The notes under the pieces are model-generated. The model did no database searches. It was not told the origin of the DNA and was given only the letters and a program-made list of their open reading frames with translations. The position numbers and the translations under genes are program-made. A stretch of DNA of 64,000 nt from Thermoleophilia bacterium. Lineage in GTDB: Bacteria > Actinomycetota > Thermoleophilia > Gaiellales > F1-60-MAGs149. Positions 1-64,000 of this stretch are shown here, piece after piece. Where the stretch lies: positions 1,098 through 65,097 of the forward strand of contig SHUX01000001.1 of assembly GCA_009694475.1 (NCBI GenBank), given 5' to 3'. The stretch's first letter is position 1. Each line of letters begins with the position of its first letter.

Positions 1-1
1 A

Positions 2-1324
2 CATATCATCGATAACGACCTGCTCTTTATCGACCTGCACCTGATCCACGAAGTCACCACCCCCCAGGCCTTCGAGAGCCTCCGCCTCACCGGCCGAGGC
101 GTCCGTCGACCCGATCGCACGCTCGCGACGGCCGACCACAACACACCGACCTCTGCGATCGCCGATGGCATCAGCGACCCAATCTCGAAGAAGCAGATCG
201 ACACGCTCAAGCAGAACGTCGAAGATTTCGGCATCGTCTACTACCCGTGGGGGCATCGCCGCCAAGGCATCGTCCACGTAATTGGCCCCGAGCTGGGTGT
301 CACGCAGCCGGGTATGACGATTGTCTGTGGCGACTCGCACACAGCCACGCACGGCGCCTTCGGGGCACTCGCCTTCGGCATTGGTACCAGTGAGGTCGAG
401 CACGTGCTCGCCACTCAGACTCTGCCGCAGAAGAAGGCCAAGAAGATGCTCGTCCGCTTCGAGGGCGAGGCCGGACGTGGCATCGTGGCGAAAGACTTCA
501 TTCTCGGCTTGATCGGCCAGATCACGGCGGCTGGTGGCGCGGGCTACGTGCTCGAGTACGCCGGCCCCGCGATCGAGAAGCTGTCGATGGAAGGTCGCAT
601 GACGATCTGCAACATGTCGATCGAGGCCGGTGCGCGGGCGGGCTACGTGGCACCCGACGACACAACCTTTGCCTACGTGGAAGGCAAGCCAGGTGCGCCG
701 AAAGACTTCGATGCTGCCGTCGCGGAGTGGAGCCAACTGCGATCCGATCCTGACGCTGAGTTCGACCATATCGAGATTGTCGACGTCGCCTCGATGGCAC
801 CACAGGTCTCGTGGGGCACGAACCCGGGCCAGGTTGCCCCGATCACTGCCTCCGTGCCCGAGCCGACAACAGAAAATGAGGAGCGCGCGCTCGCCTACAT
901 GGACCTGAAGGCCGGGACGCCGCTGCAGGACGTGATGATCGACCGCGTCTTTATCGGCTCCTGCACGAACAGTCGCATCGAGGATCTCCGTGCCGCCGCC
1001 CAGATCGTCGAGGGCCGTAAGGTCGCCTCAACCGTCAACGCGATGGTCGTTCCTGGTTCGATGCTCGTCAAAGCGCAAGCCGAGCGCGAGGGGCTCGACA
1101 AGATCTTCATCGACGCCGGCTTCGACTGGCGCAACGCGGGCTGCTCGATGTGCCTTGGCATGAACCCCGACATCCTCCAGCCAGGCGAGCGCTGTGCCTC
1201 GACGTCGAACCGCAACTTCGAGGGGCGCCAGGGCAAGGGTGGCCGCACACACCTGATGAGCCCCGAGATGGCAGCCGCGGCTGCGATCACCGGGCACCTG
1301 ACTGACATTCGAGAGTGGGAGTAG
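2..1324 (+). CDS. leuC: 3-isopropylmalate dehydratase large subunit (5' end cut by window edge)
   Basis: Frame 2 is open from the window edge. Translation reads [24 protein letters not shown]..., then [47 protein letters not shown] and [13 protein letters not shown], which are aconitase-family LeuC motifs. leuD follows 3 nt later. Confidence 0.95.
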
Positions 1325-1327
1325 ACG

Positions 1328-1918
1328 ATGGAGCCATTCATCCGCATTACGGGCACGACTGCACCGCTCGACCGCGCCAACGTCGATACCGATCAGATCA
1401 TGCCCAAGCAGTTCCTCAAGCGCATCGAGCGCACGGGCTTCGGCGAGTTCCTGTTCTTCGACTGGCGCAACGACGAGGACGACTTTGTTCTCGAGCGCCC
1501 CGAGTTCCGCGCTGCGCCGATCCTGGTGGCCGGTCCGAACTTTGGTTCTGGCTCGTCGCGCGAGCACGCACCGTGGGGCCTGCAGGACTGGGGCTACCGC
1601 GTCGTGATCGCACAGAGCTTCGCCGACATCTTCCGCTCCAACTGCTCGAAGATCGGCCTCCTGACAGTCGAGCTGCCCGGGGCCGAGGTGCGCGAGCTGC
1701 TCGACGCCGCACCAGCCGAGATCACCGTCGATCTAGAGACACAGACGATCGTGATGCCCGACGGGCGCACAATCGAATTTCCCGTCGATCCCAAGACGCG
1801 CGAGAACCTCCTCAACGGCTGGGACGACATCGCCCTGACGCTTCTGCGCGAGGACAAGCTCGCCGAGTACGAACGTGACCGCGAGCGCAACGGTCCGAGC
1901 ACGCTCTCGTTGGGCTAA
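1328..1918 (+). CDS. leuD: 3-isopropylmalate dehydratase small subunit
   Basis: 196 aa. DRANVDTDQIMPKQFLK and GPNFGSGSSREHAPW are typical LeuD motifs, and the gene sits directly after leuC. Confidence 0.95.
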   Translation: MEPFIRITGTTAPLDRANVDTDQIMPKQFLKRIERTGFGEFLFFDWRNDEDDFVLERPEFRAAPILVAGPNFGSGSSREHAPWGLQDWGYRVVIAQSFADIFRSNCSKIGLLTVELPGAEVRELLDAAPAEITVDLETQTIVMPDGRTIEFPVDPKTRENLLNGWDDIALTLLREDKLAEYERDRERNGPSTLSLG

Positions 1919-1938
1919 CGCAGCCCAGGTCGACTCGG

Positions 1939-2057
1939 AGTACGAGGGGGACACCACAAACCGGGGTTTGTCATGTCCCCTCTCGCGTCACCCCCACACC
2001 GATCGTGCGCAGGTGGGGGACATGACAAACCCCGGTTTGTGGTGTCCCCCTCGTACT
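1939..2057. repeat. Type-A nested inverted-repeat element, copy 1
   Basis: The arms 1939-1980 and 2016-2057 are perfect reverse complements over 42 bp (AGTACGAGGGGGACACCACAAACCGGGGTTTGTCATGTCCCC). Each arm is itself a quasi-palindrome. The 35-nt centre is unique. The element lies between the convergent stops of leuD (1918) and the oxidoreductase (2061). Confidence 0.9.
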
Positions 2058-2060
2058 GCC

Positions 2061-3317
2061 TCAGGAGCGGTACGTCGAGTACATGCGCTGGCCGGCGATG
2101 TGCTCGGCGACGTAGCCGGCGTCGCTCCAGACGCCCCAGATAAAGCTCGAACCGCGCCGCGATAGCCACGGCAGGCCGAGGAAGTAGACACCGGGTTCGG
2201 TTGATACCCCACGCCGGTGGGAGGGGCGGCCCTGCTCGTCGAAGGCATCGACCTGCAGCCACTCGTAGTCGGTACGGAATCCCGTCGCCCAGATGATCGT
2301 CATGACACCTGCCGCGGCCAGATCGAGCTCGAGCACGGGCTGCGTAACGCAGGCGGGCAACGGGCCGAGCGCGCGCGCCTGCGGCTCTTCGGGCAGGTCG
2401 AGGCCATTGCGCGCGACGTACGCATCGGCCATGTCCAGCAGTTCAAGGTAGTACTCATCGCCGTAGGCGATGTTGTCGGCGAGGTCGCTGGCAAAACGCA
2501 CGACGCCGTCCGAATACGACTCGGCACGACCGTACAACGCGATCCCCTCGGCGACAAGATCACGAAAGTCGATCGTGCGTCCGCCGTAGGCACCACTGAA
2601 GGCGATCGTGACGTGCTCCGCACCAGCCGGCGGAGTCTGCAAGTCCCAGAGGCCAAGCACACCCAGCCACCACACGAAATCGCGGTCGCGGTAGCGTCGT
2701 GGTGGCCGAGTATGCGGACCGATCGCCATCTGCATCAAGCGCCCAGCGCGTTGCAACTCATCGGCAATCTGCACACCCGATGCACCACCACCGACCACGA
2801 GCACGCCGCCCTCGGGTAACTGGTCCGGGTTTTTGTAATCGCTCGAGTGGAGCTGGAGCACGGGCGCATCCGCCGGCACCAGTGGTGGGATCACCGGCAC
2901 TTGGAAGGGGCCCGTTGCAGCGACTACATAATCAGCATCGATCGCGCCGGCGGATGTCTCCACACGAAAGCCACCGCAGTCGCCGTGGCATTGCACCGAC
3001 GTTACGTCGACGCCCGTGCGAATCGGCGCTTCGATCTGCTTGGCGTATTCCACGAAGTAGTCGGCGACACGCTCCTTGCCGGCAAAGACGTCCTGCTCGA
3101 TGTCATCGAAGCCGAGACCCGGAAAGCGATCGTGCCAGACGGGACCGTTAGCGACCAGCGAGTCCCAGCGCTCCGAGCGCCAACGCTCGGCGACACGATC
3201 ACGCTCAAGCACGACATGCTCGATGCCACGGATGCCGAGATGTTCGCTGATCGCGATACCGGCCTGGCCACCGCCAACTACCACGACCTCGATCCTCTCG
3301 GGAGCGTCACCCGCCAT
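2061..3317 (-). CDS. FAD/NAD(P)-dependent oxidoreductase, flavin-monooxygenase-like (CzcO/COG2072-like)
   Basis: 418 aa with two dinucleotide-binding motifs, VVVVGGGQAGIA and VVGGGASGVQIA, and a C-terminal ATGF..D segment typical of the family. Confidence 0.8.
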   Translation of the reverse strand: MAGDAPERIEVVVVGGGQAGIAISEHLGIRGIEHVVLERDRVAERWRSERWDSLVANGPVWHDRFPGLGFDDIEQDVFAGKERVADYFVEYAKQIEAPIRTGVDVTSVQCHGDCGGFRVETSAGAIDADYVVAATGPFQVPVIPPLVPADAPVLQLHSSDYKNPDQLPEGGVLVVGGGASGVQIADELQRAGRLMQMAIGPHTRPPRRYRDRDFVWWLGVLGLWDLQTPPAGAEHVTIAFSGAYGGRTIDFRDLVAEGIALYGRAESYSDGVVRFASDLADNIAYGDEYYLELLDMADAYVARNGLDLPEEPQARALGPLPACVTQPVLELDLAAAGVMTIIWATGFRTDYEWLQVDAFDEQGRPSHRRGVSTEPGVYFLGLPWLSRRGSSFIWGVWSDAGYVAEHIAGQRMYSTYRS

Positions 3318-3320
3318 GCG

Positions 3321-3680
3321 TCAGGCCAGCTTCGCAGTGTCGAAATACTCGGTAAAGCGGACAATCAGGCCGTCGCGCAACTCGACAACCATCACAAGAT
3401 CGAAGTCGGTGCGCTTGCCCTCAAGGTCGGCCGAAAGGAACTGGCCCTCGGCCAGCGCGACGCCGCCCGCCGAGGCGAGATGTCGGATCGGCACGCGTAC
3501 CTCGGAGATCTCTGCAAAGGCCTCGGCGCAGGCGGCGCGCACCGCCTCGGGGCCGACGGGAAACCCATCAAAGAGTGGTCCCTGATAGACACCATCCGGT
3601 GCGAAGCGGTCGGCAATCGCGTCGGGGTCGCCTTGCTCCCAGGCCGCGGCCAGCACGCGCATCGTCTCTTCTGCGTTCAT
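3321..3680 (-). CDS. SnoaL/NTF2-like small protein
   Basis: 119 aa. The size and the N-terminal pattern (AAAWEQGDPDAIADRFAPDGVY) resemble SnoaL-like domains. It lies 3 nt upstream of the oxidoreductase. Assignment is weak. Confidence 0.55.
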   Translation of the reverse strand: MNAEETMRVLAAAWEQGDPDAIADRFAPDGVYQGPLFDGFPVGPEAVRAACAEAFAEISEVRVPIRHLASAGGVALAEGQFLSADLEGKRTDFDLVMVVELRDGLIVRFTEYFDTAKLA

Positions 3681-3728
3681 CCCGTGCTCCTTCCAGACCG
3701 TCGATCGTCCCTGCCGAGAGGTTAGCGC

Positions 3729-4811
3729 CTAGACGTTGAAGCGCACGTTCAACACATCGCCATCTTGGACGATGTAGTCCTTGCCCTCAACGCGCAGCTG
3801 GCCGAGTTTCGTGGCCTCCGCACGCGAGCCCGCATTGACGAGGTCCTGCCAGTTGATCACCTCGGCACGGATAAAGCCACGCGCAATGTCGGTGTGGATC
3901 TTGCCGCCTGCCTCGACCGCATTCGAACCCTGACGAATCGTCCAGGCCCAGACGTCCTTCGGACCCGCCGTGAAGAAGGTGATCAGTTCGAGCATGCGGA
4001 AGGCGGCTGCCGCAACGCGTGGCGCGCTCGGCTCCTCCTGCCCGATCTCGGCGAGGAACAGCGAACGCTCCTCGGGATCCTCAATCTCTGACAGATCCGA
4101 CTCGAAGCGACCCGCTACCGCGACAACCTCGGCAGTGCCCGCATAGGCCTGGAGCGCCGCGACGGCGTCCGGGTCGCCGGACTCGGAGGTATTGGCGACG
4201 TACATCATTGGTTTCGCCGTCAAGAGGTCTGATTTCACCTCGAGCGGCAGCGTCTTGAACTTGGAAAAATCGCGCGCGGGCGAGCCGGCGTCGAGCACCA
4301 CGGCGAGTTCGGCCAACAGGTCCGCCTCGGCCTTAGCCTCCTTCTGCCCCACCTTGACGGCCCGCTCAAGCCGCTCCAGTCGCTTCGTCACTAGCGCGCC
4401 ATCCGCAAACAACAACTCGAGATCGACACCCTCGGCATCCGCCGCCGGATCAATGCGACCGTCGACATGAAAGACAGCATCGTCTGGGAATGTTCGCACG
4501 ACGTGAATCAATGCGTCTGCCGCCCGCAAGGCTTGCAAGAACTCGCCACTCAGACCGCCATCGCGACCAGCGCCACGCTGCAAGCCTGCGACATCGACCA
4601 ACTGCACCGTTGGTGGTACGAGACGCTGCGAATCCTCGACTTTGGCGAGCGGTGCCATCCGCACATCCGGCACCTGCGCGACACCCGTATTGACCGAAAC
4701 TTCGGTCGCCGCGAACGGCTGGACGACGACGCCCGCACCGGTCAACGCATTGAAGATGGTGGTCTTGCCGCAGTTCGGCAGACCGATGATCCCGATTTCG
4801 AGGCTGGCCAC
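3729..4811 (-). CDS. ychF: Redox-regulated ATPase YchF (Obg-family GTPase)
   Basis: A GTG at 4811 gives VASLEIGIIGLPNCGKTTIFNALTG (P-loop). The C-terminal TGS-like end reads GKDYIVQDGDVLNVRFNV. The 103 upstream codons of the ORF are Arg-rich read-through. Confidence 0.9.
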   Translation of the reverse strand: MASLEIGIIGLPNCGKTTIFNALTGAGVVVQPFAATEVSVNTGVAQVPDVRMAPLAKVEDSQRLVPPTVQLVDVAGLQRGAGRDGGLSGEFLQALRAADALIHVVRTFPDDAVFHVDGRIDPAADAEGVDLELLFADGALVTKRLERLERAVKVGQKEAKAEADLLAELAVVLDAGSPARDFSKFKTLPLEVKSDLLTAKPMMYVANTSESGDPDAVAALQAYAGTAEVVAVAGRFESDLSEIEDPEERSLFLAEIGQEEPSAPRVAAAAFRMLELITFFTAGPKDVWAWTIRQGSNAVEAGGKIHTDIARGFIRAEVINWQDLVNAGSRAEATKLGQLRVEGKDYIVQDGDVLNVRFNV

Positions 4812-4839
4812 AGCACGTGACGATATCCGGGGTCGCTCC

Positions 4840-5328
4840 TTAGCGGCGCCGCCGCGCCGGCACAAAGAGTCGCGCGACCCGTCCTGTGACTGCACCCAGC
4901 GCGTAGCCAGCCACCACATCACTCGGGTGATGGACGCCAAGATGGACCCGCGTGTACGCCATCGAGATGGCCGCGAGCTTAAGAGGCAGGCGCGCAAACG
5001 GCACCGCATCGCCAAGCGCAATGGCCGCCGCCGCGGACATCGCGGCGTGCGACGAAGGGAAAGACGACGAGGTCGGCGCCTCGATCGCCTGTGGTGCGTC
5101 CTCAAGATTCGGACGCTCACGCTTCGTAATCAGCTTGACGCCGTAGTTGACAGCCAGCGTCCCCCAGACCGCGACAGCAGTTGCGACCGCTGGTCGCGGA
5201 TCGCGCTTGAGCACAGAAATCGTCAGGCCGAGCGCAACCCAGCCCAGCCCACTATTACCGAGCAGCGAGTAACCACCGACGACGCGATCGACCTCGGGGC
5301 TACGCAGACGCGCGGCCGCAACAAGCAA
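4840..5328 (-). CDS. PAP2-family phosphatase (membrane)
   Basis: Carries the PAP2 tripartite signature: KLITKRERP (Kx6RP), SFPSSHA (PSxH) and TRVHLGVHHPSD (Rx5Hx3D). The start is uncertain. I propose TTG at 5328; the ORF stays open to 5475, but that start would overlap the next gene. Confidence 0.7.
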   Translation of the reverse strand: MLVAAARLRSPEVDRVVGGYSLLGNSGLGWVALGLTISVLKRDPRPAVATAVAVWGTLAVNYGVKLITKRERPNLEDAPQAIEAPTSSSFPSSHAAMSAAAAIALGDAVPFARLPLKLAAISMAYTRVHLGVHHPSDVVAGYALGAVTGRVARLFVPARRRR

Positions 5329-5365
5329 CGCATCATCGGCGGCAGCGACCGTACCGAGAAGACGG

Positions 5366-5581
5366 TTAGAAGCCGACGCGCGCCTCTTTCGAGAGGACCC
5401 GCATAAAGGCCACCTGACTCGACCGCACAAACAGGTCGCCAACCTCAGAAGGCAGTTCGAGCACACCCTCCTCACCCTTCTCGACCGCCTTCAACAACTT
5501 CTTCCACGCTGCGTCCGAAAGCGTCGCGGAGGTCGTACCGCCACCAACAAAACCAATCTCCACACGCACGTTCTCAGCCAT
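5366..5581 (-). CDS. DUF3107-like small protein
   Basis: 71 aa from the ATG at 5581 (MAENVRVEIGF...SKEARVGF). Size and termini resemble actinobacterial DUF3107 proteins. Confidence 0.6.
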   Translation of the reverse strand: MAENVRVEIGFVGGGTTSATLSDAAWKKLLKAVEKGEEGVLELPSEVGDLFVRSSQVAFMRVLSKEARVGF

Positions 5582-5999
5582 GCTGATTTCCTCCCGGTTG
5601 GACGAGTTCGAGCAAGACACCGCGCACGGCGTCGGGGTGAATAAAGGCAACCTGCAGACCGAAGAGCCCCGCACGCGGCGCCTCATCAATCATCTCAACT
5701 CCGGCGGCCAGCAACCGTGCACACTCAGCGTCGATGTCGGCAACCTCGTAGGCGACGTGATGCATGCCCTCACCACGCTTGGCAAGAAAACGCCCAACGG
5801 GCGTGTCGTCTGCATACGGAGCGACCAGTTCGATCATCGGCCCCGCAGGAGTACGAATCGCCAGCGCGCGCGTGCCGAGCTCTTCCGAGTCGTGGCCATG
5901 ATCAATGGTTGCGCCGATCAGTAAGGCGTAGTGCTCAGCGGCTGCCTCAAGATCCGACACGGCAATGCCGAGGTGATGAATGCCGATAGCGCCGTCCAC
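5574..5999 (-). CDS. mce: Methylmalonyl-CoA epimerase (VOC/glyoxalase fold)
   Basis: 141 aa. IHHLGIAVSDLEAA and GEGMHHVAYEVADID are metal-ligand motifs of VOC epimerases. Confidence 0.8.
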   Translation of the reverse strand: MDGAIGIHHLGIAVSDLEAAAEHYALLIGATIDHGHDSEELGTRALAIRTPAGPMIELVAPYADDTPVGRFLAKRGEGMHHVAYEVADIDAECARLLAAGVEMIDEAPRAGLFGLQVAFIHPDAVRGVLLELVQPGGNQHG

Positions 6000-6061
6000 A
6001 GGCCGGCATCGTATCGGAGGTCAAGCGTCACGGCCCCTCTAGGCGAGGCCAGCGTATCGAT

Positions 6062-7165
6062 TTAGAGCACGCGTTCGAGGCGCGGGTTCGGCAGCGGATC
6101 ACGTCCACGTTTGCCACCCACCTTGCCGTCGATCATCACAACGTCGGCCGTAAAGTCGCGCGCGCCGCGAATCAGAGCCGAACCGACGCCATACGAGTCG
6201 ACCGGCACTCCCGCAGCCTCAAAGGTCCGGATCTTCTCGGCATTGAAGCCACCCGAGACGACGATCCGCACGCTCTCGTGCCCTGCCGCGTCGAGTGCGC
6301 TGCGCACATTCCAGACCAACTGTGGGTTGACACCACGCGGATCGAAGCGGCCCATCATGTCCCACAGCGAGCGATCCACCATCGTGCCCGACGTGTCGAG
6401 GCGCACCCCCCACAGGCGCTTGCCCAACGCATCAGCTACGCGCAGTGCAGTGCCTACGCAGTCGTTCTCAAAGTCGACCAGCACGACGAGGTTCTGCTCG
6501 GGATCCGTACAGCGAGCGAACGCCTCGGCAGCCGCGACCGTGTCGCCACCGTAGGCCGCGATCAGACCATGCGGCACCGTGCCGAGACCACGATCGCCCC
6601 ACCAGGCCGCCTGCGCATCCGTCGAGACACCAATCGCACCCGCGACATGCGCGGCGTAGCCATCGCCCGTCTGCACGCGGTAGTGGTCGTGACGTGCCGG
6701 GAAGTACATGATCGGCTTCGGCGCAGCCGCCTGAACAACCTCGCGCACGTTGGTCGCGACGAGACTACGGCGGGCGAGACTGCCGAGATAGACCGTCTCA
6801 AGATGACAGAAATAGGCATAATCGCCCTCGATCGTCATGACACTCTCCCACGGCTCAATCTCATCGCCGTCGTAGAGCGCGTGGACCTCGAGGTTCTCCC
6901 AGCCTGATTCCCAGGTGCCGTCATCGCGCATCAATCCCGCACATTCGCGCAATGTCGCGATTGCCTCGTCAACACCGCCAAGCACCGAGGAGTAACGCTG
7001 GAAGACCTGCACCAAGACACGTGGCCGGTGTTCGTCACGCTCCAACACCTTCTGCGTGTAGTTGAAGTACGCATCCGAGTAGTAGCCCGCGCGGATCTTG
7101 TCCACCGGCAGGTCGAAGACCTGCGAGGGCAGGCGGGTCTTCGTGGTGCGTGGCAGGACGTTCAT
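6062..7165 (-). CDS. pncB: Nicotinate phosphoribosyltransferase
   Basis: 367 aa from the ATG at 7165 (MNVLPRTTK...YYSDAYFNYT, WGVRLDTSGT), which matches the NAPRTase family pattern. The upstream part of the ORF is read-through. Confidence 0.85.
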   Translation of the reverse strand: MNVLPRTTKTRLPSQVFDLPVDKIRAGYYSDAYFNYTQKVLERDEHRPRVLVQVFQRYSSVLGGVDEAIATLRECAGLMRDDGTWESGWENLEVHALYDGDEIEPWESVMTIEGDYAYFCHLETVYLGSLARRSLVATNVREVVQAAAPKPIMYFPARHDHYRVQTGDGYAAHVAGAIGVSTDAQAAWWGDRGLGTVPHGLIAAYGGDTVAAAEAFARCTDPEQNLVVLVDFENDCVGTALRVADALGKRLWGVRLDTSGTMVDRSLWDMMGRFDPRGVNPQLVWNVRSALDAAGHESVRIVVSGGFNAEKIRTFEAAGVPVDSYGVGSALIRGARDFTADVVMIDGKVGGKRGRDPLPNPRLERVL

Positions 7166-7222
7166 CTGTGGCGGTGATCGTACAGGGAATCGCAGGTCCG
7201 CCACGACCCGCATACTGCTGAT

Positions 7223-7786
7223 ATGGCGCTCGTCACCTATTTGCCGTCGTCCGACTACGCGGCGATGCCGTGGCGGAACGGCGCTGGCACAACCCATCAG
7301 ATCGCGATTGACGAGAGCCCTGGCGAGAGCGATGCCCCTTTTCTCTGGCGTCTTTCGATGGCTGACCTTGCAGGCGATGGTCCTTTCTCCGAGATTGCCG
7401 ATGTCGATCGCATCCTTGTGCTAATCGAGGGCGAGGATGTGCGGCTGACGATCGATGGCGCCGAACCCGAAGCGCTGGCCGAACACGAGGCGATCGCCTT
7501 TCCTGGTGACGTGCCGACGAGCCTGACGATGACGCCCGGTAGTGGCCGCGACCTCAACCTGATGTGGGATCGCACGCGTGTGCAGGGCATGGTCGACATC
7601 TTGAACATCGGCGACACCCTGCAGATCGAAGAACACATCGCTTTCACAATCGCACTCGGCACCTCCGCCACGATCGCGGTCGACGGCGACGAGCACGTGC
7701 TGGGCGAACAAGACGCACTCCAACTCGACGACGCCACAACCCTCGCCGTCCTCGACGGCGAGGTCTACGTCGCGCGCATCGACTAG
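7223..7786 (+). CDS. hutD: HutD/Ves-family protein
   Basis: 187 aa. The N-terminus (PWRNGAGTTHQIAI) and overall size are typical of the HutD cupin-like family. Confidence 0.7.
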   Translation: MALVTYLPSSDYAAMPWRNGAGTTHQIAIDESPGESDAPFLWRLSMADLAGDGPFSEIADVDRILVLIEGEDVRLTIDGAEPEALAEHEAIAFPGDVPTSLTMTPGSGRDLNLMWDRTRVQGMVDILNIGDTLQIEEHIAFTIALGTSATIAVDGDEHVLGEQDALQLDDATTLAVLDGEVYVARID

Positions 7787-7825
7787 TCAACCCCCGCCCC
7801 GAACCGCCAGCCAGGTCCGCTCGCA

Positions 7826-7989
7826 GTGCAGGGAGGACATCACAAGTGCGCACTTGTCATGTCCTCCCTGCACCAACAGCACGCAGCTGATGACGCTACC
7901 CGCGCGCTAAAAGGACATCACAAGTGCGCACTTGCATGTCCTCCCTGCACCAACAACACGCAGCTGATGACGCTACCCGCGCGCTAAAA
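7826..7989. repeat. Type-B palindromic hairpin plus 78-bp tandem duplication
   Basis: 7826-7873 is a 48-nt hairpin (GTGCAGGGAGGACATCACAAGTGC|GCACTTGTCATGTCCTCCCTGCAC) with one C/C mismatch. The unit 7835-7912 repeats at 7913-7989, with one 1-nt deletion and one substitution. The region lies between the convergent hutD and hutH. Confidence 0.9.
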
Positions 7990-7995
7990 GGGTGA

Positions 7996-9512
7996 CTAGC
8001 CGAAGACGCCCGCCGAGATCGCCTCGGCGATAGCCTCAAACTCGGCGCCTTGCGAACGATCCTCGATCAGCGGCGGTGAGAGCGCGCGCACCTTCTCGTA
8101 TTCGACCTCAAGCAGTTCGCCGGACCGCAACGGACGCCGGAGATCAAAACCCTGTGCGGCGGCGACCAACTCGACCGCAACGACGCGGCGCGCCAGTGCC
8201 AAGACCTGCATGGCCTGCAATCCGGCCGTCGCCCCCATCAAGTTGAAGTCCTCCTGCCCAGCGCTCGTCGGCAGACTGCCAACACCCGCAGGGTGCGACA
8301 GCACCGCCCCCTCCGCAACAAGGCTCGCAGCCATGTACTGCGCGATCATTAGCCCGGACTTCGTGCCCGGGTTGGCAATCAAGAACGGTGGAAGCGCGTG
8401 CGGGTCGCCACTGCGACCGTCCATCAGTCGATAGATCCGGCGCTCAGAAAAGGCTGCCAACTCCTGCACCGCAATCGTCAACATGTCGAGCGGCAGCGAC
8501 AGTGGTTGGCCGTGGAAATTGCCACCCGACACAACATCGCCATCCTCGACGAACAGAAGCGGATTGTCCGTGACGGCACCGTACTCTGGCTCGATCGCCT
8601 GTTCCACATAGGTCAGCGCCTCGCCGATCGCACCAAGCACCTGCGGGATACACCGCAAGGTATAGGCATCCTGCACGCGTTCACAGTCGGCGTGACTCTC
8701 GCGCATCGTCGAACCGTCCATTAGTTCGAGCAGACGCGCAGCAACCGCCTGCTGCTGAGGGCGATTGCGCAAGGCGTGGAGACGCGGATCAAACGGAGCC
8801 GACGACCCGAGCAACGCATCGACCGACATCGCGGCGGCAACCTGTGCAGCCGTATAGAGCCGCTCGGCGTCGGTGACTGCAAGCACACCAATCGCCGTCA
8901 TCATATGAGTGCCATTAAGGAGCGCTAGCCCCTCCTTCGGACCGAGCACGACCGGAGCAACACCAATCGCACGCAGCGCATCCGCGCCCGCCATGCGCAC
9001 TCCACTCGCCGTAATTGCCTCACCCTCACCAATCAGCACACAGGCCAGGTGCGCGAGGGGCGCCAGATCACCACTGGCACCAACCGAGCCCCGCGACGGA
9101 ACCACGGGAGTGACGTTTCGGTTGAGCAGTGCAATCAGCGCCTCAACGATCTCGACCCGCACGCCAGAATGGCCACGCGACAGCGAGGCTGCTAAGAGCA
9201 CCATCATGCCGCGCGTCACATCGATGGGCAGTGCCTCGCCGACACCAACAGCATGACTTCGCACGATGTTCAACTGCAACTCCGACAACTGGTCATCCGC
9301 GATCCGCACCGACTGCAGCGAGCCAAAGCCCGTCGTGACGCCATAGACCGCCTGGCCTTCGCCCAGCACGCGGGTGATCAGTTCGGCAGCCGCAGCAATC
9401 CTCGTCCGCGCGTGCTCACCGAGTTCAACGTCGCGGTGCCCGTCGCGACCGCGACGATCTCTGGGCGCGTCAACGGCATCCCATCGAGCAGCACAATCAA
9501 CGGAGAACTCAT
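7996..9512 (-). pseudogene. hutH: Histidine ammonia-lyase interrupted by a 1-nt frameshift
   Basis: The main frame (7996-9369 and upstream) carries GEHARTRIAAAAELITRVLGEGQAVYGVTTGFG, the MIO motif GSVGASGDLAPL, and the SH selectivity pair in RSHAVG. The conserved N-terminus MSSPLIVLLDGMPLTRPEIVAVATG is in a different frame, running from the ATG at 9512 to a stop at 9378. The frames switch near 9430-9443. Total length is 1517 nt, which is 3n+2. Confidence 0.8.
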
Positions 9513-9519
9513 ACCAACA

Positions 9520-10599
9520 TCATCGTGCACTCGCGACCGCTTGGACAAACGAGCCGTCAATCAGCCGCTGTCCGTCGAGTGGTCCAGCGATCCACCCCGC
9601 AGCCAGCGCAGCCTCGACGATCATGCCGATCGTCTGATCGAAGTACTCGCCACCCGGCAAGAGCTCAACCGCATTGGCGGCTAGGTCGTAGACGCTGAGT
9701 CCAGCAAGATCAAACATGGTTGCCGCGAGGCTAACACCGCTGAACATCGTGGCATCCGCGCCAACCAGTTCTTGCTGGTCGCGATCAACGGCGTAGAACG
9801 TCTGCCAGCCGCGCACAAATGCCAGCAACTGGCCTGGTCGCTCGGCAATCGTGTCGGGAGACGCCACCAGCACGTGCGAGATGAGCCCCGGATGATCACC
9901 AGCCGTGTACAGCGTCTGAAGCGTCGGATCGGCCGCGACTGCTGCAGCCGCTTGCAGACCAGAGACCGCGGCTCCCACGACCTCACCACGCACCAGCATG
10001 CCCCCAGGATCGAAGCCGTCTGCGGGCACGATGTTCAGTTGGTCGGCCGCCACGCCATTGTCGACGAGCGCACCCTGCAACACCACATCGCCGGCAGACT
10101 CCATATCGACCGCTACGCGCTGACCAACGAGTCCGGCGATGCCTTCAATATCAGCACGCGCTAGGATCGCCTGGTTCGAGGTTCCGGCCGTCAGCAGCAT
10201 GACGATGCGCAATGGTACGCCGCTCGATGCGAGCCGGACGGCGTCCTCCGATGAGACCACGGCCGCATCCACTTGGCCCGTCTGCAAACGACGGCCAATC
10301 AGGGCCAGCGCTGGTTCCTCCAGCAGGCGCGCACTCAACCCCTGCTTACCCAGCAGGCCCTGCCTACCCGCCACACGTATCAGCACAAGCGTTGTCGAGG
10401 GACGACCAACGATCCGAAGAATCCCCGCCTCCGGAGGCAGGCTCGCATCAACCTTTAAGGCTGGCACCGTCACCGTCAGAGAGTTGACCGTCTCGCCAGC
10501 CGTCGTCGTCGCACCATCCGAGCCACCACAGGCCGCCGCAACCAACGCCACCGCGATAGCCGCGACCAGCACGACCCAGCGAGCGTCTCGAATCCGCAT
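9520..10599 (-). CDS. Lipoprotein, ABC-type substrate-binding protein (NMT1/SsuA-like)
   Basis: The ATG at 10599 gives the signal peptide plus lipobox MRIRDARWVVLVAAIAVALVAAAC|GG. The overall pattern resembles a periplasmic binding protein. No permease or ATPase gene lies adjacent. Confidence 0.6.
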   Translation of the reverse strand: MRIRDARWVVLVAAIAVALVAAACGGSDGATTTAGETVNSLTVTVPALKVDASLPPEAGILRIVGRPSTTLVLIRVAGRQGLLGKQGLSARLLEEPALALIGRRLQTGQVDAAVVSSEDAVRLASSGVPLRIVMLLTAGTSNQAILARADIEGIAGLVGQRVAVDMESAGDVVLQGALVDNGVAADQLNIVPADGFDPGGMLVRGEVVGAAVSGLQAAAAVAADPTLQTLYTAGDHPGLISHVLVASPDTIAERPGQLLAFVRGWQTFYAVDRDQQELVGADATMFSGVSLAATMFDLAGLSVYDLAANAVELLPGGEYFDQTIGMIVEAALAAGWIAGPLDGQRLIDGSFVQAVASAR

Positions 10600-10674
10600 T
10601 TCCACCCTCGCATCATGACGCGATTTACATATTCTCGGGGTCGTTCGCGCAAGGTACGGCACACTGTGCCCACG

Positions 10675-11985
10675 ATGGCTTCGACCACGAACTTCTCTCT
10701 GACCGCCACACCGGGGCGCCAACTCCCCATTGCCGTGCGCGCCGAGGGCTGTCGCATCTGGACTGAGGATGGCCGCGAGTTTATCGACGCCTGTGGAGGG
10801 GCGATGGTAATGAGCGTCGGCCACTGCCATCCCCGACTGATCGAGGCACTCAAGCGCCAGGCCGACGAAGTGACGTTTACATACCGGTTTGCATTCTCGA
10901 ACAAACCCCTACTCGAGCTCGCTGACCTGATCCGTGAGATCTCGCCGATGGCACGCACCTGGTCGTTCTTCAACTCGTCGGGCTCCGAATCCGTCGAGTC
11001 GGCCATTCACCTCGCCCTCCTCTACTGGCAGTTGCTGGGCCAGCCAGGCAAGACGGAGTTCATCTCCCGCTACCCGTCGTACCACGGTTCGACGATCGCG
11101 GCACTCGGGCTGTCGGGCACAAGCCGCCGCGATTCGTTCGAGGCATTGTTGACGAAGAACGCCGTCGCCCAGACGCCGAATGCAGATATTCGTGCACGCC
11201 GCACGCCTGCCGACGAGGTCGAGTTCGCGATCAAGCAGATTGAGGACGCAATCGCTTTACGCGGCGTAGACAACATCGCCGGCATCTTCCTCGAACCGAT
11301 CACGGGTGCGAGTGGAGCAGCCGTGACGCCCCCCGACGGCTACCTCCAGCGCGTGCGCGAACTCTGCACGCGCCACGGCCTCTTGATGATCTGCGATGAG
11401 ACGATCACTGGCTTCGGTCGGACCGGCACGTGGTTTGGTGTCGAGCAGTGGGGTGTTGCGCCCGACGTGATCACCTTCGCCAAGGGTGTGACGAGTGGTG
11501 TCCTTCCGTTCTCGGGCATGCTCGTAGCGGGCGACGTCGCTGACGTACTAATGGCGTCTCCCGACGGTTTCCCCGTTGGACACACGTTCTCCGGCTATCC
11601 GCTGGGCTGCGCGGTCGGCGCCGAAATGGTGCGTGTAATCCGCGACGAGAGACTGCTCGAGAACGCACGCGTGATGGGCCAGCGCCTCCGAGACGGACTC
11701 GAGGCGATCGCCGCTACGACTCCTCACATCGGTGACGTGCGCGGCATGGGTCTTATGCAGGGCATCGAGTTCGTCGAGGATCGTGAGAGTCTGGCTCCCC
11801 GTGCTGGTGCAGCAGCACGCGTGACGGCTGCCGCACGCGACCGACAACTAATGATCTACTCATGCCCGACCGCACTTGGCAGTAGCGTGCTGGAGGCAGT
11901 CCTACTTGCACCGCCCTTGAATATCACTAGCATTGACGTCGATCAGATCCTTGATCGGCTATCCGACGCGATTGGAGCCGCATGA
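10675..11985 (+). CDS. Class-III (omega) aminotransferase, PLP-dependent
   Basis: The ATG at 10675 starts a protein containing FFNSGSESVESAIHLA, MICDETITGFGRTGTWF and TFAKGVTSG (PLP lysine). Confidence 0.85.
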   Translation: MASTTNFSLTATPGRQLPIAVRAEGCRIWTEDGREFIDACGGAMVMSVGHCHPRLIEALKRQADEVTFTYRFAFSNKPLLELADLIREISPMARTWSFFNSSGSESVESAIHLALLYWQLLGQPGKTEFISRYPSYHGSTIAALGLSGTSRRDSFEALLTKNAVAQTPNADIRARRTPADEVEFAIKQIEDAIALRGVDNIAGIFLEPITGASGAAVTPPDGYLQRVRELCTRHGLLMICDETITGFGRTGTWFGVEQWGVAPDVITFAKGVTSGVLPFSGMLVAGDVADVLMASPDGFPVGHTFSGYPLGCAVGAEMVRVIRDERLLENARVMGQRLRDGLEAIAATTPHIGDVRGMGLMQGIEFVEDRESLAPRAGAAARVTAAARDRQLMIYSCPTALGSSVLEAVLLAPPLNITSIDVDQILDRLSDAIGAA

Positions 11986-12278
11986 CCGAGATCGATGACG
12001 CAGCAACGATGTACCGCTCGGCAGTCGACGTCGCCCTGACGGGCGAGGTTGGCATGTGCCCCGATTTTGATCGTCACCTGCAGGAAGAGGTTTGGCGCCT
12101 CCTCTGCGCCGACCGCGATCGCCTACTGACGTTCTGTCAGCGCATGGGCATCATCGTCGGCCGGCTGACGACGCGACAGACGCTGAAGAGCGACAAGCCG
12201 ATCTTCGAGCTGATCGTGCATGGCGACGACGCCGACACCGTCCGCCAGCTCGCTGGCCGCGATCGACCCCTGCGGTAG
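11982..12278 (+). CDS. Hypothetical protein
   Basis: 98 aa. Its start overlaps the aminotransferase stop (ATGA coupling). I recognise no family. Confidence 0.4.
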   Translation: MTEIDDAATMYRSAVDVALTGEVGMCPDFDRHLQEEVWRLLCADRDRLLTFCQRMGIIVGRLTTRQTLKSDKPIFELIVHGDDADTVRQLAGRDRPLR

Positions 12279-12356
12279 TGCGATCACCTTTGTTTTCGTA
12301 TCCGACACCAAAACAGAGTTGATCACGACAGGCTAGGTCTGCCGTACGATCCCGGT

Positions 12357-13430
12357 ATGCCCCGCCGTCCCGTCGTCATCAAGCTCGGCAGCTCGACGCT
12401 AGTCGATGCAAACGGGCGTCTGCGGCGAAGCCGGCTCGATCGGATTGCTGACGAGATCGCCGAAGTCGCTCAGGACACCCCACTCTGCATCGTCTCGTCC
12501 GGCGCCATCGCACTCGGGATTGGCAGCCTCAACCGCAGCGAGCGGCCCAGCACAGTCGCCGAGTTGCAGGCTGCCGCCGCGGTTGGCCAGGCCATCTTGC
12601 AGCAGGCCTGGCAGCGGGCACTTGGGCGTTCCGATCGTGCAACCGGGCAGGTGCTCTTGGCGGCAGGCGACTTTGAGCGCCGCGCGTCGTACCTCAATGC
12701 CCGCCACACACTCGAAATGCTGCTCGCCTGGGGTGTTACCCCGATCATCAACGAGAACGACTCGACCGCCACACAAGAGATCACCTTTGGTGACAACGAC
12801 GCCCTTGCCGCACAGGTCGCCGTACTGCTTGGTGCGCGCCTGCTCGTACTCTTGACCGACCAGGAGGGCCTCTACACGCGCGATCCGAAGCATCCCGATG
12901 CCGCCCTCGTCCGCGAGGTGCCCGACCGGGCGGCCCTGGCAGCGATCGACGCGACCATCGTCAGCTCTGCCTGGGGGAGCGGTGGCATGCGCTCGAAAGT
13001 GGCGGCAGCCGAACTTGCCCGCGCCGGCGGCGCAGCCTGCGTGATCGCCAATGGTGGGCGCGCCGGGGCAATCGCCGCGGCCGTGGCGGGCGAGTCGATT
13101 GGCACGCGCTTCCCGGCCCGCGCGGACGCACCATCGGCGTACAAACTCTGGCTGCTGCATGGCCTCACAACCGCCGGCCGCATCGAAGTCGACCGCGGTG
13201 CCCGCAAGGCGTTGGAATCGGATGGTGCGTCGCTCCTGCCCGTCGGTATCCGCGGCCTGAGCGGTCGCTTCGCTGCGGGTGATGGCGTGGAGCTCGTCGA
13301 TGCAGATGGCACGGTCTTTGCCCGCGGTGTGGCGGAGATGGGCAGCGACGAGTTGAAGCGCCATCTCGGCAAACGGGGCGCCGACCCCGCCGTGCATCGC
13401 GACCGGCTCGTGCTGATCCAACCAGCCTAA
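12357..13430 (+). CDS. proB: Glutamate 5-kinase
   Basis: 357 aa. VIKLGSSTLV, IINENDSTAT and a C-terminal PUA-like region are present. proA follows. Confidence 0.95.
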   Translation: MPRRPVVIKLGSSTLVDANGRLRRSRLDRIADEIAEVAQDTPLCIVSSGAIALGIGSLNRSERPSTVAELQAAAAVGQAILQQAWQRALGRSDRATGQVLLAAGDFERRASYLNARHTLEMLLAWGVTPIINENDSTATQEITFGDNDALAAQVAVLLGARLLVLLTDQEGLYTRDPKHPDAALVREVPDRAALAAIDATIVSSAWGSGGMRSKVAAAELARAGGAACVIANGGRAGAIAAAVAGESIGTRFPARADAPSAYKLWLLHGLTTAGRIEVDRGARKALESDGASLLPVGIRGLSGRFAAGDGVELVDADGTVFARGVAEMGSDELKRHLGKRGADPAVHRDRLVLIQPA

Positions 13431-13459
13431 TTCCTCCCGACAGCCGGTATCCTCTGCGC

Positions 13460-14710
13460 ATGAGCACCACCACCAATGCCGACATCAGTAACCGTGGTCG
13501 TGTCGCTGCACGTGCACTGCGAAGCGCTGATACCGACCTACGCGATGCTGCCCTCGAGGCGATCGCGAAGGAGTTGGAGCAGAATGCAGTGGAGATTCTG
13601 GCTGCCAACGCCGAAGATGTCGCCACCGCCCTGGCGACCGATACGGCCACCTCGCTCGTCGATCGGCTGACGCTCAATGATCAGCGCCTCGCCGCTCTCG
13701 TGCAGTCGGTGCGTGACGTGGCGGCACTCGCCGACCCGGTCGGCCGTGTCGTTGAGGATCGCCGCCTCCACAACGGGCTCGAACTGAGCAAGGTCCGCGT
13801 GCCGATCGGGCGCGTTCTCGTCGTCTACGAATCGCGCCCCAACGTGACCGTCGATGTCGCTGCCCTGTGTATCAAGTCTGGCAACGTGGCACTGCTGCGC
13901 GGCTCGGCCGCAGCAGCAAACAGCAACGCGGTGCTGGGTGACGCTGTCCGAGCCGGACTCGTCTCGGTTGGCCTTCCAGCCGATGTCGTGATCTCGATCG
14001 AAGGCTCGCGCGACGACCTCGGCTTACTCGTCGCCGATGCAAACACCGCCGATATCGTCGTGCCCCGTGGTGGCGAGGCTCTCAAGGACTTCCTGCTCGA
14101 GCGCAGCCGCATCCCGGTGCTCGCTGCTGCGGGTGGTAACTGCCACGTCTACCTCGATCGCGATGCCGATACCGAGATGGCGGTGGCGATCGTGCTCAAC
14201 GCCAAGGTCCAACGCCCGGGTGTCTGCAATGCAGCCGAGACCTTGCTTGTCCACGGCGAGCGCCTCGACCTGCTGGAGCCCGTCCTGGGTGCGCTTCAGG
14301 CCGAGGGCGTCGAACTGCGCGGCTGCGAGCGGACGCGGGCAGCAGTCGATCTCGACCTGATCGCCGCGACCGATGCTGACTGGGCCACCGAGTACCTCGA
14401 TCTGATTCTTGCGGTGCGCGTAGTCGATGATCTCGACGCTGCCATCGAGCACATCGACCTCTACGCCACAGGCCATTCTGAGGCGATCGTGACGAACTCA
14501 ATCGACGCCGCCCGCCGCTTTACCGATGGCGTCGATTCGGCCTGCGTCTATGTCAACGCCTCGACGCGCTTTACCGACGGCGGCGAGTACGGCATGGGCG
14601 CCGAGGTCGGCAACTCGACCGCACGCCTGCACGTACGCGGCCCGATCGGGCTCGAGGATTTGACGACAACAAAGTACGTCGTCATCGGCACCGGCCAGAC
14701 GCGCGGATGA
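13460..14710 (+). CDS. proA: Gamma-glutamyl phosphate reductase
   Basis: 416 aa of the aldehyde dehydrogenase family, with VCNAAETLLVH (catalytic Cys) and NASTRFTDG. Confidence 0.95.
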   Translation: MSTTTNADISNRGRVAARALRSADTDLRDAALEAIAKELEQNAVEILAANAEDVATALATDTATSLVDRLTLNDQRLAALVQSVRDVAALADPVGRVVEDRRLHNGLELSKVRVPIGRVLVVYESRPNVTVDVAALCIKSGNVALLRGSAAAANSNAVLGDAVRAGLVSVGLPADVVISIEGSRDDLGLLVADANTADIVVPRGGEALKDFLLERSRIPVLAAAGGNCHVYLDRDADTEMAVAIVLNAKVQRPGVCNAAETLLVHGERLDLLEPVLGALQAEGVELRGCERTRAAVDLDLIAATDADWATEYLDLILAVRVVDDLDAAIEHIDLYATGHSEAIVTNSIDAARRFTDGVDSACVYVNASTRFTDGGEYGMGAEVGNSTARLHVRGPIGLEDLTTTKYVVIGTGQTRG

Positions 14711-15762
14711 GCACGCCAGCGCGCCCGCTGCGGGTTGCGCTTGATGTTTCGGCGACGCGACTCGGCCAGGCTGGCGTGGCACGCACGATCGTGCAGCTCG
14801 CGGATGCCCTCGCTGCGCACCCCGACGTTGACCTGCTTCGACTCGGGCTTGGTACGCCTCCGAGGAGCGCTAGCGCCGCACGGCGTGCACTGGCGCTCCG
14901 GCTCGATCTGGAGTGGTACCCGCGCGGTGTCCGACGTGAGGCTGCCGCGCGCGGCGCCGACGTCCTTCACCTGCCGCTCCCACGTGGTCCGCTCTCCCCC
15001 GGCTTGCCACCCACGATCATTACCGTCCACGATCTCGCGGTCGTACGCTATCCCGAGACACTGAGTGTCTGGAATCGGCACTACACGCTGCGCACACTGC
15101 AACGGGTGTTGGCTGCCGCCGGCGCCATCATCGCCGTCTCGGAAGACACGGCTGCTGACCTGGCAGCCTTCGCACCCGCGTTGACAGACCGCGTCCATGT
15201 GATCACAAACGGCGTCGACACGTTTTGGTCGGTCCCAGCCGAGGCTCCCGATTTTGCTGCTCCATACGTGCTCGCCGTCGGCACCCCCGAGCCACGCAAG
15301 AACATCGTCCGCCTCGTCGAGGCGATGCAACGTCGCCAGACCGTAGGCGCTTCCGAACAGCTCGTGTTGGTAGGCGCCGACGGCTGGGGCGCAGACCAGC
15401 TCCCAAGCGTGCCGTGGCTGCATCGTCTTGGTCGCGTCGATGATCGTTCGTTACGCAGCCTCTATCAGCACGCAGCCGCGGTTGTTATCCCCTCGCTCCA
15501 TGAGGGATCGGGCCTCCCTGTCCTCGAGGCCTTCGCCGCTGGCGCCCCTGTCGCCGCCGCAAACGTGGGCGCGTTGCCCGAGACCGCTGGCGATGCCGCA
15601 ATTCTGTTCGACCCCCTCGATGTGCGTGCGCTGGCCACCGGCATCGACCAGGCGATCGCGGAACGCGACCGCCTCGTCCCCCTAGGCCGCGCACGCGCGC
15701 TTGCGGCTACGTGGTCGGTGGCCGCCGAACGCTACATCGCTGTCTACCACAGCCTGCGCTAG
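14707..15762 (+). CDS. Glycosyltransferase family 4 (GT-B)
   Basis: 351 aa with PSLHEGSGLPVLEAFAAGAPV (the GT4 E-x7-E region). The start overlaps the proA stop (ATGA). Confidence 0.8.
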   Translation: MSTPARPLRVALDVSATRLGQAGVARTIVQLADALAAHPDVDLLRLGLGTPPRSASAARRALALRLDLEWYPRGVRREAAARGADVLHLPLPRGPLSPGLPPTIITVHDLAVVRYPETLSVWNRHYTLRTLQRVLAAAGAIIAVSEDTAADLAAFAPALTDRVHVITNGVDTFWSVPAEAPDFAAPYVLAVGTPEPRKNIVRLVEAMQRRQTVGASEQLVLVGADGWGADQLPSVPWLHRLGRVDDRSLRSLYQHAAAVVIPSLHEGSGLPVLEAFAAGAPVAAANVGALPETAGDAAILFDPLDVRALATGIDQAIAERDRLVPLGRARALAATWSVAAERYIAVYHSLR

Positions 15763-17744
15763 CGTGGTGTGTTGGAAGGCGCGAGGCCCGGTGATTGGCC
15801 CGCGAGGACCATTGGGTGTCGGCGAATGAAGCGACCGACGTTACGGAGGTGCCAGACCGTGCGCTTATCGAAGAACGTGCCGTCGCTGGCAGCCTGATGC
15901 GCGTGCACAACCTCGGCGGCAGGCTCCTGCCAGATCTCCCAGCCACGCTGCCAAAGGCGCCACTGCAACTCGATCTCCTCAACGTAGAGCGGCGCAAACG
16001 CCTCGTCAAAACCACCAACGTCGTCCCACGCATCGCGGCGGATCAAAAGGAATGCGCCGAGCGACCAGTCGATCAGGCGCGGCTCGTCCGGCTCGCCGAG
16101 ATAGTGGTCGTGAGCGAAACGCGAAGGCGGCAGCACCTTGCGCAGCGGTGTACGGCGAATGATGGAGCCAATCGGCTCGGGAAAGTTACGCGCCGCCTCT
16201 TGGTACGACCCATCGAGATTGCGCAGCGTCGGCGCGACGAGGCCGCAACGCGGATGCTCTTCCATAAAGCGCACGAGCCGCGGCAAGCATTCGAGCTGTG
16301 CGATCGCATCGGGGTTGACGATCGCCAGGTAGTCGCCCGGTGCGGCGGCGAAGGCGACGGCCTGGTTCTCGGCGTAGGAGCGGGTGTCTGACTGCTCGAC
16401 CAGGACGCACTCCGGATACTCGGCTCGGACCAGTTCGGCGGTGCCATCGCCCGGGCGGTTCGCCACCACGACGACCGTCAGCGCATCCCCCATCCCCTGT
16501 TGGCGCAGGCCAGCGATCGCGTCAGGCAGGTCGTCGGCCTGACCAGTCGAGGTCAATGCGGCCACAACACTCACCGCTACACCCGCTGCCACCGGACGCA
16601 CTGCGCGCCGGTGCTGTGGCGACTCTGCAAGGACGTCCAGCCAGACAGAAACAAGGCGATCAGCGGCAGCCGTCCAGGTCAAATCGGCCGCCCGAGCAAG
16701 CCCCAAAATGCGACAGCGCTCGCGGACGTCATCGTCGTCGAGCAGCGTCGCTAGACCACCGGCAATTGCCGACACCGATAGCGGGTCAACCAAGACAGCA
16801 GCACCGTCCGCGACCTCGGGCAACGCCGTTGTTTCGGCCGCCAGCACCGGTGTGCCACAGGCCATCGCCTCCACAATCGGTAGACCGAACCCCTCGTAGA
16901 GCGAGGGAAAGGCAAAGACGCCTGCGGCCACGTAGAGATCACGCAACGCAGCCTCGCCCTGCACGTAACCGACCCGGTGCACCACATCGCCGAGCCCTAA
17001 CATGGCAATGCGTTCGGTCAACTCATCATGGTCCTGCTTCGTATTACCGACGAGCACGAGTGGTGGCATCGCACTCCGAGCGTCACGCACGCGGGCGTAC
17101 GCTTCGAGCAGGCGCACCAAGTTCTTACGTGGCTGAAGCGCACCAATAAACAAGATGTACCCTGGCTCCAGCCCATGGGCCGCCCGTACGCGATCGACTG
17201 CCGTCGGGTCGGGGGCATACACCGCAGAGACCCCGTTGGGAATCGCAATCACCTGTGCCGGGTCAAGCGCTGGTTGTGACCTCAGCACATCGAGGCGTGC
17301 GTGCTCCGAGACCGTCACAACACGAGCCGCGCGCCGCATCGACCACGGCACGATGCGCCCAAACGCCAGCGCATCAGCCTTCGGCATTAACTCGGCTGCA
17401 AACCGGTACGACGAATCGTGGACCGTCACCACTCCCGGACACGGTAGACCCGGCGGTAAGACATAGTTGCCGTGATAGAGCGCGGGCTGGTCGGCCCGCA
17501 GCCGTGTCGGCAGACTGACGGCAACGCGCCGATAGTTCGAAGCCACGTCAACGGCAACCGGACGGACAACACCCGAAGCCGTGATCGCCTCGGGCACGTT
17601 TCTGACGTCACGCACGTAGGCGATCACCTGAATGTCGAGATCGGTCCGTGCGGCAATCGCAGTCAAGAGCCCCGTCGCCACGGTCTCGTCACCCGTGCGC
17701 TGGCGGCCGATTACATCGGCCTCAAAAGCAACGATCGGCGGCAT
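15759..17744 (-). CDS. Bifunctional glycosyltransferase (N-terminal GT4, C-terminal GT2)
   Basis: 661 aa. Residues 1 to about 370 contain PSLYEGFGLPIVEAMACGTPV (GT4). The C-terminal roughly 270 aa has VVVANRPGDGT...IVNPD..., a GT2/rhamnosyltransferase-like pattern. Confidence 0.8.
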   Translation of the reverse strand: MPPIVAFEADVIGRQRTGDETVATGLLTAIAARTDLDIQVIAYVRDVRNVPEAITASGVVRPVAVDVASNYRRVAVSLPTRLRADQPALYHGNYVLPPGLPCPGVVTVHDSSYRFAAELMPKADALAFGRIVPWSMRRAARVVTVSEHARLDVLRSQPALDPAQVIAIPNGVSAVYAPDPTAVDRVRAAHGLEPGYILFIGALQPRKNLVRLLEAYARVRDARSAMPPLVLVGNTKQDHDELTERIAMLGLGDVVHRVGYVQGEAALRDLYVAAGVFAFPSLYEGFGLPIVEAMACGTPVLAAETTALPEVADGAAVLVDPLSVSAIAGGLATLLDDDDVRERCRILGLARAADLTWTAAADRLVSVWLDVLAESPQHRRAVRPVAAGVAVSVVAALTSTGQADDLPDAIAGLRQQGMGDALTVVVVANRPGDGTAELVRAEYPECVLVEQSDTRSYAENQAVAFAAAPGDYLAIVNPDAIAQLECLPRLVRFMEEHPRCGLVAPTLRNLDGSYQEAARNFPEPIGSIIRRTPLRKVLPPSRFAHDHYLGEPDEPRLIDWSLGAFLLIRRDAWDDVGGFDEAFAPLYVEEIELQWRLWQRGWEIWQEPAAEVVHAHQAASDGTFFDKRTVWHLRNVGRFIRRHPMVLAGQSPGLAPSNTPR

Positions 17745-17747
17745 CGG

Positions 17748-18698
17748 TCAGCCTACGCGGCCGCCGCGCACGGGGCGCTCGCGCGTCTCGTCCGGGAAGA
17801 CCGCCTTGTCGCCCAGCGAGATCCGCGAAAACTGCAGAAACGAATTGATCAGCCGCCCAGGCGGTCGCGACGCGCTGCGCACCGCATAAAAGAGACGCCT
17901 CGGCTCGAACCCCTTCACGGTTGCTGTCGCCAATCGCCCCTCATCAAGCTCGCGTTCGACGGCCAACCGCGAGAGGAACGTCACACCCAGCCCCGCCTCG
18001 ACAGCAGACTTGGCCGACTCCTGCAGGCCCAGCTCGGCAACAACGTTGAGATCACGAACCCGCACTCCTGCCGCGCGAAGCTCACGCTCGACAACGGTGC
18101 GCACACCGGCACCCTCCTGCTGGACAACAAGCGGCACGTCGAGCAAATCGCGCATCTCGACCTCCTGCCCGGCAAAAGAATGATCTGTCGGCACCACGAG
18201 CACGACCTCGTCGCGCAAGAAAGGCTCGAAGACCAGTGAGCGGTGCGGCCGCTCCGCACCAACGATGCCGAACTCCAATTGGCGATCGAGGATACGGTCC
18301 ACGATTGTCTCCGTGTCGTCGACGCGCAGTGAGACGATCACCTCAGGGTACTGCTTATGAAACGCGCCGAGCAGCGCAGGCAGCACGCGTTCGCCAGGGC
18401 CCGTCGAAGCACCAACGATCAAATGCCCCGTCAGCTCGTCGCCCTCATCCTCCAGACTGCGAAACAGGTCGCGCTCGGCACCGAGAATACGCTGCGCATG
18501 GCGATACGCGACGTGGCCGGCCTCGGTCGGCTCGACCACGCGGCCCGAACGGTCGATCAGTTGGCAGCCAAGGCGCTTCTCGAGTGAGCGAATCGCCAAG
18601 GACACCGCTGGCTGAGTAACACCTAGCTGCTCGGCGGCGTGCGAAAAACTAGAACGATCAACGACGGCGACAAGAGCTGCAAGCTGCTTGGTGTCCAT
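17748..18698 (-). CDS. LysR-family transcriptional regulator
   Basis: The N-terminal wHTH reads LAALVAVVDRSSFSHAAEQLGVTQPAVSLAIRSLEKRLG, followed by a LysR substrate-binding domain. Confidence 0.9.
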   Translation of the reverse strand: MDTKQLAALVAVVDRSSFSHAAEQLGVTQPAVSLAIRSLEKRLGCQLIDRSGRVVEPTEAGHVAYRHAQRILGAERDLFRSLEDEGDELTGHLIVGASTGPGERVLPALLGAFHKQYPEVIVSLRVDDTETIVDRILDRQLEFGIVGAERPHRSLVFEPFLRDEVVLVVPTDHSFAGQEVEMRDLLDVPLVVQQEGAGVRTVVERELRAAGVRVRDLNVVAELGLQESAKSAVEAGLGVTFLSRLAVERELDEGRLATATVKGFEPRRLFYAVRSASRPPGRLINSFLQFSRISLGDKAVFPDETRERPVRGGRVG

Positions 18699-18700
18699 GC

Positions 18701-20569
18701 TTAGTGGTTGACCCGCGGCCCGGTCATACCCTCACGCGACGGTGATTGAGCAGCATCGAAGTAGAGTCGCAGCGCCTCGTCATCTTCACCGTTAGCCAGT
18801 GCAGCCTCGATTGCGTCGAGGCGCTCGCCCAGCCAGGTCGCGTCGATACGGCCACGGCGAGCACGCATCAGCTTGTCGTGATGCGTACGCTCAACGGACT
18901 CGTCGTCCGAGAACAGGCGCTCGTGCAATTGCTCACCGGGACGGCGGCCGACGACGACGACCTCGATGTCCTTACCGGGCTCGCGGCCCATCAGGCGAAT
19001 CATGTCGTGCGCAAGATCCCAGATTTTGACGGGGTCGCCCATGTCGAGCACGAAGACATCGCCCGACTGGCCAACACCACCAGCCTGCACGATCAGCTGA
19101 ACAGCCTCGGGGATCGTCATGAAGAAGCGGGTCATCTCGGGGTCGGTGACCGTGACCGGGCCGCCTTCGTCAATCTGGCGGCGGAAGGTCGGAATCACCG
19201 AGCCGGACGAGCCGAGCACGTTGCCGAAGCGGACGGCCATAAAGCGCGTATTGGGATGCTGCTGCGCCTCGGCCTCGACGACGTACTCGCAGAGCGCCTT
19301 CGAGGCGCCCATCGCCGTCTCGGAGATGACGGCCTTGTCGGTCGAGACCAACACAAAACGCTCAACGCCAGCATGCGCCGCAATCTCGGCGAGCGAGCGC
19401 GTTGCGATGACGTTGTTGCGCAGAGCGCTAAACGGATTGCCCTCCATCAGCGGCACGTGTTTATAGGCGGCGGCGTGGAAGATCACACTCGGCTTGGCCT
19501 CGGCAAGAATCTTGCGCATCCGGTCCGAGTCCTTGACGTCGGCCACGCACGAGACGACATTACGAATCTCGTGCTCGCGCAACCACTGATCAATCTCGAA
19601 GAGGTTGTCTTCGGCATGGTCGATCAGAGTCAGCCTCGCAGGCGACAAACGACTGATCTGCCGCACAAGTTCCGAGCCAATCGAGCCACCGGCGCCGGTC
19701 ACGACGACAGATTCGCCCGCCAGATAGCCGCCCATCGAGGCGAGGTCGAGGTTGACCGGCTGACGCCCGAGGATGTCCTCGACGCGAACTTCTCGCAGAC
19801 GTCGCAACAGGTTTGGGTCGCCGTCGAGCAGGTCGTAAAGCCCTGGCAGCGTCTTGACTGGCACGCCGGCACGCCGACACGCGTCGACAACACGTTGGCG
19901 CGCAGTACCATCGGCGCCGGGCATCGCGATCACAACCTCGTCGGGCGGCGAGGACTTGAGAATCGCGGCAAGATCGTGCGTCGTGCCATCGACCTTGACA
20001 CCGTGGAGGCGCATGCCCTGCTTGCGGGGATCGTCGTCGCAGAGCCGAATTGGCGTCATCCGGAGCGATCGGTTTCCGAGCATTTCCCGAACGATCACTG
20101 AGCCGGCATCGCCAGCGCCAACGACGAGCACTTCACGGCCACGTGGGAACAGCGTGCCGCGACCTTCAAGGATCGTGCGGGCAATCGCGCGGACTCCAAC
20201 CGTGCCGAGCAGCAGTAAGAGGAAGAAAATAATCAGCACACCACGGGGCGGGGTCGCTGCGACCGGGGGAAACAGCGTCGCGTAGAGCGCCACAACGACG
20301 ACCGCGATCAGCGATGCGCGGACCAGCAATCGAACGTCGCGCAGCGAGACGTAGCGCCACCAGCGTGTGTACAGGCCATTGAGTACGAAGATCGCGACCG
20401 TCAGCACGACGACCCATGGCAGCGTCGCCCAGAACAGCGTATTCGCCCAGATCGGCATCACATCGAAACGCAATTGGAATGCAAGCCACCACGCCACGGC
20501 GACGACGGCGGCGTCGGCAGCTAAGTGACCGAGCCGATGCCAGGAGGGAAAGCGCATATCAGCAATCAT
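18701..20569 (-). CDS. Polysaccharide biosynthesis protein, membrane-anchored NDP-sugar 4,6-dehydratase (CapD/PglF/WbpM-like)
   Basis: N-terminal TM helices are followed by two Rossmann regions (VVGAGDAGS and VTGAGGSIGSEL) and HAAAYKHVP. I propose the ATG at 20569 as the start; 20557 is also possible. Confidence 0.85.
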   Translation of the reverse strand: MIADMRFPSWHRLGHLAADAAVVAVAWWLAFQLRFDVMPIWANTLFWATLPWVVVLTVAIFVLNGLYTRWWRYVSLRDVRLLVRASLIAVVVVALYATLFPPVAATPPRGVLIIFFLLLLLGTVGVRAIARTILEGRGTLFPRGREVLVVGAGDAGSVIVREMLGNRSLRMTPIRLCDDDPRKQGMRLHGVKVDGTTHDLAAILKSSPPDEVVIAMPGADGTARQRVVDACRRAGVPVKTLPGLYDLLDGDPNLLRRLREVRVEDILGRQPVNLDLASMGGYLAGESVVVTGAGGSIGSELVRQISRLSPARLTLIDHAEDNLFEIDQWLREHEIRNVVSCVADVKDSDRMRKILAEAKPSVIFHAAAYKHVPLMEGNPFSALRNNVIATRSLAEIAAHAGVERFVLVSTDKAVISETAMGASKALCEYVVEAEAQQHPNTRFMAVRFGNVLGSSGSVIPTFRRQIDEGGPVTVTDPEMTRFFMTIPEAVQLIVQAGGVGQSGDVFVLDMGDPVKIWDLAHDMIRLMGREPGKDIEVVVVGRRPGEQLHERLFSDDESVERTHHDKLMRARRGRIDATWLGERLDAIEAALANGEDDEALRLYFDAAQSPSREGMTGPRVNH

Positions 20570-20622
20570 TATAGGTGCGTATCGAATCCCCTGCGCGTCC
20601 AAGGCGACGGTTCGATAACGGT

Positions 20623-20658
20623 CGCGGACATGACAAGTGCGCACTTGTCATGTCCGCG
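20623..20658. repeat. Type-B perfect 36-bp palindrome
   Basis: CGCGGACATGACAAGTGC|GCACTTGTCATGTCCGCG has every position paired. It sits in the 123-bp gap between the DUF354 gene and the capD-like gene, which are on the same strand. Confidence 0.9.
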
Positions 20659-20692
20659 TACCAATGCGGACCCTGACCTGATGGTGCTGCTG

Positions 20693-21700
20693 TCAGACGA
20701 GACCGGCGAGCGCCAAATCCACCAGCAGGGCCGGATCACGCAGCGTCGGTGCAGCCGTTGGCCCGCGGGGAGCAATCACGAGGTCTTCCACGCGCGTCAG
20801 TTGCTGGAGTCGCCCATCCGCAATCAGCGCGCTATCGACGGCACCGAGCGTGCCCGCAAAGGTCGTCCAGACAGGTATGCCGAGGACGACAGCCTCACGG
20901 TTCATCGTCCCGCCCGCCGAGATCACAAGGTCGGCCGTCGCTACGAGACTGCGAGCGTCGACAGCGTGGTCGGGCACAATCACACGCGGTAGGTTGAGTG
21001 CGCGCACGGCCGCGCCCTGCTCTGCGGTGCGCGGCAAGACCACCTGGTCGACACGCGGGTCTGCCGAGAGCGTTGTCAGCACCTGATCGAAGAGCGGGTT
21101 GTTGATGCGGTGATAGAGGGCCAGTTCGGGCGGTGGTCGCATGATCGCGAGTAATGCGTCGGCCCGCACACCAAGGCCGTCGCGGACCGATGAGTCGGCC
21201 TCGAAGCCCCACAGTGCGTACTCTTCTTTCAGGCCAGGGAAACGCACGACCTGTGAGGCGCGAGCACCATGAACGGTGATCGCCTGAACGGGAATAGCAT
21301 CGGGGACGAGGACCCGAGAGGCCAGCCGACAATTGACGCCGTGCTGCAAACGCGCACCCTCGTAATCGAACATGGTGACGGCAGGAAAACCCAGTAGACG
21401 CGCCACAACAGGCTGGTCCGTCGAGCCGTGCGCGAGCCCCACGTCGAACTCGCGCCCCTTTGCCCAGCGCCGCAAGGCATGCACACGCCCGACGGCCGCA
21501 CGCCCCTTCCCGATCCGCGAACGCCCCCCATGACTGCCAATCTCCTCGACGCCGAGCCCATGCATCGCGGCCAACTCCGCCGTCTGGCCGTAGGGGCGCG
21601 CCGTCAACTCGACCGTCGCACCGCGCGCCTCCAGCACGCGTACCAGCGGAGCCAACACCAGTACGTGCGGCGCGTTGGTGAGGTCGATCCAGACGCGCAT
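20693..21700 (-). CDS. DUF354-family protein (GT-B-like, unknown function)
   Basis: 335 aa. The N-terminus MRVWIDLTNAPHVLVLAPLVRVLEARGATVELTARPYGQT matches the DUF354 pattern. Confidence 0.6.
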   Translation of the reverse strand: MRVWIDLTNAPHVLVLAPLVRVLEARGATVELTARPYGQTAELAAMHGLGVEEIGSHGGRSRIGKGRAAVGRVHALRRWAKGREFDVGLAHGSTDQPVVARLLGFPAVTMFDYEGARLQHGVNCRLASRVLVPDAIPVQAITVHGARASQVVRFPGLKEEYALWGFEADSSVRDGLGVRADALLAIMRPPPELALYHRINNPLFDQVLTTLSADPRVDQVVLPRTAEQGAAVRALNLPRVIVPDHAVDARSLVATADLVISAGGTMNREAVVLGIPVWTTFAGTLGAVDSALIADGRLQQLTRVEDLVIAPRGPTAAPTLRDPALLVDLALAGLV

Positions 21701-21706
21701 CGCGCC

Positions 21707-22816
21707 TTACGCGACCGCTGCCAACGAGGCCTCGAGCGCGCCCACAAGCGTCGCCTGATCGGCCGGGGGCAGCGTCGGGTGCATCGGCAACGCCAGACAC
21801 TCGCGGGCAGCACGCTCTGTCTCTGGCAGGCTTCCGACTGCATAGCCGAGATCCGCGAAGACGGGCTGGAGGTGGTGCGGGGTGTCGTAGTAGACAACGT
21901 TGCCGACCTCTGCCGCCTTGAGTGCAGTCTGGACGGCCGCACGATCGTGACAGCGGACGACATAGAGGTGGTAGATCGGATCGGCGTCGAGCGCCGTGCC
22001 AGGCAACTCGACGAAACGGTCGAGACCAAGCTCGGCGTAGCGCGCCGCAGCGGCCTGACGCTGATCGTTCCAGCCCGCGAGCTCGGGCAGCAGCACCCGC
22101 AGGATCGCGGCCTGCAACTCGTCGAGCCGCGAGTTCATGCCGATCTGCGTAAACGTGCGCTTGTCCTTCGAACCGTGAAAACGCAACTCGCGAATACGCT
22201 CAGCGATCTCGGCATCGTTCGTCGTGACGAGGCCGCCGTCACCAAAGCCACCGAGGTTCTTGGTGGGAAAGAACGAGAACGTCGCGATGTCGCCGATCGC
22301 ACCGCAACGCGTACCAGCGAGCGACGCACCATAGGCCTGAGCGGCATCTTCGATCAGGATGAGGTTATGCCGATCGGCAATCGCTCGCAACTCTGCCAGC
22401 GGCGCCGGATGGCCAAACAGATGGACGGCCATGATCGCGCGCGTGCGCTCGGTCACAACAGCCTCAACAGCCGCCGGATCGAGCTGATACGTACTGGCAT
22501 TGATGTCGGCAAAGACCGGCGTGGCGCCGACAGCACCGATCGATTCGGGAGTCGCGTAGAAGGTGTAGGCCGGGCAGATCACCTCATCGCCAGACCCAAT
22601 CCCGTAGGCGCGCAAAGCGAGGATCAGGGCGTCCGTACCATTAGCAACACCAACCGCGTGGGCAACGCCAAGGTCGGCGGCCGTCTCAGCCTCAAAGGCC
22701 TTGACGTTCGGCCCGAGGATGAAGACGCCACTGCGAATGACCTCGTCGACCGCAGCCAAAATGCGACCGTGGAGCGGCTCCCATTGGCCGCGCAAATCCA
22801 TCAGTGGTACGCCCAT
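21707..22816 (-). CDS. DegT/DnrJ/EryC1/StrS-family sugar aminotransferase
   Basis: The ATG at 22816 gives MGVPLMDLRGQWEPL...ILGPNVKAFE...FSFFPTKNLGGFGDGG (PLP-Lys region). Confidence 0.9.
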   Translation of the reverse strand: MGVPLMDLRGQWEPLHGRILAAVDEVIRSGVFILGPNVKAFEAETAADLGVAHAVGVANGTDALILALRAYGIGSGDEVICPAYTFYATPESIGAVGATPVFADINASTYQLDPAAVEAVVTERTRAIMAVHLFGHPAPLAELRAIADRHNLILIEDAAQAYGASLAGTRCGAIGDIATFSFFPTKNLGGFGDGGLVTTNDAEIAERIRELRFHGSKDKRTFTQIGMNSRLDELQAAILRVLLPELAGWNDQRQAAAARYAELGLDRFVELPGTALDADPIYHLYVVRCHDRAAVQTALKAAEVGNVVYYDTPHHLQPVFADLGYAVGSLPETERAARECLALPMHPTLPPADQATLVGALEASLAAVA

Positions 22817-22864
22817 GTGCGGCAGGATACCGCCAGAACCGGGATGGGGCGGTAGGCTACGGGC

Positions 22865-24043
22865 GTGTCGGAGATGCCACGCATGGTTACGGATGCCGCT
22901 GGCGTCGACGAGGTCACTACTGCCGCCCGTCAGGCAGGTGCCTGCACGCTCGACACAGAGTTCCTCTGGGAGAAGACGTACGCACCCCAACTGTGCCTCG
23001 TGCAGGTCGGTGTTGGCGACGAAATCTGGCTGATCGACCCACTGGCCGGCGCACCACTCGAACCCCTTGGCGTGCTGATCGCCGACCCTGCGGTCGAAAA
23101 GTTGATGCACGCACCATCTGCTGATCTGATTGCCTTCGGACTGCACTTTGGCACGCTGCCTGCCAACGTTTTCGATACGCAGATTGCTGCTGGCTTTGTT
23201 GGTCTGACCGCGAGCGCCAGCCTCGATCGTCTGTTAGAGGCTGTCTTGAAAGTACGCCTCGACCACAACGAGACGTTCTCCGATTGGAGTCGACGGCCCC
23301 TCAAAGAGACGCAGATGCTGTATGCCGCTGACGACGTCCGTTACCTCGTGCCCCTCGTTGCAGCGCTCCGCGCATCGCTCGCCGAGCGTGGCCGGTCCGA
23401 CTGGGCGGCCGCCGAGATTACGCGCCGCTTCTGCTCTGTCGATAGCGCTGGGGGCGACCCCGAGCGCGCCTGGCGCAAGGTGCAGCGTCGTGGCCGCCTA
23501 TCGCCACAGGCGCAGGCTGTGCTCGTCGACGTTGCCGCCTGGCGCGAGACCTCCGCTCGCCGTCGCGACCAACCGGCTGGCTGGGTGATGAAGGACCCGA
23601 CTGTCGTCGAAGTGGCACGCGCGATGCCACGCTCTGCCAGCGACCTGCAACAAATTCGCGGGATGGGCAAGAGCCTTGGCGAGCGCGACACAGCCGACCT
23701 GCTGGCAGCGGTTGCCAACGGTCTGACACGCACACCTCCGCCGGTTGAACGCTCTGTCCCACAGAGGATCGCTAAGCAGGTGGAGACCGTCGCCACGCTG
23801 GCCGTGCCGATGGCTCGGATTCGCTGCATCGACGCTGATCTCGCACCAGAACTCGTTGCCAATCGCGCCGATCTCGATCGTTTCCTCGAGGCCGTGGTAG
23901 CGGACGAAGACCTTTCGACGTTGCCGCTTGGACAGGGTTGGCGCAAAGAGTTGCTTGGTGACGATCTGATCCGCCTCGTGGCGGGCAGGGTCAGTCTGTC
24001 CTTGAACCAGAGCGCGCCATTTCTGCGCATCGAAGACCGCTAG
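22865..24043 (+). CDS. rnd: Ribonuclease D
   Basis: 392 aa with a DEDD exonuclease domain (LDTEF, HAPSADL, YAADDVRYL) and an HRDC-like C-terminal region. Confidence 0.85.
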   Translation: MSEMPRMVTDAAGVDEVTTAARQAGACTLDTEFLWEKTYAPQLCLVQVGVGDEIWLIDPLAGAPLEPLGVLIADPAVEKLMHAPSADLIAFGLHFGTLPANVFDTQIAAGFVGLTASASLDRLLEAVLKVRLDHNETFSDWSRRPLKETQMLYAADDVRYLVPLVAALRASLAERGRSDWAAAEITRRFCSVDSAGGDPERAWRKVQRRGRLSPQAQAVLVDVAAWRETSARRRDQPAGWVMKDPTVVEVARAMPRSASDLQQIRGMGKSLGERDTADLLAAVANGLTRTPPPVERSVPQRIAKQVETVATLAVPMARIRCIDADLAPELVANRADLDRFLEAVVADEDLSTLPLGQGWRKELLGDDLIRLVAGRVSLSLNQSAPFLRIEDR

Positions 24044-24170
24044 CGTTGCGTGGGGGGACATGACAAACCGGGGTTTGTGGTGTCCCCCCGAACGTTGTGT
24101 CGAGTAGGTCCTTGATGTCGTTGTAGGGGGACACCACAAACCCCGGTTTGTCATGTCCCCCCACGCAACG
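24044..24170. repeat. Type-A nested inverted-repeat element, copy 2
   Basis: The arms 24044-24088 and 24126-24170 are perfect reverse complements over 45 bp (CGTTGCGTGGGGGGACATGACAAACCGGGGTTTGTGGTGTCCCCC), around a 37-nt unique centre. The element starts 1 nt after the rnd stop and overlaps the last 20 nt of mqnC. Confidence 0.9.
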
Positions 24171-25278
24171 ACGCCTCCGGATCGTCGTTGACGACCCGAT
24201 AGTACGTGTCGCGCTGGATCGGCTTATAGCCCGCATTGCGAATGATCCGGCAGAAGTCCTCGCTCGTGGCACGGTGTGTCGTACCGGCACTCGAAACGAC
24301 ATTCTCCTCGAGCATCACTGAGCCGAGATCGTCGGCGCCAAAATGCAGTGCGACCTGGCCGATCTTCATTCCTTGCGTCACCCACGACGACTGGATATGC
24401 GGAATGTTGTCGAAGTAGAGGCGTGAGACGGCCTGTACCAACAGGTACTCAAACGAAGTTGGCGTCTGGTTGACGGTCTTGCCGAGCTCGGTGTTGTCGG
24501 GCTGGAACGTCCACGAGATGAACGCGCGGAAGCCGGGGACCTCGTCCTGCAGATCGCGCAGGCGTCGGAAATGCTCGACACGCTCCTCAAGCGTCTCCAC
24601 ATGGCCGTACATCATCGTGGCGGACGTCGACATGCCCTGGCGATGTGCCTGGCGCATCACCTCGAGCCACTCGTCGCTCTTCGTCTTCTTGGGAGCAAGG
24701 ATCTTGCGCACGCGATCGACGAGGACTTCGCCACCACCACCCGGCACCGAGTCGAGGCCCGCGTCGCGTAGGCGCGAGAGCGTGTCGGCGATCGTCAGGT
24801 TCGCACGGCGCGAGATGTACGTCACCTCGGGCGGCGACAGAGCGTGCAGGTGGAACTTCGGATAGCGCTCTTTAATGTCTCGGAAGAGATCCTCGTACCA
24901 CTCGATCGACAACTCGGGGTTATGGCCACCCTGCATCAGACAGCCGGTGCCACCGACCGCGATCGTCTCCTCGATTTTCGCGAAGATGATGCGCTTTGGC
25001 AGCACGTAGCCTTCCCGCGTGTCACCCGGCTTACGGTAGAAGGCACAAAAGTTGCAGTCCGTCACGCAGACATTCGTGTAGTTGATATTGCGATCGACGA
25101 TGTACGTGACCTCACCCGGATTCGCCTTGCGATTACGAATCTGATTTGCGGCGGCACCGATCGAGACGAGGTCGCGCGACTGCATCAACGTCAGTGCGTC
25201 AGCATCGGACAACCGCTCACCCGTGACCACGCGATCGAGAATCTCGGTGACGGTTCGCGTGGAATCGACGACGGCCAT
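24151..25278 (-). CDS. mqnC: Cyclic dehypoxanthinyl futalosine synthase (radical SAM)
   Basis: 375 aa with IVDRNINYTNVCVTDCNFCAFYR (CxxxCxxC). It is adjacent to mqnA and mqnE. Confidence 0.8.
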   Translation of the reverse strand: MAVVDSTRTVTEILDRVVTGERLSDADALTLMQSRDLVSIGAAANQIRNRKANPGEVTYIVDRNINYTNVCVTDCNFCAFYRKPGDTREGYVLPKRIIFAKIEETIAVGGTGCLMQGGHNPELSIEWYEDLFRDIKERYPKFHLHALSPPEVTYISRRANLTIADTLSRLRDAGLDSVPGGGGEVLVDRVRKILAPKKTKSDEWLEVMRQAHRQGMSTSATMMYGHVETLEERVEHFRRLRDLQDEVPGFRAFISWTFQPDNTELGKTVNQTPTSFEYLLVQAVSRLYFDNIPHIQSSWVTQGMKIGQVALHFGADDLGSVMLEENVVSSAGTTHRATSEDFCRIIRNAGYKPIQRDTYYRVVNDDPEASLRGGT

Positions 25279-26078
25279 TAGCCCCTTACTCCTTGCGTTG
25301 CTCCCGCAAATTCGAGGTCGGGAGCCGAATCGATGATGCCCGCTTCTGCGGCTAGTGCGAAGTATCGCTGCAATCCCTCGCGCTTGCGGTCGCTAAAGCC
25401 GTAGTGAAGGTGTTCGAAGTAGCGGGCGAGGAATCCAGCCGGGAAGCTGTAGCGCTCGGCAGCAGCCTCGGCGACCAACGCAGCGTGCTCTGAGGCATCA
25501 GCAACTGCTGAGGCGAGCGCGTGATCAAGGGCGAGCAGGCGTTCGACTGCGACGGTTCGGCGCGCGGCCCAGACGGCAAACACCATCGGTAGCCCGGTCT
25601 GCTCGAACCAGAGTGCGCCAAGGTCGTGGTGCGGCGTGGGGTCTTCGATCGCCGAGCGCAAGGCCTCATCACCAATCAGGAGCGTGGCGTCGGCCTGCAC
25701 ACCCTCAGCCCGCAGCTCGACGTTGGGAAACAACACCTGAACAAGCGCCACGGACGCGGCACTCTTGCTCGTCACCGCGATGGAAGTGATCGCCGGTAGC
25801 GGAACATCGGTGACGAGATTGACCGAGTCGACCTCGCCTTCAGAGGCGATACAGACGCTGGGCAAGAGCACCCAGTCAGCCGCGTTGTGGGCGTAGGCGA
25901 TGCTAGAGACGTTGGCGACGTCCAGCTCGCCCGCCGCCAACAACTCGTTGAGTCTCGTCGGTACGGCCAGTGTCTCCTTGATCATGCGCGGCTCGAGTCG
26001 GTGCTCAAGTGACCACGCCAGCGGGAAGGTGTTGATGAAATCAACCCGACCGACGCGCAGGGGATTCACCGATCCCAC
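25278..26078 (-). CDS. mqnA: Chorismate dehydratase (futalosine pathway MqnA)
   Basis: 266 aa. LRVGRVDFINTFPL...LLAAGELDVANVSSIAY matches the MqnA family pattern. It lies between two radical-SAM mqn genes. Confidence 0.75.
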   Translation of the reverse strand: MGSVNPLRVGRVDFINTFPLAWSLEHRLEPRMIKETLAVPTRLNELLAAGELDVANVSSIAYAHNAADWVLLPSVCIASEGEVDSVNLVTDVPLPAITSIAVTSKSAASVALVQVLFPNVELRAEGVQADATLLIGDEALRSAIEDPTPHHDLGALWFEQTGLPMVFAVWAARRTVAVERLLALDHALASAVADASEHAALVAEAAAERYSFPAGFLARYFEHLHYGFSDRKREGLQRYFALAAEAGIIDSAPDLEFAGATQGVRG

Positions 26079-27178
26079 CGCCGTAACTCGTTGTAGAACG
26101 TGTCGCGCTGGACGGGGACCTTACCGGCCTCCTGAATGACACGGACGAGGTCGGCGACCTTCTCCTCGGTCGGCGTAACGGCGCCCGCAGCGTGGGCGAT
26201 CTTCTCCTCGACGACGGTGCCCTGAATGTCATTGGCACCGAACGACAGGCCAACCTGGGCGAGCGGCGTGGAGATCATGATCCAGTACGCCTTGACGTGC
26301 TCGATGTTGTCGAGCATGAGGCGCGAGACGGCGATCATCTTGAGGTCGTCTTGACCGGTCGAGAACTTCCAGCCGCGGCGTTCGAAGACGGTGTTCTGCG
26401 GGTGGAACGGAAGCGGAATGAAGGCCATAAACCCTCCCGTCTCGTCCTGCAATTCGCGCAGCGCGAGCAGGTGCTCGATGCGCTCCTCGTACGTCTCGAC
26501 GTGGTTGTAGAGCATTGTGCAGTGCGTCTTGAGGCCGAGGCTGTGCGCGATCCGGTGCGTCTCGAGCCACTGCGCACCCGGTTCCTTGCCCGGCGCGATG
26601 ATCTTGCGCACGCGCGGCGAGAAGACCTCGGCGCCACCCCCAGGCAGCGTGTCGAGCCCCGCGTCAATCAGGGCACGCAGTACCTCCTCATGGTTGAGGT
26701 CGGAGGTGCGTGTCATGTGATGAATCTCGGAGGCAGTAAAGAGTTTGAGGTCGACGCCCGGCAGGCCCTTCTTGAGTGCCTTAGTGATATCGACGTAGTA
26801 CTGAAAATCGAGGTGCGGGTTCTCGCCGCCGACCATGTGGATCTCGGTAAAGTCCTGCGTCGAACGAACCTCTTGGGCATGCGCGACGAGGTCGTCGATG
26901 TCCCACATCACGGCGTCGGCCTGCTTCGACGTGCGTGCGAAGGCGCAGAACTTGCACTTGACACGACAAATCGTCGTGTAGTTGAGGTACAGATTGTTGA
27001 CGAAGAAGACGTCGTCAGTACCGCCGCGTTGGCGGCGTGCAAGGTCGGCAAGAGCACCAAGTTCGAGCACGTCGTGCGACTCGAGCAGCGTAATACCGTC
27101 GTCGAGATCGAGGCGCTCGCCCGCGACAACCTTCTCGCGAATCTCTTTGAGTTCCGTGTTGCGCGTGATGGTTGCCAT
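26066..27178 (-). CDS. mqnE: Aminodeoxyfutalosine synthase (radical SAM)
   Basis: 370 aa with NNLYLNYTTICRVKCKFCAFAR. It is a paralog of mqnC, and the MqnE versus MqnC assignment rests on motif similarity only. Confidence 0.75.
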   Translation of the reverse strand: MATITRNTELKEIREKVVAGERLDLDDGITLLESHDVLELGALADLARRQRGGTDDVFFVNNLYLNYTTICRVKCKFCAFARTSKQADAVMWDIDDLVAHAQEVRSTQDFTEIHMVGGENPHLDFQYYVDITKALKKGLPGVDLKLFTASEIHHMTRTSDLNHEEVLRALIDAGLDTLPGGGAEVFSPRVRKIIAPGKEPGAQWLETHRIAHSLGLKTHCTMLYNHVETYEERIEHLLALRELQDETGGFMAFIPLPFHPQNTVFERRGWKFSTGQDDLKMIAVSRLMLDNIEHVKAYWIMISTPLAQVGLSFGANDIQGTVVEEKIAHAAGAVTPTEEKVADLVRVIQEAGKVPVQRDTFYNELRRWDR

Positions 27179-27201
27179 GCCAGATTTTCCTCAGTAGTGT
27201 T

Positions 27202-28173
27202 CTATGTATCGCGGTCGACAACACCGCGGACGACCATCCGCAGGGGTGTTGTGTCGAGGTCGCCGGTGATCAAATCGAGGGCCTCTTCAGCCGTCCGAAC
27301 AAGCTCTCGTGCAGTGTCGCGTGCCTCGTCAAGCGCACCCAACTCGCCGACGCGCGCCAACAGCGGAAGCACGGCTGCAGGCGCCGGCTCGTGCCGCAAG
27401 GCCTCAGCAACCTCGGCGTCGGCACGCGCGGCGTAGAGCAGCGGTAGCGTGGCCGTGCCGCCGATCAGGTCTGTCCCGAGCACCTTGCCGGTCGTCGCAG
27501 AGAGACCGTCACAATCGAGGATGTCGTCGGAAACCTGGAAGGCGAGTCCGAGCAGGCGCCCATACTCGGCCAGCGCCTCTGCATCGGCGTCGCCGAGCCC
27601 GCCCAGGCGACCACCGAGCCCACAGGCCGCCGCGAATAGACGCCCTGTCTTGAGCGTGCAGCGCTCGAAGTACTGCTCCGGCGTCGTCTCGGGTCGGCGC
27701 GTCTGCAGCATCTGCAGGGCCTCCCCTTCCGACAGGCCAAGCGCCGCTTGAGCCAGCAGGGCAAGACTCTCCATATCGTTCGTCTCGGCGAGAACCGCAA
27801 AGGCACGTGCGAACAGGAAGTCGCCGGTAGCGCCCGCGATCCGATCGCCGTGCTGGGCCCAGACGGTCGGGCGTCCCCGGCGCAGCGAGGCGTGGTCGAG
27901 CACATCGTCGTGGACGAGTGTCGCCATGTGTACGAGCTCGACTGCACTACCAGCCCGGACGAGGTTCTCCGCAGACTGTCCGGCGGCAGGCGACGAGAGC
28001 AACACGAGCAGGGGGCGCAGGCGTTTGCCACCAGCCGCGAGCGTCTCGGCGGCTGTCGCGGCGGTCGAGCCGCCGACCCAAGCAACATCGGCTGCGAGCC
28101 TCTGCTCGACCCGCTTGAGGTAGTCACTAATACCCGGCAGTGCGAGCAGGTCGCTGTAGGTGATGGTACTCAC
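27202..28173 (-). CDS. Long-chain polyprenyl diphosphate synthase (HepT/IspB-like)
   Basis: 323 aa carrying both Asp-rich motifs, LVHDDVLD and QVSDDILD. Confidence 0.9.
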   Translation of the reverse strand: MSTITYSDLLALPGISDYLKRVEQRLAADVAWVGGSTAATAAETLAAGGKRLRPLLVLLSSPAAGQSAENLVRAGSAVELVHMATLVHDDVLDHASLRRGRPTVWAQHGDRIAGATGDFLFARAFAVLAETNDMESLALLAQAALGLSEGEALQMLQTRRPETTPEQYFERCTLKTGRLFAAACGLGGRLGGLGDADAEALAEYGRLLGLAFQVSDDILDCDGLSATTGKVLGTDLIGGTATLPLLYAARADAEVAEALRHEPAPAAVLPLLARVGELGALDEARDTARELVRTAEEALDLITGDLDTTPLRMVVRGVVDRDT

Positions 28174-28925
28174 GCAGCACTCCGAAGGACCGTTCCCACA
28201 TGCAGCGCCACGATGCCCCCACCGAGTGTGCGAAAGCGCACGTCGTCGAGGCCGGCCTCGTACATCACGTGCGCGAGCCGTGTAGTACCCGGAAAGCGTT
28301 TGACCGAGGCGGGAAGGTAGGTGTAGGCCGAGTTCTGTTTGTCGACGAGCCGCCCGACGCCGGGCACGAGGCGATCGAACCAGAGCGAGTGGAACGCGGA
28401 GGCGACACCCGACTCGGGCGTCGTAATCTCGAGGCAGACAACCTTGCCACCCGGACGGACGACACGAACAAGTTCGCGAAAGCCGCGACCTAGATCGGCA
28501 ACGTTGCGAATACCGAAGGCCACTGTGGCTGCTGCAAAGCGGTCGTCTTCGAAGGGCAGGTCCAGCGCATCGCCGTGGAGGAGCGTTGCCTGGTCGACAC
28601 CACGCTTGGCGATCTTGATGCGTCCACGATCGAGCATGCGCTCCGCAAAGTCGAGTCCGATCACCTCACCGCTCGGGCCGACGCGCTTGGCGAGCTCGAG
28701 CGTCAGGTCGGCCGTGCCGCAGCAGCAGTCGAGCACGCTCGCGCCCGTGCCAACCCCAGTCGCATCGGCCGCAAGACGACGCCAACGAACGTCGAGACCC
28801 GCCGTCATCACGCGATTCATCGCGTCGTACGGACGGGCAATGCGATCGAACATCGCCTGCACTCGTTCTGGTGGCAGCGTGCCGCTTTCAGCGCTGTACT
28901 TGACGGGGAGGTTGCTGTCGCTCAC
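28170..28925 (-). CDS. menG: Demethylmenaquinone methyltransferase
   Basis: A GTG at 28925 overlaps the ubiX stop (GTGA). Contains MFDRIARPYDAMNRVMT and the SAM motif VLDCCCGTAD. The upstream part of the 417-aa ORF is read-through. Confidence 0.9.
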   Translation of the reverse strand: MSDSNLPVKYSAESGTLPPERVQAMFDRIARPYDAMNRVMTAGLDVRWRRLAADATGVGTGASVLDCCCGTADLTLELAKRVGPSGEVIGLDFAERMLDRGRIKIAKRGVDQATLLHGDALDLPFEDDRFAAATVAFGIRNVADLGRGFRELVRVVRPGGKVVCLEITTPESGVASAFHSLWFDRLVPGVGRLVDKQNSAYTYLPASVKRFPGTTRLAHVMYEAGLDDVRFRTLGGGIVALHVGTVLRSAA

Positions 28926-29518
28926 GCGTCGGCTCCCCAGCGGGGCAACAACTCGTTGTCGATGCCGCAGAGATCGAGCACGCGGCCCGCGACGAAATCG
29001 ATCGCGTCCGTTAGCGTGTCGGGGTGGGTATAGAAGACGGGCATTGCGGGGGCGATAATCGCGCCTGCCTCGGCCAGCGTCGTCAGCGTGCGGAGATGCA
29101 GCAGGGACAGTGGTGACTCGCGCGGGACGATGATCAACTTGCGGCGCTCCTTGAGTGCGACACCGGCTGCGCGATGGATCAGGTTGGCCTGGCTCGTCGA
29201 GGCGATCGTGCCGCAGGTCGCCATCGAGCACGGGCAGATCACGTACGCATCGACCTTGGCAGAACCTGAGGCGTAGGGCGAGAACCAGTCCTCGTCGCCG
29301 TACAGCGTGGTGCCATCGCCGCCGTAGTCGGCGAGCAGACGCTGGATCGCCTCTGGGCCGGGGATCGAACGGTCGCGATAGACCTCCCACGCGATTACCT
29401 CGCCAGCGGCCTTCGAGGCACAAACGCCAACCTCAGCCCCCGCGGCGACCAGCCCCGCGAGCACGCGGGCGGCATAGGGTGCGCCAGAGGCGCCGGTTAT
29501 TCCGAGGAAGACTCGCAT
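28922..29518 (-). CDS. ubiX: Flavin prenyltransferase UbiX
   Basis: The ATG at 29518 gives MRVFLGITGASGAPYAARVL, and the length is 198 aa. Confidence 0.9.
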   Translation of the reverse strand: MRVFLGITGASGAPYAARVLAGLVAAGAEVGVCASKAAGEVIAWEVYRDRSIPGPEAIQRLLADYGGDGTTLYGDEDWFSPYASGSAKVDAYVICPCSMATCGTIASTSQANLIHRAAGVALKERRKLIIVPRESPLSLLHLRTLTTLAEAGAIIAPAMPVFYTHPDTLTDAIDFVAGRVLDLCGIDNELLPRWGADA

Positions 29519-29646
29519 AGTCAGAAACGGGTGATACGTGCAGAATACGACAGCACGGGTGTTTGCCCCGCTAGGTGATTCGCTGCCGGTTGCCGTCTGG
29601 CTGCCCCCCAAGGTGCCGGTCTGCCGACCCAGCCGTACCAGCCACC

Positions 29647-29684
29647 CCAAAACGACGAACGGCCGGGTGCAGCAACCCGGCCGT
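29647..29684 (-). terminator. Putative intrinsic terminator after qcrC
   Basis: On the minus strand the sequence reads ACGGCCGGGT-tgctgc-ACCCGGCCGT (10-bp GC-rich stem), followed by TCGTCGTTTTGG. It begins 34 nt after the qcrC stop. Confidence 0.5.
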
Positions 29685-29717
29685 CATCACCATCAAAAAC
29701 GTCTACTGCTGGCGCGT

Positions 29718-30593
29718 CTAGGGACCGGCCGCACTCGAGGCGGTGCCAGTAAAGAGGCCGCCGGCCTTCTCGCACGACGCGGGATAGGTCTCTTTCGCGG
29801 TGTCCGCATTCGGCCCTGGCGTCTCGCCAACCGCAGCCGACCAAGTAGCCACATAGCCTGCGAGACACGAGATCTCATCCTCGGTATAGGTGGCCTTAAA
29901 GGAAGGCATGCCACCCTGGCCATTCGTAATCAATTTGAGGGCTGTCGCGTAGTCGGGCTTGGCATCGTCTAGCACTGGTCCTACGTTGCCGGCAGTACCC
30001 GCGTTGGCGAGTACGTGGCACGTCGAACAGGCGCCACCCGCAAAGGCGGCTGCACCCGGCTCGGTTGACGCCGCACCACCCACGCCTGGAGCCTTCGAGC
30101 CGTAGAAGGTCAACGTCAAGAGCACGACCGGCACCATCACGCCGATTGCGAGCGCGATCGGACGGCGCGAGAGCCGACGATCGGGGTTGCGGTCGATGAA
30201 CGGCCAGCCGATCAAGAGCACCATCCAGATCGTCGGAATGATGATCGTGCCGACGATCAGCAGCTGAGGCGTCTTGAAGATGCGCAGCAACTCGAACAGG
30301 AAGAAGAAGTACCAGTCCGGCTGCGGGTGGTAGCCCAGCACACCCGGATCGGCCTTGGCCTCGTAGGCGGGTCCGAGCAGACCACCGACGCGCTCAGCTG
30401 TCGGATCAGCCGAAACCGGCCCAAATTGTGCGTACCAGAGAATCGTCAGCCCCATGATCAACGCTACGACGATCAGGCTGACGATCGTGTCGTGGAAGAC
30501 AGCATTCGGGAAGAACGGCTTACCGTGACGCTTCTGGAAGGCGTATTCGCGCTGGTATCCCTCGCGGCGCTCGCGGGCAGTGAGGCGTGGCAT
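29718..30593 (-). CDS. qcrC: Menaquinol:cytochrome c reductase cytochrome b/c subunit (subunit-IV-like domain fused to monoheme cytochrome c)
   Basis: 291 aa. The N-terminal three-TM region resembles the cytochrome b C-terminal/subunit IV part. The C-terminus carries the heme-c motif CSTCH and GGMPSF. Confidence 0.8.
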   Translation of the reverse strand: MPRLTARERREGYQREYAFQKRHGKPFFPNAVFHDTIVSLIVVALIMGLTILWYAQFGPVSADPTAERVGGLLGPAYEAKADPGVLGYHPQPDWYFFFLFELLRIFKTPQLLIVGTIIIPTIWMVLLIGWPFIDRNPDRRLSRRPIALAIGVMVPVVLLTLTFYGSKAPGVGGAASTEPGAAAFAGGACSTCHVLANAGTAGNVGPVLDDAKPDYATALKLITNGQGGMPSFKATYTEDEISCLAGYVATWSAAVGETPGPNADTAKETYPASCEKAGGLFTGTASSAAGP

Positions 30594-31306
30594 TAGACGT
30601 CATCCTCGGTCGGCTGCATGCGCGACCACGGCGGCGATGTAACGCCGAGCCGGACGACGAGCAGCATGTGCAGGAAGATCAGTCCGCCGATCGCGCTCGG
30701 CAGGACGAGCATGTGCAGCGAGTAGAAGCGCGAAAGCGTGTATGTGCTGATCTCTGGGCCGACCATCAGGATGTACGAGAGCGCCGGTCCGAGGATCGGT
30801 GCCGTGCCGTTGATGTTGACGCCGACGATCGTGGCCCAGTAGGCCCGCTCGTCAAAGACCAGCAGATAGCCGGTAAACGACATACCCATCACGAGGATGA
30901 AGATGATCGCTCCCGTGATCCACGTCATCTCGCGGGGATACTTATAGGCGCCAAAGAGGAACGTGCGTCCCATGTGCAAGAAGAGCAGCACGACCATTAT
31001 GGACGAGCCCCACTTGTGCATACCGCGCACAAGCCAGCCGAGCGTGGCGTCGTTGGTGATCCACTGGATCGTGCTCCAAGCGGTGTCCGGATCGGGCTGG
31101 TAGTACATCGCCAAGAGGATGCCGGTGGTGCTCTGCAAGATGAAGACGGTGATCAGCGCCGAGCCGAGCGTCTGCAGCCACGAGATGTCCTTGGGAACGT
31201 TGCGGAAGAGCATGAACTTGCCGAACGAGATCGCGCCGGAGCGCTCCTCGACCCAGTCGACCGGCATCATCGCGATTTCCTTCGGTGGCGGCAACAATGT
31301 AGACAT
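30593..31306 (-). CDS. qcrB: Menaquinol:cytochrome c reductase cytochrome b (b6-type, short)
   Basis: 237 aa with WLVRGMHKWGSSIMVVLLFLHM and YSLHMLVLP, which carry the His ligands of b6-type cytochrome b. Confidence 0.9.
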   Translation of the reverse strand: MSTLLPPPKEIAMMPVDWVEERSGAISFGKFMLFRNVPKDISWLQTLGSALITVFILQSTTGILLAMYYQPDPDTAWSTIQWITNDATLGWLVRGMHKWGSSIMVVLLFLHMGRTFLFGAYKYPREMTWITGAIIFILVMGMSFTGYLLVFDERAYWATIVGVNINGTAPILGPALSYILMVGPEISTYTLSRFYSLHMLVLPSAIGGLIFLHMLLVVRLGVTSPPWSRMQPTEDDV

Positions 31307-31320
31307 CGTGTTTTCCTGCC

Positions 31321-31947
31321 TCAGGACGGGGATGGGTAGAGCCAGCCGAGCAGCCCACCAACGGGCTCGCCGGGTAGCTTGAAGGTGTCGGTCATGACGA
31401 CTTTGCCGTCAACATCTTGCGTCGCGAAGGGGCGGCCGACATAGAGCATGCCGCCGTCGACCTTGTACTCGAAGCGGTTGAGCGGGCGTACAGGCGGGCC
31501 GGCTGTGACGATGCCCTCCGTGTCGTACTGGCCACCATGGCACGGGCAGGCGAAGTTTGTCGCCTTGAACTGCACGGGGCAACCCAGATGCATGCAGACG
31601 TTGGAGATGATCGTGAACTCTTCGGCACCATCGCGACGCACGTAGGCGACGCGACGATCGAGCTCGCCGAGCTTGCCGCGCTCGAAGATAACCGGCTCGT
31701 AGGTGCCCTCTTTAAAGTTCTTGTTGTCGACGGGACCGAAACTCGCCCAGTACCAATCCTGCGTCTCAAACGAGGGGCCAAGCAGGAAGCCGACGACTGG
31801 GACGGCAACCGCAATGCCGATCACGCCACCTAGACCGACAGTGGCACCGGTCAAGAATTTGCTGCGGCTGATGATCGCGCGCGGGTCCGCTGGATCCGAA
31901 TACGACGCTGCTCCGGCGCGCTCAGTCTTGCGATCAGCCACGTTCAA
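31321..31947 (-). CDS. qcrA: Rieske 2Fe-2S subunit of menaquinol:cytochrome c reductase
   Basis: Contains the Rieske boxes CMHLGCPV and CPCHGGQY. The start is either TTG at 31947 or GTG at 31941; the latter has a GAAGGGA Shine-Dalgarno sequence 6 nt upstream. Confidence 0.9.
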   Translation of the reverse strand: MNVADRKTERAGAASYSDPADPRAIISRSKFLTGATVGLGGVIGIAVAVPVVGFLLGPSFETQDWYWASFGPVDNKNFKEGTYEPVIFERGKLGELDRRVAYVRRDGAEEFTIISNVCMHLGCPVQFKATNFACPCHGGQYDTEGIVTAGPPVRPLNRFEYKVDGGMLYVGRPFATQDVDGKVVMTDTFKLPGEPVGGLLGWLYPSPS

Positions 31948-32028
31948 TCCCTTCAGTCACAAAGGTATCTTGGGGGTGTTGCCCTCGGGATGTCAAAATC
32001 GCCACGAATCGCACAATCCTCGAATCAT

Positions 32029-32448
32029 TCATTTCGGACTCGTTTCGACATGATTCAGCGAACACGAATTGATGCAGTAGCGCATTCCCGTCGGACCGGG
32101 ACCATCGGGGAAGACGTGTCCAAGGTGGCCGCCGCAGTTCTTGCAGACGACCTCGATGCGGCGCATGCCATGCGTGACATCCTCGCGGGCGGCAACGTTG
32201 TCGTCGAGCACAGGGCGCGTGAAGCTGGGCCAGCCTGTGCCAGAGTCGAACTTGTCGTCCGAGTGGAACAGCTCGGTTCCGCAGCCCGCACAGGCGTAGA
32301 CGCCCGGCGTGTGATGATCGACATAGGCGCCGGTAAATGGGGGCTCGGTGCCTTGCTGCCGAAGCACGGCGTACTGCTCTGACGTCAGTACCTGACGCCA
32401 TTCCTCGTCGGTGCGTTGCACGCTTACCATTTCCTCAGGCAGAATCAT
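32029..32448 (-). CDS. msrB: Peptide-methionine (R)-S-oxide reductase
   Basis: 139 aa with CAGCGTELF, CKNCGGHLGHVF and RYCINS. Confidence 0.95.
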   Translation of the reverse strand: MILPEEMVSVQRTDEEWRQVLTSEQYAVLRQQGTEPPFTGAYVDHHTPGVYACAGCGTELFHSDDKFDSGTGWPSFTRPVLDDNVAAREDVTHGMRRIEVVCKNCGGHLGHVFPDGPGPTGMRYCINSCSLNHVETSPK

Positions 32449-32501
32449 CAGTCGTCACGTCCGCCTGCGAGCATACCCAGCGTTGTCCCCGGAACGGTCA
32501 T

Positions 32502-33956
32502 CTAGCGGACGCTCCCCGGTAGATCAATCCCAAACGAGGCCCACCGCGCATCGACCTGTGCCTTGACCTCAGCGGGAATCCGGTTGACCTCGGGCCAGCC
32601 GCGCGCATACCCTTCGCCCTCCCACGTCGCCGTCGCATCGAAACCGATCTTTCCTCCGAGCGCCTTGATGCGGGCAGCATGGTCGAGCTGATCAATCGGA
32701 CCGTAGGACATCAGAATGTCGTGAGCAGGATCGACGTTGGCGCCGAGTTGCCAGACGACCTCGGTGTAGTTGTGCACGTCGACCCACTCGTCGACCACGA
32801 TCACGGCCTTCGTCAACGACAGTAGACCCGTACCCCAGATCGCACTCATCACCTTCTGCGCATGCCCGGGGAAGCGCTTCTGAATCGAGACGATCACACA
32901 GTTATGAAACGTGCCGGCGTAGGGAATGTCGTAATCGACTACCTCGGGGAGCGTGACGCGCACGGCCGGGAGAAAGATCCGCTCGGTCGCCTTGCCGAGC
33001 CAGAGGTCCTCGCAGGGCGGCGGACCAACCACGATCGACGGATAGATCGGGTCGCGGCGCGACGTGATCGCCGTCACGTGCATGACGGGAAAATCGTCGA
33101 CGGGCGTGTAGTAGCCCGTGTGGTCACCAAACGGTCCCTCCGGCTTCGTCTCGCCCCGTACGCAGTAGCCCTCAATGATGATCTCTGCATTGGCCGGCAC
33201 CTGCAGGTCGACGGTCTTGCACTGGACCACTTCGATTGGTTGATCTCGCAGCCAGCCAGCAATCATGTACTCATCGATGTGCTTTGGCAGCGGCATCGAA
33301 CCCGAGTAGGTCGTGATCGGATCGGTGCCGAGCGCGAGCGCGACCTCCATGCGCCCCTCGCCTTCGCGATGGTCGGCAGCAGCATCCTTATGCATCTGCC
33401 AGTGCAGGCCGAGTTCGTGCTTGCCGTGCTTCTGCAACCGGTACATGCCCACGTTGCGACCGCCGGTGACCGGATCCTTGGTGATCACGTTGGCCAGCGT
33501 CATGTAGGGACCGCCATCGTTGGGCCATTGGAACTGGATCGGCAGGAGATCCAGATCCGGCTCGGGCCAGACGATCTCTTGGCAGGCGCCAGAGCGCACG
33601 ACCTTCGGACGCGCATCCGCAACGCCCTTCAGGCGGCGGAGCGCCTGGACCTTGTCTTTGAGTCCCTCTGGGGGCTTGAGGTCAAGCAGTTCGCCGATCT
33701 CGTCGCCAATCGAATCGAACTCGTCTCGACCGAGCGCGAGCAGCATGCGCCGCTCGGTACCGAACTGGTTGATCAGCAGCGGAATCCTCGACCCCTTGAC
33801 GTTGCTACAGAGGAGCGCCGGGCCACCGCCCTTGAGTGAACGATCGGCGATCTCCGTAATCTCGAGGTAGGGGTCGACCTCCTGCGTGATCTCGACCAGT
33901 TCGCCCTCGCGACGCAAGAGCGCGATCCAGTCGCGGAGGTCCTTCGGGCCATTCAT
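32502..33956 (-). CDS. ubiD: UbiD-family decarboxylase (menaquinone biosynthesis decarboxylase)
   Basis: 484 aa with a UbiD family-wide pattern (GGPYMTLANVITKDP, GRNVGMYR, DHTGYYT). Confidence 0.9.
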   Translation of the reverse strand: MNGPKDLRDWIALLRREGELVEITQEVDPYLEITEIADRSLKGGGPALLCSNVKGSRIPLLINQFGTERRMLLALGRDEFDSIGDEIGELLDLKPPEGLKDKVQALRRLKGVADARPKVVRSGACQEIVWPEPDLDLLPIQFQWPNDGGPYMTLANVITKDPVTGGRNVGMYRLQKHGKHELGLHWQMHKDAAADHREGEGRMEVALALGTDPITTYSGSMPLPKHIDEYMIAGWLRDQPIEVVQCKTVDLQVPANAEIIIEGYCVRGETKPEGPFGDHTGYYTPVDDFPVMHVTAITSRRDPIYPSIVVGPPPCEDLWLGKATERIFLPAVRVTLPEVVDYDIPYAGTFHNCVIVSIQKRFPGHAQKVMSAIWGTGLLSLTKAVIVVDEWVDVHNYTEVVWQLGANVDPAHDILMSYGPIDQLDHAARIKALGGKIGFDATATWEGEGYARGWPEVNRIPAEVKAQVDARWASFGIDLPGSVR

Positions 33957-34501
33957 CGGGCATCCCTCATCAGGCGTCGGTGCTCTGCCAGCGGACCAAC
34001 AGCGTCCACGTCAGCAACCAGTCGAGAGAGGCGGGTGGGATCGCCCGTGCGCAATGCCTCGCGCGCCTCGGAGAGTGACTGATCGCGCGGGCCGGCGAGG
34101 TGGCGGACTGTCGCGAGCCACAACTCGGCATCGACGATCACTCCCCCCTCCGCCCGCAGATGGGCGGCCAAGGAGACGAGGTCGGCGAGTGCGGCAATCG
34201 CCTCGACATCGCCTGCGGCACAGACCTGCACGAGACCAGTGGCGTAGAGGTAGTCGCCGAGCAAGAGCCCCTGCTCGCGGTCTGGTGCCGCAAAGACACG
34301 GCCGCGTGGCGCGTGGTGCACAAGGTAACCCTCGTAGATCGTCTCGACACCGTCCGCAAAGGCGTCACCGGCGATCGGTCCGAACACTTCGGCACCGTCG
34401 CGCTCGGACGGAGCGAGCACAGAGCGCGCCCAGACGTCACTGCTCTGCGCAGCCAACTCGACGATGCGGTCGACCCGCGAGGCGATGTCTACGCCAGCCA
34501 T
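33953..34501 (-). CDS. Hypothetical protein, possible degenerate polyprenyl-synthase-like subunit
   Basis: 182 aa with ATGA coupling to ubiD. The segment VETIYEGYLVHH...LLLGDYLYATG...DVEAIAALADL aligns by eye with VELVHMATLVHDD...ATGDFLFARA...DMESLALLAQ of the synthase at 27202-28173, but both DDxxD motifs are absent. Confidence 0.45.
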   Translation of the reverse strand: MAGVDIASRVDRIVELAAQSSDVWARSVLAPSERDGAEVFGPIAGDAFADGVETIYEGYLVHHAPRGRVFAAPDREQGLLLGDYLYATGLVQVCAAGDVEAIAALADLVSLAAHLRAEGGVIVDAELWLATVRHLAGPRDQSLSEAREALRTGDPTRLSRLVADVDAVGPLAEHRRLMRDAR

Positions 34502-35523
34502 CGCGCAACGTCTGAGGCGCTGTAGGTGATGACCGCGCGTGCGCCCGCACGGCGGATCGCAAGCAGCGACTCGAGCATCGCCGCGTCGAAGGCGAAGGCG
34601 CCCGCATCAGCGGCGTGGCGCAGCATCGCGTACTCGCCCGATACCTGGTACGCGAGCACGGGCAGATCGCTCTGTTGCGAGAGGTCAGAAATCACATCGA
34701 GCGCGGTTATTGCGGGCTTGACCATCAACATGTCTGCCCCCTCTTCTTCGTCGATCAGCCCCTCGCGGACGGCCTCGATCCGGTTGGCTGGATCGAGCTG
34801 GTGCGAGCGTCGATCGCCGGCCGCGGGTGTCGAGTGTGCGGCGTCGCGGAACGGCCCGTAGAGAGCAGAGGCGAACTTTGAGGAGTAGGCGAGGATGCCG
34901 ACGGATTCGGCGAAGCCCTCTTCGTCGAGCGCATCGCGGATAACACCAATGCGACCATCGAACATGTCGGAGGGTGCGACGAGGTCGGCGCCGGCGCGGG
35001 CGTGCGCGACGGCCGCACGAGCAAGCGCCGGCAGCGAAGCGTCGTTGAGGATCTCGCCGTTCGGACCCACGAGTCCGCAGTGACCGTGGCTCGTGTACTG
35101 GCAGAGACAGACGTCGGTTGCGATCACGAGGTCCGGCGCCGCCGAACGAATCGCTCGCACCGCCGTCGGCGTGGGACCGTCGGGATCCCAAGCCGAGGTA
35201 CCCTCGGCATCCTTCTGGTCGGGTAGACCAAACAGTAAGACGCCGCTGACACCAAGCGCGGCGGCCTCAACGGCGAGCTCGGCGGCAAGGTCGGGCGTCA
35301 CACGATCGACGCCGGGCAGTGCGCCAATCGGCTCGCAGCGCCCCTCACCAGGCAGCACGAACAGCGGCAGGATCAGTTGCGCGGGTGTCAGCGTGGTCTC
35401 ACGCAACAGGGCGCGGAGCCCAGGCGTGCGGCGATTGCGGCGTGGTCGGCTCTCAGGGAACACCCTAGAAGGGTAGGCGAGGTCGTGCGGCTTCTGCGCC
35501 TCCCCGTCGACAGGCGGGCGCAT
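34489..35523 (-). CDS. hemB: Porphobilinogen synthase
   Basis: Contains RPRRNRRTPGLRALLRET, DVCLCQYTSHGHCG and MVKPA (catalytic Lys region). The start is uncertain, either ATG at 35523 or GTG at 35463. Confidence 0.9.
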   Translation of the reverse strand: MRPPVDGEAQKPHDLAYPSRVFPESRPRRNRRTPGLRALLRETTLTPAQLILPLFVLPGEGRCEPIGALPGVDRVTPDLAAELAVEAAALGVSGVLLFGLPDQKDAEGTSAWDPDGPTPTAVRAIRSAAPDLVIATDVCLCQYTSHGHCGLVGPNGEILNDASLPALARAAVAHARAGADLVAPSDMFDGRIGVIRDALDEEGFAESVGILAYSSKFASALYGPFRDAAHSTPAAGDRRSHQLDPANRIEAVREGLIDEEEGADMLMVKPAITALDVISDLSQQSDLPVLAYQVSGEYAMLRHAADAGAFAFDAAMLESLLAIRRAGARAVITYSASDVARWLA

Positions 35524-35584
35524 AGTCCGTCGTGCGCCCAGCAGCCAACGGTGTCGATGAGACCGGAACCTGCCGGTCACACAC

Positions 35585-36703
35585 CTAGCCGATTTCCAGC
35601 GTCATCTCGGGAGCAGTCAGCGTTCCCGGATCCATAGGCGCCGTGTCGGTCACTGTGGGCACGGGCTCGACCGGTTCGGTGAAGACCTCGAAGGTATCGA
35701 CAGGTGCGGTCTCGATCACGCCAGTGTCGGTGACGACGCCGGGCAGCGGCAGCGCGTCGCCCGTCACCGTCAAGATCAGCGAATCGGCCGCGGGCAACGT
35801 GAAGGTTGGAATCTTCGCAGTCGTCCCGGAGTCTGACGTCGAATCGTCGTTGAGCAGGTCGCCGCCGTTGATGGCAGCGACGGCGAGCACGATCGCCAAG
35901 AGCGCAATACCACCAACGATGGCGGCAATTCCGGCGTCTGAGATACCACGGCGCGGCGTCATCGGTAGTGGTGGGGATGGCACCGGAGCGGGCATCAGGT
36001 CGATCGGCAACTCCACACCGGCCAGCACGCGTAGACGCTCCGCGACCAGTGCGGCGGGCGGTGGTGGGCGGCGTGCCTGATCGGAGAGGAGCGCGAGTAT
36101 TAGACCATTCAGCGCGGGTGTGATGTCCGCTGTGAGGCTGGCCGGCGATGCTGGCGGCTGCGTCGCCTCACGCCCCGTGACCAATAGATAGAGAATCGCC
36201 CCCAGCGCACGCATGTCATCGGCTGCCGTCGGGGCAGGTACGCCAGTCGCGATCGCCGCGGCCATCGCCAGGCAGGCGCCCATCACAACGGGTCGTCCAG
36301 ATGCATCGAGCACGACCGCGTCGGGCACGAGCCCGCCGTGCACCAGCCCGGCCGCGTGAAGCGCCGCGAGCGCATCGGCGACATCCGCGGCGACTAGCAC
36401 CGCGCTTGCCTGCGGCAGCATCACAGCACCACTCAACAGTGGACCGTCGGCCTGCGCCTCGACCTGGACGATCGTGTCGTCGTCAAGACGCAGCACGTCG
36501 AGCACCGGCGCGAGGCTGGCCTGACGGGCGGCTTTGTGTGCCTCGAGTAGCCGTTCGACCGCAGCAGTCTGGGCTCCACCCGCGATACGGGCAATGGCCA
36601 CACGATGGTCGGCGACCTGGTCTACTGCGAGCTCACGCGCCACGCCACCGAGGGCTGGCAACGGGGCGACAGGGCGGTAGCGTCCAGCGATGGGTTCAGT
36701 CAT
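35585..36703 (-). CDS. Membrane-anchored Ser/Thr-kinase-like pseudokinase
   Basis: The order of kinase-fold landmarks is retained but the catalytic motifs are replaced: VAIK becomes VAIARI, HRDxKxxN becomes HGGLVPDA, and DFG becomes MGA. The conserved helix DMRALGAILYLLVTG is kept. A Pro-rich linker, one TM helix (GIAAIVGGIALLAIVLAVAAI) and a Thr/Asp/Pro-rich tail follow. Confidence 0.7.
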   Translation of the reverse strand: MTEPIAGRYRPVAPLPALGGVARELAVDQVADHRVAIARIAGGAQTAAVERLLEAHKAARQASLAPVLDVLRLDDDTIVQVEAQADGPLLSGAVMLPQASAVLVAADVADALAALHAAGLVHGGLVPDAVVLDASGRPVVMGACLAMAAAIATGVPAPTAADDMRALGAILYLLVTGREATQPPASPASLTADITPALNGLILALLSDQARRPPPPAALVAERLRVLAGVELPIDLMPAPVPSPPLPMTPRRGISDAGIAAIVGGIALLAIVLAVAAINGGDLLNDDSTSDSGTTAKIPTFTLPAADSLILTVTGDALPLPGVVTDTGVIETAPVDTFEVFTEPVEPVPTVTDTAPMDPGTLTAPEMTLEIG

Positions 36704-36789
36704 GGTCGAGTTCCAGGCGGACGGTTAGGCGCGAGCATCATCGCTGTATACCATGACCGACGAGCCAGACTCGTAACGTTCACCGAAAC

Positions 36790-37983
36790 ATGACCACTGA
36801 CCTCCCCCACAAACGCATTCCGATCGACGAGGCACGGGCGCGCGTAATCGCCGCTGTGCGACTGCTCGACACGGAAGCCGTGGCGCTTGCAGAACTCGCC
36901 GGGCGAACAGTTGGGGTAGCGGTCGTGGCACCTCACAGCCTCCCCACGCACGCCAACTCGGCAATGGATGGCTATGCCGTGCGGGCGGGATCGGTCGGCC
37001 CGTGGCCAATCTCCGCACAGATTCTTGCTGGCGATAATCCCGCACCCCTCGTGTCGGGTAGTGCCGCGGCGATCGCCACGGGTGGGGTGCTGCCCGACGG
37101 AGCCGATGCGGTGGTGCCAATCGAACGCGTCGACGTTGTCGCCGACCTCGTCACCGCCACCGAGCCCATCGCGAGCGGCGACTTTGTGCGACACGTTGGT
37201 GCCGACGTCCAGGCTGGTGACATCGTCCTCCAACCCGGCACGCGTCTGACCCCGCTCGCGACCTCAGCGGTTGCTGGTCTCGGACTGACCAGCGTTGCCT
37301 GCATTCGTCGACCCCGCGTTGTTGTGCTGACGACAGGCGACGAGCTCGTCCCACCGGGAACACTGCTCCAGCGCGGCCAGATCCACGAGTCGAACTCTGT
37401 ACTGGTCGGCGCCACGCTCGCCGCGGCTGGCTGCGAGATCGTCCGCATTGACAACGTGGCCGACACGGCCGAAGCGACCCGTGCCGCGTTTACTGCCGCC
37501 CTCACGGATGCCGATCTCGTCGTCTCGACGGGCGGCGTCTCGGTCGGACCGCGCGATCACGTCAAGCCCGCGTTGCTCGAACTTGGCGTCAGCGAACTGT
37601 TCTGGCGAATCGCCACGCAACCGGGACAGCCCGTCTGGTGTGGCTCGGCCCCCGACGGGACGCTCGTCGCCGGTCTCCCTGGCAATCCGCTCTCGTGCCT
37701 CGTCGGGCTGCATCTTCTACTCATCCCAGCCGTCCGAGCCATGCTCGGCGATACCCCCGAGCCCGTCACGGTACGTGCCGAATTGGTCTCGCCAATCGCC
37801 CAACTACCGGGTCGCCTACGCGCCATCCCGATGCTCCTCGAGGCTGATCGCCTCGAACCTCTCGGCGCCGGCGCCTCGCACCAACTGTCACGGGCGGCCC
37901 GCGCCAACGCGCTCGCACTGATTCCAACGGGCGCGGGTGAACTCCCTGCCGGCACGATCGTCGACGCCGTCCCGTTGACGTAA
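36790..37983 (+). CDS. moeA: Molybdopterin molybdenumtransferase
   Basis: 397 aa showing the MoeA pattern ([37 protein letters not shown]). Confidence 0.9.
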
Positions 37984-38066
37984 CGTCGTGCCACGTAGGG
38001 GATCCGCCCGACGCCGGCGCGCATCGCGCTACGGTGCCAACGCAGATCCGAATCGAAGAGGCGACC

Positions 38067-39467
38067 ATGACGGAATATCGAGTCGAGACAGACAGCATGG
38101 GCGAAGTCAACGTGCCCACCGACCGCTATTGGGGCGCTCAGACCGAGCGTTCGATTGACAACTTTCAGATCGGCATCGGTACGTACCACTGGGATCGTCC
38201 GATCATTCGCGCGCTCGGTGTGCTGAAGAAGTCGGCTGCGCGCGCCAACAAAGACCTTGATCAACTGCCCCCCGACATCGCCGACATGGTGATCGCAGCT
38301 GCCGACGAGGTGATCTCTGGCCAGCTTGACGATCACTTCCCGCTCGTCGTCTGGCAGACCGGGTCGGGCACGCAGTCGAACATGAACGTCAACGAGGTCA
38401 TCTCGAACCGCGCGATCGAGGTTGCCGGAGGCGTGATGGGCTCGAAGACCCCGGTGCATCCGAACGACCACGTCAACCGTGGCCAATCCTCGAACGACAC
38501 CTTTCCGACCGCCATGCACATCGCCGCGGTTGAGGTCCTCGACCAGGTGCTGATCCCGAGTGTCACGCTCTTGCGCGACACGCTCGACGCGAAAGCCAAG
38601 GAGTATGCGGCCGTCGTCAAGATTGGCCGCACGCACCTGCAAGACGCGACGCCGGTCACCCTCGGCCAAGAGATCTCGGCTTGGGTCTCACAGATCGACG
38701 ATGCTCTCGCCACCATTCGCCGCGCGATCGATGGCCTGCTCGAATTGGCGATCGGCGGCACCGCCGTCGGCACAGGGCTCAACGCGCATGCTGAGTTCGG
38801 CGACCTCGCCGCGAAGTACATGGGCGAGGAGACGGGCTACGCCTTTTACTCGGCCGAGAACAAGTTCAAGGCACTGTCGTCGCACGACGCGATGGTCAAC
38901 GCGTCGGCGGCCGAGCGCACACTCGCAGGCGCGCTGATGAAGATGGCGAACGACGTACGCCGCCTCGCCTCCGGCCCTCGCGCTGGCATTGGCGAGATCG
39001 CGATTCCGGAGAACGAGCCGGGCTCGTCGATCATGCCAGGCAAGGTCAACCCGACGCAGTGTGAGGCACTGACGATGGTCTGCGTACAGGTCTTCGGCAA
39101 CGATGCCGCCGTCGCCTTTGCCGGTACGCAGGGCGACTACCAGCTCAACGTCTACAAGCCGGTAATGGTCTGGAACGTGATCGAGTCGGCCGAGCTAATC
39201 GCAGCAGCCTGCCGATCGTTTAACGACCGCTGCGCCGTCGGTATCGAGCCGAACCGGGAGACGCTGGAGCGCAACCTGAACGCATCACTGATGCTCGTGA
39301 CTGCACTCAACACGCACATTGGCTACGAGAACGCCGCCAAGATCGCTAAGAAGGCGCATCACGATGGCACGACACTGATCGAGGCCGCCACTGCCCTCGA
39401 GCTGGTCACGCCCGAGCAGTACGCCGAGTGGGTTGTCCCGGTCGACATGACGCACCCGCTCGCCTAG
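38067..39467 (+). CDS. fumC: Class II fumarate hydratase
   Basis: The ATG at 38067 gives [17 protein letters not shown], and the signature [15 protein letters not shown] is present. Confidence 0.95.
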
Positions 39468-39471
39468 GAAG

Positions 39472-39524
39472 GGTGGTTCGGATGTCCAAAAGGGGCCTGA
39501 CCCCATTAGGACATCCAGCCCACC
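39472..39524. terminator. Extended imperfect hairpin between the convergent fumC and M28-like genes
   Basis: Three nested pairings: GGTGG/CCACC, GGATGTCC/GGACATCC (8 bp) and GGGG/CCCC. It fills nearly the whole 59-bp convergent gap. There is no clear U-tract. Confidence 0.45.
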
Positions 39525-39526
39525 GC

Positions 39527-41182
39527 CTAGGCCTCTGAGGCGAGCGCACCGACGACCGCCGCACCGACCAGCACCGAGCCGCCAACCACGAGCGCGGCGG
39601 GCAACGAGCCGGTGCCGGCCGCGCCGACCAGCGTCGCAAGATCGGCTCCACGTAGCAAGAAGATCAGGAGGCCAATAGTCGCCACAGGTCCGAGGCTCCA
39701 CACAGCGCGTGGCACAAACGCGACAGGTCGGGCGATCAGCGCCCAAACCCAGAGCGCAGGTACGGCAATCAAGACCGAGGCCGGGCTGCCGGCGAGCAAC
39801 AAGACGGCCGCACCGAGACCAATCACCGGAGCCGCAACCAGCGGCAGCGGCGCGCGGAAGCGGTAGCGCAAGAGGTACACAGCAAGAGCGACTGTGATGA
39901 CACCCGCGGCAATCACCAGTAGCACCGCCACGAGACCGGCCCGTGGCCAGCCTGAGCCCGGCGGCGTGTCGATCGCGCCCGCGAGATCCGTGGCTCGCGC
40001 AATCAGGACCGTCGCAATGCCCGGCACGGTGCCAATCGCCGCGACGATCAAGGCAGCACTCCAGCCAGCACGTGACGGGCGCCCCCTCAGCAACACCCGT
40101 CCGGCCGCGAACAGTGGGCCGACCAAGAGCGCAATCGCGAGCAGAGCAATCGCTCGGCCAGGAATGACACGGCCCGAGACGGCGACATAGACGCCGCTTG
40201 GCGGCGACGGGCGCGGCTCGGCGTCAAGACGGACAAGCAGTGTGCCGACCGCGGCACCGACCGCGCCGAGGCGACCCTCATCGATCGCGGCAACACCGAC
40301 ACCACCATCGCCATCACCAAGCTGAATGGCAGCGATACCAGCATCAAGAAACGGCACTTGCGCGCCCGCTGGCGTGACCGGCGCAATCAGATCAAGCACC
40401 TGGGCGATCGGACTCGCCGGGCTGGCCTCGCCGGCCGCCGGTTGGCTTGCAATCGACTCTTCGAGACCCCGTAGGAGGGTCTCTGGCGTCCGCACACCAC
40501 CCAAGCCAGCAAACCGAATCGGCAGCACATCGGTCCCCGACCCAATCGCAGCAAGGGACACCACCGCGACTGGACGCAGCCCAGCGGCATACAACTGATT
40601 GAGCAGGTGCTGATTGCCCGCCTGCCCGACAGTGCCACCATCGGTCGACGCCAGCACCAACGTCCGTGCGCGCTCCACCCCCGACAGATCGCGCGCCAAC
40701 TCGACGATCGCCGCCGTACCCGTCGCGTTGTCGTTGAGCCCTGGGCCGGGCGTCACGTCGTCACGGTTCGCAAGGACGACAACCGCCTCGTCAGAGACAC
40801 CCGACTCAACGACCCAGAGATTCTCCATCGTCACGTCCACCCCCCGTGCTCCTGGCGCGCGAAACGACGACCGCTGGACGGTTTCACCACTCGCCTCGGC
40901 GAGCGAGCCTGCGACCTTGTCCGCAGCCTGCTTGGCCGTCAGGGTTCCTGGCGCACGATCTGGTGCCAATTCGGCCAACTCGCGTGCATAGGCAGCAGCG
41001 TGGATACCGTCAAAACTCGGTGCCACAGTAAGCGTCGCGGATGGTCCAGCAGGCGTGCGAACACTGACCAACAGGATCATAAAAGCAAGCAGCGGCGGGA
41101 CGATAAAGGCAATGCGAAGCGCTCGTCCGGCGCCTCCGCGCGGGACCCAAACCGGTTGCACACTGCCATGCTGGTTAACCAC
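39527..41182 (-). CDS. M28-peptidase-like domain protein with polytopic membrane C-terminus
   Basis: 551 aa. The order is an N-terminal TM helix, an M28-like core (VVVLANRDDV..GLNDNATGTAAIVELAR), then about 8 predicted TM helices. The metal-ligand positions look degenerate: N replaces H in the HxD motif, and DGG replaces EE. Confidence 0.55.
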   Translation of the reverse strand: MVNQHGSVQPVWVPRGGAGRALRIAFIVPPLLAFMILLVSVRTPAGPSATLTVAPSFDGIHAAAYARELAELAPDRAPGTLTAKQAADKVAGSLAEASGETVQRSSFRAPGARGVDVTMENLWVVESGVSDEAVVVLANRDDVTPGPGLNDNATGTAAIVELARDLSGVERARTLVLASTDGGTVGQAGNQHLLNQLYAAGLRPVAVVSLAAIGSGTDVLPIRFAGLGGVRTPETLLRGLEESIASQPAAGEASPASPIAQVLDLIAPVTPAGAQVPFLDAGIAAIQLGDGDGGVGVAAIDEGRLGAVGAAVGTLLVRLDAEPRPSPPSGVYVAVSGRVIPGRAIALLAIALLVGPLFAAGRVLLRGRPSRAGWSAALIVAAIGTVPGIATVLIARATDLAGAIDTPPGSGWPRAGLVAVLLVIAAGVITVALAVYLLRYRFRAPLPLVAAPVIGLGAAVLLLAGSPASVLIAVPALWVWALIARPVAFVPRAVWSLGPVATIGLLIFLLRGADLATLVGAAGTGSLPAALVVGGSVLVGAAVVGALASEA

Positions 41183-41208
41183 AGGCCTGCTGACGGTAGC
41201 ATTGGCCT

Positions 41209-41916
41209 GTGCAGAATCCGCCTGTGGTCTTGATCATCGATGACGAGGAGTCTCTGCAGGAGTTGCTGACGCACGCGCTCGAACGCGACGGGTACACCGT
41301 TGTCGTGGCTGGTACGGCCACGACTGGACTCGCAGCCTTCGCACGCTATTCGCCCGATGCGATCCTGCTCGACGTCATGCTCCCCGACGGATCGGGACAC
41401 GACGTCTGCAAGGAAATCCGTACGGCCTCGACCGTCCCGATCATCATGCTGACCGCGCTCGATGATGAGGTCGACAAGGTAGTTGGGCTCGAACTCGGCG
41501 CCGACGACTACATCACGAAACCGTTTGGGATGCGTGAGTTGCGGTCGCGCGTGCGCGCCGTCCTGCGCCGTGCCGCAATGACGATGCCAAGCGGCGAGGA
41601 AGAGCCCGTGATCGAGGAGCGCATCGAACTGGCCGGTGTCGTGCTGGATCGTGCGCGCCACATCGTGACCGTCGATGGCGTGATCACCGATCTGACCTAC
41701 GTCGAATTCGAGATTCTCGCGACCCTGATGACGAGCCCCGGCCGGGTCTACAGCCGCGGCCAGCTACTCGATGCCGTCTGGGGCTCCTCCGACTTCCGTG
41801 AGCCCCGTACCGTCGATGTCCACGTGCGTCATCTGCGCGAGAAGATCGAGGCCGATCCGGCGACACCGACGCGGATCCACACCGTCCGCGGTGTCGGCTA
41901 CCGCTTCGAGGGATAG
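41209..41916 (+). CDS. OmpR-family response regulator
   Basis: The receiver domain (LIIDDEES...LDVMLPDGSG...MLTA) is followed by a winged-helix C-terminus (TVRGVGYRF). Confidence 0.9.
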   Translation: MQNPPVVLIIDDEESLQELLTHALERDGYTVVVAGTATTGLAAFARYSPDAILLDVMLPDGSGHDVCKEIRTASTVPIIMLTALDDEVDKVVGLELGADDYITKPFGMRELRSRVRAVLRRAAMTMPSGEEEPVIEERIELAGVVLDRARHIVTVDGVITDLTYVEFEILATLMTSPGRVYSRGQLLDAVWGSSDFREPRTVDVHVRHLREKIEADPATPTRIHTVRGVGYRFEG

Positions 41917-41925
41917 CGGCCGGCG

Positions 41926-43341
41926 ATGGACTGGCTCGTCGATCGCGTTTTTCCGTTTCGCCGCCTGACCGTCTGGCTTGGCCTGCTCGTGCTCGTGGTC
42001 AGTGCGCTCGCGTTGGCCTTCTCATACCTGCTCGTGATTGCCTCGCTCGACGACAGTCTCGTCAGTAACCGCGTCAACACCACCGCCCGCGCCGCAGAGA
42101 CCTCGGCACCGACCTTCGCCACGAACTTCGCCAACGCCTTGAGTGGTAACGCTGGCAGTGCGGACACGAATGCCGTAACGGCTTCCTACGGCACGTTGAC
42201 GAATACGGATGCCTCTGTTTATCAGGTCATCACCCCAGATTATCTGGTGCCGGTGACGACACTCGCGCCCCCCGATCCGAGCCCAATCGCGGTCGCAGCG
42301 GCCACCAGCACTAACGTCCAGAGCGGCGTCGGCACTGCCTCGGGCCGGCGCGTCGCGGAGGCCGCCTACAGCATGCGGATCGACGGAACCCAGTACGTCG
42401 TCGTGCTGCAGTCGAGTCTGGAGGATATCGATTCGACCGTCACCTTGACCAGCCGTCGGAGCCTGCTCGGCGCACTGATTGCCCTGCCGCTCGTCGTGGT
42501 GATTGGTGCCTTGGCGGCTGCGCTCCTGACGCGACGTGTCCGCCGCCTTGAGCGCGCCTCGAGCCGCATCGCCGGTGGCAACCTCAGCGAGCCGATCCTC
42601 GATCGTGGCAAGGATGAGATCGGCAAACTAGCGGTCGCACTCGACCAGATGCGCAACGAGTTGGCGAGCACCGACGCCGCACGTCGCACCTTCGTCGCCA
42701 ATGCCTCCCACGAGTTGCGCACGCCCGTCTTCGCGCTCTCCGGCTTCTTGGAGTTACTGATCGATGAAGAGGACGAGGCGATGCGCCGGCAGTTCCTCGC
42801 CACGATGCAAGATCAGGTCGAGCGCCTGACACGTCTCGCGACGGACCTGCTCGACCTCTCCCGACTGGATGCCGGCAAGGTCTTCGTCGAACGCGAACCC
42901 GTCGAACTCGCCAACGCAGCAGAGCGGATTGCCCGCGACCTGACCCCCATCGCCAATCGACACGGCGCGACGATCGTCGTCGAGACAACACCGGTGATGG
43001 CGCTCGGCGACGAGACGCGGATCGGCCAGATCACGCGCGTCCTGATCGATAACGCAGTGCGGCATACCCCCGAGGGCGTCACAATCTGGGTACGGACCGA
43101 ACAGCGTGGCGACGCCACGGCCGTGATCGTCGAGGACTCTGGACCGAAGATCCCCCCTGCCGAGGCAGCGACAATCTTCTCGCGCTTCGCGCGTGGCGCA
43201 GGTGCCGGTGAGGGCTCTGGCCTCGGCCTCGCGATCGCCTCGGAACTGGCCGAGCGGATGGGCGGCCGACTCGTGCTCGATCAGACGGGCGACCACAAAC
43301 TCTTTCGACTCGAACTGCCAACCGATCGACCGGCCTCCTAA
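41926..43341 (+). CDS. Sensor histidine kinase
   Basis: Two TM helices flank a roughly 150-aa extracytoplasmic region. HAMP, the H-box ASHELRTP and HATPase motifs (DNAVRHT, GSGLGLAI) follow. Confidence 0.9.
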   Translation: MDWLVDRVFPFRRLTVWLGLLVLVVSALALAFSYLLVIASLDDSLVSNRVNTTARAAETSAPTFATNFANALSGNAGSADTNAVTASYGTLTNTDASVYQVITPDYLVPVTTLAPPDPSPIAVAAATSTNVQSGVGTASGRRVAEAAYSMRIDGTQYVVVLQSSLEDIDSTVTLTSRRSLLGALIALPLVVVIGALAAALLTRRVRRLERASSRIAGGNLSEPILDRGKDEIGKLAVALDQMRNELASTDAARRTFVANASHELRTPVFALSGFLELLIDEEDEAMRRQFLATMQDQVERLTRLATDLLDLSRLDAGKVFVEREPVELANAAERIARDLTPIANRHGATIVVETTPVMALGDETRIGQITRVLIDNAVRHTPEGVTIWVRTEQRGDATAVIVEDSGPKIPPAEAATIFSRFARGAGAGEGSGLGLAIASELAERMGGRLVLDQTGDHKLFRLELPTDRPAS

Positions 43342-43373
43342 TCGTTCCCACGCTTTCCGACTATCCTCATGCG

Positions 43374-44849
43374 GTGGCTGATCCCGAGCAACACCGCCTG
43401 ACGATTGTTTCAAACCGCGGTCCAATCACCTACAAGGTGATCGCTGGCGAGCGCGTGGCGGGTCGCGCCGGAGGCGGTCTCGTGTCTGCACTGCGCGGCC
43501 TGATCCGCACACATTCGGTGACGTGGATTGCCTGTGCCGTCACCGACGAGGACCGCGTCGTGGCACGCGAGCAGCATGGGAAGGCAGTCCCTGAGGAGGA
43601 CGATGCAGGCAACCCCTTCCTGCTGCACCTTGCCGAGCCTGACCCGGCCGACTTCGACCGCGCGTACCACGAGATCGCCAATCCACTGTTGTGGTTTATC
43701 CAGCACGAGCTCTATGACACGGGGCAATCGCCCGTGGTCGGCGAGGACGTGCGCGAGGCTTGGGCTGCGTACCGTCGCTACAACGCCACGATCGCCGCGG
43801 CTGCTGCAAACGAGTACGACGCTGATGCCCTGATGGTGCATGACTACCAGCTCTACCTTGTCGCGGCGATGCTGCGCGAGGCGGGCGCGACGACCCCAAT
43901 TCTGCACTTCATCCATATCCCGTGGCCTGGACCCGGCGCGTGGCACCTCTTGCCGGTCGATCTCCGAACCGAGCTGCTGCATGGGCTGCTTGGAGCCGAC
44001 ATTGTCGGGTTTCAGACGACCCACGACGTACGCGATTTCCTCGCCACCTGTGAGGAGTACCTCGACGCTGTAACTGTGGACCATGCGGCGCGCACCGTGC
44101 GCGTCATGACCGACCAAGACGCCCGCACCGTACTCGTTCGCTCGTATCCGATCTCGATCGATCCGGCCGAGTTTCGTGAGCACATCACAACACCCGAGAT
44201 GGTCGAGGCTACCGCGGAGATGACGCGGACGCGCACGAGATACATGATTCTGCGCGTCGATCGCACGGACCCCTCGAAGAACATCGTGCGCGGCTTTCAG
44301 GCCTATGATCGCCTGCTCACCCGTCGCCCCGACCTGCGCGGCGAGGTCACGCTCCTAACTCTGCTTAACCCCTCGCGCCTCTCGATCGACGCCTATGCGC
44401 TCTACTTCGAAACGATCAAGACGACGGCAGCAGACGTCAATGCACGCCACGGATACGACGGTTGGCTCCCCATCGACCTACGGATTGGCGATAACTTCCC
44501 CGACGTCATCGCTGCGTACCAGCAGTACGATGTACTTCTCGTGAACGCGATTGCCGACGGTATGAATCTGATCGCCAAGGAAGCCCCCCTACTCAACGAA
44601 ACCAATGGCGTCATTGTGCTGTCGGAGCGCGCGGGCGCCTTTGAAGAGCTCAAGCCCTTCGTGCTGGCGATCGACCCGCTCGACGTCGAGGCCACGGCTG
44701 CTGCGCTCGAGCGGGCGCTCGAGCTGTCGCAGTCCGAACGTGCTGCCCGTTCTGTCGCGATCAAGGAGTTTCTGATTACACACGACATTAATCGCTGGAT
44801 CGACCTTCAACTGGGTGACCTCGATGATCTCGTAGCGGCGCGCCGATGA
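43374..44849 (+). CDS. otsA: Trehalose-6-phosphate synthase (GT20)
   Basis: 491 aa with VSNRGP, HDYQLYL, IHIPWP, ILRVDRTDPSKN and VNAIADGMNL. Confidence 0.9.
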   Translation: MADPEQHRLTIVSNRGPITYKVIAGERVAGRAGGGLVSALRGLIRTHSVTWIACAVTDEDRVVAREQHGKAVPEEDDAGNPFLLHLAEPDPADFDRAYHEIANPLLWFIQHELYDTGQSPVVGEDVREAWAAYRRYNATIAAAAANEYDADALMVHDYQLYLVAAMLREAGATTPILHFIHIPWPGPGAWHLLPVDLRTELLHGLLGADIVGFQTTHDVRDFLATCEEYLDAVTVDHAARTVRVMTDQDARTVLVRSYPISIDPAEFREHITTPEMVEATAEMTRTRTRYMILRVDRTDPSKNIVRGFQAYDRLLTRRPDLRGEVTLLTLLNPSRLSIDAYALYFETIKTTAADVNARHGYDGWLPIDLRIGDNFPDVIAAYQQYDVLLVNAIADGMNLIAKEAPLLNETNGVIVLSERAGAFEELKPFVLAIDPLDVEATAAALERALELSQSERAARSVAIKEFLITHDINRWIDLQLGDLDDLVAARR

Positions 44850-45673
44850 GCGATCCCCTGCTGATCGTCGCTGCGCTTAATGGCACCCGCCAGCGTGACG
44901 CCTGCCCAAAGGTGCCGTTATCGCCCGAGGAGCTCGCGGCAGAGGCCAAGCGCGCGGTCGAGGCGGGGGCGGGCATCGTGCACGTGCATGCCCGCAAGAG
45001 CGATGGCTCCTCGACGTTCGACTTCGTGATCGACGATATCGTCGCTGCGATTCGCGGCGCCGTAGACGTACCAATCTCGATCTCGACTCAGCGTGCGCGC
45101 CAGACGTCGCTCGGCACCGTCACTGCGCTCTTCAGCGTCCTACGAGACCTGCCCGACCTCGCCTCCGTGCACGTGCGGCCACCCGAGACGGACCTACCGG
45201 CACACCGCGAAGAGGCCCGGCAGATCATCGAGGCCTTAGACGCGGCCGATGTTCGTCCCGCACCTGTCGCCGGCAGCCTGGACGCACTCGGCGACCTCGA
45301 GGTGCTCTACAACGATTCGCTGCTTGGCCGGGCGCCGTTTGTGCTGCTCACGCTCGGTGCAGCGATCTCGGAGTCGTCCGACCTCGCTGCCGGCACGCCC
45401 CAAAACGTCCTGCGCCTGATCGATACCGTACGCTCAGTCCTGGCCAAGCCACCGATCGTGGCGAGTGGTCGCGACGCAGCAAGCCCAATCGTGCAGGCTG
45501 TTGCCGCTGCCGCTGGCGAGCACATCCGCGTTGGCTTCGAGGACGCGGTCACGCTGCCGGACGGATCGCCGGCTACCTCGAATGCTCAACTCGTCGAGCA
45601 CGCTGTCCGACTCGGCGCAGCACTTGGGCGTGCCCCGATGCCAGCCGACGAGGCGCGTCGCCTCTTGCGCTGA
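44846..45673 (+). CDS. BKACE-family (DUF849, 3-keto-5-aminohexanoate cleavage-like) enzyme
   Basis: 275 aa. IVAALNGTR...SPEELAAEAKRAVEAGAGIVHVHAR matches the BKACE N-terminal pattern. The start overlaps the otsA stop (ATGA). Confidence 0.7.
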   Translation: MSDPLLIVAALNGTRQRDACPKVPLSPEELAAEAKRAVEAGAGIVHVHARKSDGSSTFDFVIDDIVAAIRGAVDVPISISTQRARQTSLGTVTALFSVLRDLPDLASVHVRPPETDLPAHREEARQIIEALDAADVRPAPVAGSLDALGDLEVLYNDSLLGRAPFVLLTLGAAISESSDLAAGTPQNVLRLIDTVRSVLAKPPIVASGRDAASPIVQAVAAAAGEHIRVGFEDAVTLPDGSPATSNAQLVEHAVRLGAALGRAPMPADEARRLLR

Positions 45674-45713
45674 GTGAGCGGCCAGAGAGCCATGCTACTG
45701 CGATACCGTTGAG

Positions 45714-46262
45714 GTGATGTCTCGCCGATCACTCATCATCGTCGCCGCACTGGTTGGCCTCGGCGTGGTCGCGTTGGTTGTCGGGCTCCGCGGTGTCAGC
45801 GAGGCGACTCGGACCGACACGGTCCCGACCGAGTCGAGTCTGATCCCGGCTTTCGAGCCCACCGCCGCACCCGCCATCAGTGGCCTGACCTTGGCCGGCA
45901 AGCCGTTTGCGTTGGCGGACTATGCTGGCACGCCGGTCGTCCTCAACTTCTGGGCTTCCTGGTGTGGCCCGTGTCGGCGCGAAATCCCGGCACTCGCAGC
46001 GTTTGCCAAGAGCCATCCAGAACTTCAGGTGGTTGGGGTCAACTATCTGGATGATCCCGCGGAGGCGGCGGCGTTTGAGCGGGATCTCGGGATGACCTGG
46101 CCGAGTGTCGTTGATGACGGACCGATTGGCAGCAGCTACAAGCTGCCAGGGTTGCCCGCGACGTATCTGATCAATGCGGATGGCATGATCGTGGATCGCG
46201 TGCTCGGCGAAGTGACCGAGCCGATGCTCACTGCACACGTGAAGGCGCTGACCGGGTCGTGA
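45714..46262 (+). CDS. resA: TlpA/ResA-like thiol:disulfide oxidoreductase
   Basis: An N-terminal membrane anchor is followed by a thioredoxin fold with WASWCGPC. Confidence 0.85.
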   Translation: MMSRRSLIIVAALVGLGVVALVVGLRGVSEATRTDTVPTESSLIPAFEPTAAPAISGLTLAGKPFALADYAGTPVVLNFWASWCGPCRREIPALAAFAKSHPELQVVGVNYLDDPAEAAAFERDLGMTWPSVVDDGPIGSSYKLPGLPATYLINADGMIVDRVLGEVTEPMLTAHVKALTGS

Positions 46263-46975
46263 TCGGCGCGATCAGCCTGTCTGGTGTCGGGTTCGCGACA
46301 GCGTTTGCCGCGGGCCTAGTCTCGTTTCTGTCCCCGTGCGTATGGCCGCTCGTGCCGGTCTACCTGTCGTACGTCTCTGGCGTGCCGTATGCGGAGCTCG
46401 GTTCGAACCGGCGCCGGGTGGTAATCACGACCTGCGCCTTTATTGGCGGTTTTACGGTCGTGTTTGCCCTCTACGGTCTGAGCGTGGGCTATCTGGGCAC
46501 GCTCGTGGCGGACTATCGCCGCTCGATCGAGATTGTTGGCGGCATCCTCGTGATCCTGATGGGCCTCGCCCTACTTGGGTTCGCCAAGCACCTAATTGGG
46601 CGCCAAGCTCGCCTCGAGCTGAAGGCGCGCCCTGCCTCGCTAGCCGGTGCTGGTGTGGCGGGCGTCGTCTTTGCAGTCGGTTGGACCCCGTGTATCGGCC
46701 CGGTCATGACGTCGATCCTGCTCTATGCGGCGTCGCAGGGTAGTGCGGGCGGGTCGATACTGCTGTTTGCCTACGGCATCGGGCTCGGCGTACCGTTTCT
46801 GCTCAGCGGCCTGTTGGCCTCGTGGCTGCTCGAACGCACCGGCGCGTATCGTAAGTACGGCGTCTGGGTCAACCGCGTGGCCGGCGTCGTGATGATCATC
46901 GTCGGCGTCCTGCTCGCAACCGGTCAACTCACCCAGATCACACAGCAACTAAGCGGCTACGGCGTGATCCTCTAG
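46259..46975 (+). CDS. ccdA: Cytochrome c biogenesis thiol-transfer protein CcdA
   Basis: 238 aa and polytopic, with FLSPCVWPLVP and GWTPCIGP (the two conserved Cys). Confidence 0.9.
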   Translation: MIGAISLSGVGFATAFAAGLVSFLSPCVWPLVPVYLSYVSGVPYAELGSNRRRVVITTCAFIGGFTVVFALYGLSVGYLGTLVADYRRSIEIVGGILVILMGLALLGFAKHLIGRQARLELKARPASLAGAGVAGVVFAVGWTPCIGPVMTSILLYAASQGSAGGSILLFAYGIGLGVPFLLSGLLASWLLERTGAYRKYGVWVNRVAGVVMIIVGVLLATGQLTQITQQLSGYGVIL

Positions 46976-46981
46976 CCGCAA

Positions 46982-47509
46982 TCAACGTTGCGGAGGGATC
47001 TGACCCCCAAGCAAAGCTGATCCAGCGAAGGCCAACACCAGCCGACCGCTGGGAGTCAACTGTTCGGGCCAGACACCGGCGGGGAAGATTTGAAGGCCGA
47101 CCACCTCGGGCAGCATCAGCCTAAACGGCCCGTCAGAGCAGAGTCGAAAGACACCAGCCATCTCCGTCTCGTCCTCGAGTTCGGTCAGGATCGTGCCGAG
47201 ATGCTCTGGCGCTGGTCCGTCGTAGCCGAGCTCCTCGCCGAGTTCGCGCACGGCGGCCTCGGCGTACGTCTCCTCGCCATCGACATGCCCCGAACAGGCG
47301 ACATCCCAGAAGCCCGGCGAGGAGTCCTTACGCGGCGAGCGACGCTGGAACAGCAACCCCTCGGACGTCTCCACGACGATGCTGACCGAGCGGTGGATCA
47401 GCGTCGCGTCGGCATGGCACTCGGCGCGCGTCTGATAGCCCAGCACGCGGTCGTCACGATCGACGACGCAGAAGATTTCGTCCTGCCGCTGCACGGGGGC
47501 CGGTTGCAT
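46982..47509 (-). CDS. NUDIX hydrolase (IDI-like)
   Basis: Nudix box GHVDGEETYAEAAVRELGEELG, with an upstream HRSVSIVV. Confidence 0.75.
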   Translation of the reverse strand: MQPAPVQRQDEIFCVVDRDDRVLGYQTRAECHADATLIHRSVSIVVETSEGLLFQRRSPRKDSSPGFWDVACSGHVDGEETYAEAAVRELGEELGYDGPAPEHLGTILTELEDETEMAGVFRLCSDGPFRLMLPEVVGLQIFPAGVWPEQLTPSGRLVLAFAGSALLGGQIPPQR

Positions 47510-47529
47510 GAGGCATATCGTATGACGCG

Positions 47530-48579
47530 ATGGCCAAGGTCGTATCCGTTGTGGGCAATCGTCCCCAGTACGTCAAAGCCGCCCCGCTCTGCGTGGCGCT
47601 GGCTACGCGTGCCACCGTCGTCGGTGTCGACACGGGCCAGCACTACGACCCCGAGCTCTCGCAGATCTTCTACGACGAACTCGGTATCGCACCAGCCACG
47701 CACCGGCTCGCGGTCGGTTCGGGCTCGCATGCGGAGATGACGGCACGCATCCTTGAGCGCATCGAACCCGTGCTGATCGCAGAGGCGCCGGACTGGTGTG
47801 TTGTCTACGGCGATACCAACTCGACGCTCGCGGCCACGCTGGCGGCTGCCAAGCTCGGCATTCCGATCGCGCATGTCGAAGCAGGCCTGCGGTCGTTTGA
47901 TCGCTCGATGCCAGAAGAGGTCAACCGCGTCGTCACAGACAGCCTCAGCAGCGCGCTCTTCTGCCCCTCACAGACGAGCGCCGACAATCTTGCGGCTGAG
48001 GGCATCGTCCGTGGTGTCACGATCGTCGGCGACGTGATGGCCGATGCCGCGCGTCTGTTTGCGCCGATCGCCGAGCGCTCCACGGCCGTCGCCGACCTCG
48101 GCCTGACACCTGGTGCGTACGTGCTCGCCACGATCCACCGCGACGCTAACACGCGCCAGCCTGCGCTCGGCCGCCTGGTGGAGGCACTGTCGGCGCTCGA
48201 TTGCGACGTCCTGCTGCCGTTGCATCCGCGCACTGCCGCCGCACTCGAACGCGAGGGCCTCGCCTTTGCGGGTCGGGTGCGCACGATTCCACCCGTCGGC
48301 TACCTCGAGTTCACCGCGCTCCTGCGCGGCGCGCGTCTGCTGTTGACTGATTCGGGTGGTGCACAAAAAGAGGCGTACTTCCACGCGATTCCCTGCGTGA
48401 CGCTGCGTGATCGCACGGAGTGGGTCGAGACCGTCAGCGCCGGAGCGAATCTGCTGGTCGGTGACGATGCGGCGGCGATTGCCACAGCCGTCGCCGACCC
48501 TCCCCTGTCGGCCGCCTGGCCTGCACTGTACGGCGATGGGCATGCTGCAGAGCGCATCGTCAGCGCGCTCTTCGACTAG
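47530..48579 (+). CDS. wecB: UDP-N-acetylglucosamine 2-epimerase (non-hydrolysing, WecB/WbpI-like)
   Basis: 349 aa with VGNRPQYVK, VYGDTNSTLA, HVEAGLRS and PEEVNR. Confidence 0.9.
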   Translation: MAKVVSVVGNRPQYVKAAPLCVALATRATVVGVDTGQHYDPELSQIFYDELGIAPATHRLAVGSGSHAEMTARILERIEPVLIAEAPDWCVVYGDTNSTLAATLAAAKLGIPIAHVEAGLRSFDRSMPEEVNRVVTDSLSSALFCPSQTSADNLAAEGIVRGVTIVGDVMADAARLFAPIAERSTAVADLGLTPGAYVLATIHRDANTRQPALGRLVEALSALDCDVLLPLHPRTAAALEREGLAFAGRVRTIPPVGYLEFTALLRGARLLLTDSGGAQKEAYFHAIPCVTLRDRTEWVETVSAGANLLVGDDAAAIATAVADPPLSAAWPALYGDGHAAERIVSALFD

Positions 48580-48634
48580 CGCTCTACAGCGCTGCCGCAG
48601 CAGCCCGGGCTGCGCCAGCGGTACCATCTTGCTC

Positions 48635-49903
48635 GTGCAGCGCGATGTCGCAGTTGTCGGAGCCGGCTACGTCGGTCTTCCGCTCGCAGTTCGTCTCGCA
48701 GAAGCGGGGCGCACCGTGGTGTGCCTCGACCCAGACGCCAGCAAGATGGATCGCCTCAATGCGGGCGATTCGTACATCGAGGACGTCGACTCTGATGACC
48801 TCGCCCGCCTCGTCACGGCAGGCACGCTGGCCGGCACCACGGATGAGACAGAGTTGCGCGATGCCGACGCGATTCTGATCTGCGTGCCGACACCACTGGC
48901 CGAGCACCGCGAGCCCGACCTTGGCGCCGTCCGCGCGGCAACCGCCGCTGTCGCACGCAACCTCCGCAAGGGCCACACCGTCGTGCTCGAGTCGACCACG
49001 TACCCAGGCACGACGCGCGAAGTGCTCCAGCCGATGCTCGAAGAGGGTGGTCTGCGCGCCGGCACCGACTTCTTCTTGGCGATGTCACCCGAGCGCATCG
49101 ACCCAGGCCGCACGGACTTCACCGTGCGCACTACGCCAAAGGTGATGGGTGGCATCACCCCCGCCTGTGCCGAGCATGCCGCCGAGGTCTACGAGGGTGC
49201 TATCGACACGATCGTGCGCGTTTCGTCGCCCGAGGCCGCCGAACTTGCCAAGCTGCTCGAGAACATCTTTCGCACCGTCAACATCGCGCTCGTCAACGAG
49301 CTCGCGATGCTCTGCGACAAGATGGGCCTTGATGTCTGGGAGGTCGTCGATGCGGCCGCTACGAAGCCGTTTGGCTTCATGCGCTTCGAGCCCGGTCCCG
49401 GTCTCGGCGGTCATTGCCTGCCGATCGACCCGTTCTACCTGACGTGGAAGGCCCGCGAGCACGAGTTTTCGACCGAATTTATCGAGCTGGCTGGCAAGGT
49501 CAACGGCAACATGCCGAGCTACTGCGTCGACCGCATCGCACGCGTCCTCAACGATGCCTCGAAGAGTGTGCGTGGCGCCAACGTGTTGGTGCTCGGCGTC
49601 GCCTACAAGAACGATGTCGGCGACATGCGCGAATCGCCAGCGCTGCCGATTATCTCGTTGCTGCGCGAGCGCGGCGCAGTGCTCAGCTACCACGATCCGC
49701 ACGTCGCCTCGATGCCCGAGCTCGGCCTCGACTCGGTCGCACTCGATGTCGCGACCGTCAACGCAGCAGACGCCGTCGTGATTATCACCGGCCACAACTC
49801 TGTCGACTACGAGATGGTCGTCACGGAAGCCAGTAGCGTCCTCGACCTGCGCAACGCAACCGGGCGACGCGGGTTGGAGGGTGACAATCTCCGCCGCCTC
49901 TGA
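48635..49903 (+). CDS. UDP-N-acetyl-D-hexosamine 6-dehydrogenase (WecC/WbpA-like)
   Basis: The Rossmann motif VAVVGAGYVGLP follows directly after the GTG at 48635, and the catalytic region GGHCLPIDP is present. The upstream part of the ORF overlaps the wecB frame. Confidence 0.85.
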   Translation: MQRDVAVVGAGYVGLPLAVRLAEAGRTVVCLDPDASKMDRLNAGDSYIEDVDSDDLARLVTAGTLAGTTDETELRDADAILICVPTPLAEHREPDLGAVRAATAAVARNLRKGHTVVLESTTYPGTTREVLQPMLEEGGLRAGTDFFLAMSPERIDPGRTDFTVRTTPKVMGGITPACAEHAAEVYEGAIDTIVRVSSPEAAELAKLLENIFRTVNIALVNELAMLCDKMGLDVWEVVDAAATKPFGFMRFEPGPGLGGHCLPIDPFYLTWKAREHEFSTEFIELAGKVNGNMPSYCVDRIARVLNDASKSVRGANVLVLGVAYKNDVGDMRESPALPIISLLRERGAVLSYHDPHVASMPELGLDSVALDVATVNAADAVVIITGHNSVDYEMVVTEASSVLDLRNATGRRGLEGDNLRRL

Positions 49904-50918
49904 CACGCCCGTCCGCATCGGCATTATCGGCCTCGGCTACTGGGGCCCCAACATGGCCCGCGCCCTCGCCAGCACGCCTGGCTGCCAACTCGCCTACGCC
50001 TGCGATCTCGACGAGAGCAATCGCGCCCGCCTCGATGGCCGCTATCCCGGCACGGTCATCACCGAGCGCTTCGAGAACCTCTTGGAGGACGACTCGCTCG
50101 ATGCGATCGTCGTCGCGACTGGCGCGCCGAGCCATCACGCGATCGGCATGCGTGTGCTCGAGGCGGGCAAGCATGCCCTGATCGAGAAGCCGATCGCCCT
50201 GACCGTCGCCGATGCCCGCGAACTCGTTGCCACCGCCGCTGCCAAGGAGCGCGTGCTGATGGTTGGTCACCTCTTGCGCTTTCATCCCGTCTTCGAGCAT
50301 CTCCACGAGCTCGCCCAGGGCGGCTCGCTTGGTCGCATGTTGTACCTGTATACAAATCGCCTCAACTTCGGCAAGGTGCGCGCTGACGAGAACGCCCTCT
50401 GGAGCCTCGCGCCCCACGACATCTCGCTCGCATTGGCGCTGGCCGGAGAGCGGCCAGAGGAGGTCTCGGCGCGTGGCGAGGCGTTTCTCCGCGCTGGTGT
50501 CGAGGACGTCGTCTTTGGCTACCTGCACTTCCCCAGCGGTCTCGTCGCCCACCTCCACGTCTCTTGGCTCGATCCCCACAAGAGCCGCAAGTTGACGGTC
50601 GTTGGCTCTGAGGGCATGGCTGTCTTCGACGATACCGAGGCCGAGCGCAAGCTGACGGTCTACGAGAAGGCCTCGTCGCCATCGCGCTTCGACACGTGGG
50701 GCGAGTTCCAAGCGCTACGTACGGGCGATGTGCAGATCCCGCAGGTCTCGAATGCCGAGCCGTTGCTCCAAGAGACGAAGGCGTTTGTCGACGCGATTCG
50801 TAACGGTGCTGCAACCGTCGCCTCGGGCGATGAGGGTCTCGCCGTCGTCGAGGTATTGACAGCACTGCAGACGTCCCTCGAACAGCACGGCGCACCCGTG
50901 CGGCTGGATAGCCAATGA
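49881..50918 (+). CDS. Gfo/Idh/MocA-family oxidoreductase (WbpB-like)
   Basis: 345 aa with RIGIIGLGYWGPN and EKP. Confidence 0.85.
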   Translation: MTISAASDTPVRIGIIGLGYWGPNMARALASTPGCQLAYACDLDESNRARLDGRYPGTVITERFENLLEDDSLDAIVVATGAPSHHAIGMRVLEAGKHALIEKPIALTVADARELVATAAAKERVLMVGHLLRFHPVFEHLHELAQGGSLGRMLYLYTNRLNFGKVRADENALWSLAPHDISLALALAGERPEEVSARGEAFLRAGVEDVVFGYLHFPSGLVAHLHVSWLDPHKSRKLTVVGSEGMAVFDDTEAERKLTVYEKASSPSRFDTWGEFQALRTGDVQIPQVSNAEPLLQETKAFVDAIRNGAATVASGDEGLAVVEVLTALQTSLEQHGAPVRLDSQ

Positions 50919-51619
50919 GCGACGTCCATCCCAGCGCGATCGTCGAGGCCGACGTCACCCTCGGCGAGGGTGTCGAGATCGGCCCTGGTGCAGTCATTCG
51001 TAGCGGCACCGTGCTCGGTGACGGCGTCACGATCGGCGAGTACGCCGTGCTCGGCAAGCGGCCCAAGCTCGGTCCCAAGTCCGTTGCGAAGGGTGGCGAG
51101 TTGCCCGGCCTCGTGGTCGGTAATGGCTCGACAATCTCGACGCACGCCATCGTCTATGCCGGCACGACACTCGGCGAGCGCGTCATCATCGGCGACCACG
51201 CCTTCGTCCGCGAGCGCTGCTCGATCGGCGCGCAGACGGTAATTGGCCGCGGTGTAACGGTCGAAAACGACACCACAATCGGTGAGGGCTGCCGTATCCA
51301 GTCGCAGTCCTACATCACCGCCAAGAGCCTGCTCGAAGACGATGTCTTTATCGCGCCCTGCGTCGTGACGACGAACGACAACTTTATGGGTCGTACCGAG
51401 GAGCGCCACGCGCTACTGAAGGGTCCGACGATTCGACGCGGCGCGCGCATCGGTGGCGCTGTCTGCATCCTGCCTGGCATCGAGATCGGCGAGGAGGCCT
51501 TCGTCGGTGCTGGCGCGGTCGTCACCCAGGACGTGCCTGCTGGCAAGGTCGTCGTCGGTGTCCCCTCACGCGTGCTGCGCGATGTGGCCGACGAGCAGCT
51601 GCGCCGCAACGGTGGCTGA
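50915..51619 (+). CDS. Hexapeptide-repeat (left-handed beta-helix) acetyltransferase (WbpD-like)
   Basis: 234 aa. [LIV]-G-x4 hexapeptide repeats run through the protein, and the start is ATGA-coupled to the oxidoreductase. Confidence 0.85.
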   Translation: MSDVHPSAIVEADVTLGEGVEIGPGAVIRSGTVLGDGVTIGEYAVLGKRPKLGPKSVAKGGELPGLVVGNGSTISTHAIVYAGTTLGERVIIGDHAFVRERCSIGAQTVIGRGVTVENDTTIGEGCRIQSQSYITAKSLLEDDVFIAPCVVTTNDNFMGRTEERHALLKGPTIRRGARIGGAVCILPGIEIGEEAFVGAGAVVTQDVPAGKVVVGVPSRVLRDVADEQLRRNGG

Positions 51620-51634
51620 GGACCAAACGCGGCA

Positions 51635-52240
51635 ATGGGTGTTGCTCTCGCCGGGTTTCTGACCGGCCTCTCGCTGATCGTCGCGATCGGAGCACAGAAT
51701 GCCTACGTGTTGCGGCTCGGTCTGGCACGCAACCACGTTGGGATCGCTGTCGTGATCTGCGCCGGCGCCGATGCGCTCCTGATCGCGCTCGGGGTCGGTG
51801 GTCTCGGCGCAATCGTGCAGACCCACGGCGACGTGCTGACCGCGATCGCACTGATTGGCGGCGCCTACCTGCTCTGGTTCGCCTTCCGCTCGTTTCGCAG
51901 CGCGCTCCATCCCGATGTCCTCTTGCCATCGCAGCAGGAGCCACAGGCCGTCGCAGCCGTCGCTTTAGCCGTGCTCGGGTTGACGTTTCTCAACCCCCAC
52001 GTCTATCTCGACACAATCCTGCTGGTCGGCACGATCGGCGCGTCGTTTGGCTCCGACCGCTGGTGGTTCGCACTCGGTGCTGCTGTTGCCAGTCTCGTCT
52101 GGTTTAGTGCCCTCGGTTTCGGCGCACGACTGCTGTCGCCCCTGATGGCTCGGCCGTTCACATGGCGCGTGCTCGACGCGGCGATCGGCGTAGTCATGTT
52201 GACGATCGCGATCGTGCTCGTGCGCTCGGCCGTGCTCTAA
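51635..52240 (+). CDS. LysE/ArgO-family amino-acid exporter
   Basis: 201 aa with six TM helices and an N-terminus GFLTGLSLIVAIGAQNAYVLRLG. Confidence 0.85.
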   Translation: MGVALAGFLTGLSLIVAIGAQNAYVLRLGLARNHVGIAVVICAGADALLIALGVGGLGAIVQTHGDVLTAIALIGGAYLLWFAFRSFRSALHPDVLLPSQQEPQAVAAVALAVLGLTFLNPHVYLDTILLVGTIGASFGSDRWWFALGAAVASLVWFSALGFGARLLSPLMARPFTWRVLDAAIGVVMLTIAIVLVRSAVL

Positions 52241-52253
52241 CTAGTCCGCTACG

Positions 52254-53528
52254 GTGAGGGCCATGTTCGAACTCGAAACTCTTCCCAACGGCGCCCGCAT
52301 CCTCAGCGCCCCGATGCGCGACGCCGCTAGCGTCGCCGTCGTCATCTCCGTCGCCTCCGGCTCGCGCTGCGACCAGCCCGCGGCGGCCGGCATCGCCCAC
52401 TTCTCCGAGCACATGCTGTTCAAGGGCACAGAACACCGCCCAACAGCACGCGACATCTCGGCCGAGATCGACGGTATCGGTGGCGAGTTCAACGCCATTA
52501 CCGGCAAGGAGATGACCGCGTACTACGTCAAGTGCGCCGCCGCCGACGCGCCGACCGCACTCGACGTCCTCTCCGACATGTTCCTCCACTCGAAGTTCGA
52601 TGCCGAAGAGCTCGAGCGCGAGAAGGATGTGATCGTCGAAGAGATCAACATGTACACCGATACGCCGCGCGACATCGTCGACCAGGTCTACGACACGGCG
52701 CGCTACGGCGATTCGCCGATCGGCCGCCCGATCATCGGCACCAAGGAGACGGTGCGGGCCGCGACGCGCGAGACATTTATCGACTACCTGAGCACGTGGT
52801 ACAAGCCCGAACGCATCGCAATCGGGCTCGGTGGCGGCGTCTCCGAGAGCCTGCTGGCCAACGTGCGCGAGCGCTTTGGTGGCCTCCCCGCCGAGAGCAC
52901 GCCGGCGCTGCCCGAGACGATCGTGCCCACGATTGCCGAACCGATCGTGTCGGTCGAGCACCGCGAAGGCGACCAGGCTCACATCGTCCTGGGTGTCGAT
53001 GGCCTTCGCACGGCGGACGAAGATCGCTACGCGATGGCTGTCTGGCAGGCCATCATTGGTATGGGCACGTCGTCGCGCCTCTTTACCGAGGTCCGCGAGC
53101 GGCGTGGCCTTGCGTACTACGTGTTCGGTCGTAACGCGAGCTACAGCGACACAGGCTCATTCGTAGTGCAGGCTGGCGTGGACATCAACCGTGCCGCGCT
53201 CGCCGTCGAGGTGATCGCCGACGAGTTGCGTCGCATGGTTGCCGAGCCAATCCCTGCCGACGAGATCGCCAAGGCCAAGCGCTACCTGATCGGCCACACC
53301 GTCCTCAACCAGGAGGACCCGCTCGGTCGCATCTTCTTTGGGCTGCGCCGAGAGCTGCTTGATGACGGGTGGGTCGATCTCGATACCGTCATCCGCGGCA
53401 TCGAGGCCGTCACGATCGAGGACCTGCTGCGTGTCGGCGAGCGCGTCGTACGTCTCGACCATGCAGTGCTGGCCGCCGTTGGCCCGCTCGACGATGTCGA
53501 CGGGTTGCGGGCAGCACTCGGAGCCTAG
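52254..53528 (+). CDS. M16-family (pitrilysin) zinc peptidase
   Basis: Inverted zinc motif HFSEH in GIAHFSEHMLFKGT, with a downstream E at REKDVIVEE. Confidence 0.85.
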   Translation: MRAMFELETLPNGARILSAPMRDAASVAVVISVASGSRCDQPAAAGIAHFSEHMLFKGTEHRPTARDISAEIDGIGGEFNAITGKEMTAYYVKCAAADAPTALDVLSDMFLHSKFDAEELEREKDVIVEEINMYTDTPRDIVDQVYDTARYGDSPIGRPIIGTKETVRAATRETFIDYLSTWYKPERIAIGLGGGVSESLLANVRERFGGLPAESTPALPETIVPTIAEPIVSVEHREGDQAHIVLGVDGLRTADEDRYAMAVWQAIIGMGTSSRLFTEVRERRGLAYYVFGRNASYSDTGSFVVQAGVDINRAALAVEVIADELRRMVAEPIPADEIAKAKRYLIGHTVLNQEDPLGRIFFGLRRELLDDGWVDLDTVIRGIEAVTIEDLLRVGERVVRLDHAVLAAVGPLDDVDGLRAALGA

Positions 53529-53580
53529 CTTCAGAACCGCGTATCAGAGCCTAGATTTGGACGCCGGGTAGACTGCCGCT

Positions 53581-54744
53581 GTGGAACTTGCAGACGATGT
53601 TGCGCGGATGTTCGCGCGGATGGATGCGCTGATCGAAGAGCTGGCGGGTTCGACGCCGCGGATCGACGCCCACACGCACCTCGGCCTCGACGAGGACGGC
53701 ATGGCGCAGACACTCGACGAGCTGGTCGGAAACCTCGATGTGCACGGGGTCGAGCGCGCCGTCACCTTCCCGTTGCACGACCCGGACCGCGGCGAAAACT
53801 ACACCGTGCCCAACGATCGCGTGCTCGAGTGGGCCGCACAGAGCAATGGTCGGGTGATCCCTTTCTGTCGTCTCAACCTGACGGGCGATCCACTGGCGGA
53901 GGCGCGCCGCGCGATCTCGCTCGGAGCCCGCGGCATCAAGTTGCACCCACGTGCACAGGCCTTCAGCGTGGACGACAAGCGCCTCGACCCGGTCTTCGCA
54001 ATTGCCGCCGAACACAAGCTGCCGATCCTGATCCACGCCGGACGCGGCATGCCGCCGATTGGCGATCAGTTGGCGACCGCGGCCGAGCGTCATCCCGATG
54101 CGATCCTGATTCTCGCGCACGCCGCGATCGTCGATCAAGACCGCATCGCCAGCCTGGTTGCTGGGCGTCCGAACGTCGTCTTCGATGCCTCAGCCTGGAG
54201 CCCAGTCGATCTGCACGGTCTACTGACGCGCGTGCCGCCCGAGCAACTGGTGTGGGCGTCCGACCTGCCTTACGGCACGATTCGCGAGAGCCTGTTGGCG
54301 ACGCTCGCCGTGCTGCTCGAGGTCGATGCCAGCCGCGAGGTGACGGCGGCGATTGTTGGCGGCACGATGGACCGGCTCCTGCGTGGCGAGCACGCGCAAC
54401 TCTCGGCAGCCCCAATCGCCCCGCGCGAACGCGTCGTCAACTTGGCGCGTCAGCGTGTCGGTGGCTACCTCGTCGCCCTCTTGCCATCGATCTGGCAGCG
54501 CCACCCAGACTATGTCGGCTACTTCGGTCTCGCCGCTGCGGTCTGCCGCGACGATGAGGGCGAACTCGGCTCGGTCGCCGAACTCATCGTGTTGGCCGAG
54601 GCCACCTGGACGGCTGCACTGGAGCGCGCCGACACAGGACGCCCTACGCTCGACGATGTCCGAGAGACGTTCGAGCTTCTGCTCGCCGCTTGGGTCTTCG
54701 CCTATTCGCCCGTTACGCAGCGCCGCTGGGAGGCCCTCGCATGA
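53581..54744 (+). CDS. Amidohydrolase-family metal-dependent hydrolase with a C-terminal extension
   Basis: Shows the TIM-barrel amidohydrolase pattern RIDAHTHLG, KLHP, LIHAG, HAA and SDLPY. The last roughly 120 aa match nothing I recognise. Confidence 0.7.
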   Translation: MELADDVARMFARMDALIEELAGSTPRIDAHTHLGLDEDGMAQTLDELVGNLDVHGVERAVTFPLHDPDRGENYTVPNDRVLEWAAQSNGRVIPFCRLNLTGDPLAEARRAISLGARGIKLHPRAQAFSVDDKRLDPVFAIAAEHKLPILIHAGRGMPPIGDQLATAAERHPDAILILAHAAIVDQDRIASLVAGRPNVVFDASAWSPVDLHGLLTRVPPEQLVWASDLPYGTIRESLLATLAVLLEVDASREVTAAIVGGTMDRLLRGEHAQLSAAPIAPRERVVNLARQRVGGYLVALLPSIWQRHPDYVGYFGLAAAVCRDDEGELGSVAELIVLAEATWTAALERADTGRPTLDDVRETFELLLAAWVFAYSPVTQRRWEALA

Positions 54745-55511
54745 TCGCCACTGTTGTACTCGCCGCCGGACGCTCCGAACGCTTTGGCTCGCCGAAGCTG
54801 CTCGCCGAATGGTGGGGTCGCCCACTCGTCGAACGCGCACTCGAGATCGCCCCACCTGGGCTCAAGATCGCCGTCATCAGCACGCCAACGGCAAAACTGT
54901 TGCCGCTCTTCCAGGCCCACGGCTTCCAGTGCATTCGCAATCCAAAGCCGGCTCAGGGCCAGTCGTCGTCGCTGCGACTCGCGCTCGATGTGATGCCCGC
55001 CGAGGTCGAAGCAGTGCTCGTGCTGCTCGGCGACGCGCCGGCTGTGCCGACGACCGTCGTCGATCGCGTGCTGACGGCCTATCGGCGCCTCAACTGCGCC
55101 GTCACGGCGTCGTATGAGGACCGCACCGCTCCCCCCGTCGTGATTCCCCGCTCCGACTGGGATCGCATCGCTGCGACGGGTGATCGCCCAGGCGAGGCAC
55201 TCAATCCCGAGCCGATCGACATGAGCGACCTGCTCAGTGGTGGCGAGGACGTCGACACCCCCGAGGACCTCTTCCGCCTGGCCGCCTTGCGGGCCGGTGT
55301 CGAGTTGATCGAGCCGATGAGCACCTCGGAACTCGACTCGCGCCTCGACGACCCCGAACCCTTCGCCGTCCGTCTGCGGCGCCGCGCCTCCGCCAAGGCT
55401 GAGCGCCCCTCGGTGACGCCCCTCGCCCTCGAGAAACTCGCAATCGAGCATTTCCGTGGCACCGAGGTGATCGCCCGCGTGGGCGACGAGTACGTCGGCC
55501 TGCTCGGGTAG
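54741..55511 (+). CDS. MobA/MocA-like nucleotidyltransferase
   Basis: The ATG at 54741 (ATGA coupling) gives MIATVVLAAGRSERFGSPKLL...LLGDAP, with an extra C-terminal tail of about 55 aa. Confidence 0.75.
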   Translation: MIATVVLAAGRSERFGSPKLLAEWWGRPLVERALEIAPPGLKIAVISTPTAKLLPLFQAHGFQCIRNPKPAQGQSSSLRLALDVMPAEVEAVLVLLGDAPAVPTTVVDRVLTAYRRLNCAVTASYEDRTAPPVVIPRSDWDRIAATGDRPGEALNPEPIDMSDLLSGGEDVDTPEDLFRLAALRAGVELIEPMSTSELDSRLDDPEPFAVRLRRRASAKAERPSVTPLALEKLAIEHFRGTEVIARVGDEYVGLLG

Positions 55512-55613
55512 GACATGACAAACCGGGGTTTCTGATGTCCCCCTAGACCTACGTGAGATTTTGAGAGCGCTTCGCAGAGGGGGACATCAGAAACCCCGGT
55601 TTGTCATGTCCTA
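55509..55613. repeat. Type-A nested inverted-repeat element, copy 3 (variant)
   Basis: The arms 55509-55543 and 55579-55613 are perfect reverse complements over 35 bp (TAGGACATGACAAACCGGGGTTTCTGATGTCCCCC), around a 35-nt unique centre. The first 3 nt form the TAG stop of the preceding gene. Confidence 0.9.
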
Positions 55614-55684
55614 GCTGGATCGCGAGCGGACCTTGATCACACGGCGTGGTCGTGCCTTGCCTGGCCCCCGGAGCACTCCCTGCC

Positions 55685-56644
55685 CTAGCAGGCGGCGTGG
55701 CGCTCGAGCAATTGCATCAGCTCGACGAGAAACGCGTCGCGCTGCCGTTGCAGATCCGCGATTGAGCGGCCAGCGGCCTCCTGATCGCAGCCCGCGACCA
55801 TCTTGTCGCGCAGCTCCTTCGTCAACGGCGGCGCCGTCAAGCGCGTCCAAGGTTCGAGCAGCGAATCGCCGAAGTGGTCGAGCATGTGGCCCATGCCGCC
55901 CTCGCCACCCGCCAAGTGGAAGGTGAGTCCGACACCCATCTGCGCCCAGCGCACACCAGGCCCGTAGACCAGCGCAACGTCGCATTCCTCGACCGTCGCC
56001 TCATCGTTGGCGACCATGTGCAGCAGCTCGCGCCAGACGGCGTCTTGGAGTCGATTGGCGACAAACCCGGGCAACTCGTTGGAGCAGCGCAGCGCCTTCT
56101 TGCCGGCCCGCGTGTAGAAGTCGAGCGTCCAGTCCACAACAGCCGGGTCGGTCTGATCGCCACCCACGACCTCGACCAGCGGCACAAGGTACGGCGGGTT
56201 GAAGGGATGGCCGACGACAAGCCGCTCGGGGTGCGCAGCGGCGCCCGCCATATCGGTCATGCGATAGCCCGACGTGCTCGACAGGATCGGCACGCCCGGC
56301 GGTGTCACCGCATCGATCTGCGCAAGCAGGTCGATCTTTAACTGCAGAACCTCGGGACAGTTCTCTTGGATCACATCAGCAACAGCGCCGACCTCCTCCA
56401 GCGTGTCGACCATCCGCAACCGCTCGCGCGAAGCACCCGGCGCTAGCCCGAGCTGCTCGAGCGACGGCCAAGCGATGTCGAGCAGACGCTGCAGCTTCTC
56501 GGCCCCATCGGGCGCCGGGTCCCAGACCACAACGTCGTAGCCCTGCGCAAGAAACTTGGCTGCCCAGCCACCACCGATCACACCCGCGCCAACGATGCCA
56601 ACGGTCTGGACTTGATCAGCCGGAGTCTTCGGGGTCCATGTCAT
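55685..56644 (-). CDS. 3-hydroxyacyl-CoA dehydrogenase family protein (carnitine-dehydrogenase-like)
   Basis: 319 aa with the Rossmann motif VGIVGAGVIGGGWA and HPFNPPYL. Confidence 0.8.
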   Translation of the reverse strand: MTWTPKTPADQVQTVGIVGAGVIGGGWAAKFLAQGYDVVVWDPAPDGAEKLQRLLDIAWPSLEQLGLAPGASRERLRMVDTLEEVGAVADVIQENCPEVLQLKIDLLAQIDAVTPPGVPILSSTSGYRMTDMAGAAAHPERLVVGHPFNPPYLVPLVEVVGGDQTDPAVVDWTLDFYTRAGKKALRCSNELPGFVANRLQDAVWRELLHMVANDEATVEECDVALVYGPGVRWAQMGVGLTFHLAGGEGGMGHMLDHFGDSLLEPWTRLTAPPLTKELRDKMVAGCDQEAAGRSIADLQRQRDAFLVELMQLLERHAAC

Positions 56645-56731
56645 AGGTCAAGAGCGTACAGGGCGCCGCAAAAGTACCCGTCCCGACCGGACGCGCGCGC
56701 TCGACACACCCATTCGACCAACCGCGTCGAG

Positions 56732-56983
56732 CTACTCGCAGTCGCAGTCCGCGCAGATCTTCTTGAGTTGCGCACGCAACGAGTCGGGACACGGCTCGTC
56801 GCACGCTTGGCGGACCACCGTGCGCATCCCGGCCTCAAAGCTGTAGCACTTGGCGCAGGTTGGGCAGACGGAAAGGTGTTCCTCGACGGTGCGCACCTCC
56901 TCGACAGACAGCGCGCGATCGACGTAGGCCTGCATGCAGCGCTCGGCCTGGAGACACGGTTCGGGGCGGGCCTGCGTGCTCAT
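56732..56983 (-). CDS. rsrA: Zinc-binding anti-sigma factor (ZAS, RsrA-like)
   Basis: 83 aa with the HxxxCxxC motif (HLSVCPTC) plus an upstream Cys, for 10 Cys in total. The start overlaps the sigma gene stop. Confidence 0.8.
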   Translation of the reverse strand: MSTQARPEPCLQAERCMQAYVDRALSVEEVRTVEEHLSVCPTCAKCYSFEAGMRTVVRQACDEPCPDSLRAQLKKICADCDCE

Positions 56984-57618
56984 GCTGTGCCCTCCTCAGC
57001 ATGGTCGGCGAGGGCGCGCTTGAGGACGCGGCGGCCGCGGTGGAGACGACTCATAACGGTACCGACCGGGATTTCGAGCACATCGGCGGCCTCCTGATAC
57101 GAAAGATCGCCGAGGTCGACCAACACGACAACCTCGCGGAACGGCAGCGACAGCTCGGCCAACGCATCCAAGACAGGGCCGGGTGAGAGCCGCTCGACCA
57201 AGACGTCAACATCGGCGATCGGGTTGCCACCGAGGCGCTCATAGAGGTAGTAGTCGTCGGCCTCGAGCCCCAACTGCTCGGGTGCTCGCTGCTGCTTGCG
57301 GGCATTATCAATCGCAAGGTTGTGCAGAATGCGCAAGAGCCACGCGCGCAGATTTGTGCCGGACTCGTACGAGCGCCACGAACGGAAGGCGCGGGCATAG
57401 GCCTCTTGGACAAGATCCTCGGCGGCCTGATAGTCCCGTGCCAGGCGCCGCGCGACACGCCAGACATCGTCGGCGAGGGCGAGCGCCTCCTCGTCGAAGG
57501 CGAGCCGTGCAGGATCGACCGCTGGCTCGATCGGGTCGGCAGCGTCGTCGGACACACTCCGAGGGTACCAGCCAGCCACGCACAGACCGGTTGGCGCTAC
57601 GAGGGTAGGGCATTCCAT
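56980..57618 (-). CDS. sigR: ECF sigma factor (SigR/SigH-like)
   Basis: Region 2 reads DLVQEAYARAFRSW...LRAWLLRILHNLAID and region 4 reads LSYQEAADVLEIPVGTVMSRLHRGR. I chose the ATG at 57618 as the start because the TTG at 57627 lies inside the predicted -10 region. Confidence 0.85.
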   Translation of the reverse strand: MECPTLVAPTGLCVAGWYPRSVSDDAADPIEPAVDPARLAFDEEALALADDVWRVARRLARDYQAAEDLVQEAYARAFRSWRSYESGTNLRAWLLRILHNLAIDNARKQQRAPEQLGLEADDYYLYERLGGNPIADVDVLVERLSPGPVLDALAELSLPFREVVVLVDLGDLSYQEAADVLEIPVGTVMSRLHRGRRVLKRALADHAEEGTA

Positions 57619-57627
57619 ACGACCCAA

Positions 57628-57653
57628 AACGCGATTGCTGTCGACCGCATTCC
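57628..57653 (-). promoter_or_regulatory. SigR/SigH-type ECF promoter (GGAAT-N18-GTT) upstream of the sigma gene
   Basis: The minus strand reads GGAAT (57653-57649), then 18 nt, then GTT (57630-57628). The ATG at 57618 lies only 9 nt downstream of the GTT, which implies a leaderless or very short-leader mRNA. Confidence 0.6.
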
Positions 57654-58651
57654 ATCCTCACAGCGATACTGTGGTTGTGCGTCGCTTTTTTTTACGCCTG
57701 ACCGGCCCACTCGCCTATCGCCGGCTCGTGCTGATCGCCCTGGTTGTGCGTCGCTTTTTTTTACGCCTGACCGGCCCACTCGCCTATCGCCGGCTCGTGC
57801 TGATCGCCCTCGGTGCGATCTACCTCAACATCGTCTCAGGCGCGCTCGTGCGGGTTACAAACTCAGGCCTTGGCTGCCCCGACTGGCCCCTCTGCGAAGG
57901 CAAGCCAACGCCCCCCTTTCAGTTCCATGGCCTGATCGAGTTTACGAACCGCGTCGTCGCCTTAGCGGTCATCGTCGTTGCGATCCTGCTGGCGATTGCC
58001 GCCTGGCGCTCAATACGCCAACAATCGAAATGGCTGTTCCGCGGCTCGCTCTCGATCGGCATCATCACCTTCATGCAGGGACCACTCGGTGGCGTAACGG
58101 TGCTGCTCGATCTGCATCCGATCGCCGTCATGAGTCACTTCGTCTTGGCGTTAATCGAGTTCGTGATCATCGTGGTGTTGACGCTCGAGACCTTCGAAGT
58201 GACGCCAGACTGGTCGCCACTTCCCCCGCGCTGGCTCGCCACCGGCGGCATCCTGCTGACGGCCTGGGCGTGGCTCGTGATTATCTCGGGTGCAGTCGTG
58301 ACAATGTCTGGCACGCACCCGGGCAGCGACGACGTGCCGCGACTCTGGAACCTACTCGACTCGGCCTACCTTCACGTGCGTGTGGCCGCCAGTTTCGTTG
58401 TTGTCCTCGGTATCTTCCTCGTCGTCTTGGCGCGCGTCATTCGCCCTCCCAGCGTTGTCACTCGCTTTGCCTGGGCGCTCGTCATCACGATCACCGCCCA
58501 GATTGTGATTGGCGAGTGGCAGTGGCGCACGCAACTACCCTGGTGGCTCGTGCTAATCCACGTCACCCTCGGCACGCTGTCTCTGGCCATCACAGCCGGC
58601 TTTGGATGGACGCTGGTCATTTCGCGTCGGCCCGCTCGCCGTCTGCGATGA
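57635..58651 (+). CDS. ctaA: Heme A synthase (COX15/CtaA)
   Basis: Contains VRVTNSGLGCPDWPLC and a polytopic membrane region with conserved His residues. The start is ambiguous: TTG 57635, GTG 57671, GTG 57677, or GTG 57746 in the second repeat copy. Confidence 0.85.
   Translation: MLSTAFHPHSDTVVVRRFFLRLTGPLAYRRLVLIALVVRRFFLRLTGPLAYRRLVLIALGAIYLNIVSGALVRVTNSGLGCPDWPLCEGKPTPPFQFHGLIEFTNRVVALAVIVVAILLAIAAWRSIRQQSKWLFRGSLSIGIITFMQGPLGGVTVLLDLHPIAVMSHFVLALIEFVIIVVLTLETFEVTPDWSPLPPRWLATGGILLTAWAWLVIISGAVVTMSGTHPGSDDVPRLWNLLDSAYLHVRVAASFVVVLGIFLVVLARVIRPPSVVTRFAWALVITITAQIVIGEWQWRTQLPWWLVLIHVTLGTLSLAITAGFGWTLVISRRPARRLR
57672..57809. repeat. Exact 69-bp tandem duplication (2 copies)
   Basis: 57672-57740 and 57741-57809 are identical (TGGTTGTGCGTCGCTTTTTTTTACGCCTGACCGGCCCACTCGCCTATCGCCGGCTCGTGCTGATCGCCC). 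The duplication is in frame and duplicates VVRRFFLRLTGPLAYRRLVLIAL. Each copy contains a candidate GTG start and a T8 run. Confidence 0.95.
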
Positions 58652-58661
58652 TTAGAGCCGG

Positions 58662-60113
58662 GTGGATGCTTTTCTGATTCCTGTCGCGGGGCTTGCCGCT
58701 GCCATCGGCGTGGCGCTGTTGCTTGTGACGAGTGCCGTACCACTCCGCGTGGTCGGCGCGGTGCTGGTCGCAGCGGGCAGCAGTCCCCTCGTCGTCACGC
58801 GCACGTCGCTAACGGAGCAGCTGCTCGATCGTCCCGTACTGGCCGGCATCGGCCTTGTCGCCGGCGTCGTCACTCTGGCAGTGTTGACACTCGTCTTCCA
58901 ACGCTACCCATGGCTCGTGCCGGTGATAGCACTCGTGATCGGCCTGCGCATCCCCCTGCGCAACCCGCCGAGCCCGACCGACCACCTATTGCCGCTCTAC
59001 CTCGTGCTGGCAGCCGGCGTGATCGCCCTCGTCGTACGCTCGCTGCGAGGCGACGCGCCACCGAACCGGCTCGGCTACGTCGGCTGGGCGATGGGTGCGT
59101 ACGTAATCTTCGCAGCCGCAAGTCTCGCCTGGACGGCCGACACCGAGGCAACAACCTACGCCATCGTGGCCTTCACACTCCCGCTCGGCCTCTTGGCAGC
59201 ACTGACGGGCACGCTGTTGCCAATCCCACCCCTGGCGCGCGTCTTGCCGTGGCTTCTCGTCAGCGTGGCGCTCGTGCTGGCCGCTATCGCACTCTGGCAA
59301 CTGCAGAACCAAGAGGTCTTCTGGAATGAGAAGTTAATGCGCACGAATGCCTATGGCGGCTACTTCCGCGCCAACTCTCTGCTCTTCGACCCGAGCCTGT
59401 TCGGTCGCGTCGAGGTACTCGCCCTCGTCATGATCGTCGGACTGCTCGCACTCTCGCCACCGCGAAAAATCCTGCTCCTCGCAGCCGCTGTCAGCGTTCC
59501 GATCTTCGCTGGCCTTGCCGTCTCCTACTCGCAGTCGTCATTCGTTGCCCTCGGCGCCGGCGTCTTGGTGATCGCCGGCATCGTCTGGCGTTGGCGCGCC
59601 GTGATTGCACTGGCGGTGATCGTCCTGATCGTCGCGATCGGCGCCGTCGCGCTTCCGCAAGGTCGACAACTACTCGACCAGCCGGTTCAGAAGGCCTCGA
59701 GCGCCCGCCTCGGTCTCGTGCAGCGATCGCTCGATCTCTTCGAGGCCCACCCGATTCAGGGCAGTGGACTTGGCGCCTTTGCGACGGCAACCGGTAAGAA
59801 GAAGGCAGCGCCGCACAACGTTGTCTCGGGCACCGCCGCCGAGCTTGGCATCGTCGGCGCCCTGACACTCGTCGCGTTCCTCGCCACCGTCCTCTGGGCG
59901 ATTCGCAATCGCCGCGCCAATGCCGACCGCCCAACGCACCTGATACTCGCCGCCCTTTTCGCCACGATCTTCGTCCACGCCCTCGCCTACGACAACTTCT
60001 TCACCGACCCGGCGATGTGGGTTATTGCCGCATTACTCGCAACCGGTGCGGAAACCTTGCCGCTGCTCTCGGATGATCCAGAGCGCCCAACACTCCGTGG
60101 GAGCCTCGCATGA
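58662..60113 (+). CDS. O-antigen ligase/polymerase-like membrane protein (Wzy_C domain)
   Basis: 483 aa with at least 10 TM helices and a loop reading HPIQGSGLGAF...APHNVVSGTAAELGIVG, typical of Wzy_C/O-antigen ligase-like proteins. Confidence 0.7.
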   Translation: MDAFLIPVAGLAAAIGVALLLVTSAVPLRVVGAVLVAAGSSPLVVTRTSLTEQLLDRPVLAGIGLVAGVVTLAVLTLVFQRYPWLVPVIALVIGLRIPLRNPPSPTDHLLPLYLVLAAGVIALVVRSLRGDAPPNRLGYVGWAMGAYVIFAAASLAWTADTEATTYAIVAFTLPLGLLAALTGTLLPIPPLARVLPWLLVSVALVLAAIALWQLQNQEVFWNEKLMRTNAYGGYFRANSLLFDPSLFGRVEVLALVMIVGLLALSPPRKILLLAAAVSVPIFAGLAVSYSQSSFVALGAGVLVIAGIVWRWRAVIALAVIVLIVAIGAVALPQGRQLLDQPVQKASSARLGLVQRSLDLFEAHPIQGSGLGAFATATGKKKAAPHNVVSGTAAELGIVGALTLVAFLATVLWAIRNRRANADRPTHLILAALFATIFVHALAYDNFFTDPAMWVIAALLATGAETLPLLSDDPERPTLRGSLA

Positions 60114-61435
60114 GAGACACGCGCGGACTCGCACTGCTCGGCGTCCTGATCGGCCTCGTCCTGATCGCCGTACCGTGGCTCGGCAGTGACGCTTGGGCCT
60201 TCATCCTGCCCGACGCCTCCGGTAGCGGCCTGCTCGGCCCACTCGTGCAGGCAGCCGATGGCCACTGGGATCTCGGCCTCGTGCGCGCACCGGCACTCAT
60301 GGCTGGCGCACTCGTGGCCGTGCTCGCGATCGTGCTGCCGCGGCGCGAACCATTGCGTCGCATCCTGCTGATCGTCGCCACTGCCGGTGTCGTCATCGCC
60401 CTGCTCGTCCCCGCCACGCTGCTACAGGTCGGCCTGCGCGACGACACCGCGCCGTGGTTCCACACGAACGACGCCGCGTATCAAGTCGAGTTGGCCGGGC
60501 AACGCATCCTCGACGGACACGATCCGTACGGCGGCACGTACCTTGGCACCGGGCTCGAGCGCTTCTACTCCCTCGATGGCACGCCCGTCACCGATGGGCG
60601 TGTCGAGACGGTGGCTCTCGAGCACCTCGCCTACTTCCCTGGCCTGCCGGTGCTTGGTGCTGTGAGTGCCGCATTGCCAGGTCCGCTCGGCGATGTCCGG
60701 CTGCTGATGCTCCTCTTTGCTCTCGCGCTACTCCCTGCCGCACTGCTGCTGCCCGGCGCGCTCGAACTCCGACTCGGTGCGGGGGCGCTGCTGGCCGCTA
60801 ACCCCCTGATGATCCGCAGCACCTGGTTCGGCATCCTCGATGCGCCCGTGCTGTTGGCGCTCGTGCTCGCCTTCGCGCTGTCCTTGCGTGGTCGCTGGGG
60901 TTGGGCGGGAGCGCTCGTTGCACTCGCACTAGTACAAAAGCAATATGCCTTCGTGGCGATTCCCTTTCTCGGCGTCGCCGCCTGGCAGGCCGGCGGTGGA
61001 GCGGCACTCAAGCGAGCGGGGGCCTGGCTCGTTGGTGTGACTGCACTCTTCACCGTGCCCTTCCTCTTATGGGGACCAGGTGCCTTTATCAACGACACGA
61101 TCGTGTTCGGCACGAGCGCGTACCGCATCGTCGGCTACGGGCTGAGCGGCATCCTCGTCGACCTGCATGTCGTCGTCCGCGACGGGTCGTACCCCTTCGT
61201 CCTGATCGCGCTCGTCACCTGGCTACCGCTGACGCTGCTGCTCGTTCGCCGCCAACTGCGCGACCCCGCACCATGGCGCGCCGCACTGGGCTTCGCCCTC
61301 TCGTTCCTTGTCCTCGCCTGGGTTGCTCGCTACTTCCAAACCTCGGGCTTCGTCTACCCACTCGTCGGGCTGATCCTTGCCGCCACAATTGCCCTCGCAC
61401 CCCTCCTCCCCGCCAACGACCGCGAGACGACATGA
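60110..61435 (+). CDS. Polytopic membrane protein, DUF2029/GT-C-like glycosyltransferase candidate
   Basis: 441 aa, multi-TM, with an early extracytoplasmic loop containing DAAYQVELAGQRILDGHDPYG. It is ATGA-coupled on both sides. The family call is weak. Confidence 0.5.
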   Translation: MRDTRGLALLGVLIGLVLIAVPWLGSDAWAFILPDASGSGLLGPLVQAADGHWDLGLVRAPALMAGALVAVLAIVLPRREPLRRILLIVATAGVVIALLVPATLLQVGLRDDTAPWFHTNDAAYQVELAGQRILDGHDPYGGTYLGTGLERFYSLDGTPVTDGRVETVALEHLAYFPGLPVLGAVSAALPGPLGDVRLLMLLFALALLPAALLLPGALELRLGAGALLAANPLMIRSTWFGILDAPVLLALVLAFALSLRGRWGWAGALVALALVQKQYAFVAIPFLGVAAWQAGGGAALKRAGAWLVGVTALFTVPFLLWGPGAFINDTIVFGTSAYRIVGYGLSGILVDLHVVVRDGSYPFVLIALVTWLPLTLLLVRRQLRDPAPWRAALGFALSFLVLAWVARYFQTSGFVYPLVGLILAATIALAPLLPANDRETT

Positions 61436-62058
61436 ACACGCGCCTTTTGCTCGCCCGCCACGGCCACGCGACCAGCGGCCCCGATCATCGCTGGACGGCC
61501 GAGGACCCGCTGACCGAGACCGGGCAGGCCCAGGCGCGCGAACTCGGTGCGGCGCTCGCAGCGCGCAGCGATCGCCCCGACCGCATCGTGGCGAGCCCTG
61601 CCGTGCGAGCCCAGCAGACGGCGCAGGCGTGCGCCGAGGCACTGGGTCTAGAGATCGCCACCGAGCCACGGCTAATGGAGTTTGGCAGCGGCGCGCTGAG
61701 CCCCTTCACGCTCGCCGAAATGATCGAAGAGGCACCCTACGACGATATCTGGCACCCCGATGACTCGGCCTGGGACGGCGAGACAATCGGCGCGTTTTGG
61801 CAGCGCACGGGCGAGGCGGCCGAGGCGATCTGGCAGGCCGGTGGCCAACCACTCGTGGTCTCGCACGCTGGCACCATTCAAGGGCTGCTGCGCTGGACGA
61901 TGGCGATTCCGCCCGAGGCACCCGACTCGTTTGCCCTGTTTGTCCGTAATGCGAGCCTGAGCGAGGTCGTGGTACGCATCGATCGACACGGTCGGCGTCG
62001 TGCCGAGCTGCACCATCTTGGCGCGACGGACTATCTGTCGACCGTGACCGAGATCTAG
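61432..62058 (+). CDS. Histidine phosphatase family protein (phosphoglycerate-mutase-like)
   Basis: The ATG at 61432 gives MNTRLLLARHGHA (RHG motif), and a later VSHAGTI provides the second catalytic His. Confidence 0.85.
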   Translation: MNTRLLLARHGHATSGPDHRWTAEDPLTETGQAQARELGAALAARSDRPDRIVASPAVRAQQTAQACAEALGLEIATEPRLMEFGSGALSPFTLAEMIEEAPYDDIWHPDDSAWDGETIGAFWQRTGEAAEAIWQAGGQPLVVSHAGTIQGLLRWTMAIPPEAPDSFALFVRNASLSEVVVRIDRHGRRRAELHHLGATDYLSTVTEI

Positions 62059-62093
62059 GCTGACGCTGACATTCTGATAGCGTCGGCACTGCA

Positions 62094-62855
62094 ATGACGA
62101 AGCCTGCCGACAGTCCAATCGATGACGGCCTCGGTGCCGTCTTTGCACCCGTGCGTACGACCAATGCCTTCGAGCAGACCGTCGAACGCCTCGGCCGCGC
62201 GATTCGTATGGGTCTCCTCGCACCGGGCGAGCAATTGCCGAGCGAGCGCGACCTCGCCCAACACCTCGCATTGTCGCGCTCTACGGTGCGCGAGGCTCTG
62301 CGCGTGTTGCAAGAGGCGGGCTACCTCGAGGCGCGCCGAGGCCGTGGCGGTGGAACATTCGTCAGCCTCGAGTTGCCCTCCGATGCCGCCCGCCCACCGG
62401 AGGATGGCGTGCGCGATCTGCGTGGCGCCGAGCTCGCCTCGCTGCTGCGCTATCGCCGCGTACTCGAACTCGGCGCGGCCGAGCTCGCGGCCGAAAACTC
62501 AACGCCTGCCGACTGCGAGTTTCTGGCCTCGCTGGTGACCGAGATGATGGGCTACCACCTCTCGGACTACGGCTCGTATCGCGCGATCGACTCCCGCTTC
62601 CACATCGCCATCGCCAACATCTCGGGCTCGCCCGACCTCGCCGCGGCGATCACCGAATCGCAATCCGCTCTCTCTGACGTGCTCAACAGCGTGCCCCGCT
62701 CCGAGCAGTCGATGATCAACTCGCAGGCGCAGCACCGCCGGATCCTCGCGGCGCTCGAGGCCCACGACCGTGATGCCGCACGGGTTGCGATGCGCGAGCA
62801 CGTTGAGGGCATCGAGCACCTGCTGTCGGTCCTGATGCCACAGCACACCGCCTAG
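62094..62855 (+). CDS. GntR-family (FadR/FCD subfamily) transcriptional regulator
   Basis: The wHTH reads LPSERDLAQHLALSRSTVREALRVLQEAGYLEARRGRGGGTFV, followed by an all-helical FCD-like C-terminal domain. Confidence 0.9.
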   Translation: MTKPADSPIDDGLGAVFAPVRTTNAFEQTVERLGRAIRMGLLAPGEQLPSERDLAQHLALSRSTVREALRVLQEAGYLEARRGRGGGTFVSLELPSDAARPPEDGVRDLRGAELASLLRYRRVLELGAAELAAENSTPADCEFLASLVTEMMGYHLSDYGSYRAIDSRFHIAIANISGSPDLAAAITESQSALSDVLNSVPRSEQSMINSQAQHRRILAALEAHDRDAARVAMREHVEGIEHLLSVLMPQHTA

Positions 62856-62921
62856 TTCGCGGACGAGTCAACGCCCGTCCTGCGCAGACTCAGACCCTGA
62901 TTCCCTGTAGGCTTGCCGGTA

Positions 62922-63989
62922 ATGGACGTCAAGGGACTCGTACTCTCGGGCGGCGCGGGCACGCGACTGCGCCCCATCACGCATACACGCGCCAAGCAGC
63001 TGGTCCCTGTCGCGGGCAAACCGGTCCTGTTCTACGGGCTTGAGGCGATGGCCGAGGCGGGCATTCGCGAGGTCGGCATCATCATTGGCGATACCGGTGA
63101 CGAGATTCGCGCCGCCGTTGGCGATGGCTCACAGTTTGGTCTCGAAGTCACCTTCATCCCCCAAGACGCACCGCGCGGCCTCGCCCACGCGGTCCTGACC
63201 GCCGAGGAATTCATCGGCGATAGCGCCTTCTGCATGTATCTCGGCGACAACCTCCTGCGTGACGGCGTCGCCAGTTTCGTCGACACGTTCCGTGAGGGCT
63301 CGGCCGACGCGATGATCCTGCTTCAGCACGTGCCAAACCCCTCCGAGTACGGCGTCGCCGAGCTCGAGGACGGCAAGGTCAAGCGCCTCGTCGAGAAGCC
63401 GAAAGAGCCGAAGAGCGACCTTGCACTCGTCGGCGTCTACCTCTTCACCACACCGATTTTCGCCGCCGCCAAGGCGCTCGAGCCATCCTGGCGTGGCGAG
63501 TACGAAATTACCGACGCCATCCAAGGCATGGTCGATGGTGGTCTGAGCGTCGAGCCACACATTGTGACCGGCTGGTGGAAGGACACCGGGCAGCTCGTCG
63601 ACATGCTCGAGGCCAACCGCCTTGTGCTCGATGCGATCGACACGGATATTCAGGGCGAGGTGATCGACAGCAAGCTTGAGGGCCGCGTGATCATCCAGGC
63701 CGGCGCGACCGTCGAGCGCTGCCACATTCGCGGTCCCGTCGTGATCTGCGCCGGCGCCACCGTGCGCGATGCGTATATCGGCCCGTACAGCGCGATCTCG
63801 GAGGACGCCCACGTCGAGCGCGCCGAAATCGAGCACGCGATTCTGCTCGAGCGCTCCAGCATCATCGGCATCGAGACCCGCATCGAGGACTCGCTGATCG
63901 GTGCCGACTGCGTGATCACACGCTCCGACGCCATCCGCTCGGCCAACCGCCTGCTCGTCGGCGATGGCTCGCGCATCGAGATCCTGTGA
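62922..63989 (+). CDS. rmlA: Glucose-1-phosphate thymidylyltransferase-like sugar nucleotidyltransferase (long form with a beta-helix C-terminus)
   Basis: MDVKGLVLSGGAGTRLRPITHTRAKQLVPVAGKP, then a C-terminal hexapeptide-repeat region. Total length is about 355 aa. Confidence 0.85.
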   Translation: MDVKGLVLSGGAGTRLRPITHTRAKQLVPVAGKPVLFYGLEAMAEAGIREVGIIIGDTGDEIRAAVGDGSQFGLEVTFIPQDAPRGLAHAVLTAEEFIGDSAFCMYLGDNLLRDGVASFVDTFREGSADAMILLQHVPNPSEYGVAELEDGKVKRLVEKPKEPKSDLALVGVYLFTTPIFAAAKALEPSWRGEYEITDAIQGMVDGGLSVEPHIVTGWWKDTGQLVDMLEANRLVLDAIDTDIQGEVIDSKLEGRVIIQAGATVERCHIRGPVVICAGATVRDAYIGPYSAISEDAHVERAEIEHAILLERSSIIGIETRIEDSLIGADCVITRSDAIRSANRLLVGDGSRIEIL

Positions 63990-64000
63990 GCCCGACCCCA

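Follow-up and report, generated by a model that had tools for sequence, protein, structure and literature searches.

Three nested inverted repeats found in a 64-kb stretch of Thermoleophilia DNA (the window, meaning the whole stretch of 64,000 nt that was analyzed) are best explained as doublets of a REPIN-type, REP/BIME-like repeat family of freshwater Gaiellales (Thermoleophilia), which is accompanied in relatives by a RAYT-like HUH/Tyr enzyme. We put the probability of this reading at close to four in five. Repeats of this kind (REP, BIME, or REPIN with a RAYT or TIRYT) are well described (PMC3116915, PMC3733652, and PMC6006769), but the Gaiellales family itself is new; an earlier sequence-only reading of the same DNA, which did not recognize the repeats as a described element, was right about the family. 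A full-text literature search found no paper linking REPIN-RAYT systems to Gaiellales or Actinobacteria, nor Gaiellales to palindromic repeats. Work on REPIN-RAYT systems has been confined almost entirely to Proteobacteria. The family would carry their reach into Actinomycetota, in a freshwater lineage that is abundant and uncultured.

Doublets and sister units in the window

A repeat search of the window recovered all three nested inverted-repeat pairs of the sequence-only reading, each with 100% complementary arms. The arm lengths given there held at 42 and 45 nt for the first two copies, while the third, given as 35, measured 36 nt. The building block is a unit of roughly 36 nt, made of a stem extension (GGGG, GGAG, or GGCG), a 10-nt half-site with the consensus GACA[TC][GCT]ACA[AT], an 8-nt core, and the complementary half-site. 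Three cores define types A (ACCSSGGT), B (GTGCGCAC), and C (CCGCGCGG). The features of the window are as follows.

1939..2057, no strand: copy 1, type-A doublet (REPIN-like); arms 1939-1980 and 2016-2057 (42 nt), centre 1981-2015 (35 nt); 28-nt units at 1950-1977 and 2019-2046
7809..7829, minus strand: tail module adjoining a type-B unit
7826..7991, no strand: type-B hairpin; hairpin 7826-7873, unit 7836-7863, tandem duplication 7834-7991
20623..20658, no strand: single type-B perfect palindrome, CGCG-GACATGACAA-GTGCGCAC-TTGTCATGTC-CGCG
24044..24170, no strand: copy 2, type-A doublet; arms 24044-24088 and 24126-24170 (45 nt), centre 24089-24125 (37 nt)
55509..55613, no strand: copy 3, type-A doublet; arms 55509-55544 and 55578-55613 (36 nt), centre 55545-55577 (33 nt)
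55617..55637, plus strand: 21-nt tail module (GGATCGCGAGCGGACCTTGAT), conserved and accompanying family units

In copy 1 the polarity of the half-site is reversed, with GACACCACAA directed outward, yet the loop remains ACCGGGGT...ACCCCGGT; its outer 8 nt (AGTACGAG / CTCGTACT) occur in no other copy. Copy 3 carries a variant half-site, TTCTGATGTC / GACATCAGAA, whose substitutions are mirrored in the partner arm. Both the reversal and the mirrored changes had been pointed out from the letters alone, as had a related subfamily at 7826 and 20623, which consists of the type-B units. The hairpin at 7826 sits in a 77-nt tandem duplication (2.0 copies), and 1 nt is missing from the second B unit (about 7913-7940). 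The half-site pattern proposed in the sequence-only reading gave 16 strand-matches at eight unit positions in the window, against 0.01 expected from shuffles, and the final tally was 11 units at five loci in 64 kb. No Rfam family matched the window at the gathering score.

A family of conserved hairpins at gene ends

The suggestion of a genome-wide REP-like family is supported. Units occur on 39 genome stretches, with few exceptions from lake metagenome-assembled genomes (MAGs) of Gaiellales/Thermoleophilia, about ten such MAGs in all, and on 99 metagenome stretches; no unit was found in viral contigs, nor in 31 kb of JBAXNN01. Across 1.17 Mb of related DNA, at loci chosen by pattern match, we counted 309 units (107 A, 99 B, and 92 C), and the core was invariably 8 nt long. 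In the lake MAGs, units are assembled into mosaic arrays (C-A-C, C-A-A-C, B-A-C, A-A, and C-C) at fixed pitches of 58 nt for C-A and about 74 nt for A-A and C-C, joined by the conserved linkers l1 and l2. The tail module matched at 61 places in the DNA examined, 59 of which have a unit no more than 30 nt away. Short-read contigs end within units, and the family accounts for many of the contig breaks in MAGs of this clade. Integron attC sites were considered and rejected, since the half-sites do not fit RYYYAAC / GTTRRRY and the neighboring genes are convergent; no integrase was present among the flanking genes scanned.

Compensatory pairs keep the hairpin conserved. Of 221 units, 161 have a Watson-Crick combination at stem-extension pair -2 (76 expected), with three pair types in use, and 217-219 form core pairs 1-3. 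Half of the units have systematic mismatches at half-site positions 5, 6, and 10, which break the dyad and keep a hairpin with defined bulges. These patterns bear on the idea that the units are 10-8-10 palindromic sites for a dimeric nucleoid-associated or regulatory DNA-binding protein, amplified by recombination rather than by transposition. Perfect dyads of half-sites at a fixed 8-nt spacing would suit such a protein, and a helix-turn-helix (HTH) domain is present in homologues of the RAYT described below (HTH_23 in 16/29). However, the mismatches spare the hairpin and not the dyad, stem extensions and cores covary as expected of a folded strand and not of duplex recognition, and units are depleted in divergent, promoter-bearing regions. 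We consider this explanation very unlikely.

Within the window, every copy is intergenic or overlaps solely the 3′ end of a gene, as placed by Pfam-supported ORFs. Copy 1 starts 20 nt after the LeuD stop and ends 3 nt short of the stop of a flavin monooxygenase gene. Copy 2 begins immediately past the stop of the RNase D gene; at its other end the right arm takes in the final 20 nt of mqnC, including the stop codon and the codons before it (..S L R G G T stop). The first three bases of copy 3 (TAG) are the stop codon of a MobA-like gene, and the opposing stop, that of 3HCDH, follows 71 nt further along. The type-B locus at 7826..7991 lies between convergent hutD and hutH, and the palindrome at 20623..20658 between two minus-strand genes. 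In the wider set, where gene context came from a home-made codon-usage caller spot-checked with Pfam that is crude and makes visible errors, intervals between convergent genes hold 57 of 112 element loci, compared with 7-9% of element-free junctions; about 9% of the loci are in divergent intervals and about 40% in tandem ones, some at 5′ ends. Two other context methods, GC3 and a local frame score, were dropped, as they mis-called strands (at L002, at L012, and on the left side of copy 2).

Genes facing an element end in TAG in 63% of cases, compared with 38% elsewhere (p = 7.5e-9). REP ends that supply TAG stops have been described along with the TIRYT class (Di Nocera et al. 2013, PMC3733652), and annotators of this clade will meet both TAG stops and C-terminal extensions caused by the family. 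TAG occurs in 51 of 242 unit flanks (21%), with peaks at -6 and -3, mostly as stop codons and with no position conserved. A conserved GTAG/CTAG head or CTAG target site was rejected because TAG is present in only that share of the flanks.

Such placement could also mean that the hairpins are primarily RNA elements (bidirectional terminators lacking a U-tract, 3′ stabilizers, or RNase III sites) selected by the host at gene ends, with an incidental link to the RAYT. RNA folding predicts very stable hairpins from either strand, at -78 to -111 kcal/mol with z scores of -11 to -15 (for copy 1, -104.5 and -111.2 kcal/mol, z about -13); stop codons abut the stems or fall inside them; and E. coli REPs influence mRNA stability and termination (summarized in PMC6006769). 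This reading sits poorly, however, with the divergent, tandem, and 5′-end loci and with the absence of terminator features: no T-run follows the arms on either side of any of the three copies, and an intrinsic-terminator scan around copy 2 returned 0 terminator-like sites. In relatives at 84-96% identity, moreover, the element at a given gene end varies in type or number or is absent, which fits drifting mobile DNA better than a conserved regulatory part. The arms lack G-U intermediates and, as set out below, extend into flanking DNA, a signature of events at the DNA level. We regard a primary RNA role as unlikely, although it and the REPIN reading are not mutually exclusive.

A RAYT-like gene bracketed by units

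The window contains no RAYT gene that we could find, and an early search of the first 310 kb for a Y1 transposase with approximate E. coli YafM and IS200 queries returned nothing; after the metagenome scan, the approximate YafM/IS200 query gave a weak match at L057. In a related genome, a 243-aa ORF sits between perfect units, one of which contains the stop codon. The ORF scored 23.5 bits against Pfam Y1_Tnp, which is marginal (22.9-23.5 bits near a cut-off of 23 bits), and 57.6 bits against NCBIfam REP_Tyr_transpos, below its 80-bit equivalog cut-off. Residues H60, H62, Y120, N124, P125, and V126 are invariant among 29 homologues, of which 26 carry a Y1_Tnp domain, 16 HTH_23, and 5 HTH_28; JGI labels the homologues "REP element-mobilizing transposase RayT." The best match in a profile search of the PDB was TnpA_REP from E. 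coli (4ER8, E = 1e-10). An AlphaFold2 model (pLDDT 88.9) in which the C-terminal helices are visible had 4er8_A as its top Foldseek match (target-normalized TM 0.74), followed by the TnpA enzymes of IS608, ISDra2, and IS200. From its sequence, then, the gene is predicted to encode an HUH/Tyr (Y1) enzyme with a C-terminal HTH domain, called here as single-copy, and its closest solved relative by sequence profile and predicted fold is the REP-associated tyrosine transposase of E. coli (PDB 4ER8).

Every RAYT locus for which flanking DNA is available has a unit on either side, whose type (A, B, or C) varies with the lineage, and the tail module also flanks these units; this co-occurrence across lineages rests on a handful of loci. 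The chromosomal site is conserved (lgt...RAYT-pyrR-pyrB, the gene lying upstream of pyrR), with orthologues at 64-93% identity, and sites in sister MAGs that lack the gene retain one unit or its scar; JBCJXK and JBCJXR are among the RAYT-empty MAGs. Units thus bracket an HUH/Tyr gene whose nearest solved relative is 4ER8, and we therefore take them to be REP/BIME/REPIN-type repeats with an HTH-bearing RAYT, in line with the earlier suggestion of a RAYT-type transposase. A rule of one RAYT variant per unit type within a genome was not supported: single genomes hold A, B, and C units, and from one lineage to another the orthologous gene at a given site has A, B, or C units beside it.

The same reading had offered the label MITE, under which the doublets would descend, as non-autonomous elements, from a DDE-type insertion sequence, with the units as its terminal inverted repeats. 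Terminal inverted repeats around a short variable centre, scattered in intergenic DNA, do have that appearance. The label fails because target-site duplications are absent: no direct repeats flank the arms of any of the three window copies. Each supposed terminal repeat, in addition, forms a hairpin of its own and is found alone and in mosaics as well; the sole transposase gene found adjoining units encodes a Y1 HUH enzyme; and in the DNA examined for units no DDE-type parent or related insertion sequence was noticed. A MITE origin is in our view barely credible.

A close parallel to the doublets is the REPIN as defined in Pseudomonas fluorescens SBW25 (groups GI-GIII), where compensatory changes and, in the GI group, a 71-bp pitch were described (Bertels & Rainey 2011, PMC3116915). 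Both are inverted pairs of units around a less conserved spacer, able to form one long hairpin, with changes mirrored between the arms and the two units of a doublet spaced at roughly 70-75 nt. Both are extragenic, reach high copy number, occur as singlets and clusters, and go with a repeat-flanked RAYT called as single-copy. Unlike the SBW25 elements, the Gaiellales units are found in Actinomycetota (Thermoleophilia) and not in Gammaproteobacteria, lack a conserved GTAG foot, and are longer palindromes, close to perfect, whose loop takes one of three forms; the RAYT also differs from that of SBW25 in its C-terminal HTH domain. As in the REPs and BIMEs of E. coli, there are three related palindromic unit types (Y, Z1, and Z2 there; A, B, and C here), and units in alternating orientation are combined through conserved linkers into mosaics. 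The E. coli REPs, in contrast, carry GTAG and have shorter, bulged stems, and TnpA_REP, although the best profile and fold match, shares about 17% sequence identity with the Gaiellales enzyme, has 165 aa, and is without an HTH.

HTH-bearing enzymes are known as TnpA_REP subclass 2.1 (PMC6006769), and the TIRYT/TIRtron class (PMC3733652) corresponds to TnpA_Y1 subclass 2.1 and RAYT Group 1 (PMC6006769 and PMC5581495). The Gaiellales enzyme resembles this class in joining a RAYT-like domain to a C-terminal HTH_23/HTH_28, a likeness drawn here from domain content. Repeats flanking TIRYTs begin with GGGGWSAS-like sequences. Of 144 type-A ends, 36 agree with this motif in full and 75 differ from it at one position; B and C ends mostly depart from it at 1-2 positions. 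Some TIR families are likewise self-complementary and occur as dimers or clusters. The HTH-bearing RAYTs of subclass 2.1 and Group 1 have been reported as unassociated with abundant REPs (PMC6006769 and PMC5581495), a point against the REPIN-RAYT reading. The TIRYT/TIRtron class was reported to be mostly without abundant REP-like hairpins, whereas the Gaiellales family is abundant at the density seen in the window; a class thought to lack large hairpin families here accompanies one. The enzyme also shares the HUH-Y1 fold of the IS200/IS605 group (IS608 and ISDra2), the next-best structural matches to its model. IS200/IS605 enzymes recognize imperfect subterminal hairpins on single-stranded DNA, a likeness we infer for the Gaiellales RAYT. 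Those elements are autonomous and multi-copy with distinct left and right ends, whereas the Gaiellales RAYT stays at a conserved chromosomal site and only small hairpins have multiplied.

Turnover at orthologous loci and the perfect arms

Perfect complementarity of the arms, which the sequence-only reading had made a property of every copy, holds for all three window doublets and is common in the family without being universal: over 28 nt, 24 doublets of a non-redundant set of 31 show 0 mismatches. The covariation proposed as a check was found: 51 variant positions in doublets are mirrored in the partner arm and 18 are not. The suggestion that selection for a long stem or copying of one arm from the other keeps the arms complementary is supported, and the reach of the arms into the flanks favors copying. 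The arms of two window doublets extend into flanking DNA that is ancestral on one side only; in copy 2, the last mqnC codons, which lie within its right arm, recur inverted as the outer 10 nt on the left (CGTTGCGTGG).

Turnover is seen at the level of the locus. The copy 1 ortholog (L029) has a single A unit with an identical left flank, and at other orthologous loci C-A-C alternates with A-A and with B, or an empty site with C-C, A-A-C, and A-A. Spacers, claimed earlier to be unrelated between copies, are not so across the board: the centre of copy 2, once reverse-complemented, is homologous to that of the orthologous locus L041. Global alignment did not discriminate between orientations, and the inversion was scored by ungapped local matching with shuffles (19 as reverse complement vs 4 in the same orientation; shuffle maximum 13). 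By eye, the centre of copy 2 also resembles that of L039. Taken together, the locus differences and the arms reaching into ancestral flank suggest that one arm was copied from the other, although recombination or gene conversion alone could explain the differences between relatives.

By analogy with E. coli TnpA_REP and with IS608/ISDra2, the RAYT may recognize units folded as hairpins on single-stranded DNA at replication forks, and might cut and rejoin near the hairpin foot, so that units and doublets would spread into intergenic DNA. Copies would survive chiefly between convergent genes, where insertion should do least harm. The perfect arms could reflect both propagation restricted to foldable doublets and fold-back or template-switch DNA synthesis that copies one arm from the other; such synthesis can draw flanking bases into an arm and leave the spacer in either orientation, and template switching is known to perfect or extend quasi-palindromes (PMC7202029 and PMC3820800). 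Perfect-palindrome singlets may come from deletion between the near-identical units of a doublet, and mosaics from nested or adjacent insertion and from recombination. Catalysis on hairpins, the single-stranded intermediate, and the copying step are proposed here by analogy, while the family, its architecture, its gene context, its association with the RAYT, and its turnover at individual loci were observed.

A more specific route, which we raise as a long shot, is that doublets are born in place from single units by hairpin transfer started by the HUH enzyme, in the manner of parvovirus terminal resolution. The enzyme would nick near the foot of a folded unit, and synthesis from the new 3′ end would then run back over the hairpin and into a few flanking bases. 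Hairpin transfer would explain the exactly complementary arms and the two spacer orientations at one locus, the copy-specific flank bases within arms (AGTACGAG / CTCGTACT; CGTTGCGTGG / CCACGCAACG), and the loss of a 138-aa gene adjoining copy 2. Were this so, it would reveal how REPINs form and keep their symmetry, an open point in the REPIN literature.

Many closely related lake populations in which the same locus is empty, a singlet, a doublet, a mosaic, or a doublet with a flipped spacer amount to a natural experiment on the birth, symmetry, and decay of repeats. The single type-B palindrome at 20623..20658 is conserved at the orthologous locus in the relatives L051, L065, and L081 and absent in L043.

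The hairpin units and their modular build

Each arm of the three type-A doublets holds a quasi-palindromic unit of ~36 nt, GGGG-GACATGACAA-ACCSSGGT-TTGTGGTGTC-CCCC. A repeat search bore out the perfect complementarity of the arms reported by the sequence-only reading and measured them at 42, 45 and 36 nt. In copy 3 each arm mirrors the substitutions of the other, and copy 1 has its half-site variants exchanged with the loop orientation unchanged.

Elements in the window and their neighbours (flanking ORFs Pfam-supported; all arms 100% complementary)
Copy 1, arms 1939-1980 and 2016-2057 (42 nt, 35 nt between): LeuD left, flavin monooxygenase (FMO) right, 20 nt and 3 nt to the respective stops
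Copy 2, arms 24044-24088 and 24126-24170 (45 nt, 37 nt between): directly after the stop of RNase D (left), covering the final 20 nt of mqnC (right)
Copy 3, arms 55509-55544 and 55578-55613 (36 nt, 33 nt between): MobA-like gene left, its TAG stop forming the first bases of the element; 3-hydroxyacyl-CoA dehydrogenase (3HCDH) right, its stop 71 nt off
Type-B element (GTGCGCAC subfamily), 7826-7873, within a 77-nt x 2 tandem duplication: HutD left, HutH right, convergent
Type-B element (GTGCGCAC subfamily), 20623-20658: minus-strand gene on both sides, tandem
21-nt "tail" (GGATCGCGAGCGGACCTGGAT), 55617-55637 and 7809-7829

The degenerate pattern proposed from the sequence gave 16 strand-matches in the window, against 0.01 expected from shuffles. 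With one genome scanned per species, 39 stretches showed the type-A pattern; almost all belong to some ten freshwater MAGs carrying the labels Gaiellales, Thermoleophilia or Actinomycetota (Gaiellales lie within Thermoleophilia, Actinomycetota). A metagenome scan found a perfect half-site dyad with any core in 99 stretches. The proposed REP-like family is thus real and non-random, with 309 units in 1.17 Mb of related DNA. The core is 8 nt long without exception and of three kinds: A (ACCSSGGT, 107 units), B (GTGCGCAC, 99 units) and C (CCGCGCGG, 92 units). Units are assembled into mosaics (C-A-C, C-A-A-C, A-A, C-C, B-A-C) at a constant pitch, 58 nt for C-A and ~74 nt for A-A and C-C, through two linkers, both conserved. 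The tail is unit-associated in 59 of its 61 occurrences, and short-read contigs terminate within units, as expected of a dispersed repeat.

Compensatory pairs maintain the hairpin in a set of 221 distinct units: stem-extension pair -2 is A-T, G-C or C-G in 161 units versus 76 expected, and the core pairs are paired in 217-219. About half of these units are mismatched at the same three half-site positions, 5, 6 and 10. Folded as RNA, either strand of the doublets gives -78 to -111 kcal/mol (z-scores -11 to -15); an Rfam search of the window returned no matches.

Other repeats were seen alongside the family. The duplication at 7834-7991 (77 nt, 2.0 copies, 97% identical) includes a B unit and spacer, and at the 20.6-kb locus the relative L081 has a 72-nt duplication resembling it. 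An unrelated imperfect inverted repeat lies at 50006-50187 (30-nt arms, 77% complementary, 122 nt between). In L043, a relative without the A/B/C units, an intergenic cluster of imperfect inverted repeats based on CCTCGAGG (L043:14910-15067), syntenic to window 20.6 kb, may represent another repeat family.

Turnover at orthologous loci and the origin of arm symmetry

The same junctions carry different elements in related stretches.

Element content at orthologous loci
LeuD/FMO: one A unit in L029; doublet in the window
MobA/3HCDH: C-A-C in L002, L005, L017 and L134; B unit in L135; A-A in the window
RNase D/MqnC: no element, with a 138-aa membrane-protein gene, in L065; no element, with a 138-aa gene at the site, in L043; the membrane-protein gene plus a C-C doublet in L051 and L081; C-C in L042; A-A, then C, in L041; A-A without the gene in the window
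B unit at 20.6 kb: conserved in L051 and L065; duplicated in L081; absent in L043

The TAG...CTA borders are unchanged in all compared MobA/3HCDH loci, and 31 kb of the relative JBAXNN01 (MqnC 88% identical) contained no half-site. The predicted 138-aa membrane-protein gene between RNase D and MqnC occurs in four relatives (L065:135-650, L051:6005-6530 and L081:5805-6340, for example). It is absent at window 24041-24056, where the A-A doublet adjoins the RNase D stop, and its loss may have accompanied doublet formation. Window 24151-36700, read via annotation of the syntenic loci L041 and L043, is a gene cluster for making menaquinone through futalosine (MqnC, VitK2_biosynth/MqnA-like, another radical SAM enzyme of CofH/MqnC type, polyprenyl synthase, UbiE, UbiD/UbiX); cytochrome b/Rieske genes come next.

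Of 31 non-redundant doublets across the family, 24 are free of mismatches over 28 nt, and 51 variant positions are mirrored versus 18 unmirrored. The outer AGTACGAG of copy 1 is ancestral left-flank DNA (AGTACCAG in L029), and the right side is now its exact complement. In copy 2, MqnC codons Ser-Leu-Arg, conserved in homologues, have the right outer CCACGCAACG as their complement, so the left CGTTGCGTGG, beside the RNase D stop, is the inverted copy of the coding flank. Moreover, the spacer of copy 2 matches that of the orthologous L041 locus as its reverse complement (ungapped score 19, versus 4 in the same orientation and at most 13 among 5000 shuffles), a relation found likewise in L012 and L026/L010. 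As DNA-level signatures, flank capture and spacer inversion suggest copying of one arm from its partner. It is known that template switching during replication can make quasi-palindromes perfect and longer (PMC7202029, PMC3820800); alternatively, the arms could have been perfected through recombination between them or through enzyme-initiated hairpin transfer. The signs that arms are copied in place, with flanking bases captured and spacers reversed, are the most interesting residue of this analysis, as they bear on REPIN formation. Single A units within mosaics are perfect palindromes bearing both "outer" half-sites of the doublet, which fits deletion between two near-identical units; a deletion origin has likewise been suggested for "double-foot" REPs (PMC6006769).

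A RAYT-like gene bracketed by units

The suspicion that the units are a RAYT target found support in relatives, where a RAYT-like gene is bracketed by units; the 64-kb window holds no RAYT homologue. In metagenome contigs L057 and L077, an ORF of 243-258 aa lies between perfect type-A units, with its stop codon inside the downstream unit. It scores 23.5 bits against Pfam Y1_Tnp (cut-off 23) and 57.6 bits against the NCBIfam "REP-associated tyrosine transposase", below the 80-bit equivalog cut-off. Among its 34 homologue clusters, mostly on ~1 kb contigs, are proteins from Thermoleophilia MAGs and entries that JGI calls "REP element-mobilizing transposase RayT". H60 and H62 (HUH motif), Y120, N124, P125 and V126 are invariant in 29 aligned homologues. 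The best match in a PDB profile search was E. coli TnpA_REP (4ER8, E = 1e-10), with ISDra2 and IS200 transposases behind; the AlphaFold2 model (pLDDT 88.9) likewise had 4er8_A as its top Foldseek match (target-normalised TM 0.74), followed by IS608, ISDra2 and IS200 TnpA.

The gene occupies a single conserved site between lgt/ABC-transporter genes and pyrR-pyrB-pyrC-carAB (orthologues 64-93% identical), with units on both sides at every locus with flank DNA: A in L146-L149, B in L150-L154, C in L145 and diverged C in L144. Flanking type thus varies by lineage among same-site orthologues (L146:9807-10753, L151:1451-2272, L145:1-882), though single genomes contain all three types. Sister MAGs that lack the gene still have one unit upstream of pyrR, in some cases degenerate; within one project, the site is empty at L157:9800-10030, L158:9833-9860 and L159:560-800 versus occupied at L144:9846-10741.

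Of the defining features of REP/BIME/REPIN-RAYT systems, many-copy extragenic palindromic units, foldable doublets with mirrored changes, mosaics of unit subtypes and, in relatives, a RAYT-like gene flanked by units are present; the canonical GTAG foot is not conserved at unit flanks. GGGGWSAS at type-A unit ends is a partial match. As in TnpA_Y1 subclass 2.1, RAYT Group 1 and "TIRYT" (PMC6006769, PMC3733652), the C-terminus carries an HTH_23 domain, matched in 16 of 29 homologues. Together, the domain and the partial GGGGWSAS match point to a putative place in the TIRYT/subclass 2.1 branch, which is reported to lack abundant hairpin families. MITE, attC and operator readings were each rejected on their specific tests. 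We take the family to be new and its kind to be known, and our literature search indicates that none seems to have been described in the lineage.

Placement relative to genes and stop codons

Placement counts are crude, as they rest on a codon-usage gene caller with Pfam spot checks. Among 112 non-redundant element loci, 57 are convergent, 45 tandem and 10 divergent, versus only 7-9% convergent at element-free junctions of the same DNA. Copies 1-3 have no U-tract after the arms and a terminator scan around copy 2 gave 0 sites, on which the intrinsic terminator reading was rejected; a terminator or stabiliser role of the hairpins is a candidate only.

TAG makes up ~38-44% of predicted stops in the window (G+C 64.7%), an unusually high share for a G+C-rich bacterium, and this is partly linked to the repeat family. 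Of 169 genes with their 3' end towards an element, 106 terminate in TAG, versus 312 of 813 elsewhere (p = 7.5e-9). The family thereby resembles REPs, whose ends often provide TAG stops (Di Nocera et al., PMC3733652).
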